A stretch of DNA of 32,000 bases from Desulfobulbus propionicus DSM 2032 (GCF_000186885.1 NC_014972.1:1500001-1532000); one strand, 5' to 3'. Positions 1 to 32,000 are shown, counted from the stretch's first letter. Notes: generated from the sequence alone by a model not told the origin. Translations and numbers: made by a program.

Positions 1-510
1 GCTGATCATCGACAACCGCTGGCCCATGGTCTGGCCGTACTGATCGAGCAGGGAGAGCGGCAGGGAGGGGCTGTTGAGCGAGATGAACAGGATCGGGTCC
101 GAAGCGGGGTTGGTGCGGCGGAAGGAGGGCGGCGAGGGCATGTTGTCGGGCAGCCGGCGGTTGGCCAGCGAGATCGCGGTCTGCACATCCTGGGCCGCGG
201 CGTCGATGTCCCGCTCCAGGGAAAACTGGAGGGTGATCTGGGTCGAGCCGGTGGTGGACACCGAACTCATCGAATCAAGCCCGGCGATGGTGGAGAACTC
301 CTTTTCCAGCACCGTGGCCACGGTTGAGGCCATGGTGTCCGGGTTGGCGCCGGGCAGGTTGGCGGTGACCTGGATGGTGGGAAAATCGACGTTGGGCAGG
401 TCGCTGACCGCCAAGTGCCGGTAGCCGATCAGGCCGAACAGGAGGATGCTGCACATCACCAGCACGGTCATCACCGGCCGGCGGATGAAAAGATCGGAGG
501 TGCCGGTCAT
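1..510 (-). CDS. RND-family efflux pump permease (AcrB/MdtB-like), N-terminal 170 aa only; the gene runs off the left edge
   Basis: Own translation from ATG at 510-508: MTGTSDLFIRRPVMTVLVMCSILLFGLIGYRHLAVSDLPNVDFPTIQVTANLPGANPDTMASTVATVLEKEF... This is a typical RND N-terminus (FIRRPV, TM1, then the periplasmic porter start). In frame to base 1. ATGA overlap with the MFP stop (507-510). Confidence 0.85.
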   Translation of the reverse strand, partial: MTGTSDLFIRRPVMTVLVMCSILLFGLIGYRHLAVSDLPNVDFPTIQVTANLPGANPDTMASTVATVLEKEFSTIAGLDSMSSVSTTGSTQITLQFSLERDIDAAAQDVQTAISLANRRLPDNMPSPPSFRRTNPASDPILFISLNSPSLPLSLLDQYGQTMGQRLSMIS

Positions 511-1742
511 GGTGTCGTCTGCCTGGTGCCGTTGCCCGACTGCGCGTCCTGGACGGTGGCGCCACTTTCTCTGGCCTGATCGCGCCGTTCAATTTTGACC
601 CCGTCGGCCAACTGCAACTGACCGTCGATGACCACGAGCTCGCCCTCCGTGAGCCCCGAGTCGATCACCGCCCCTCCCTGATAGAGCATACCGGGCGTCA
701 CCGGCCGGTAGCTGACGGTTTGCTCGTCGGTGACCACATACACATAGGCGCCTTCCTGGCCGACCTGCACCGCCTGCGCGGGGACAACGATGCAGTCCGG
801 CCGTTGGGAGAGGACGACGCGCACATCGATCAGTTGTCCCGGCCACAACTGGCGGTCGCTGTTGACGAAACTGGCCTTGAGCCGCAGCATGCCGGTGGTC
901 GGATCAACGGTGTTGTCGATAAAGGCCAACGCACCGGCAACGGGGCTGCCGGCCGCGTGTTTCTGCGGGGTGGCCAACACCTTGAGGCTTTCGACGGCCT
1001 GGTAGCGGGCAATCTCCTGGAGGTGCTGGCCGGGGACGGTGAAGGTGGCCAGGATCGGCTGGATCCGTTTGAGGATGACCATCGGACTGTCGGCATTCTC
1101 CTTGATCAGGTTGCCCTGGTGGCTGAGCAATTCGCCGGTTCGCCCGGCAAAGGGTGCCCGGATCGAGCAGTATTCCAGCTCCAGCCGGGCCTTGTCGACC
1201 GCCGCCTCATCCGCCTTGACCGTGGCGGCGAGGGTGGCCACCCGGGTCGCCGCCTGATCGGCCTGTTCCTGCGACACATACCCTTTGTGCGCGGCCTGCG
1301 CGTAGCGGCCGGATTCACGCCGGGCATTGTCCAGCTCGGCCTTGTCCCCGGCTAGCTCGGCTTCGGCCTTGGCCAGGGCGGCGGCAAAGGGACGGGGGTC
1401 GATGGTGAACAGCAGCTCCCCGCCTTTCACCGTATCGCCTTCGCGGAAATGGACGGTCTTGAGCGTTCCAGTCACCTGCGAGCGGATCTCCACCGTGGCC
1501 GATGCTTCCACATGGCCGATGGCGGTCAATTCAACAGGCACTGTTTTTCTGCTGCTGGCCGCCACGCTCACCGGGATCGCCGCCCGTTTTTTCTGGCCGC
1601 TCTTTTCCTCGCGTTGTTGTGAACAGCCGCTCATGCAAAGCAGGGCCACCAGCCCGGTGAGGACGAGCAGGCAAAGAAGCGGGCAGGCGGATTGGGCAGA
1701 CCGGTCATGCGGCAGGAGAAAATGGTGGAAAAACAGCATCAT
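507..1742 (-). CDS. RND efflux periplasmic adaptor (membrane fusion protein, AcrA/MdtA-like lipoprotein)
   Basis: 411-aa ORF. Signal peptide with lipobox (LLCMSGC). Coiled-coil hairpin region (AELAGDKAELDNARRE...QADQAATRVATLAATVKADEAAVDKARLELEYCSIRAPFAGRTG). ATGA overlaps with both neighbouring genes. Confidence 0.9.
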   Translation of the reverse strand: MMLFFHHFLLPHDRSAQSACPLLCLLVLTGLVALLCMSGCSQQREEKSGQKKRAAIPVSVAASSRKTVPVELTAIGHVEASATVEIRSQVTGTLKTVHFREGDTVKGGELLFTIDPRPFAAALAKAEAELAGDKAELDNARRESGRYAQAAHKGYVSQEQADQAATRVATLAATVKADEAAVDKARLELEYCSIRAPFAGRTGELLSHQGNLIKENADSPMVILKRIQPILATFTVPGQHLQEIARYQAVESLKVLATPQKHAAGSPVAGALAFIDNTVDPTTGMLRLKASFVNSDRQLWPGQLIDVRVVLSQRPDCIVVPAQAVQVGQEGAYVYVVTDEQTVSYRPVTPGMLYQGGAVIDSGLTEGELVVIDGQLQLADGVKIERRDQARESGATVQDAQSGNGTRQTTP

Positions 1743-3232
1743 GGGATGTTCCTTGCGGGGAGCGTGGTCGTCGCGCGCGACAGGGTGGCCGCAGGAAGGG
1801 GTTGCGTCTGCCAGCCGCCGCCCAGGGCCTTGTAGAGGGTAAGCATGCCGATTGCCAGCCGCTGGCCGCTTTGTGCCAGTTTGTCCTGGGATTGGTAGAG
1901 AGCATTCTGGCTTTGCAACACATTGAGAAAGGGGGTGATTCCCGCCTGGTACTGGCCGTGGGCGATGACCACTGCCCGCTGACTGGCCTTGACCGCTTCC
2001 TGCAGAATCGCATGCGTTGTCCGTTCGCGCTCCAGGGTGACCAGGGCATTTTCCGTTTCCGTCAGCGCCGTCAGCACCGTTTGTTCATAGGTCAGCTCGG
2101 CACGCCGGCGCTGGGCCTCGCTGGCATCGACCGCCGCCCGTGCCGTGCCGCCGTCGAACAGGGGCCAGCGTACTGCGGGGCCGGCCGACCAGAAACGGCT
2201 GCCGCTGGCGATCAGATCGCCGAGCGAAGTGCTTTGCAGGCCGATCAGGGCGGAGAGGGAAAAACGGGGAAACAGATCGGCCGTGGCCGCGCCCACCGTG
2301 GCGGTGGCGACGGCCAGCCGGCGTTCGGCGCTGCGGATGTCGGGCCGCTGGCGCAGCAGTTCCGAGGGCAGGACATGGGGAAGATGCGGCGGCACCGGTG
2401 GCAGTGGCGCTTCCGCCGTCAGCTCCAGCTTCAGGGTTTGCGGTTGCTGGCCGAGAAGCAGGGCCAGTTGATGCATGGCTTGAGCGGCGCTGCTTTCCAG
2501 GAGCGGCATTTCCGCCCTGGTCTGGGCCAGCAGGGTTTCTGCCTGGGCCACCTCCAGATCGCTGCCCAACCCGAGGTGGAACTTGTTGCGCACCACCTCC
2601 ACGGTTTGTTCCTGGATGCGGCTGTTTTCCCGGGCAATGGCCAGCCGCTGCTGACTGGACCGCAGCTCGATGTAATTACGTGCCACCTCGGCGGCCAGGG
2701 AGACGCACACGCCGCGCCAATCTTCCACCGTGGCGGCCAGATTGGCCTCGGCGGCTTCGGCCTGGCGCCGGACACCGCCAAAGAGGTCGAGTTCCCACCC
2801 GGCATCGAACCCGGTTTCAAATACATCCTGATACCGGTCGCTGCTCTGGACGCGCTCGCTGCGGCGGCTGGTGGTGTAACTGCCGCCGAGATCGACGGAG
2901 GGCAACAGGGATGCGGTCGCGATTCGGCGGGCAGCCCGGGCCTCGACAACGCGCGTTTCGGCAATGCGCAGATCGGGATTGGCGGTCAGGGCCCGGGCGA
3001 TCAGCGAATCCAACAGCGGATCCCTGAACAGCGACCACCAGTGGGAGAGGGTGGTTGCCGGCGTATTCCCCGAACCGGTGCCCTCGCTCCATTGGCTGGG
3101 CATTGCCGTTTGCGGCGGCTGGTAATCGGGGCCGACCGGCGCACAGGCGGTCAAGAGGGCCACACTCAGCAGGAACAGGATCAATCGGTATGTACGGTGG
3201 TGTGGACAACCCATGGAATGCGTGCCTGCCAT
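1739..3232 (-). CDS. Outer-membrane efflux lipoprotein (NodT/OprM family OMF)
   Basis: ORF 1739-3370. Start trimmed to M47 (or M53 at 3214) because a lipoprotein signal follows (RLILFLLSVALLTACAPVGPDYQPP). NodT-type motifs are present (WW..F.D..L..L, duplicated coiled-coil repeats). It is the first gene of the OMF-MFP-RND operon. Confidence 0.85.
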   Translation of the reverse strand: MAGTHSMGCPHHRTYRLILFLLSVALLTACAPVGPDYQPPQTAMPSQWSEGTGSGNTPATTLSHWWSLFRDPLLDSLIARALTANPDLRIAETRVVEARAARRIATASLLPSVDLGGSYTTSRRSERVQSSDRYQDVFETGFDAGWELDLFGGVRRQAEAAEANLAATVEDWRGVCVSLAAEVARNYIELRSSQQRLAIARENSRIQEQTVEVVRNKFHLGLGSDLEVAQAETLLAQTRAEMPLLESSAAQAMHQLALLLGQQPQTLKLELTAEAPLPPVPPHLPHVLPSELLRQRPDIRSAERRLAVATATVGAATADLFPRFSLSALIGLQSTSLGDLIASGSRFWSAGPAVRWPLFDGGTARAAVDASEAQRRRAELTYEQTVLTALTETENALVTLERERTTHAILQEAVKASQRAVVIAHGQYQAGITPFLNVLQSQNALYQSQDKLAQSGQRLAIGMLTLYKALGGGWQTQPLPAATLSRATTTLPARNIP

Positions 3233-3601
3233 GCAGGGTGGACGTGTCGATTTGCGGGAAAGAGAAAGGCCGTCGGGGCATCGGTCTCGCCAGGCGCGGA
3301 AATTCCTGAGTGAAGTTCCCGCGCCGTTGTCGCCTGGCACCTTGGGTGCCAAAGGCAGGATGATAAACAAAGCCTCCCTGTTTCACAATCACATTCAGGG
3401 CGCCGCGGACGATAAGCTCCCAAACGTTCATGGTGTGGCCGGAGTAAGGAGGAAAGTACGCGCAAGGAGGCTGGCGGCGATTGCGTGGAGCGGTGCTTTC
3501 ACTTTTTCGCAGTCAGAGGTATGGTGCGTTCAACCATCCTTTCCGGAGCGATCATCGGTTGTTTTGCCGATGCCGTTGCACTGATCAGGGAGAGAGAACA
3601 C

Positions 3602-4699
3602 ATGAACACCGCCATCAAGAAGGGGCTTGCCGGGCTGGGCGGCCTGCTGCTGATCGCCGCCGCTGTCCTGGCGTGGAACGTGTTGCGGCCCAATGGTCTT
3701 GCCGAGGGTTTTGCCGCCGGCAACGGCCGGATCGAGGCTGTGGAGATCGATATCGCCGCCAAAGGCGCTGGCCGAATCAAGGAAATCCTGGCCGGCGAGG
3801 GCGATTTTGTCACCCATGGCCAGATACTGGCTCGCATGGACACCCAGCAGTTGGAGGCGCAGCGTCGAGAGGCCGAAGCCCAGCTGCAACAGACCGGGTA
3901 CGCGGTGGACACCGCCAAGAGCCAGGTGGCCCAGCGCCTGAGCGAGAAAAACGCGGCCCAGGCCGTGCTTGCCCAGCGTCGGGCCGAGCTGGAGGCGGCC
4001 CGCAAGCGCTTGGAACGGTTCGAGGTGCTTTCCCGCCGCGGAGCCACCTCGGTGCAGGATCTGGATGATAATCGCGCCAAATTTCTCAGCGGTCAGGCAG
4101 CGGTGAGCGCTGCCGAAGCCCAGATCGCGGCGGCCGAGGCGGCGGTGATCACCGCCAAGTCACAGCTGCTCGGCAGCCAGTCGGCCGTGCAGGCGGTCCA
4201 GGCGACGATCGAACGGTTGCAGGCCGATATCGACGACGGTGTGCTCAAGGCGCCCACCGCCGGCCGCATCCAGTATCGGGTGGCCCAGCCGGGCGAGGTG
4301 TTGGCCGGCGGCGGCAAGGTGCTCAATCTGCTCGACCTGAGCGATGTCTACATGACTTTTTTCCTGCCCACGGAAAAGGCGGGCAAACTTGGCCTGGGCA
4401 GTGAGGTACGGTTGGTGCTCGATGCGGCCCCGCAGTTTGTCATACCGGCACGGATCTCCTACGTGGCCGATGTCGCCCAGTTCACCCCCAAAACGGTGGA
4501 AACCGCCAGCGAGCGGCAGAAGCTGATGTTTAGGGTCAAGGCCAGAATCGATCCGGAGCTGCTCAAAACCTACATCACCCACGTTAAAACCGGCCTGCCC
4601 GGCATGGCCTACGTGCGGCTGGATCAGTCCATCGACTGGCCGGCCCACTTGCGAGTCAATCTGCCCTCGTTGCCGCAGACCACCGCAGCCCAACCATGA
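3602..4699 (+). CDS. HlyD-family secretion/adaptor protein of an ABC efflux system (YhiI/YbhG-like)
   Basis: Start placed at [25 protein letters not shown] (N-terminal TM anchor). Long Ala/Gln-rich coiled coil followed by a beta-barrel region. Its stop overlaps the ABC gene start (ATGA at 4696). Confidence 0.85.
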
Positions 4700-7470
4700 A
4701 TACCTCCGCAGCCGAGCCGGTTGCCCGACTGGCGGGCGTCACCCTGCGCTACGGTTCGACCCTGGCCCTGAACGGGATCACCCTGGACCTGCCCGCCGGG
4801 CACATGGCCGGCCTGATCGGGCCGGACGGGGTCGGCAAATCGAGTCTTCTTGCCCTGGTGGCCGGGGCCCATGTCATCCAGCAGGGGCAGATATGGGTGC
4901 TCGGCGGCGACATGTCCCGGCGCCGCCATCGCGAGGCGGTCTGCCCGCGCATTGCCTACATGCCCCAGGGACTGGGCAAGAATCTCTATCCCACGTTGTC
5001 GGTTATTGAAAACATTGATTTTTTCGGCCGCCTCTTTGGCCAGGGGCCAGCGGAGCGGAGGTGGCGGATCGATCACCTGCTGGCCAGCACCGGCCTGACG
5101 CCCTTTGGCGAGCGTCCGGCCGGCAAGCTCTCCGGCGGCATGAAGCAGAAGCTGGGCCTCTGCTGTGCCTTGATCCACGATCCGGATCTGTTGATTCTCG
5201 ACGAACCGACCACCGGCGTCGACCCCCTGTCCCGGGCTCAGTTCTGGAGTCTGATCGAAGGGATTCGCACCTCGCGGCCGGGGATGAGTGTGTTGGTGGC
5301 CACGGCCTACATGGAGGAAGCCGCCCATTTCGACTGGTTGGCAGTGATGGAAGAGGGGAAGGTGCTGGCCACGGGGGCGCCTGCGGAGCTGCTGGCGCGG
5401 ACCGCCGCCGGGACCCTGGAAGAGGCTTTCGTCGCGCTGTTGCCCGAGGATCGCCGTCGCGAGCACCTGCCGGTACGGATCCCGCCGCGCAACGCGGCGC
5501 AGGATGGGGTGACGGCGATCGAAGCCCGGGAACTGACCATGCGCTTTGGCGATTTTGTCGCGGTCGACCGGGTCAGTTTCCAGATCAAGAGCGGCGAAAT
5601 TTTTGGATTCCTCGGCTCCAACGGCTGCGGCAAGACCACCACCATGAAGATGCTCACCGGCCTGCTGCCGGCATCCGGCGGCCACGCCTGGCTGTTTGGC
5701 CAGCCGGTCAACCCCCGGGATATCGACACCCGCCGCCGGGTCGGCTACATGACCCAGTCCTTTTCCCTGTACGCCGAACTGAGCGTGGCCCAGAACCTGG
5801 AGCTGCACGCCCGTTTGTTCAACGTGCCGGCCGAGAAAATACCCGGACGAGTGCGCGAGATGGCCGAGCGGTTCGGTCTGGCCGACGTGATGACCGCTCT
5901 GCCCGGCAATCTGCCCTTGGGCCAGCGGCAGCGGCTGTCCCTGGCCGTGGCCATGATCCACAAGCCGGAGATGCTGATCCTCGACGAGCCGACCTCGGGG
6001 GTCGACCCCATCGCCCGCGACCGTTTTTGGCAGAGCATGATCGACCTGGCCCGCAACGACGGGGTCACCATCTTCATCTCCACCCATTTCATGAACGAGG
6101 CCGAGCGCTGCGACCGTATTTCCCTGATGCATGCCGGTCGGGTGCTGATCAGCGACAGCCCGGCGGCAATCAAGGCCAAGCGCGGGGCCGCGACCCTGGA
6201 ACAGGCCTTTATCGGCTATCTTGCCGAGGCCGGCGCGCAGGGCGGCACGGTCGAACCGTCGAACGCGCAACCGGCTTCTCCTCCCGCGACGATCGATCCG
6301 GCAACCGATCCATCCCGCGCACCGGCCTCTCACCCGCGGCGCCGGTTCAGTCTGGCCCGGGCCTTGAGCTACGCGCGGCGCGAATCCATGGAACTGCGGC
6401 GCGATCCGGTGCGCGCCACCCTGGCCTTGCTGGGCAGCGTCATCCTGATGGTGGTCATGGGGTACGGTATCAGCTACGATGTCGAGGATTTGCCCTTTGC
6501 CGTGCTCGACCGGGACCAAACCACCGCTAGCCGCGACTACATTCTCAATTTGAGCGGTTCCCGATACTTCATCGAACATCCGCCCCTGGCCGACTATGCC
6601 GAGCTGGACCGGCGGATGCGCGCGGGCGAAATCAGCCTGGCCCTGGAGATGCCACCCGGATTCGGCCGTGATCTGGCGCGCGGCAGACCGGTGGTCATCG
6701 GCGCCTGGATCGACGGGGCCATGCCGCAGCGGGCGGAAACCATTCAGGGCTATGTCAACGGCATGCATGGCCTGTGGCTGGCCAGTCTGCGCGGCCGCCA
6801 GTCTTCAGCCATGGGCGACGCCTCTCCATTCACGGTCGAAACCCGCTACCGGTACAACCCGGATGTCAAGAGCCTCGTAGCCATGGTGCCGGCGGTGATC
6901 CCCTTGCTGCTGATCATGATTCCGGCCATGCTCACCACGCTGAGCGTGGTGCGGGAGAAAGAACTGGGATCGATCATCAATCTCTACGTCACTCCGGTGA
7001 CCCGGATGGAATTCCTGCTCGGCAAGCAGCTGCCGTACATCGGCTTGGCCATGGCGAATTTTTTCCTGTTGGCGTTGATGGCGGTGACCCTGTTTGGCGT
7101 GCCCGTCCGGGGCGATCTTCTCGCCCTGATCGTGGCGGCCCTGCTTTATGTGTCCGCAGCCACCGCCCTCGGGTTGCTGATTTCCTCGTTCATGCGCAGT
7201 CAGGTGGCGGCCATTTTCGGGACCGCCATCCTCACCATCCTGCCGTCGGTCAATTTTTCCGGCATGACCAATCCGGTCACCTCCCAGGAGGGGTTGGGGC
7301 GGGTGATCGGCACCCTCTATCCCACCGCCCACTTTCTCACCATCAGCCGGGGTATCTTTGCCAAGGGGTTGGGCTTTGCCGATCTCCCCGTTCAATTTCT
7401 GGTGCTGCTGGTTACCATTCCGCTCTTGCTGGGAGCGTGCGCAATGCTGTTGAAAAAACAGGAGGGCTGA
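4696..7470 (+). CDS. Fused ABC transporter: two ATP-binding domains plus a C-terminal ABC-2 permease domain (RbbA/YhiH-type architecture)
   Basis: 924 aa. Two Walker A sites ([18 protein letters not shown]), two signature motifs ([16 protein letters not shown]) and two Walker B sites ([16 protein letters not shown]), followed by about 6 TM helices. Confidence 0.9.
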
Positions 7471-7472
7471 GG

Positions 7473-8594
7473 ATGCGAGCCGCCAACATCGTCCATCTGG
7501 GAAACAAGGAACTGCGCAGTCTGGCCCGTGACCCCATTCTGCTGTTTCTAATCGTCTACTCGTTCACCATCGGTGTGTATGCCTCGGCCACCGCCATGCC
7601 CGACTCGCTCAACAAGGCACCGATCGCCATTGTCGACGAGGATGGCTCGCCCCTGTCGTCCCGTATTGCCTCCGCCTTTTATCCACCCCACTTCTTGGTC
7701 CCGGTGCAGATCAGCCAGCCGGAGATGGATGCGCGCATGGATCAGGGACTTGATACCTTTGCCCTCGATATTCCCCCCAACTTCCAGCGCGATCTTCTTG
7801 CGGGCCGCAGCCCGGCCATTCAGCTCAACATCGATGCCACCCGCATGTCCCAGGCCTTTACCGGCAATGGCTATATCCAGGCAATCCTCGACGGCGAGAT
7901 AGCCGAGTTCCTCCAACGCTCCCGTTCCGCCGACCCTTCGCCGGTGGAGCTCAACCTGCGCCACCGCTTCAACCCGTCGCTGACCCAGGCCTGGTTTGGC
8001 GCGGTGATGGAGGTGATCAACAATGTCACCATGCTCTCCATTATTCTTACCGGCGCCTCCCTGATCCGCGAGCGGGAGCACGGTACGGTCGAGCATCTGC
8101 TGGTCATGCCGGTGACGCCGGGCGAGATCATGATCAGCAAGGCATCGGCCATGGGGTTGGTGGTGATTGTCGCCAGCGCCCTGTCGTTGGTACTGGTAGT
8201 CCAGGGATTGCTTGCGGTGCAGATCGAAGGATCCTTGCTGCTGTTTTTCGCCGGCACCGGGCTGCATCTCTTTGCCACCACCTCGATGGGCATCTTCATG
8301 GGCACCCTTGCCCGGTCCATGCCCCAATTCGGCCTGTTGATGATGCTGGTGCTGCTGCCCCTGGAGATGCTCTCCGGGGGCGTGACCCCCAGGGAGAGCA
8401 TGCCAACCGTCGTTCAGCTCGTGATGGAGGCCGCGCCCACCACCCACTTTGTCGCTCTGGCCCAGGCCATTTTGTACCGGGGCGCAGGCTTTGCGGTGGT
8501 CTGGCCGCACTTTGCCGCCCTGGTGCTGATCGGCGCGCTGCTCTTTTCTCTGTCGCTGGCGCGCTTCCGCCGCACCATCGGCCTGATGGCCTGA
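7473..8594 (+). CDS. ABC-2 type transporter permease (YhhJ-like)
   Basis: True start is ATG at 7473 (MRAANIVHLGNKELRSLARDPILLF), 2 nt after the upstream stop and preceded by GGAGGG. The 606-aa track ORF (6774-8594) is an out-of-frame 5' extension over the previous gene. C-terminal multi-TM ABC-2 fold. Confidence 0.85.
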   Translation: MRAANIVHLGNKELRSLARDPILLFLIVYSFTIGVYASATAMPDSLNKAPIAIVDEDGSPLSSRIASAFYPPHFLVPVQISQPEMDARMDQGLDTFALDIPPNFQRDLLAGRSPAIQLNIDATRMSQAFTGNGYIQAILDGEIAEFLQRSRSADPSPVELNLRHRFNPSLTQAWFGAVMEVINNVTMLSIILTGASLIREREHGTVEHLLVMPVTPGEIMISKASAMGLVVIVASALSLVLVVQGLLAVQIEGSLLLFFAGTGLHLFATTSMGIFMGTLARSMPQFGLLMMLVLLPLEMLSGGVTPRESMPTVVQLVMEAAPTTHFVALAQAILYRGAGFAVVWPHFAALVLIGALLFSLSLARFRRTIGLMA

Positions 8595-8881
8595 GCGATG
8601 CGAAAATGGCGCAAGGGTGAATGGTCTGTAATATGTTGAAATAAAATGAATTAGTTCTCTGGCCTTTCTTTTGTTAGAAAACGGTTAGCGGACTGTTTTT
8701 TTGGTGTCATAATTGAGTGAGAAAGGTAAAGTCGGTCCGGCTTGGAACGCCTTGCTCTTCTTGCTGAGGAGGTTGCTCCTCTGACCATGGAAAAGGGCTC
8801 GGGGCTTGATTGGTTCATGACCAACGCGAGGTTCCCGGCTGCCTTGAGGACTTTTACTCCAACACGAACAAGAGAACGATT

Positions 8882-9526
8882 ATGAACCTTGGTTTTCTCG
8901 CCAAATTGCTGCCGCCGCCGGAAAACAAATTCTATCAGTATTTCGAGGAGGCCGCCGAGGTCTGTGAACTCTCCTCCCAGCTGTTTTACCAAATTGTCCA
9001 TTCCGATTTGAAGGAACGGGAGGAATATCTCATCCACGCCAAGACCTACAAGCGGCGGGCGGTGGTTGCCCTGGAGGGCAGCCTGGCGCTGCTCAACGCC
9101 TCGTTCATCACCCCCATCGACCGGGAAGACATCCAGTTGATCACCTCCAACCTCTACAAGAGCACCAAGGTCATTCTCAAGGCCTGCGTGAACCTCCGCA
9201 TTTACAAGATCGAGGCTTACAATGAAATTGTCAAGAAACAGGCCGAGATCCTGATCAAGTCGGCGGAGGAGTTGCGCACCATCATCTCGATGTTGAAAAA
9301 TAACGCCTCGCTCGAAGACATCACCGACTGCAACTCACGGATCAAGGATATCGAGAATCGGGGCGACGAGATTCTGTTCACCGCCACCGAAGAAATCTTT
9401 TCCGGCAAATACGACGCGCTCTATGTGCTCAAGCTGCGGGATATTTACAAGGGGATCGAGAACGCCCTCGATATCTGCTCGGTCATTTCCGATCTGATCC
9501 TCAATATCGCCCTCAAACACAGATAA
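8882..9526 (+). CDS. DUF47 / PhoU-like phosphate transport regulator (YkaA family)
   Basis: Start at MNLGFLAKLLPPPENKFYQYFEE. All-helical 214-aa protein immediately upstream of a PiT transporter, which is the conserved DUF47-Pit pairing. Confidence 0.8.
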   Translation: MNLGFLAKLLPPPENKFYQYFEEAAEVCELSSQLFYQIVHSDLKEREEYLIHAKTYKRRAVVALEGSLALLNASFITPIDREDIQLITSNLYKSTKVILKACVNLRIYKIEAYNEIVKKQAEILIKSAEELRTIISMLKNNASLEDITDCNSRIKDIENRGDEILFTATEEIFSGKYDALYVLKLRDIYKGIENALDICSVISDLILNIALKHR

Positions 9527-9602
9527 CTTTCTCCATCATTTTTCCGCACGCGGCAACCACCCTTGCCGCGTCTGCCTGTCACGGAAAAGAGGACGTGCAT
9601 TC

Positions 9603-10586
9603 ATGGTTCTGACCCTGCTTATTTGTGTGATCGTCACCGCGCTTGTCTTTGAATATATCAACGGCTTTCACGATTCCGCCAACGCCATCGCCACGGTGGT
9701 GTCGACCAAGGTGCTCACCGCTCGCGCCGCGGTTATTTATGCCGGATTGCTCAATATCGCTGGGGCCTTCATGGGCACCCACGTGGCCAGCACCATCGGC
9801 AGGGGCATTGTCTCCACCGAAAGCGTCACCCAGGGGGTGATTCTCTGCGCCCTGCTGTCGGCCATCATCTGGAATCTGATCACCTGGTACTACGGCATTC
9901 CTTCCAGCTCTTCACACGCCTTGATCGGCGGCCTCATGGGGGCCACGATCTCCAAGGCCGGGTATCACGTGGTGCATTTCGACGGCGTGACCAAAAAAGT
10001 GCTCATGCCGATGGTCACCTCGCCGCTGATCGGGTTTGGCATCGGCTTTTTGTGCATGGTCCTTATTCTGTGGTTGTGCTCCAGGGCCAATCCCAATACG
10101 GTCAACAAATATTTTAAGAAGCTGCAGCTCGTTTCTTCCGGGATCATGGCGCTCAGCCACGGCAGCAACGATGCCCAGAAGACCATGGGCATCATCACCC
10201 TGGCCCTGGTCAGCTACCACACCCTGGACACCTTCGAGGTTCCTTACTGGGTCATTCTTGGCTGCGCGGTGACCATGGGCCTCGGCACCATGGCCGGCGG
10301 CTGGCGGATCATCCGCACCATGGGCAGCAAGATGATCAAACTCAAGCCGGTGCACGGTTTTGCCGCCGAAACCTCGGCTGCGGCCGTTATCCTCACCGCC
10401 TCCCATTTCGGTATTCCGGTCAGTACCACCCATATCATTTCCACCTCGATCATGGGCGTGGGCAGCACCCGGGGCATCCATGCCCTCAAATGGGGTATCG
10501 TCGGCAACATCGTCATGGCCTGGATTCTGACCATCCCGGTATGCATGGTGATTGCCGCCGTCCTCTACCGCATCCTGCCGGTCTGA
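9603..10586 (+). CDS. pit: Inorganic phosphate transporter, PiT family
   Basis: 327 aa, polytopic. PiT signature NGFHDSANAIATVVST near the N-terminus and its duplicated counterpart (LSHGSNDAQKTMGII). Confidence 0.9.
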   Translation: MVLTLLICVIVTALVFEYINGFHDSANAIATVVSTKVLTARAAVIYAGLLNIAGAFMGTHVASTIGRGIVSTESVTQGVILCALLSAIIWNLITWYYGIPSSSSHALIGGLMGATISKAGYHVVHFDGVTKKVLMPMVTSPLIGFGIGFLCMVLILWLCSRANPNTVNKYFKKLQLVSSGIMALSHGSNDAQKTMGIITLALVSYHTLDTFEVPYWVILGCAVTMGLGTMAGGWRIIRTMGSKMIKLKPVHGFAAETSAAAVILTASHFGIPVSTTHIISTSIMGVGSTRGIHALKWGIVGNIVMAWILTIPVCMVIAAVLYRILPV

Positions 10587-10877
10587 AGCGCTGCGCCGTT
10601 CTGCTGAGCAGGCCGGCGCAACCATTTCCGAGCCAATCGATGATTGTGTCCCTGGTCGGAAGCAACGGCCAATGACGTGCCGGCATTCTCCGGCATCCTT
10701 CTTCCACTGATTCTCTCCCACCCGTCTTCCGCGAGAGCGGCGTCAATCCTTCCCTTTCGTGGTCCGGCGGCAAATCCCACAAGCCACAGCCAGTCAATCC
10801 TCTCCATCCCGGCACATTGCTCGTCCTGAACTTTGTCTGTAAACAGAAGAATGCGGCCAACAATGTGATAGAGTATT

Positions 10878-11660
10878 ATGAAAGCACTAGGCAGTCGGAG
10901 GGAGGAGAATGCAATGAACTGGCAAGCGATTGTGCTCGTGACAATGGGTCTGATGCTAACGGTGCATGATGCCTGGGCTGACAAGGACAGGGAGGAGAAG
11001 ATGCGAACAGCACGAAAACGGATGGTACAGGAAATCGAGGTGGATGTGATGGAAACCTCGAGGTACATCGGTCGTGGTCAACTCAGCGCGGAAGTCATGC
11101 GGGTGATGGAGGAAGTGCCCCGGCATGAATTTGTCCCGTCGTATGAGCAGGGGGCGGCGTATCTCAACCGTCCGTTGCCGATCGGCTATGGACAGACCAT
11201 TTCTCAGCCCTACATTGTGGCGCTGATGACCGATCTGCTGGCTGTTTCCAAGGAGGGCAAAATTCTTGAGGTGGGAGCAGGTTCAGGCTACCAGGCCGCA
11301 GTGTTGTCCCGCTTGGTCAACGAAGTGCATTCAATTGAAATCATTCCGGAGTTGGCCAAGGAATGCCGGGAACGGCTGGCGCGCTTGGGCTACGCCAACG
11401 TCACCATCCACCAAGGCGATGGATACTACGGACTGCAAAGTGAAGCCCCATTCGATGCCATCGTGGTCACCGCCGCCGCCACTTCCATCCCGCCGCCCCT
11501 GGTCCAGCAGTTGAAACCGGGCGGCCGCCTGGTCATCCCGGTGGGCACGCCGTTTGCCGTGCAGCATCTGATGCTGGTTGAAAAGAATGAACAGGGAGAG
11601 ATTGCCATGCGTCAGGTACTACCCGTGCAGTTCGTGCCGCTGACCGGAAAGCGTGAGTGA
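10878..11660 (+). CDS. pcm: Protein-L-isoaspartate O-methyltransferase with an N-terminal signal/anchor sequence
   Basis: PCMT motifs present: VPRHEFVP, GYGQTISQPYIVALMTDLL, the SAM site ILEVGAGSGYQAAVLS, and DAIVVTAAA. The alternative start MNWQ at 10914 gives a signal-like MNWQAIVLVTMGLMLTVHDAWA. Confidence 0.9.
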   Translation: MKALGSRREENAMNWQAIVLVTMGLMLTVHDAWADKDREEKMRTARKRMVQEIEVDVMETSRYIGRGQLSAEVMRVMEEVPRHEFVPSYEQGAAYLNRPLPIGYGQTISQPYIVALMTDLLAVSKEGKILEVGAGSGYQAAVLSRLVNEVHSIEIIPELAKECRERLARLGYANVTIHQGDGYYGLQSEAPFDAIVVTAAATSIPPPLVQQLKPGGRLVIPVGTPFAVQHLMLVEKNEQGEIAMRQVLPVQFVPLTGKRE

Positions 11661-14110
11661 ACCGGTGCACGATGCCCGCCATCGACCGCCGCCTGCCCGT
11701 GGCCGTGGCGCTGATATCCAGTGCCTCGTTTGGCTATGAACTGTTGCTTTTTCGTTTTTTTTCGATCATGTACTGGGGGCATTTCGCCCACCTGATCATC
11801 AGCATGGCGCTGCTCGGCTTTGGGGTTTCGGGCACCGTGCTGACCCTCGCCCAGCAGCGATTGCTCCCCTCTTTCCCCCGCGCTTTCTCTCTGCATGCGC
11901 TCCTCTTTGCCCTTGCGCTGTTGGCGGCAACCTCGCTGGCCAATCGGCTCGGTTTCAACCCGCCCGAGGTCATCTGGCACAGCGGCCAGCTGGGGCGGCT
12001 AACCACGGTCATTGCTGTTGCGATTGGCCCCTTTTTTTGCGCCGGTCTCTGCATTGGTTTGGCCCTCCGCTGGAAAAGCGCGGCAACGGCACGGCTCTAT
12101 CGAGCGGATCTGATTGGAGCCGCCAGCGGGGCTCTGCTGATCATGGCCCTGCTGTTCGTTCTGCGGCCACACGACGGTGTGCGAATCCTTGCCTTGATCG
12201 GTGTGGTGGCCGCAGTGCTTGTTGGCGGTTTTCGCAGCTCCGGCCTTGATCGGATTGTGCTGACCGTTGTTGTCCTGCTGATCGGATTGTGGCCGGCCCG
12301 ATGGCTCGCGCCGGTGATGTCTCCCTATAAAAGCATGGCGCAGACGCTGCTTGTCCCCGGTGTCCGCCTCGCGGCGGAAACGCATTCGCCTTTTGGCCAA
12401 TTCTCCGCCCTGACCTCGGATAAGGTACCCTTTCGATACGCGCCAGGATTAAGCCTGCTGGCCCCGGCTGCTCCCCCCAGCCAGGTGGCGCTCTTTCACG
12501 ATGGTCATGCGGCAGGCGTCATTCTGCACGCCCCGGCAGGCGCTGTCTCCCTGGAGTTTCTTCGCTGGACGCCAATGGCCTTGCCCTATGCACTGCTGAA
12601 ACAGCCTCGGGTGCTGATAGCCGGGGCCGGCGGCGGAGGGGATGTGTGGCAGGCGTTGCAGGAAAAGGCAGCGCGGGTGGATGCGGTCGAGCCGCATCGT
12701 GAATTCATCGAGTTGGTTGGCCGGTCGTTTGGCGCCTTTTCCGGAGGAATCTTTGCGCGGGAAAAGGTTCACGTCTTTTACGGTGATGTTCGAGGGCATC
12801 TGGCCGCATCCGGACCACCCTACGATCTCATCCAAATATCTCCCTTGGGAACCGTCGCGCCGCCAGCAGCAGGTGGTCATGCTTTGGAAGCGCGGTATCT
12901 CTATACGGTTGAGGGCGTGCGTCTTGCCTTGTCACGTCTTTCACCCGACGGGCTGCTGGCCGTCACTTTACCGCTTGAACTGCCGCCACGCAGCGCGGTG
13001 AAAATGACCGCCACCATGGCGGCCGCCTTGAAACAGCTTGATGCAAACGTGGACCCATCTCGGCATGTGATGATCATCCGCAGCTGGAACACCGTCACCC
13101 TTGTTGTTTCTCCCGCTCCTCTTTCAGCCCAACGGTTGGCGGTTGTTCGTTCCTTTTGCCGGTGCCGCGCCTTTGATATCGATTGGCTGCCGGATATCGG
13201 CCCGGAAGAGGTCAATCGGATCAATGTCCTTGATCGTCCCTATCTGTACCACGCTGTTCTGGATATCTGGCGGGACGGGTCTGCGTCGCGGTTGCCGGTT
13301 TTCAATCTGGTTCCGGCAACCGATGATCGCCCATGGTTCAGTCATTTTTTCCGCTGGAGTTCCTTTGGGCAGCTTTGGGAACAGCGCGCATTCGGAACAG
13401 CCTCCATGGTTGAATGGGAATATTTGCTGCTATGGATATCCTTGGCTGTTGCCCTGGCCATCAGTCTGCTGGCGATCATCTGGCCTCTCCGGCCGCTGCG
13501 TCATGCGCGGATCGGTCATACAGGCGGTTCAGTGACCCCCCTGTTTCGCGCCTTGTATTTCGCCGCTCTGGGATTGGCATTTTTCTTTCTTGAAATCGCC
13601 TTCATGCAGCAATTCATCCGTTTCTTGAGCCATCCGGTACTGGCCATGGCCATTGTGGTGCCGTCCTTCCTTGTGTTTGCGGGATGCGGCAGCGGCCTTG
13701 CGCAACCATTTGCCGATCGTGTGGCCGCCTGCCGCTGGACGTGGATTCGGGATCGACCCTCGATGGTGGCGATTGTTATTCTTGTCGCTGTTGCCCTTGC
13801 CTATAGATGGCTTTTACCGCTTTTTTTCCATATCGGCGCCTCCTGGCCGGACATGCTCCGCTTGCTGGCCACCATGCTGTTGATCGGCGGCCTCGCTTTT
13901 TGGATGGGCATGCCCTTTCCTTTGGGGCTCACTCGGCTGGGGCGGCATCATCCCGACTTCATTCCCGTAGCCTGGGGAGTGAATGGATTCTTTTCGGTTA
14001 TCAGCGCCATTGCTGCCACCATCCTCGCACTGTATGCTGGATTTCAGGTGGTTGTTGTTGCCGCTTTGGCCTTTTATTTTCTGGCAACCGTATGCGAGCA
14101 GCACTTGTAA
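11657..14110 (+). CDS. Polytopic membrane protein with a central spermidine-synthase-like SAM-fold domain (fused membrane/polyamine aminopropyltransferase family)
   Basis: 817 aa. About 7 N-terminal TM helices, then a Rossmann-type motif VLIAGAGGGGDVWQAL...VDAVEPHREFIELV...YDLIQIS, then more C-terminal TM helices. GTG start overlaps the pcm stop (GTGA); an alternative ATG lies at 11672. Confidence 0.6.
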   Translation: MNRCTMPAIDRRLPVAVALISSASFGYELLLFRFFSIMYWGHFAHLIISMALLGFGVSGTVLTLAQQRLLPSFPRAFSLHALLFALALLAATSLANRLGFNPPEVIWHSGQLGRLTTVIAVAIGPFFCAGLCIGLALRWKSAATARLYRADLIGAASGALLIMALLFVLRPHDGVRILALIGVVAAVLVGGFRSSGLDRIVLTVVVLLIGLWPARWLAPVMSPYKSMAQTLLVPGVRLAAETHSPFGQFSALTSDKVPFRYAPGLSLLAPAAPPSQVALFHDGHAAGVILHAPAGAVSLEFLRWTPMALPYALLKQPRVLIAGAGGGGDVWQALQEKAARVDAVEPHREFIELVGRSFGAFSGGIFAREKVHVFYGDVRGHLAASGPPYDLIQISPLGTVAPPAAGGHALEARYLYTVEGVRLALSRLSPDGLLAVTLPLELPPRSAVKMTATMAAALKQLDANVDPSRHVMIIRSWNTVTLVVSPAPLSAQRLAVVRSFCRCRAFDIDWLPDIGPEEVNRINVLDRPYLYHAVLDIWRDGSASRLPVFNLVPATDDRPWFSHFFRWSSFGQLWEQRAFGTASMVEWEYLLLWISLAVALAISLLAIIWPLRPLRHARIGHTGGSVTPLFRALYFAALGLAFFFLEIAFMQQFIRFLSHPVLAMAIVVPSFLVFAGCGSGLAQPFADRVAACRWTWIRDRPSMVAIVILVAVALAYRWLLPLFFHIGASWPDMLRLLATMLLIGGLAFWMGMPFPLGLTRLGRHHPDFIPVAWGVNGFFSVISAIAATILALYAGFQVVVVAALAFYFLATVCEQHL

Positions 14111-14360
14111 AATTATCCTTGTATTTCGGGAAAGTGCCTCCGAGCAGCACGGCAAGATACCGATCACGGCGCGTTGGGATTGACAGGGAGCAGTTCTTGA
14201 TCTTCATGCAGCCGCTCATGATAGAGCCTGTCTTGGAAGGATATTCAGAGAGCTGAAAGCAAAGATCTTGCCCCCAACTCCACTAAAGCACCGGAGGGCT
14301 GTTTTGCCGCCTTTGAGCCTTGCCTTTGTGCTGTTTAAAATGTGGAGTGAAGAAAGTCGC

Positions 14361-14388
14361 TTGACAAAGGATTCGAGATATTATAAAT
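14361..14388 (+). promoter_or_regulatory. Sigma70-like promoter for tRNA-Glu
   Basis: TTGACA at 14361-14366. TATAAA/ATAAAT at 14382-14388 gives a 15-16 nt spacer. The promoter ends about 20 nt upstream of the mature tRNA 5' end. Confidence 0.5.
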
Positions 14389-14408
14389 GAGGCACACGAA
14401 AAATGACT

Positions 14409-14484
14409 GGCCCCATCGTCTAGTGGCCTAGGACATCGGCCTCTCACGCCGGTAACAGGGGTTCGAGTCCCCTTGGGGTCACCA
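14409..14484 (+). tRNA. tRNA-Glu, anticodon CUC, CCA encoded
   Basis: Hand-folded cloverleaf: acceptor GGCCCCA/TGGGGTC, D-stem GTCT/GGAC, anticodon stem TCGGC/GCCGG with loop CTCTCAC, T-arm AGGGG-TTCGAGT-CCCCT, discriminator A, then CCA. 76 nt. Confidence 0.9.
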
Positions 14485-14486
14485 AG
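14438..14486. repeat. attL: 49-bp direct repeat (3' half of tRNA-Glu), identical to 25377-25425
   Basis: GGCCTCTCACGCCGGTAACAGGGGTTCGAGTCCCCTTGGGGTCACCAAG occurs identically at both coordinates. The flanking bases differ on both sides. Confidence 0.9.
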
Positions 14487-14510
14487 AATATCAGCTAGTT
14501 AGCTAGTCTG

Positions 14511-15584
14511 TTATACTCCGAGAGCTTGGTGATGTACTTTTGATGTACTTTTTGTCTCGGAATCCTTTAAACCGGGGAGTGCGGCCAGCACTTCCCGGTT
14601 TTCTTTTTTCAGCCGGTGAATATACCGCTGAGTGGTAGCCAAGCTGGTGTGGCGGAGCATGTATTGAATCTCGACCAAAGGCACATTCTGTGCCGCCAGG
14701 ATCGAGGCGAACAGGTGCCGGATGCCATGGAACCCAAAAGGTTTGACCCCCGCTTTCTTGCATAACCGTTTCAACCAGTGCTGGCGGTACTGATAGGAAA
14801 GTTTCTGTTCTCTGATAAAGACATGCTCTTTGATGTCGCAGCTTTTCTTTCTGTGCCGCAACAACCATTCAACAAGATCGTCTTTGACGCTCAACCACTG
14901 TGAGCGCCATTCCCCGACCTTGTTCTTTCTCCAACTCAGCCTTATTCGCTTGCGGAAAAAATCCACATCAGCCCAAGTGAGACGAAAGAGCTCGTCCCGG
15001 CGGGCTCCGGTCTGCAAGTAGCAGTAAAGCATCAGCTTGTCTTGATCGTCCTCGATGATGTGAAAGATCTTCCAAAAATCATCAAGCGTTGGAACGTATC
15101 TTTCAACCCGCTCCGAGGCGAATTTTTCCACCTTGGAAAACGGGTTGTCGATGGGGAGGTCAAGAAACTTCACTCCCCAGGACCAAGCCGCCGACAAGTT
15201 TTTCCTGTCTTTGTTGGCCGCGTTCCCGGATCGGCTGACAGATTGCCTTTGCAAAGCCTTTTGGACCTGCAGGGCAGTCAATCGATTAGCCGATTCTTTC
15301 GGGTTAATGCCAGGACAGGCAAAGAGTTGCCGAAAAGCTATTCGTTTTTCGTCAAACGTCTTGCCGGTAAAATTCTGCTCTGCATGCCGCAGGTATTCCG
15401 TGGCCCAATCAAGCAAGCAGACCGTAAGGGTCTTTTGTTCCGCTGGTTCGGTTGGCCTTTCGGCTTCCCACAGAAGCGCATCCTTCTTGGTTGCGAAGCA
15501 CTTCCGTTCCTTCTTGTTCCCGTTGAATCGTTGACCCATCCACGGAAATCTGTCCTTGTTTTTGTTCGGGTTTTTGTACGCCAT
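14511..15584 (-). CDS. Tyrosine-type site-specific integrase
   Basis: 357 aa. Catalytic residues are in context: TGARRDELFRLTWADV (Arg), HGIRHLFAS (HxxR), LRHTSLATTQRYIH (His/Tyr). Adjacent to attL. Confidence 0.9.
   Translation of the reverse strand: MAYKNPNKNKDRFPWMGQRFNGNKKERKCFATKKDALLWEAERPTEPAEQKTLTVCLLDWATEYLRHAEQNFTGKTFDEKRIAFRQLFACPGINPKESANRLTALQVQKALQRQSVSRSGNAANKDRKNLSAAWSWGVKFLDLPIDNPFSKVEKFASERVERYVPTLDDFWKIFHIIEDDQDKLMLYCYLQTGARRDELFRLTWADVDFFRKRIRLSWRKNKVGEWRSQWLSVKDDLVEWLLRHRKKSCDIKEHVFIREQKLSYQYRQHWLKRLCKKAGVKPFGFHGIRHLFASILAAQNVPLVEIQYMLRHTSLATTQRYIHRLKKENREVLAALPGLKDSETKSTSKVHHQALGV
14530..14552. repeat. Tandem 11-bp repeat (TGATGTACTTTTGATGTACTTTT), candidate integrase arm-type site; an identical copy lies at 25266-25288
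   Basis: An exact 23-bp match near both island ends, in the same orientation: 44 bp inside attL and 89 bp inside attR. Confidence 0.55.
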
Positions 15585-15732
15585 AATTCATAACCTCGTT
15601 GCGTGGAAATCTCCAAGAACGTGGCCCCAGGCGCACCCCTCCAAGCCTTTCGAGACCATACCGCTGGAGAACCCTTTTCTCAACGCGGAAGTATTCACAA
15701 ACTTCCTGTAACGTCATCATTTCGGGAAGCAT
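15409..15732 (-). CDS. Excisionase / AlpA-like helix-turn-helix DNA-binding protein (3' end uncertain)
   Basis: N-terminus MMTLQEVCEYFRVEKRVLQRYGLERLGGVRLGPRSWRFPRNEV fits the HTH_17/excisionase pattern. The ORF reads 176 nt into the integrase gene in another frame. Confidence 0.6.
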   Translation of the reverse strand: MLPEMMTLQEVCEYFRVEKRVLQRYGLERLGGVRLGPRSWRFPRNEVMNYGVQKPEQKQGQISVDGSTIQREQEGTEVLRNQEGCASVGSRKANRTSGTKDPYGLLA

Positions 15733-15769
15733 TTTTTATAACCGTGAAAATTTATGACCATTTTTATAA

Positions 15770-15937
15770 CTAAAACACCGGCAACCGCATTTGCCGATTA
15801 GCGGCGGGTTGTTTTTCTTCACGGACGGCGGCTTTGATCCGGCGGGCACGTTCGGCAATGGCGGGCATGTACTCAGCCCCGAGGGCCTTGTTGCCCATCA
15901 GGCCCCGCCGGGGTGTGGTGAAGATCGAAGATTTCAT
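15770..15937 (-). CDS. Hypothetical 55-aa basic protein (not in the ORF track)
   Basis: Own translation: MKSSIFTTPRRGLMGNKALGAEYMPAIAERARRIKAAVREEKQPAANRQMRLPVF. ATG lies 2 nt after the Rep stop on the same strand. There is no homology argument. Confidence 0.25.
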   Translation of the reverse strand: MKSSIFTTPRRGLMGNKALGAEYMPAIAERARRIKAAVREEKQPAANRQMRLPVF

Positions 15938-15939
15938 AC

Positions 15940-17442
15940 CTACCCGGCAAGCGTTAGCCTGAACTCGTTTCTCTTGGTGATCATCTTTTCTCGGAAGGCT
16001 GCTTCATCCTCGAAAAAGGCGTGCAGGTCCTCCTCAATAATGTCCTTGCAGAGATACACTATCTTGTCGATGTCATCGGGCTCCACTTCCAGGGAGGCGC
16101 AGACCGACATCAGGATTCCCCGCGCCTGCTTGCGGAGCATGACGATATCCTTGTGCTTGACCGCATGGGTGCGGATGTAGCCGAATACCCCGGTCCACAC
16201 CACGGCCTGCACCTTCTGCCAGAACTCTGAGACCTTGGCCTTGGTCTGGTTGTGATTGCGGTTGACCGGGCTTTCGGTGTGCCGGGTCCATTCGGTGGTC
16301 AGATAGGCCCAGAGACTTTTTAGGGAGTTGACTAAATCGCAGACCGTGTTGATCCTGTTGCCTTCCCGATCTGAGAACTCACGGAGCTTGGGTCGGCGGA
16401 GTTGGTATTCAATCCGGGTTACGGGCTGTTCGTCGTAGGTGTTAACGCCCCATATTTCGGCAAAGACCTGCTGCTTGTTGGTGGCTCGTTTTCTCTTCAA
16501 TTCCAGAACCTTGTCATAGCCACGAAACATCATGCCGTCGCTGCCAATGGTGATGCCAGAAAACTTGCGGTTGGAGTAATGGCGGTTAAATTCCAGTTCT
16601 TCAGGGTCAGGCTCTCGTTTTGTGACTTTGAGACCTCCATATTCATCTTCGTCACGGGCCAAGGCGATCCAATGGCAACGATTTTCCAGGTCTGTGGTTT
16701 TGATATCGACACCGACGAAGTCAGCGGCGAGATGTACTTCGGACACCCGTTCCTTGACCACCTTGCCGCCGTAGCAGGCGAGGAAGGTTTTCACCCGGTC
16801 GTAGATGGCGAAGAAGCCCGGCGACCAGCAGGACAGGGAGCCGATTTCCAAACGGCAGTTGGGGATTTCACCGTTTGCTTTCCTGCGGTTGAACATCAGG
16901 GTGATGTCGCCGGAACGGAGGCGGAAGGTATACATCTTGGCCCCGGTGCGGTAGAGATTCCAGTCAAAGCCGTTTTCCTTGATCACCGGGATAGAGTCCT
17001 TTTCCGTATCCTGGACCTGCTTTTTCATCGACTCGAGAATCCCGAGGAAATTGTTGATGAGCGGATTCCATTCAATCCAGAAAGACACCTTCAAAAAGTC
17101 GAGTCCGCGAAACGGCGAGTCCCGTACTACTGGCAAACCACTTGTTAATCGGGCTTGTGGTTCGGGGCCGGCGGGCTGTTCCGGGGTGGTGCGCACCCGG
17201 ACCGGTCCGGGGCCAAGGGGCGGCGGCTCGGTGGGGCGTACCCGGATCGGCGCGGCGTTGCGATGGACAAAGAACGGATAGCGATGGTTGTAACGGTAAT
17301 CCTCCAGGGGGATTTCCTGGAGATAGTCGGGCTCGGGTGCCCTGAAGGTGGGAATGTTGGTAAGATCGACCGTCTTGCCCTGGAGCACGGCGCGGAGCTT
17401 TTGCGAAAGGGGGTCCTTGGATGGGCGGCGAGAATAATACAT
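15940..17442 (-). CDS. Rolling-circle replication initiator (Rep_trans / RstA / gpII-like)
   Basis: 500 aa. Motifs match my recollection of the replication-initiation-factor family: LDFLKVSFWIEW, VSEVHLAADFVGVD, FSGITIGSDGMMFRGYDKVLELKRK, VTRIEYQLRRPKL. It also has a roughly 115-aa Pro-rich N-terminal extension. Confidence 0.7.
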   Translation of the reverse strand: MYYSRRPSKDPLSQKLRAVLQGKTVDLTNIPTFRAPEPDYLQEIPLEDYRYNHRYPFFVHRNAAPIRVRPTEPPPLGPGPVRVRTTPEQPAGPEPQARLTSGLPVVRDSPFRGLDFLKVSFWIEWNPLINNFLGILESMKKQVQDTEKDSIPVIKENGFDWNLYRTGAKMYTFRLRSGDITLMFNRRKANGEIPNCRLEIGSLSCWSPGFFAIYDRVKTFLACYGGKVVKERVSEVHLAADFVGVDIKTTDLENRCHWIALARDEDEYGGLKVTKREPDPEELEFNRHYSNRKFSGITIGSDGMMFRGYDKVLELKRKRATNKQQVFAEIWGVNTYDEQPVTRIEYQLRRPKLREFSDREGNRINTVCDLVNSLKSLWAYLTTEWTRHTESPVNRNHNQTKAKVSEFWQKVQAVVWTGVFGYIRTHAVKHKDIVMLRKQARGILMSVCASLEVEPDDIDKIVYLCKDIIEEDLHAFFEDEAAFREKMITKRNEFRLTLAG

Positions 17443-17454
17443 GATTGTGCTCCT

Positions 17455-17859
17455 TTAATAGGTGAAGTACCCACGACCATTGCATGTAAGACAACTTCCT
17501 TCGTCTCCACCATCATAGGTGCAAATACCAGTGCCATCGCAGCATGGACAAGTCTCCCTTTGCTTGGCATGATTGTGGTCAATTTGTCGGTAATATGCAG
17601 GCGAATGGGGAGAAGGTTGGTTAACCCAGTGACCATTAACGAAATCTATTTTGCCCTGGTAGATGTCATCGTTCTTCTCTGCCCAGCATAGATATCCAGG
17701 ACAATCAGTAGTCAGAGAACCTTCTAAAAGGCCGCAAACTCGGCAGACAGCAAGCCCGCCGTCGCAGATGGGACAAGTACCCGGTTCGAGGCAATTCGTA
17801 TGCTCTATGAATATATGCTTCATGTTTCCATCCTTCTTCTCTAATTGGTGCATGGTCAT
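17455..17859 (-). CDS. Cys-rich zinc-finger protein with DnaJ-type CxxCxGxG repeats; function unknown
   Basis: 134 aa, possibly starting at M13 (17823). Contains CPICDGGLAVCRVCG and CPCCDGTGICTYDGGDEGSCLTCNGRGY. Ends 12 nt upstream of the Rep start. Confidence 0.55.
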   Translation of the reverse strand: MTMHQLEKKDGNMKHIFIEHTNCLEPGTCPICDGGLAVCRVCGLLEGSLTTDCPGYLCWAEKNDDIYQGKIDFVNGHWVNQPSPHSPAYYRQIDHNHAKQRETCPCCDGTGICTYDGGDEGSCLTCNGRGYFTY

Positions 17860-17983
17860 TCCTATCGAATCAGTTCATTGCAAAAAACTAACGCGCTATC
17901 GCTTGTTTCCTTCACAAGGTTCCTTCAAAAGTCGGGAAACTGCCCCCGACTTTCAAAGCGAACCTTATGAAGGCAAGAAATAA

Positions 17984-18364
17984 TTACTTGGATAGGGAAA
18001 GGTCTGATGATTCATCAGCGCACCGGCACGAATAATGATTTTCAAATGGCTGGAAGTCCTGACCAATGCAGGAAAAACGGAGCATCTTGCCGCGATCCTG
18101 GCAGGACCTTTCGCAAATGGAGAGATATTCACGACACGATTTAGATTCACGGACCCGTTCCTTGGCACTGTAATGGCGAGCATAGGGGAATTCTCCGGGC
18201 ATCACCGGGGAGTCAGAAGGCTTTGGATCAGGGGACGGAGAAGAAGGCGAAGTCTGTTGAGGCGGAGAAGGTAACCGGTCATAAGACACAGTACTTTTGC
18301 AAAACCCTTGATTAGTGGAGAAAATGAAAAAAACGGTAGCCGCATAAACACATGGTGATTTCAT
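17984..18364 (-). CDS. Small exported or membrane-anchored Cys-rich protein (126 aa)
   Basis: Start at MKSPCVYAATVFFIFSTNQGF (hydrophobic N-terminus) with GAGG 8 nt upstream. A Pro/Ser linker (PSPPQQTSPSSPSPDPKPSDSP) is followed by a C-terminal domain with 6-7 Cys. The gene starts 7 nt after the Zot stop. Confidence 0.55.
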   Translation of the reverse strand: MKSPCVYAATVFFIFSTNQGFCKSTVSYDRLPSPPQQTSPSSPSPDPKPSDSPVMPGEFPYARHYSAKERVRESKSCREYLSICERSCQDRGKMLRFSCIGQDFQPFENHYSCRCADESSDLSLSK

Positions 18365-18371
18365 AGGAACC

Positions 18372-19178
18372 TCAATAATAGGAGATAACGGTGCCTGGAG
18401 CGAGGCGGGGGCGAAACATCGGAAAAACGATTGACCGAGAATCGGAGGAACCTGTTTGCCGGGAAACGTTGCGTTGATGTTCCAATGGTGGCGGCACGGC
18501 GGAAAAACTGAACATTTCGAACGAATCGTACAGATCAGCAATTTTTTTGTTCAAGGGCTGGACCCACGTTTTCGCTTTCATTGCCTTGCTACCGCCCATG
18601 TTCGCATATTGGCGAATAGCGAGAAAACAAGGGTATGGACTCATTTTGATCGATATGAACGGGATAGGAAGTTTGACGCGAGTGAAATTGCGGAAGAAGG
18701 TTTCATACTCGACAAGAAAACGAATCTGCTTGTCTATCATCTCGATATTGTGAGCAATCAAGATGAAGTCGAGCTTCATTTTGCGGTGCTGGGTGAAGAT
18801 TTCCAAAAAATCAGAGTTCTTGCCCCAATTGCGCGAATTGAAATAGAATTGGCATTCATCGAGAATAACGAGGGCTTTGCCCTCTCGTTGTTCACGAAAT
18901 TTTCCCCGAACAAGGCCAGGTGTAACCGCAGAAAGCTGATAAATCGAATCAACGGAACCAAGGAAGAAACAACGGCTGGTTACATCATCAATAAATTCTT
19001 GCCTGGTTTTTCGGCCGATTTTAATTTGTATGGAACGATCCGCAAGACGTTCGGCCCAATCCGATACCAACCGAAAATTGGTGGCCAATACTCCACCGTC
19101 AAGCAAGTGCATAATGCCATCAAAAAGGGCGGTACAGGACTTGCCGGAACCCGGAACACCGCAATAAAGATCAATCAT
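18372..19178 (-). CDS. Zot / pI-like filamentous-phage assembly ATPase (short form, 268 aa)
   Basis: Start at MIDLYCGVPGSGKS (Walker A). Walker B is ALVILDECQ. The Zot-type N-terminal domain layout is present. ATGA overlap with the upstream pVI-like ORF (19175-19178). No obvious TM segment. Confidence 0.85.
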   Translation of the reverse strand: MIDLYCGVPGSGKSCTALFDGIMHLLDGGVLATNFRLVSDWAERLADRSIQIKIGRKTRQEFIDDVTSRCFFLGSVDSIYQLSAVTPGLVRGKFREQREGKALVILDECQFYFNSRNWGKNSDFLEIFTQHRKMKLDFILIAHNIEMIDKQIRFLVEYETFFRNFTRVKLPIPFISIKMSPYPCFLAIRQYANMGGSKAMKAKTWVQPLNKKIADLYDSFEMFSFSAVPPPLEHQRNVSRQTGSSDSRSIVFPMFRPRLAPGTVISYY

Positions 19179-19424
19179 TTTGCAATCCTCACAAACCGAA
19201 GAAGAGGACCGTATACGAAAGAAATGCCCATGTTCACAACAATGATGGAGACACAGAAAACAAAATGATCTACAGGAAAAATCCAATTAAGAGTGGGAAC
19301 TATCGGAAAACTTGACAAGACAGCAGAAGGAGCCGGAATAGTATAATCAGGTAACAATCCAGCAATAAAATCAATTATGCCAATTGCAATGTTTGCAATT
19401 AAATCAAGAATCCACCAAAATAAA

Positions 19425-20741
19425 GGGAATCTTGAAATTTAGCTTAGCAAGCCCCGGCACCATTCACCGACAATTTTATTCACAAAGACCATGCTCTTCT
19501 GGCTTTTAATCCGATCGGTTTTGCACCTTGGCGGTGCCTCGCTCTGTGCTCGATGGCGGTCTTTTGCCAGTTTGCCGCACTCCGGGCACACTTCACCTGC
19601 TTGCAGCCAGAAGCATCCCCATTCGGTCAATGTTATACACCAAGTTGCGCAAGCCGATCTTTGCTCGGGCTCGGGCTATGCCGATCGTGCGCAACAGTAC
19701 ATTCCCCGCTCGCTGCGCCTGTACACCAAAGACATGCTCGATTCGCGAACGGACCTTGGATCTGGTTCGGTTGCCCTCCTGTTCTCTGGGCGTCAAGGGA
19801 CGATTGCGGCTCCCCTTGCGTTGGATGTGTTCACGAAAACCATCCTGGCCGAGGCGCTCCAATCGATCCGCGGATCGATAGGCCGAATCCGCCCAGACGT
19901 CCTTGCTCGTATTGTCGGCAAGGAGTTGCTCGAACACGTTGCTGTCGTGCAGGGCCGCATCGGTCACGGCATAGCTGCGAATCAACTTGTGCTTCACATC
20001 CACCGAGATGTGGTTCTTGTAGCCGTAATAAGACTTGCCGTTCTTCTTGGTCCAGCGCGCGTCCGCGTCTTTTCTACGCCGCTTGTTCTCGGACCAGTTC
20101 TCCGGGATGTCGCCCTCTTTGATCCGGGCATTTTCCTCCCGGCTGTTCCGCTGTTTGGGCACGCTGACAATGCTGGCATCCACGATCTGCCCTTTCATCG
20201 CCATGAAGCCGTTGTCCCGGAGATGCGCATCGAAGGTCGCAAACAGTTCCTCTACAATGCCGGCCTTGACGAGGTCTTCCCGAAAACGCCAGATGGTGGT
20301 GGCATCGGGAACCTTCTGGCTGATGTGCAGACCAAGAAAGCGCCCAAAGGAGTGCCGGTCGAGAATCTGAAACTCGGTCGCGTCATCCGACAGATTGTAC
20401 AACGACTGCAGGATGAGAATCTTAAACAGCAGGATGACGTCGTACCCCTTCGGCCCGACCGTAGACTGCCGGCCCTTGTCCCTGGCCTTTTCGAGCGCAG
20501 GACGAAACATCTCCCAGTTGACCGTCTCGTTGATCTTGGCAAGTGGGTCGCCGTTCTTGTCGATTTTGTGCAATCGGTCCTGCAAATCAAAAAAGCCGGG
20601 CTGGATCATGGCTGATCTCCATCGGGTGATGGTTGGCGGATGCGGCCTTAAAACGATGAAGAATGTAACATATTTACACAAAATCAACAATTTGATAGTT
20701 AAACTTGTCGCAGGCTACTGCATTTAATTTTCAAGAAACCC
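19425..20741 (-). mobile_element. IS5-family insertion sequence (1317 bp)
   Basis: Terminal inverted repeats GGGAATCTTGAAATTT (19425-) and GGGTTTCTTGAAAATT (reverse complement of -20741). Flanking 4-bp direct repeat TAAA at 19421-19424 and 20742-20745. A single DDE transposase ORF. Host-like GC content inside an AT-rich phage. Confidence 0.8.
19593..20609 (-). CDS. IS5-family DDE transposase
   Basis: Start at MIQPGFFDLQDRLHKIDKNGDPL. Contains an InsH-type N-terminal region (ILLFKILILQSLYNLSDDATEFQILDRHSFGRFLGL) and DDE-region motifs (IVDASIV, DARWTKKNGKSYYGYKNH, WADSAYRS, RSRIEHVFG). Confidence 0.9.
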   Translation of the reverse strand: MIQPGFFDLQDRLHKIDKNGDPLAKINETVNWEMFRPALEKARDKGRQSTVGPKGYDVILLFKILILQSLYNLSDDATEFQILDRHSFGRFLGLHISQKVPDATTIWRFREDLVKAGIVEELFATFDAHLRDNGFMAMKGQIVDASIVSVPKQRNSREENARIKEGDIPENWSENKRRRKDADARWTKKNGKSYYGYKNHISVDVKHKLIRSYAVTDAALHDSNVFEQLLADNTSKDVWADSAYRSADRLERLGQDGFREHIQRKGSRNRPLTPREQEGNRTRSKVRSRIEHVFGVQAQRAGNVLLRTIGIARARAKIGLRNLVYNIDRMGMLLAASR

Positions 20742-20793
20742 TAAATTTTTGAAAGCAATTACAATAAGATTTCCAAGTTCTTGAAGTCCCATT

Positions 20794-22311
20794 TCATTTT
20801 CCTCGTAAATCAACGCCAACGTAAAGATAAATTAATAGAACAATGGTTGAGATTGTGATGCCAAGTGCAAAAAGAGACCTAACCATTTGAGCAATGTTAT
20901 CAAATGAACTTAGATCAATTGTTATATTTTTACCGTATATAGAATATGTGTAAACGGGTGCTGATCCTGAACCTTTGAAGTCAGAATAAATATCTTTGAA
21001 TGTTGATCGAAGAGAAAAGGGGAATTTTGTGGTGAATTGGGAAAAATGTGAAGCTATACCTTCATAATCAAACTTCCCCTCAACATATTGATAGGAACCT
21101 GTCCAGCCATCACTATTATCAACGTCTCCATCTCCATCGGTATCTGATCCAGAAACGGAGGTAGAAGAACCGCCACCGGTAGAAGTGTCACCATCACCAT
21201 AATAATTATTAGTTGTATTGTTTGTTGTTGAATTATCAATAGTTTGATTGACTTCATTAAAATCGCTTGCAAGTTCCCACTGTCCATTAGACATACACTC
21301 GCAAATCATGTGTTTATTTTCACTACAAGCAAAATTTTTTATTAAAGCAGAAGAACCGCATGAGGAAGAACATTTTGATTTGAGATCATCACAAGTTTTA
21401 TCTAAATCCATGAGTCCTACATCTTCGCCTTTTTGCTCAGTGGTGGGAAAAACTTGTTCTGCGTCATCAGCAGTAGTGTTTTCAGTAAGTATTTCGGAAT
21501 CACCACTATCAGAAGTATCTTTTTCACAAACTGAGTCGGTACATTGGTCAACTGAAGAAACAGTGTTACATTTTATTGTGTGGAGCTTATCAGGAGTGGC
21601 AAGATAGGTCACACGACCACCAGCGGCGAAAAATGATTTTTCATCAATATAAGAAGGAAATGAACCGATAGAATAAACAAGACCAGGAAACTTTTCTGGA
21701 TAATTATAAGCGGAATAGATGCTGATCATATCGTAGTTATCATTTTGAGCAGAATAACTAATGATACCAGCAACAACAGTTCCGTCTGATAATTCGTACC
21801 AACCTTTTAGATATTTTGTTCCGGCAACAGTAGAATCATACGGGTTATCATCACAAACATCACAAAGACCATCAGAATCGGAATCGAGACAATCAACAGT
21901 GCAACCAGGTTTTGCGGCAAAAAAAGACGCAGTTACATTTGAAGAAACAGAAATAATTCCTTGTGAAAGAAGAGTAGAAAAGCACTCGGGTGTTACAGTC
22001 ATCAATCCACCGATAACAGAATAGGCCCATCGTGTTCCATTCCAAAACATTCCGTAAAGGGTTATTTTCCGCCAAGTATAACCGGAGGTAATAGTAACAG
22101 CGGAATAACTCATTTCGGTCTCGCCAATTGTCAAACGAACATCACCGACAAGATTGGTCTTAAGAGTCGAGCTCTCTACAACGCCGCCATCAATATAGAA
22201 CCACTGGGTACAAGAACCGGGGTAACCAGGTTCAACAGAATCAGCTTTGCAATTCAGGCAAAGTGCAAAAACTGAAACAAACCCGAGAAGAAACCAGAGG
22301 AAATTTTTCAT
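20794..22311 (-). CDS. pIII-like adsorption / minor coat protein
   Basis: 505 aa. Signal peptide MKNFLWFLLGFVSVFALCLNCKA. Cys-rich N-terminal domains. A DSDSDGLCDVCDDNP calcium-type repeat. A Gly/Ser/Asp/Thr-rich linker (GDGDTSTGGGSSTSVSGSDTDGDGDVDNSDG). C-terminal membrane anchor LFALGITISTIVLLIYLYVGVDLRGK, preceded by VYTYSIYGKNITIDLS, which resembles the M13 g3p C-terminus. Located directly after the coat gene. Confidence 0.7.
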   Translation of the reverse strand: MKNFLWFLLGFVSVFALCLNCKADSVEPGYPGSCTQWFYIDGGVVESSTLKTNLVGDVRLTIGETEMSYSAVTITSGYTWRKITLYGMFWNGTRWAYSVIGGLMTVTPECFSTLLSQGIISVSSNVTASFFAAKPGCTVDCLDSDSDGLCDVCDDNPYDSTVAGTKYLKGWYELSDGTVVAGIISYSAQNDNYDMISIYSAYNYPEKFPGLVYSIGSFPSYIDEKSFFAAGGRVTYLATPDKLHTIKCNTVSSVDQCTDSVCEKDTSDSGDSEILTENTTADDAEQVFPTTEQKGEDVGLMDLDKTCDDLKSKCSSSCGSSALIKNFACSENKHMICECMSNGQWELASDFNEVNQTIDNSTTNNTTNNYYGDGDTSTGGGSSTSVSGSDTDGDGDVDNSDGWTGSYQYVEGKFDYEGIASHFSQFTTKFPFSLRSTFKDIYSDFKGSGSAPVYTYSIYGKNITIDLSSFDNIAQMVRSLFALGITISTIVLLIYLYVGVDLRGK

Positions 22312-22333
22312 GATGAACGCAGGCAGGAAGGAA

Positions 22334-22353
22334 GGGGAGCCCGAAGGCTCCCC
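22334..22353 (-). terminator. GC hairpin with a UUCG tetraloop between the coat gene and the pIII-like gene (candidate attenuating terminator)
   Basis: GGGGAGCC-TTCG-GGCTCCCC on the minus strand, a perfect 8-bp stem, 6 nt after the coat stop. The tract that follows is pyrimidine-rich but is not a clean U-run. It occupies the position of the Ff terminator after gene VIII. Confidence 0.45.
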
Positions 22354-22359
22354 AGGTAG

Positions 22360-22503
22360 TTAATGACTACGAACCAGCATTTTGAAAAAGCCAATGCCGA
22401 TGACTACACCAAGGATGGTGCCCCAAATCGGCAGACCGGCGGTCAATGCGGTTCCAAGCTGTGTGGTGATCTCGGTTACTGCGTCAGCATACGATACGGT
22501 CAT
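22360..22503 (-). CDS. Major coat protein candidate (pVIII-like, 47 aa, no signal peptide; Pf3-type)
   Basis: Own translation: MTVSYADAVTEITTQLGTALTAGLPIWGTILGVVIGIGFFKMLVRSH. Acidic N-terminus, one hydrophobic helix, basic C-terminus. GGAGAA lies 8 nt upstream. Not in the ORF track because it is shorter than 60 aa. Confidence 0.65.
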   Translation of the reverse strand: MTVSYADAVTEITTQLGTALTAGLPIWGTILGVVIGIGFFKMLVRSH

Positions 22504-22526
22504 ATCTGCGTTCTCCAGTTGAGGTT

Positions 22527-22658
22527 TTAAAAAGCCCTATGGTTGTATGTGAACATTCCCCGGAAAACACCCCATACCCAGGCCGTCGAGTATGTGAACA
22601 ACCAAGTGAAAATTCCGAGGCTTAAACCGCCAACAAAGAGAGTCATATTAAGCGCCAT
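22527..22658 (-). CDS. Small hydrophobic protein (43 aa), pVII/pIX-like minor coat candidate
   Basis: Own translation: MALNMTLFVGGLSLGIFTWLFTYSTAWVWGVFRGMFTYNHRAF. ATG lies 1 nt after the upstream stop (TAGAATG). Confidence 0.4.
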   Translation of the reverse strand: MALNMTLFVGGLSLGIFTWLFTYSTAWVWGVFRGMFTYNHRAF

Positions 22659-22659
22659 T

Positions 22660-22788
22660 CTACGACCTCCATGTAACAGCGATTATCAAAGCGATGCCTA
22701 ACCCCAGGGCAAAGGATGAGACATCGACAAAGAATCCTTGTATGCTCGTTAATAGGTTGATGATTGTTTCCGCTTGCTCGCTCGTCAT
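22660..22788 (-). CDS. Small membrane protein (42 aa), minor or alternative coat candidate
   Basis: MTSEQAETIINLLTSIQGFFVDVSSFALGLGIALIIAVTWRS: acidic N-terminus, TM helix, basic end. This is the internal start of track ORF 22660-22893. The SD is weak. Confidence 0.4.
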   Translation of the reverse strand: MTSEQAETIINLLTSIQGFFVDVSSFALGLGIALIIAVTWRS

Positions 22789-22819
22789 GGCGATACCTAC
22801 AAAACCGGCAAACCCGCCG

Positions 22820-23005
22820 TTAAAGGCCGGTCTCGTCCCCTGCGACGGCGCGCGGGGCCGAGGCCGGGCCGTCAACGGCTCGGTTGCGATCAAAAACCGG
22901 GTGTTGATGGAGGCGCCGTATGAGTCTTAGGAAAAATCCAACGCAATCGTAAATCAACAGCGCCATCAAACAGCCTATGAACGATGCAAAAACAAGCGGT
23001 TCCAT
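22820..23005 (-). CDS. Hypothetical 61-aa single-TM protein
   Basis: MEPLVFASFIGCLMALLIYDCVGFFLRLIRRLHQ... The ATG overlaps the stop of the upstream gene (TAATG at 23003-23007). The C-terminal third is encoded by an unusually GC-rich patch. Confidence 0.35.
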   Translation of the reverse strand: MEPLVFASFIGCLMALLIYDCVGFFLRLIRRLHQHPVFDRNRAVDGPASAPRAVAGDETGL

Positions 23006-23298
23006 TATTTGACCGCCCAAAGATAATGGGGATAATGCCAACGGCCTTTTGAATCCTTCCATGGACGACATTGAACCTCGACGGAAATACTCAAATCGTC
23101 GCCAGGATTGCCGAGCTTGGACCGCGACATGATGCAATATTTGTTTGGATGCGAATAAGCGTCAGGTGCTGGGGTGGCCAATATGGATTCGATGATAGGA
23201 AAATTTTCCTTATCGGTGCCCACCTGTTGCGAGGCTTGAATACGGCCGGAAAGCCAGAGGGTGCCAGATTTAACTGGATTTTTTTCGTTGGTTGACAT
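23005..23298 (-). CDS. Candidate ssDNA-binding protein (pV-like) assigned by position and size only; 97 aa
   Basis: Start at MSTNEKNPVKSGTLWLSGRIQ with AAGGAG 8 nt upstream. It is the first sizeable gene before the small coat genes, as gene V is in Ff. I cannot assert any sequence-level match. Confidence 0.4.
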   Translation of the reverse strand: MSTNEKNPVKSGTLWLSGRIQASQQVGTDKENFPIIESILATPAPDAYSHPNKYCIMSRSKLGNPGDDLSISVEVQCRPWKDSKGRWHYPHYLWAVK

Positions 23299-23347
23299 GG
23301 TTTCAGCTCCTTGTTTTTTTGAATTTGTTGTGCATGACGGTGCTAAA

Positions 23348-23515
23348 TCATTGTTTGAAGCGGATAGTAAGATTGCGTTCCCTGTCCCGGAATCGTGACT
23401 CGACCAAGCGAAATTGCGGAGAGAGCATGGCGAATTGTGTGCAGAGCTCAGCATCAGAGAAACGCATGATTCTTTTCTTGAGTTCGTGAATCGCGGCGGG
23501 TTGGTTTGGTTTCAT
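23348..23515 (-). CDS. Hypothetical 55-aa protein, first ORF of the leftward phage operon (not in the ORF track)
   Basis: Own translation: MKPNQPAAIHELKKRIMRFSDAELCTQFAMLSPQFRLVESRFRDRERNLTIRFKQ. It faces the repressor gene across a 79-bp AT-rich region. Confidence 0.3.
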   Translation of the reverse strand: MKPNQPAAIHELKKRIMRFSDAELCTQFAMLSPQFRLVESRFRDRERNLTIRFKQ

Positions 23516-23594
23516 TTCGCGTTTTTCTTTAAAGTTTGATGTGTAGTAAAATAATAATTTCTATATATAGACATTTAATAGCGAGAATGTCGGC
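23516..23594. promoter_or_regulatory. Divergent promoter/operator region (candidate lysogeny switch)
   Basis: A 79-bp, very AT-rich spacer (…TAGTAAAATAATAATTTCTATATATAGACATTTAATAGCG…) between the XRE repressor (+) and the leftward phage operon (-). Confidence 0.45.
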
Positions 23595-24044
23595 ATGTCA
23601 ACAAAAATAAATGAAGAAGTGAAAAAAATAGGAAATAGACTAAAAGAATTCAGAGTTGAAAATGGTTTAACACTTGTTCAACTATCTGAATTAATAGGAA
23701 TTTCTCATGGATCATTGTCGGGGCTTGAGAATAACAAATCGAAACCATCAGCAGAAACTTTATCGAATTTATGTCTATATACAGAAATTGACATTGTTTG
23801 GTTGTTAACCGGAAGGAGGGAAAAGCCTATAGAAAGAAAAATACCGACAAGAAAATTTGAAATTTTTGAACAAGCAGAGGAGTGGCTACGAGAAGAAGTA
23901 CAAAAAAATCCGAAGAAAGAAATATGGTTCGAAGTAGAATTTGAGAAAACGTTTCAGGAGTTCAAAGAATGGAAAGAAGGAAAGGAAGGGAGAAGAAAAC
24001 TTGAATCGGAGGCTCTATCGTATAAAATAGCAGGAAATAACTAA
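23595..24044 (+). CDS. XRE/cI-family helix-turn-helix repressor
   Basis: N-terminal HTH_3 pattern: IGNRLKEFRVENGLTLVQLSELIGISHGSLSGLENNKSKPSAETLSNLCLYTEIDIVWLLTG. Followed by a charged C-terminal half. Confidence 0.85.
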   Translation: MSTKINEEVKKIGNRLKEFRVENGLTLVQLSELIGISHGSLSGLENNKSKPSAETLSNLCLYTEIDIVWLLTGRREKPIERKIPTRKFEIFEQAEEWLREEVQKNPKKEIWFEVEFEKTFQEFKEWKEGKEGRRKLESEALSYKIAGNN

Positions 24045-24062
24045 GTCGCAATAAGGTATAAC

Positions 24063-24374
24063 ATGGACGCATCGTTAGATAATCTCAACAACGAACCGGA
24101 CCAAGACAGAGAAAAATCAGAAAAAGAAATCAAGAAAAAGCTCAAAAGAATGGGGAATCCGGTATGGGGTTTTCTGTGGAGATTTTTCCTCTGTTGCGCT
24201 TTGATCGATATTCCCTTTTGGGCATATTTTCACTTCGTCAAAGGCGTGCCGATCCTGGTAGGGCTGCAACAAATAAGAAACGAAGTCCAAGAAAAATTTT
24301 ATACGCCAAAAGAACCCGAGCAGAAAAAAATTGTGAAATTCGATTTTCCACAGCCAACAAGAAAACCATCGTGA
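24063..24374 (+). CDS. Hypothetical membrane protein (103 aa)
   Basis: ORF with a charged N-terminus and a hydrophobic core (VWGFLWRFFLCCALIDIPFWAYFHFVKGVPILVGL). Lies downstream of the repressor on the same strand. Confidence 0.45.
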   Translation: MDASLDNLNNEPDQDREKSEKEIKKKLKRMGNPVWGFLWRFFLCCALIDIPFWAYFHFVKGVPILVGLQQIRNEVQEKFYTPKEPEQKKIVKFDFPQPTRKPS

Positions 24375-24401
24375 CAGCTAAAAAAGCAATCTCCGGAGGA
24401 G

Positions 24402-24599
24402 ATGCAAAAAAGAAACGCTGAAATGGCTATCAAAGCGGCAAGAGCTGAAGCAGAAAGAAAAGAGGCATTACGAAGACAAAGAGAAAGATACTCAGGGCCG
24501 ATATTCAGCTGGAGAAACGAGAAAGGGAATAAGGTTTATTCAAATGTAGGATTCCCACAAGACAGGCCATATACAGAAGCGACAATTGAGTACAAATGA
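24402..24599 (+). CDS. Hypothetical 65-aa protein (C-terminus faintly DUF4124-like)
   Basis: ORF only. A basic helical N-terminus is followed by FSWRNEKGNKVYSNVGFP, which resembles the W-x-D/N-x-x-G-x-x-x-YS motif. Confidence 0.35.
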   Translation: MQKRNAEMAIKAARAEAERKEALRRQRERYSGPIFSWRNEKGNKVYSNVGFPQDRPYTEATIEYK

Positions 24600-24649
24600 A
24601 GGCGTTGGAGGTGTCAGCGCTAAGGGAAAAGGAAACAATTCATTTTATA

Positions 24650-24728
24650 ATGTATCCCGCATGTATCACGGTTCCCCTGAAAGCCTTGATTTGTAAGGCG
24701 GGAGACGGGTTCAACTCCTGGGGCCAAG
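24650..24728 (+). repeat. Degenerate third copy of the att region (decayed arm-type repeats plus a decayed tRNA-Glu T-arm/acceptor)
   Basis: ATGTATCCCGC-ATGTATCACGG (11-bp period, compare GATGTACTTTT x2) is followed by ACGGGTTCAACTCCTGGGGCCAAG. That second stretch aligns to AGGGGTTCGAGTCCCCTTGGGGTCACCAAG of the 49-bp repeat, with about 21 of 24 positions matching and small gaps. Confidence 0.5.
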
Positions 24729-24791
24729 AAATGAGAGGTGAGGGAGAAACAACACCCGCAATTTGAACATGCAAGTTTATGCAAGTGTAAC

Positions 24792-24829
24792 GAAAAACGG
24801 CCACTCAGCTAGTATCAGCTAAGTGGCCG
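24792..24829 (-). terminator. Rho-independent terminator (minus-strand orientation)
   Basis: 13-bp stem CGGCCACTTAGCT/AGCTGAGTGGCCG, followed by TTTTT on the minus strand. One stem position is G-U on the minus-strand RNA but a C-A mismatch on the plus strand, which favours minus-strand function. Confidence 0.7.
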
Positions 24830-24837
24830 TAATTATT

Positions 24838-24867
24838 TGGTACCCGGAACGAGAATCGAACTCGTAC
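24838..24867 (-). pseudogene. 3' fragment of a non-Glu tRNA (T-arm, acceptor strand and ACCA), with no 5' half
   Basis: The minus strand reads GTACGAG-TTCGATT-CTCGT-TCCGGGT-A-CCA. The acceptor end resembles tRNA-Phe-type ...TCCGGGCACCA (from memory). No complementary 5' acceptor strand or canonical anticodon arm lies upstream. Confidence 0.6.
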
Positions 24868-24868
24868 A

Positions 24869-24925
24869 GCCAAAGGCCGAGGGATTAAAACGGCCTTGCG
24901 CCTAGCCCGAAACCTCACGGAGTAG
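24869..24925 (+). pseudogene. C-terminal stub of a RelE/ParE-superfamily 'addiction module killer' toxin (HigB-type partner of the downstream antitoxin)
   Basis: The frame ending at TAG 24923-24925 reads ...AKGRGIKTALRLARNLTE*, resembling the conserved toxin C-terminus (..KDIK.AK.LA..L). The stop lies 7 nt before the antitoxin ATG. The frame is closed by TAA just upstream of 24839, so at most 28 codons remain. Confidence 0.45.
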
Positions 24926-24932
24926 CCTGAAT

Positions 24933-25232
24933 ATGAGCAAAACTATTACCACACGCTATGACGTCAGCGAGCACCTCAGAACACCAGAGGAAATGGCCGC
25001 TTATCTTGAGGCATGTTTCGAGGAAGCCAATGGAGACGCCGCCTTTATTGCCAAGGCTCTCGGCGATATTGCCCGAGCTAAAGGAATGACACAGGTTGCA
25101 CGAGATGCAGGCCTGTCTCGTGAAAGCCTGTATAAAGCTCTCTCCGGCGAACGTAGCCCAGGATTTGATACAATCCTCAAAGTCATCGGTGCGCTTGGTT
25201 TGAAATTGCACGCTGAACCCAATCACGCATGA
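24933..25232 (+). CDS. higA: Addiction-module antidote protein (HigA family, HTH)
   Basis: 99 aa: MSKTITTRYDVSEHLRTPEEMAAYLEACFEEANGDAAFIAKALGDIARAKGMTQVARDAGLSRESLYKALSGERSPGFDTILKVIGALGLKLHAEP. This matches the characteristic pattern of the family. Confidence 0.85.
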   Translation: MSKTITTRYDVSEHLRTPEEMAAYLEACFEEANGDAAFIAKALGDIARAKGMTQVARDAGLSRESLYKALSGERSPGFDTILKVIGALGLKLHAEPNHA

Positions 25233-25265
25233 ATTGCCTTTGACGCTTGGTTAGTAACCATTTTT

Positions 25266-25288
25266 TGATGTACTTTTGATGTACTTTT
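25266..25288. repeat. Tandem 11-bp repeat, identical to 14530-14552 (candidate arm-type site on the attR side)
   Basis: TGATGTACTTTTGATGTACTTTT, an exact 23-bp match. Confidence 0.55.
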
Positions 25289-25376
25289 GAGGCAAAGTTA
25301 AAGCACATGAGCGTTTGATACGGCCTGTAACTATCTGAAAAACAAAGAAAAGGCTTTTTGGGGAACGCTCTTTTTA

Positions 25377-25425
25377 GGCCTCTCACGCCGGTAACAGGGG
25401 TTCGAGTCCCCTTGGGGTCACCAAG
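25377..25425. repeat. attR: displaced original 3' half of tRNA-Glu (49-bp repeat)
   Basis: Identical to 14438-14486. It is followed by the tRNA's own terminator at 25460-25497. Confidence 0.9.
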
Positions 25426-25459
25426 TATCTGGAAATACTTGGTGAAGCATTACACACGA

Positions 25460-25497
25460 CGCCTTGAGAGCAAATGCGCTTTCAAGGCGTTTTTTTT
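25460..25497 (+). terminator. Rho-independent terminator (native tRNA-Glu terminator)
   Basis: 12-bp stem CGCCTTGAGAGC/GCTTTCAAGGCG followed by T8. Confidence 0.8.
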
Positions 25498-25765
25498 CAG
25501 CACACAGTTAATTCGCGGGCGATTCTGCACCTGCTTGCACGAGATTTAGAACCGCGTTTTCTGCTCCTGTAAAGCCCCTTCAAAGTCGAAAACAGTTTTT
25601 CGATTTTTTCACCTTTCGCAACATTAGTGCGTTCACCACTGACCTGGTTTCTATTTCCTCTGGAAAAACAATGGTATCCCTCCGGCTTCAGACGGGTAGT
25701 ATCTGTTAGCCGCTCACTTACACATGCATGGCGACCATGGAGTATCGCCAAGGCCATCCCACCCG

Positions 25766-25921
25766 AAATACAAGATCGAATATCATTTTGGTTGGGTAGC
25801 TCAATACCGTGACCGAGTGTTGGTGAACGATCTTGCCCGCTGTGTTCGTGAACTTGTTCGCCAACCCTTTGAACGGCATGTGAGATTCTGTGAGGGGAGG
25901 ATCATGTCCTTTCGGTGTCCG
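25766..25921 (+). pseudogene. N-terminal relic of an IS200/IS605-type (Y1/HUH) TnpA transposase
   Basis: KYKIEYHFGWVAQYRDRVLVNDLARCVRELVRQPFERHVRFCEGRIMS parallels the IS200 TnpA pattern KYHIVFAPKYRR...ILR.LC....VRILEAE. The HUH-containing remainder is missing. A 7-bp hairpin plus T-run at 25586-25609 lies upstream. Confidence 0.4.
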
Positions 25922-25954
25922 CGCCTCTCTCTGCTCAGTGTTGCAACTCGTTGT

Positions 25955-27667
25955 TCAATCAATGAATTTCCCTTTTTTTTCCGGAAATTTATCGGCAAAA
26001 CTTCTTTCCGATTGAGCGGTGCCGATCATCAACAGTTCGTCGGCCGCGGTGAAGAGCTCGGACGGATCGGGGTTGATGTGCAGGCTGCCCTCACGGAACA
26101 CGGCAATGACACTGCAGCCGGTGGTCTCGCGGATACCGCTGGAAAGCAGGGTTTTGCCGACCAGCCCGGCGGGTACCCGACAACGGAAGATGTTCAGCCC
26201 CTCGGTGAGCATCAGCACCCGGTCCGGGGTGAGGATGTTGATGATGGTGTTGGCGGCCATGGAGGAGTGGGACATCACCAAGTCGGCTCCGGCCGCATGG
26301 AGCACGCTGATGTTCCGGTCCAGAGTGGCCCGGCTGATGATCTGGATATCCGGACGCAGGCGGCGGCAGTAGATGGTGAGATAGATATTGACGTCGTCGT
26401 TGTGGGTGGTGATGAACACCGAGGGGGCCTCGTTGATACCCGCCTTGATCAGCGTTTGATGGTCGGCGGCGCTGCCGATGACGCAGTTTTCCCGGTCCTT
26501 GCTGAGTCTCGGGTTCTTTTCCACGATCCGGTAGGCCATGCCCTGTTCCTTGAGGGTGCTGACCGCGGCCCTGCCCACCCGGCCGCCGCCGAGAATGAGG
26601 GCCGGTGCCGAATCCACTGCATCGGTCTCGCCAACGTAGGTACTGTAGGCGGCCAATTGTTCCTCGGACCCGGCCAGGACGAGTACGGTGCTCGATTCAA
26701 TCACCGTTTCCGGTCGCGGCAGGCTGAAATGGCCCCGGTTCCACAGGCCGACGATGTTGATGCCCGTGGACGGGCGCAGACCGGTTTCCCGAATGGCTTG
26801 TCCCACCAGCGGCGTACGCATGGCCGGGGCCTCGGCGATGACCAGATTTTCAAACCGGCCGATAATGTTGGACCGGGTGCGGGCGCCGAGGGTCCGCCGC
26901 GCCAGCGACTGGCCCAGCATGTTCATGAACTGAAATACATGGCTGCATCCGGCCAGGCTGAGGATATCCACCGAATCCTCCATGTCGGCGTTGGCCACGA
27001 TAGGCACATGGGGCGCGATTTCCCGTACCGTGTAGACGATGCTGGTGTTCTTCATGTCGTCATTCAGGGCCACCACCAGGGCCGCCTGCTCGACCTGGGC
27101 CCGGCGGTAGGTTTCCGAGTCATCCAGCTCCCCGACCAGCACCCTGTAGCCCTGGTCGACGAGGTCCAGGGCCTGCTGGACCTCCGGTTCAAGAATCACA
27201 TAGGCATGGCCGTACTGTTTGAGCCGCTCGATCAGGGCGATGGCGATCGGATCGTAACAGGTGATGATCACATGGTTGTCGACCTCGGGCGGCAGGAACC
27301 TCGGCACCCGTGACTTGTTCTGCGCCTCCAGCCAGGGGGCGTAAAAAAACTGGATGAAGGTAAAGGGCAGCATGACCAGCAAGAAAATGATCCCGGACAG
27401 CAGCACCACGATGGAAAATAACCGGCCCAGGTCGCTGTTGAAGGTGATGTCGCCAAATCCCAGGGTCGACATCACGGTCAAGGTCCAATAGAAGCCGGTG
27501 ATGATCGAAAAATCGCGGCCCTCATGGGCCATGATCACATGGAAGAGGTAGCTGTACACCACCACCAGAACAAAGAGGAACAGGGTGAACTCGGTCAGCG
27601 AACGGATGTTGCGCCGTGCCCGCCGATCCTGGAGGAGGAAGAGCAACTGGGAAGGAATGAATTTCAT
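25955..27667 (-). CDS. Potassium channel with two RCK (TrkA-N/TrkA-C) domains
   Basis: Start at MKFIPSQLLFLLQ. Two-TM pore with selectivity filter TLGFGD. Two Rossmann RCK modules (VIITCYDPIAIALIERL..., ALILGGGRVGRAAVSTL...). The 752-aa track ORF is an artificial 5' extension. Confidence 0.85.
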   Translation of the reverse strand: MKFIPSQLLFLLQDRRARRNIRSLTEFTLFLFVLVVVYSYLFHVIMAHEGRDFSIITGFYWTLTVMSTLGFGDITFNSDLGRLFSIVVLLSGIIFLLVMLPFTFIQFFYAPWLEAQNKSRVPRFLPPEVDNHVIITCYDPIAIALIERLKQYGHAYVILEPEVQQALDLVDQGYRVLVGELDDSETYRRAQVEQAALVVALNDDMKNTSIVYTVREIAPHVPIVANADMEDSVDILSLAGCSHVFQFMNMLGQSLARRTLGARTRSNIIGRFENLVIAEAPAMRTPLVGQAIRETGLRPSTGINIVGLWNRGHFSLPRPETVIESSTVLVLAGSEEQLAAYSTYVGETDAVDSAPALILGGGRVGRAAVSTLKEQGMAYRIVEKNPRLSKDRENCVIGSAADHQTLIKAGINEAPSVFITTHNDDVNIYLTIYCRRLRPDIQIISRATLDRNISVLHAAGADLVMSHSSMAANTIINILTPDRVLMLTEGLNIFRCRVPAGLVGKTLLSSGIRETTGCSVIAVFREGSLHINPDPSELFTAADELLMIGTAQSERSFADKFPEKKGKFID

Positions 27668-27753
27668 GATCGCTCCGCTTCGATCGGTGATGGATGGCCG
27701 GGAAGCGTTGCGGCCGCTCTGCCGGCGGGGAGGGAGCTCCCGACGTTCCGTAC

Positions 27754-28164
27754 CTACCGCAGAAACAGGTCGTTGTCCAGGACCAGGGCGCTCAGCGTGA
27801 CCATGCCGATAATCTGCCCGTTCTCCTCGACCGGCGCTCGCCGCATGCCCACCCGGTGCAGAAGGCGGGCAATGTATCGGATGTCCATGTCCGCCGGCAC
27901 GGTCATCACCGGTTTGGTCATGATCTCGTAAACATTGACCTCCTCGGCGCGCTTGCCCGGAATGAGCACTCCGTTGATAATATCCTGCACCGAGACAATA
28001 CCCCAGGCATCGTCGGCATGCCGTTTGTTGACCAACAGGCTGTGCACCCGTTCCGCGCGCATGGTGGCCGCGGCTTCCCGGACGGTGGCCATGCCGTCGA
28101 TGGTGATCAGCCGGGTGCTCATCACCTCCCTGACGCGGATGATGCTGTTTGTTTGTGTTTTCAT
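27754..28164 (-). CDS. CBS-domain pair protein
   Basis: Start at MKTQTNSIIRVREVMSTRLITIDGMATVREAAATM... Two CBS repeats (VMS..LITI...HSLLV, IMTKPVMTV...RRAPVEENGQIIGMVT). Confidence 0.8.
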   Translation of the reverse strand: MKTQTNSIIRVREVMSTRLITIDGMATVREAAATMRAERVHSLLVNKRHADDAWGIVSVQDIINGVLIPGKRAEEVNVYEIMTKPVMTVPADMDIRYIARLLHRVGMRRAPVEENGQIIGMVTLSALVLDNDLFLR

Positions 28165-28224
28165 ACCGGTTCCATGGGTTGAGGGAAAACAAGAAGGCGA
28201 CGCCACGGGGCAATCGCCCGGGAG

Positions 28225-28572
28225 CTAGAAATATTGTTCGCGGACTTCCTGCTTGAATCGCTCCAACTGGCTCTCCAGGCCGACCACCGATTCCACGGGC
28301 AGGACAAAGGCAATGCCGGTTCCCGGCTGGTCGAATTTGCCGGCCGCGGAAATGGCGGCCAGCACCTGGCGAACGATGTGCTCCTCGAGCAGCAGCATGA
28401 CGATATCGGTCGGCGCCTCCAGGGAGAGGCCGAAAAAGGTCTTGGCTTCGCGCATGCCGGTGCCGCGCGCCGGAATGATGGTGGCGCCGGTCGCCCCGGC
28501 AGCCTTGGCCGCCTCGACTACGGTGTCGGTGATATCGGTCTTGACCGAGGCGAGAATCACTTTAAATTTCAT
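28225..28572 (-). CDS. PII-like (GlnB superfamily) signal-transduction protein
   Basis: 115 aa: MKFKVILASVKTDITDTVVEAAKAAGATGATIIPARGTG...GTGIAFVLPVESVVGL, following the PII beta-alpha-beta layout. ATGA overlap with the upstream DUF1538 gene. Confidence 0.75.
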   Translation of the reverse strand: MKFKVILASVKTDITDTVVEAAKAAGATGATIIPARGTGMREAKTFFGLSLEAPTDIVMLLLEEHIVRQVLAAISAAGKFDQPGTGIAFVLPVESVVGLESQLERFKQEVREQYF

Positions 28573-29360
28573 GAGGTTGCTCCCTGTTGTTTTTTCTGGG
28601 CCCTGGTCAATGACCATCGGGCGTATTGCCCATACCCCAGGACTGTAATGATCGGAAAGAGACTGGCAAAGGCGATCAGGCCGAAGCCGTCGATCGCTGG
28701 ATTGCGCCCGGGAACGGCGGTGGCCAGGCCGAGGCCCAAGGCAGCGACAATGGGTACGGTCACGGTCGAGGTGGTGACTCCGCCGGAATCGTAGGCAATG
28801 GCCATGATCGCTTTCGGGGCAAAGCAGGTCTGGATCATGACAATGACATACCCCGCCAGGATGTAGAGATGCAACGGTGTACCGGTGACGATCCGGAAGG
28901 TTCCCAGGCTGATGCCGAGGGCCACGCCGAGGGCCACGGTCACCCGCAATCCCCAGGGGTTGATGCTGCCGCCAGACACATCGCGCGCTTTGAAGGCGAT
29001 GGCGATCAGCGAAGGTTCGGCAATGGTGGTGGAAAAACCGATCAGGGCGGCAAAACAATACATCCAACCGTAATTGGTCCAATCGGTAAGATTGACCGCT
29101 TCCGCCCCTCGCTGGAGAAAGCCAGGAGCCGCCAATTGGCCGGCCATGATCTTGCCCAGGGGGAACAGCGCCTTCTCCAGGCCAAGGAGAAAGAGGGTGA
29201 GGCCAATGATCACGTAGGCCGTGCCGACAAGGATGGAGGTGAGGTTGGGGATGCGCTGTTTGAGCACCAGTAGTTGAAAAAAACCGAACAGTAGGACGAT
29301 AGGCAGGATGTCGCGGCAGGTGAGAAGAAAGTCTTTGCCAAAAGCAATAATCCAGGGCAT
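28569..29360 (-). CDS. DUF1538 family membrane protein
   Basis: 263 aa, polytopic. Paralogous to the adjacent ORF: shared motifs LGLEKALFPLG / GLERALFPIG, AEP(S/A)LIA, AYD(S/A)GGVTTSTxTVP, and NPxxDGFGxIAFASL. Confidence 0.8.
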   Translation of the reverse strand: MPWIIAFGKDFLLTCRDILPIVLLFGFFQLLVLKQRIPNLTSILVGTAYVIIGLTLFLLGLEKALFPLGKIMAGQLAAPGFLQRGAEAVNLTDWTNYGWMYCFAALIGFSTTIAEPSLIAIAFKARDVSGGSINPWGLRVTVALGVALGISLGTFRIVTGTPLHLYILAGYVIVMIQTCFAPKAIMAIAYDSGGVTTSTVTVPIVAALGLGLATAVPGRNPAIDGFGLIAFASLFPIITVLGYGQYARWSLTRAQKKQQGATS

Positions 29361-29375
29361 GCGTTCCTCCCTTGG

Positions 29376-30134
29376 TTAAAAAACGATCAAGCCGTATCCC
29401 ATGACGAAAAGCATGGGTAGGAGCGAGGCAAAGGCAATCATGCCGAATCCGTCGGTGAGCGGATTGCGGCCCCGGATGATGGTGGCCAGGCCGACGCCCA
29501 GCGCGGTAACCAGGGGGACGGTGATGGTCGAGGTGGTCACGCCGCCCGCATCGTAGGCAATGCCGATGATTTCCTTGGGCGCGAACAGCGTCATCAGCAT
29601 GACCAGACAGTAGCCGCCGATGATCAGGTAATGGAGCGGCCAATTGCGCAGGATGCGCAGAACCCCGAGGAGAATGGAGAACCCCACGGAAAAGGCGACG
29701 GTGAGACGCAGCCCCAGGCTGTAGGCTTTCCTCGAATTGACGCTGTTTTCAATCAGCCCGCCTTCCATGGCGATATCCGCGGCCTCGGCGGAGACGGCGA
29801 TCAGCGCGGGTTCGGCCACGGTGGTCGAAAAACCAAGGGCAAAGCTGAAGATCAGCAGCCATGGCAGGCTGCCCTTGCGGCTCAGGGCAAAGGCCATGTT
29901 CTCGCCGATGGGAAAGAGTGCCCGTTCCAGTCCCTCGATGAACATGCTCAAGCCGACCACGACCAACATCGCACCGATCACAATCTCGTCAAAGTCGGGC
30001 AGAGGTTGGCGGACGATGAACAACTGGAAAAAGGCGATGACCGCGACGATGGGCGCCAGATCGACACAAGCGGACCAGTTTTTCTTCGCGACATAGTGCA
30101 GGTGTCTGACAAACGGATGATGAAAGCCTGGCAT
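29376..30134 (-). CDS. DUF1538 family membrane protein
   Basis: 252 aa. Paralogue of 28569-29360 and the first gene of the cluster. Confidence 0.8.
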   Translation of the reverse strand: MPGFHHPFVRHLHYVAKKNWSACVDLAPIVAVIAFFQLFIVRQPLPDFDEIVIGAMLVVVGLSMFIEGLERALFPIGENMAFALSRKGSLPWLLIFSFALGFSTTVAEPALIAVSAEAADIAMEGGLIENSVNSRKAYSLGLRLTVAFSVGFSILLGVLRILRNWPLHYLIIGGYCLVMLMTLFAPKEIIGIAYDAGGVTTSTITVPLVTALGVGLATIIRGRNPLTDGFGMIAFASLLPMLFVMGYGLIVF

Positions 30135-30201
30135 TCATGTGCTCCGTTGCGAGTGTCCGCCTGAAAAAGGCCGGCAGGGCGCAGGCGATGGGGAAACTTA
30201 T

Positions 30202-30221
30202 AATTTATGCTATCATAAATT
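30202..30221. promoter_or_regulatory. Perfect 8-4-8 palindrome AATTTATG-CTAT-CATAAATT upstream of the DUF1538 operon (candidate operator)
   Basis: An AT-rich dyad within a GC-rich leader, 68-87 nt upstream of the ATG at 30134. It overlaps TATAAT-like hexamers. Confidence 0.4.
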
Positions 30222-30277
30222 CGATTGTTTCTCCACCGTTGAAACAGTGGCCGGGGGTGCAACACCGACTGTGCAAC

Positions 30278-30312
30278 AAAAAAAAGCCGGGTCATTGACC
30301 CGGCTTTTTTTT
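30278..30312. terminator. Bidirectional rho-independent terminator
   Basis: A8-GCCGGGTCATTGACCCGGC-T8, located between the HdrA-like gene's 3' end and the DUF1538 operon promoter. Confidence 0.8.
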
Positions 30313-30332
30313 GTTCATGGATGGGGCTGTTC

Positions 30333-32000
30333 TTACAGTTTGCTGAGAATGTTCTGGGTTTCGGCGATTTCCTCGGCGGTCACGCTTTGCCGGATCTGTT
30401 CCATTCGTTTCATGGTTTCGGCAAAACGGATGCCCTCGGCGGCGCTGATCCACTCCAGTTGCAACCGTTCCGGACGGATGCCGATCTTTTCCATCTTCTT
30501 GTGGATGCGGGCCACCCGCTTCTCGGTCCAGTGGTTGGCGTCGATGTAATGGCAGTCGCCGATATGGCAGCCGCTGACCAGCACCACCGGCGCACCTTTG
30601 CGGAAGCCTTCCCAGATGAACTTCTCATCCACCCGGCCCGAACACATCACCCGTACCAGGTGCACGTTGGCCGGATACTGCAACCGCGAGACACCGGCAT
30701 AATCGGCGCCGGCATACGAGCACCAGTTGCAGGCAAAGGCGAGGATCTTCGACTCCGGCGCCGTATCGAGCATGGTGTCCACCTGACCAAGAATCTGGGT
30801 GTCGGTGAAGTGGTTCATGCTGATAGCGTCGAACCGGCATTCGGCCGAGCAGGTGCCGCAGCCGGCGCAGGCCGCCGAATTGACCACCGCCGGCTTCTTG
30901 TTCTTCACATCCACGGTGATCGCGCCATACGGACAGACCTCGGCGCACTTGCCGCAGGCCTTACACTTTTCGGCGATGATCGTCGAGGTGATTGGCTCGG
31001 TGGTGATCTCCCCTCTATGCATCACCCGAATCGCCCGCATGGCCGCAGCCGAGGCCTGGGTGACGCTGTCCTTAATGTCCTTGGGGCCCTCAGCGCAGCC
31101 GGCAAAGAAGATGCCACGGGTGGCGGCATCCACCGGCTGCAATTTGGGATGGGCTTCAAGGTAGAAACCGTCCGAGGTCAGCTGCAACCCCATGATCTCC
31201 TGCAAGCGCTGGGTCGAGGGCGCGGGTTTTATTCCCTGGGCCAGCACCAGCATGTCGAGGTCGTGAAATTCGAGTTTGCTAGTGGCAGCATTTTCCACCG
31301 CCACCCGCAGGCTGCCGTTATCAAGCTCCTCGACAGAGCCGGGCAGGCCGCGGATGTACTGGGCACCCATGCGGCGACTGCGGGTATAGAGATCTTCAAA
31401 CCCCTTGCCAAAGGCCCGGATGTCAATATAGAACACCTTGACCTCGACATCGGGATAATGCTCCTTGATGATGAAGGTCGATTTGATGGTGTTCATGCAG
31501 CAGATGTTGGAGCAGTAGTGGCCGCCCTTCTTGGCCGAGCGCGAGCCCACACACTGGATGAACCCAACCGATTTCGGGTGGTTTCTGTCCGAAGGCCGCA
31601 CCAGGGACCCTTTGGTCGGACCGCTGGCGTTGACCAACCGCTCGAATTCCAGGCTGGTCAGCACGTTGTCAAACCGGGTGTAACCGTACTCGTCCATTTC
31701 GGTCGGGTCGTAGGGCTGCAGGCCGGTGGCGACGATGATCGTGCCCACCTCCTCGATGATCTCCTCGTCCGACATGTGGAAATTGATGCAGCCCTTGGCG
31801 CAGACCTCGACGCATTTGGAGCACACCGCCGGGTTGTGGCCCAGGCACTCCTTGGCGTTGATCAGGTACGAGGAGGGCACCGCCTGAGGAAAGGGCGAGT
31901 AAATGGCCTTGCGCGATCCCAGCCCCATGTTGAACTCATCGGGCCGCACCACCGGGCAGACCTTGGCGCACTCACCGCAGGCCGTGCAGCTCGTCTCATC
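30333..32000 (-). CDS. HdrA-like FAD/FeS oxidoreductase fused to a C-terminal MvhD domain; the N-terminus lies beyond the right edge
   Basis: The frame is open to base 32000 (DETSCTACGECAKVCP ferredoxin motif precedes the track start). Further 4Fe-4S motifs CKACGKCAEVCP and CAGCGTCSAEC are present. MvhD-type tail: FACNWCSYAGADYAGVSRLQYPANVHLVRVMCSGRV...VSGCHIGDCHY. Confidence 0.85.
   Translation of the reverse strand, partial: DETSCTACGECAKVCPVVRPDEFNMGLGSRKAIYSPFPQAVPSSYLINAKECLGHNPAVCSKCVEVCAKGCINFHMSDEEIIEEVGTIIVATGLQPYDPTEMDEYGYTRFDNVLTSLEFERLVNASGPTKGSLVRPSDRNHPKSVGFIQCVGSRSAKKGGHYCSNICCMNTIKSTFIIKEHYPDVEVKVFYIDIRAFGKGFEDLYTRSRRMGAQYIRGLPGSVEELDNGSLRVAVENAATSKLEFHDLDMLVLAQGIKPAPSTQRLQEIMGLQLTSDGFYLEAHPKLQPVDAATRGIFFAGCAEGPKDIKDSVTQASAAAMRAIRVMHRGEITTEPITSTIIAEKCKACGKCAEVCPYGAITVDVKNKKPAVVNSAACAGCGTCSAECRFDAISMNHFTDTQILGQVDTMLDTAPESKILAFACNWCSYAGADYAGVSRLQYPANVHLVRVMCSGRVDEKFIWEGFRKGAPVVLVSGCHIGDCHYIDANHWTEKRVARIHKKMEKIGIRPERLQLEWISAAEGIRFAETMKRMEQIRQSVTAEEIAETQNILSKL

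Follow-up and report, generated by a model that had tools for sequence, protein, structure and literature searches.

Results

An element bounded by tRNA-Glu(CUC) repeats

The window, the whole stretch of 32,000 nucleotides of Desulfobulbus propionicus DSM 2032 DNA that was analyzed (NC_014972.1:1500001-1532000, with positions counted from its first letter), contains a gene block flanked at each end by tRNA-derived sequence. The features that mark the two ends are as follows.

14409-14484, plus strand: intact tRNA-Glu(CUC); 5' part host DNA, 3' 47 nt within the attL core
14438-14486, plus strand: attL core, a perfect 49-bp direct repeat from the tRNA anticodon stem through the CCA end plus 2 nt
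14531-14553, plus strand: two tandem 11-bp repeats (GATGTACTTTT twice), 45 nt from the attL core; putative P' arm
14569-14601, plus strand: terminator-like hairpin with a T-run, 85 nt past the rebuilt tRNA, antisense to the last part of int
25267-25289, plus strand: two tandem 11-bp repeats (GATGTACTTTT twice), 110 nt before the attR core; putative P arm
25377-25425, plus strand: attR core, the displaced original tRNA 3' half, located by repeat search
25458-25491, plus strand: hairpin followed by T8, the original tRNA terminator, lying after attR and now apart from the tRNA gene

The intact tRNA gene is called by both ARAGORN and Rfam (tRNA, 58.8 bits), and the attL core reaches 2 nt beyond its CCA end. 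A reading made from the sequence alone (the sequence-only reading) had placed two perfect 49-bp copies of the tRNA 3' half around the block, and this is confirmed: the repeat finder returns one family (14438-14489 and 25377-25428), perfect over 49 bp (14438-14486 and 25377-25425) and then broken by 1 mismatch. Within the 32-kb window, a 25-nt segment of the core has exactly two matches, against a chance expectation of 0.00. ARAGORN calls a second tRNA at 25352-25423, on which Rfam is silent; its 5' part is phage DNA, and this call is therefore merely the displaced tRNA 3' half. Integration has duplicated the 49-nt tRNA 3' half, such that the phage supplies the 3' half of the gene at the integrase end and the displaced host half sits with its original terminator at the far end. 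The hairpin at 14569-14601 possibly serves the rebuilt tRNA-Glu as a replacement terminator. No empty tRNA-Glu site was found from the same species, the nearest genomes do not keep synteny (the flanking protein is only 63-65% identical), and a metagenome scan for the right junction gave no match. In another organism (L034) an identical tRNA is followed by unrelated DNA, over just 95 nt of sequence.

Without its insertion sequence (IS), which adds 1.3 kb, the element measures 9,569 bp and falls, with its conserved module order, within the range of about 5-15 kb for inovirus genomes. Its G+C content is 46% (0.463, IS excluded) against 0.61 and 0.59 in the flanks, which bears out the drop in composition first read from the sequence. 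The further claim that int, xis, and rep are host-like in G+C fails, as these genes are intermediate, at 50-56% (int 0.50, rep 0.56); the pIII-like and xre genes lie at 0.38 and 0.33. This patchiness fits modular exchange.

Integration and replication genes

Three genes occupy the end next to attL.

14511-15584, minus strand: tyrosine integrase, 357 aa; Pfam PF00589 91.6 bits, PHROG_1 E 4e-51
15409-15732, minus strand: excisionase-like helix-turn-helix (HTH) protein, 107-aa ORF; 3' part overlaps int
15940-17442, minus strand: predicted rolling-circle replication initiator, 500 aa (Despr_1336); predicted fold, PHROG_33635 "endonuclease" E 8e-8

The integrase gene stops 25 nt short of the attL core, placing a tyrosine recombinase beside one of the two tRNA 3'-part repeats, with a single intact tRNA. 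The excisionase-like protein scores 24.1 bits against HTH_17, under the cut-off of 27, and matches PHROG_10045 (E 3e-7) and the PHROG_66 excisionase family (E 4e-4). It is kept in L027 and L030-L033, whose integrases are 75-80% identical to this one. There are only four copies of the GATGTACTTTT motif in 32 kb, two at each end of the element. L027 and L033 have the same paired layout of arm repeats, and L031 and L032 carry another motif at both ends. We regard the paired 11-bp repeats as putative arm-type sites of the integrase, a function suggested by this arrangement.

The 500-aa protein (Rep), 100% identical to Despr_1336 of D. propionicus DSM 2032, had been read as a Rep_trans initiator, an assignment that stands by fold and not by profile. 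No Pfam family matches it, Rep_trans (PF02486) included, even at E ≤ 5; just 2 of 31 homologs reach PF02486 at E = 0.01, and the family profile finds nothing among PDB sequences. The AlphaFold2 model (pLDDT 72 overall, 80-94 in the core) has RepDE as its best Foldseek matches in the PDB (4cwc and 4cwe; E 3e-7, 3.4e-7 unrounded; probability 1.00), with a superposition over 244 columns at a TM-score of 0.45 normalized to the target. These are the only PDB matches with E < 0.001; the TBP-like matches that come next fit the RepDE fold class. Tyr309-Asp310-Lys311 is invariant in the 31 homologs, a motif that we take to resemble the Tyr-containing active-site motif of RepC. The N-terminal ∼110 residues are modeled with low confidence, and a helical extension follows at the C terminus. 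UniProt names the protein "Replication initiation factor", which is a source label. The predicted fold thus points to a Rep_trans-fold rolling-circle initiator, and together with PHROG_33635 it provides the rolling-circle initiator expected of an inovirus.

The morphogenesis module

A compact series of genes on the minus strand fills the center of the element.

17455-17859, minus strand: 134-aa Cys-rich (CxxC) protein; ORF
17984-18364, minus strand: 126-aa protein with hydrophobic N terminus, Pro/Ser linker, and Cys-rich domain; start lies 8 nt past the Zot stop
18372-19178, minus strand: Zot/pI-like assembly ATPase, 268 aa; Pfam PF05707 52.8 bits (cut-off 20.3)
19175-19424, minus strand: pVI-like gene, C-terminal part; stop overlaps the Zot start (ATGA)
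19425-20741, minus strand: IS5-family insertion sequence, 1317 bp; transposase 19593-20609
20746-20819, minus strand: pVI-like gene, N-terminal part; ORF rejoined across the IS
20794-22311, minus strand: pIII-like minor coat/adsorption protein, 505 aa; by position, size, hydrophobicity, and synteny
22334-22353, minus strand: stable hairpin between the coat and pIII-like genes; 8-bp G+C stem with TTCG loop, GGGGAGCC-TTCG-GGCTCCCC
22360-22503, minus strand: major coat protein, 47 aa, no leader peptide; HMM near-matches and synteny
22527-22658, minus strand: 43-aa hydrophobic protein, pVII/pIX-type candidate; 77% identical to L024
22660-22788, minus strand: 42-aa protein, one hydrophobic helix; 19/29 differences at codon position 3
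22820-23005, minus strand: 61-aa protein, N-terminal hydrophobic helix; PHROG_7006 E 6e-6
23005-23298, minus strand: pV-like ssDNA-binding protein, 97 aa; PHROG_8473 "single strand DNA binding protein" E 4e-8

The order of the module, from the pV-like gene through three small genes, coat, hairpin, pIII-like, and pVI-like genes to Zot, agrees with the sequence-only reading, and the Zot profile check that it had proposed scores well above the cut-off. The ATPase also matches PHROG_197 (E 2e-18) and PHROG_1675 (E 2e-16), and its Walker A (GVPGSGKS) and Walker B-like (ILDECQ) motifs are readable. By tblastn it has matches in 84 phage records, the top matches listed being annotated Zonula occludens toxin/ZOT; the best identity to any deposited phage is 34%, and Pseudomonas is absent from the named organisms of these matches. 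It is 85% identical to the protein of L024, an IMG/VR contig whose structural module is syntenic and 58-87% identical. Canonical pI has a transmembrane helix; this protein has none, with no hydrophobic stretch of 19 residues.

The coat protein has an acidic N terminus, a hydrophobic core (stretch 17-44), and a basic C terminus. PHROG coat families match (PHROG_7106, E 7e-4; PHROG_1646, E 6e-3), and its best Pfam match, the Pf1-type Phage_Coat_B family, stays just under the cut-off (21.3 against 23.5 bits). Such HMM scores are insufficient alone; the protein also has the single hydrophobic helix of an inovirus coat, encoded just upstream of the adsorption protein. Its leaderless form is presumably Pf3-like rather than Pf1-like. 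It is 87% identical to the L024 protein, with 21/30 nucleotide differences at codon position 3, and the 43-aa gene shows 20/32 at that position. This excess of third-position divergence holds for all the small ORFs, which therefore evolve under coding constraint.

The hairpin between coat and pIII-like genes is real: a 71-nt stretch around it folds at −13.4 kcal/mol (z = −4.1), and L024 has an equivalent in the matching place (z = −3.1). By analogy with Ff it would act as a terminator or attenuator. The pIII-like protein comprises a hydrophobic N terminus (1-23), a linker rich in G/S/D/T, and, at 473-503, a C-terminal anchor. Its syntenic L024 counterpart matches residues 139-505 at 58% identity but has a different N-terminal domain. 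No Pfam or PHROG HMM matches the pIII-like, pVI-like, 42-aa, or 43-aa proteins, which are assigned only by position, size, hydrophobicity, and synteny.

At the head of the module, the pV-like gene is preceded by an AAGGAG ribosome-binding site, and its stop overlaps the start of the 61-aa gene (TAATG). The pV-like protein is 74-80% identical to those of L025, L028, and L024, and has no match by sequence among solved structures. Beyond Zot, the Cys-rich domain of the 126-aa protein is kept in L024-L029, L031, and L032, and the L024 homolog has a clear signal-peptide-like N terminus. The 134-aa CxxC protein has no family match and no homolog in the related loci.

An IS5-family insertion splits the pVI-like gene

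The 1317-bp insertion has the marks of the IS5 family: a DDE_Tnp_1 transposase (91 bits; DUF772 76.6 bits), imperfect terminal inverted repeats, and a short target duplication (TAAA, 4 bp, at 19421-19424 and 20742-20745). At least 19 other contigs carry an identical transposase, in varied surroundings. Insertion into the pVI-like gene, claimed from the sequence, is confirmed by excision in silico: with the IS and one TAAA copy removed, 19424 joins 20746 and a single 107-aa ORF with two hydrophobic segments is restored. This ORF is 66% identical to the intact L024 ORF, including the junction residues KNLFWW. The IS entered the gene precisely, after integration, with its 4-bp duplication.

With this gene split, the prophage most likely cannot make complete infectious virions; its excision and replication may still work. 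Full productivity, with the pVI-like protein dispensable or with its fragments or precise loss of the IS from part of the population sufficing, is improbable. In its favor, the remaining genes are all intact, and a 60-aa C-terminal ORF remains with its ATGA coupling to Zot kept. The att repeats are perfect and the target duplication is intact; both events are therefore recent, and the gene could be restored by loss of the IS. The insertion, however, splits the ORF after residue 26 and moves the rest 1.3 kb away from the upstream operon. The gene is also conserved, intact in L024 and with ORFs in the matching place in L025, L027, L031, L032, and L033, and Ff pVI is needed to complete and stabilize the virion.

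The repressor side and a cargo slot

Genes on the opposite strand lead from the module to attR.

23595-24044, plus strand: XRE/cI-type repressor, 149 aa; HTH_19 51.3 bits, HTH_3 48.5 bits, many PHROG repressor families
24063-24599, plus strand: two small genes following the repressor, of 103 aa (with one hydrophobic helix) and 65 aa; by synteny
24600-25264: cargo slot with the three features below
24797-24830, minus strand: terminator of the tRNA-Leu(UAA)-like half
24836-24886, minus strand: 3' half of a tRNA-Leu(UAA)-like gene
24933-25232, plus strand: orphan HigA-like antidote gene; PF21716 101.6 bits

The repressor is divergent from the structural operon, as had been claimed. The 103-aa ORF (in L031 and L032) and the 65-aa ORF (in L029, L031, and L032) are 39-51% identical to syntenic ORFs. 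The antidote was considered as part of a HI1419/HI1420 HigBA-like type II toxin-antitoxin pair, and this was rejected: the killer gene upstream of the antidote is absent, with no toxin ORF in any frame of 24600-24932.

The cargo slot raises a composite origin, in which an inovirus is joined at the attR side to the remnant of a second island, in place of one phage genome. These 665 bp have no DNA counterpart in related elements, they hold a tRNA-Leu-like 3' half with its own terminator and an antidote gene lacking its toxin, and 51 nt of the tRNA-Leu-like half also adjoin another, unrelated integrase in L035. Against this, the tRNA-Glu core is present in two copies only, and the stretch 25264-25376, arm repeats included, falls beyond the odd segment and has homology to the ends of L027, L031, L032, and L033, which places the segment within a single attP-bounded element. 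In the matching slot L033 has different cargo (DUF2726, BrnT toxin), consistent with a moron slot that recombined in the past with a different element. We consider a composite very unlikely.

Relatives at tRNA-Glu sites

The Int-Xis-Rep module is common to IMG/VR relatives (Int 75-78% and Rep 62-66% identical) and one metagenome contig, and relatives combine it with at least three or four different structural modules. L031 and L032 end in 49-nt terminal repeats equal to the tRNA-Glu core found here, and L027 in a 61-nt repeat derived from a tRNA-Glu(UUC)-like gene. In L033 an identical tRNA is followed by int, xis, rep, Zot, pVI-like, and pIII-like genes, with a second att copy ∼9 kb away, an independent occupancy of the matching tRNA-Glu site.

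Discussion

The element has the gene content and gene order of an inovirus, and 14487-25376 is very probably a temperate filamentous phage integrated in tRNA-Glu(CUC) of D. propionicus DSM 2032. The Zot HMM, the PHROG ssDNA-binding match, synteny with IMG/VR contigs, and relatives bounded by tRNA-Glu repeats support the integrase-bearing inovirus prophage first proposed from the sequence. The integrase, Zot, IS5 transposase, and XRE repressor each exceed their Pfam cut-offs. The alternative of a non-viral integrative island with a captured Zot-like ATPase gene, as the lack of family assignments for the pIII-like, pVI-like, and small hydrophobic ORFs might allow, is extremely improbable given a complete ordered module under coding constraint in viral-collection contigs, and a rolling-circle initiator and 9.6-kb size that fit an inovirus and nothing else known.

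For the integrated inovirus, a life cycle can be proposed. The XRE repressor would hold the leftward operon off. Upon induction, Int and Xis, bound to the core and to the paired arm repeats, would excise a ∼9.6-kb circle, on which the predicted Rep_trans-fold initiator would nick a plus-strand origin for rolling-circle replication. The pV-like protein would cover the single strand, and at the inner membrane the Zot-like ATPase would assemble the 47-aa coat and the minor proteins around this DNA. The filament would leave via a host secretin, because the element encodes none.

The Ff phages (M13/fd/f1) and CTXphi have the same module order of pV, small proteins, coat, hairpin, pIII, pVI, and pI, likewise with overlapping stop and start codons. 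Ff is episomal and encodes pIV, whereas the present element is integrated and has no secretin gene. CTXphi also lacks pIV and uses a host secretin, but it integrates by host XerCD at dif rather than by its own integrase at tRNA-Glu. In contrast to both, rep here lies downstream of the Zot gene, adjoining xis and int. Among the Rep_trans rolling-circle initiators (pT181 RepC/RepD/RepDE, CTXphi RstA), the predicted fold of Rep matches RepDE; Rep differs from these initiators in its missing PF02486 match, its N-terminal region, and its C-terminal extension.

A close parallel is with the Pf prophages of Pseudomonas aeruginosa (Pf4/Pf5; Pf-tRNA-Gly, -Met, -Sec), which likewise have a tyrosine integrase, an HTH_17-type excisionase, and a repressor gene, target the 3' part of one particular tRNA isoacceptor for insertion, lack a pIV secretin, and combine one integration module with different structural lineages (PMC7549136). 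An own integrase with Xis, a tRNA target, and no pIV had been listed as unusual, but they are normal for Pf phages and standard among catalogued inoviruses (PMC7549136, PMC6813254). Pf prophages carry toxin-antitoxin morons (PMC7549136), whereas here there is an orphan antidote gene only; the host phylum (Desulfobacterota), the tRNA-Glu target, and the Zot-like ATPase without a transmembrane helix also differ.

The "cryptic inoviruses" of Roux et al. 2019, recognized by a pI-like ATPase and with their ends set by direct repeats in a tRNA or adjoining an integrase, share these features with the present element, and 582 catalogued prophages in isolate genomes have att sites so placed (PMC6813254). 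The supplementary reference list of that study includes the D. propionicus genome paper, and the Table S2 legend describes the list as publications for genomes with inoviruses detected (PMC6813254); as far as list and legend go, this exact prophage is probably already in that listing. Among IMG/VR contigs L024-L032, of which L031, L032, and L027 end exactly at tRNA-Glu-derived repeats, the D. propionicus copy is set apart by its IS5 insertion and private cargo segment. Although well preserved, it is an ordinary member of a kind of which hundreds have already been catalogued.

The ends of the prophage and the search for an empty site

The prophage is bounded by the single outstanding family of direct repeats, at 14438–14489 and 25377–25428, of which 49 bp are perfect; a 25-nt piece of this core occurs twice, against a chance expectation of 0.00. 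ARAGORN and Rfam concur on an intact tRNA-Glu(CUC) at 14409–14484, bearing out the proposal of an earlier sequence-only reading that perfect 49-bp copies of the tRNA-Glu 3′ half lie at both ends of the element. A second tRNA gene called by ARAGORN at 25352–25423 was rejected, as Rfam lends it no support and its 5′ part is phage sequence; the call is the displaced 3′ half of the tRNA. The features that flank the cores internally are as follows.

Features inside the att sites
14531–14553: paired 11-bp repeats, 45 nt inside attL
14569–14601, plus strand: hairpin with a 14-bp stem and T-run, 85 nt 3′ of the rebuilt tRNA and antisense to the 3′ end of int
25267–25289: paired 11-bp repeats, 110 nt inside attR

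A strong hairpin followed by T8 at 25458–25491, immediately past the right-hand core copy, is most plausibly the tRNA gene's original terminator, and the hairpin inside attL may substitute for it. The sequence of the latter hairpin is also present in L033, a related metagenome contig at the same tRNA-Glu, where it may reflect only integrase coding sequence. The 11-bp motif GATGTACTTTT has four copies in the 32-kb window, arranged as two tandem pairs in the same orientation. The same motif recurs in this layout in L033 and in L027, a related viral contig, and a different motif occupies both ends of two further viral contigs, L031 and L032. These pairs are probably arm-type sites of the integrase.

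The block is AT-rich, as had been proposed, with a G+C content of 0.463 (IS removed) against 0.61 and 0.59 in the flanks. The extremes within it are xre (0.33) and the pIII-like gene (0.38). The int, xis and rep genes, previously described as host-like, are in fact intermediate at 0.50, 0.51 and 0.56, lower than the flanks. Within the left flank, G+C dips to 0.52–0.58 between window positions 8500 and 11500, compared with 0.61–0.66 elsewhere.

No empty tRNA-Glu site was found among the nearest genomes, in which the flanking protein is 63%–65% identical and no tRNA is present at the position. A scan of the genome collection with the 817-aa flanking protein yielded best orthologs of at most 65% identity, with a tRNA near none of them; in one of these genomes, the Desulfobulbus MAG L019, the intervening region is quite different. 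The attR/right-flank junction gave no matches in a metagenome scan, nor did exact-sequence look-ups of two left-flank proteins. L034, a short contig of another organism, carries the identical tRNA followed by unrelated DNA. In L019 (1–5998), orthologs of the window genes at 11657–14110 and 30333–31952 lie just 4.1 kb apart, separated by unrelated genes, for a large repeat protein and a hydrolase-like ORF, without a tRNA; the entire interval therefore varies between species.

Gene content

Pfam matches were judged against Pfam's own cut-offs. The tyrosine integrase (91.6 bits) and the XRE repressor (HTH_19, 51.3 bits) exceed them, and the Zot/pI ATPase passes the profile search that had been suggested for it, with 52.8 bits against a cut-off of 20.3. 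Among PHROG families, the ATPase also matches those of Zot and of M13 protein I, the ORF that precedes int matches excisionase/HTH ones, and the 97-aa pV-sized ORF matches the inovirus ssDNA-binding protein (E 4e-8). The 47-aa coat ORF matches two PHROG coat families and scores 21.3 bits with Phage_Coat_B, below the cut-off of 23.5. It has an acidic N terminus, a hydrophobic core (residues 17–44) and a basic C terminus, and, having no leader peptide, is Pf3-like. Searches of the PDB by sequence with the ssDNA-binding and coat proteins returned nothing meaningful.

The pIII-like protein comprises a hydrophobic N terminus (residues 1–23), a linker rich in G, S, D and T, and a C-terminal anchor (473–503). 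It has no HMM match in profile searches, a scan of viral contigs gave no pattern match, and it was located on just one 3.1-kb contig, which stops at the IS. The only long ORFs with a family match or conserved homolog are int, rep, zot, the transposase and the pIII-like gene. The block has no room for a secretin gene, and this ORF inventory agrees with the proposed absence of an encoded pIV.

The small ORFs proposed as genes are substantiated by comparison with L024, a related viral contig. The 42-, 43- and 47-aa ORFs and the end of the ssb gene share 77%–87% protein identity with it, and about two thirds of the nucleotide differences fall at codon position 3 (19/29, 20/32, 21/30 and 23/34, respectively), a proportion similar to that in Zot (129/187). 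On this sequence comparison, the third-position excess is the signature expected of coding constraint. The stable hairpin noted after the coat gene, before the pIII-like gene, is likewise significant (z = −4.1), and L024 has an equivalent in the same place whose stem differs in part. Like the terminator that follows gene VIII in Ff, the hairpin would probably lower read-through into the minor-protein genes.

Genes and insertion discussed below
15940–17442, minus strand: Rep, 500 aa, 100% identical to Despr_1336 of D. propionicus DSM 2032
17984–18364, minus strand: 126-aa ORF starting 8 nt past the Zot stop, with a hydrophobic N terminus, Pro/Ser linker and Cys-rich domain
18372–19178, minus strand: Zot/pI-like ATPase, 268 aa, without a transmembrane helix
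19425–20741: IS5-type element, 1317 bp, with imperfect inverted repeats GGGAATCTTGAAATTTA and GGGTTTCTTGAAAATTA and TAAA at each flank
24797–24886, minus strand: tRNA-Leu(UAA)-like 3′ half, CCA-ended, followed by its own strong terminator, in the cargo slot
24933–25232, plus strand: HigA-like antidote gene adjoining the tRNA-Leu half

An IS5 insertion interrupts the pVI-like gene

The suggested IS5 insertion in the pVI-like gene is confirmed precisely. Its transposase exceeds the Pfam cut-offs for DDE_Tnp_1 (91 bits) and DUF772 (76.6 bits), and removal of the IS with one copy of the TAAA duplication fuses the two gene fragments into a single 107-aa ORF. The rebuilt protein contains two hydrophobic segments, and the stop codon of its ORF overlaps the start of zot (ATGA). 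At the same position, L024 has an uninterrupted ORF with which the rebuilt protein shares 66% identity over the full length, the junction residues KNLFWW included. At least 19 further contigs encode the identical transposase, in unrelated surroundings; the IS is therefore independently mobile.

Rep resembles Rep_trans initiators in predicted fold

The assignment of Rep to Rep_trans is upheld by fold and fails the HMM search that had been proposed for it. PF02486 does not match Rep even at E ≤ 5, only 2 of 31 homologs reach E = 0.01 for this family, and none of the 120 homolog matches listed carries a precomputed Pfam domain. The family profile found nothing meaningful in the PDB by sequence. 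The AlphaFold model (mean pLDDT 72; core 80–94) has RepDE structures 4cwc and 4cwe as its sole significant PDB matches (E 3e-7, probability 1.0), followed by TBP-like folds, and Tyr309-Asp310-Lys311 is invariant across the family. Taken together, the modeled fold, the PF02486 result and the invariant residues argue for an initiator that would work like Rep_trans, with the same fold, but lies outside the Pfam family as defined.

Just upstream of rep is a 134-aa protein (17455–17859, minus strand) in which several CxxC pairs occur, a DnaJ-like CxxCxGxG among them; it matches no family, and the related loci contain no homolog of it. Upstream of rep, some relatives carry different small ORFs that contain Cys.

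A Zot clade without a membrane anchor

Homologs of Zot down to 42% identity are 256–299 aa long. A window scan detects no hydrophobic stretch in Zot of L024, L031 and L032, and four further homologs have none by eye; Zot of L025 and L027, also related viral contigs, has one. We considered a frameshift of Zot into the overlapping 185-aa ORF and rejected it, as the 268–270-aa length and C terminus are kept in L024 and other homologs and a separate GAGG-ATG start opens the downstream ORF 8 nt past the stop. Eight of the nine related viral contigs retain the Cys-rich domain of the 126-aa protein, in positions that vary.

In Ff, the membrane and periplasmic part of the assembly motor comes from pI/pXI. 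It is conceivable, if rather unlikely, that the window/L024 and L031/L032 elements have a split motor, in which an anchor-less Zot acts with a separate exported Cys-rich protein that provides this part. If true, such a motor and the leaderless Pf3-like coat would constitute a distinct architecture of the inovirus export machine. The anchor-less Zot clade, with its conserved exported Cys-rich protein, and the leaderless coat are residual curiosities.

Related elements exchange modules

Rep is found at 62%–66% identity in eight IMG/VR contigs, four of which also carry Int (75%–78%) and Xis. The structural module is present in one contig, L024 (Zot 85%, coat 87% and pIII-like 58% identity). The Int-Xis-Rep module is thus joined to several structural modules, of the window/L024, L031/L032 and L025/L027/L028 types, and this modular exchange accounts for the patchy composition. 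L031 and L032 end in 49-nt terminal repeats of the same tRNA-Glu core, and L027 in 61 nt from a tRNA-Glu(UUC)-like 3′ end. We rejected these three contigs as circular genomes, since their terminal repeats are exactly the tRNA-derived core; they fit prophages trimmed at att sites, as described previously (PMC6813254).

In L033, an identical tRNA-Glu(CUC) precedes int (80%), xis, rep and a 325-aa Zot (68.5 bits), along with ORFs of pVI and pIII size, a CI-type repressor and cargo, and a second att copy lies about 9 kb away. The L033 cargo, in the same slot near attR (7770–8728), comprises two proteins, one of DUF2726 (128.7 bits) and the other the ribonuclease toxin BrnT (78.4 bits).

In the window, no killer gene was found upstream of the HigA-like antidote. 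The neighboring tRNA-Leu-like half gave nothing credible in Rfam at a permissive threshold. The same 51 nt, again as half a tRNA, lie beside an unrelated tyrosine integrase in the IMG/VR contig L035 (6071–6121). The half resembles a relic att junction that was taken up by recombination from another integrative element; together with the orphan antidote gene, it is a further residual curiosity.

Comparison with known inoviruses

The analysis adds a cleanly delimited, almost intact inovirus for the cultured sulfate reducer D. propionicus DSM 2032, with its att core, candidate arm sites, cargo slot and dated inactivating IS insertion all mapped. Work on genetic tools or on phage biology in Desulfobulbaceae could build on it, and it illustrates the swapping of one Int-Xis-Rep module among differing inovirus structural modules.

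In the Pf prophages of Pseudomonas, the tyrosine integrases correspond to the site used (tRNA-Gly, -Met, -Sec or tmRNA), HTH_17 excisionases and toxin-antitoxin morons are present, a pIV homolog is absent, and identical integration modules occur with two structural lineages (PMC7549136). In isolate genomes, Roux et al. (2019) counted 582 inovirus prophages whose att sites lie in a tRNA or beside an integrase; they also describe recombinases of the tyrosine and serine types, as well as 15 toxin-antitoxin sets (PMC6813254). The supplementary references of that study include the D. propionicus genome paper, and the legend of its Table S2 states that publications are given for genomes with inoviruses detected (PMC6813254); on these two parts of the source, the DSM 2032 prophage was therefore probably catalogued already.

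The sequence-only reading singled out three points as unusual: integration into a tRNA by the phage's own integrase, the missing secretin and the mosaic G+C. Given what is documented in Pf and in the Roux catalogue, these are ordinary (PMC7549136; PMC6813254). Phage-encoded integrases, tRNA targets, the lack of a secretin and toxin-antitoxin cargo have all been documented at scale, and the element does not alter the existing picture of inoviruses. The prophage finding is correct, and the element is of a well-known kind, as a member either new or merely undescribed.
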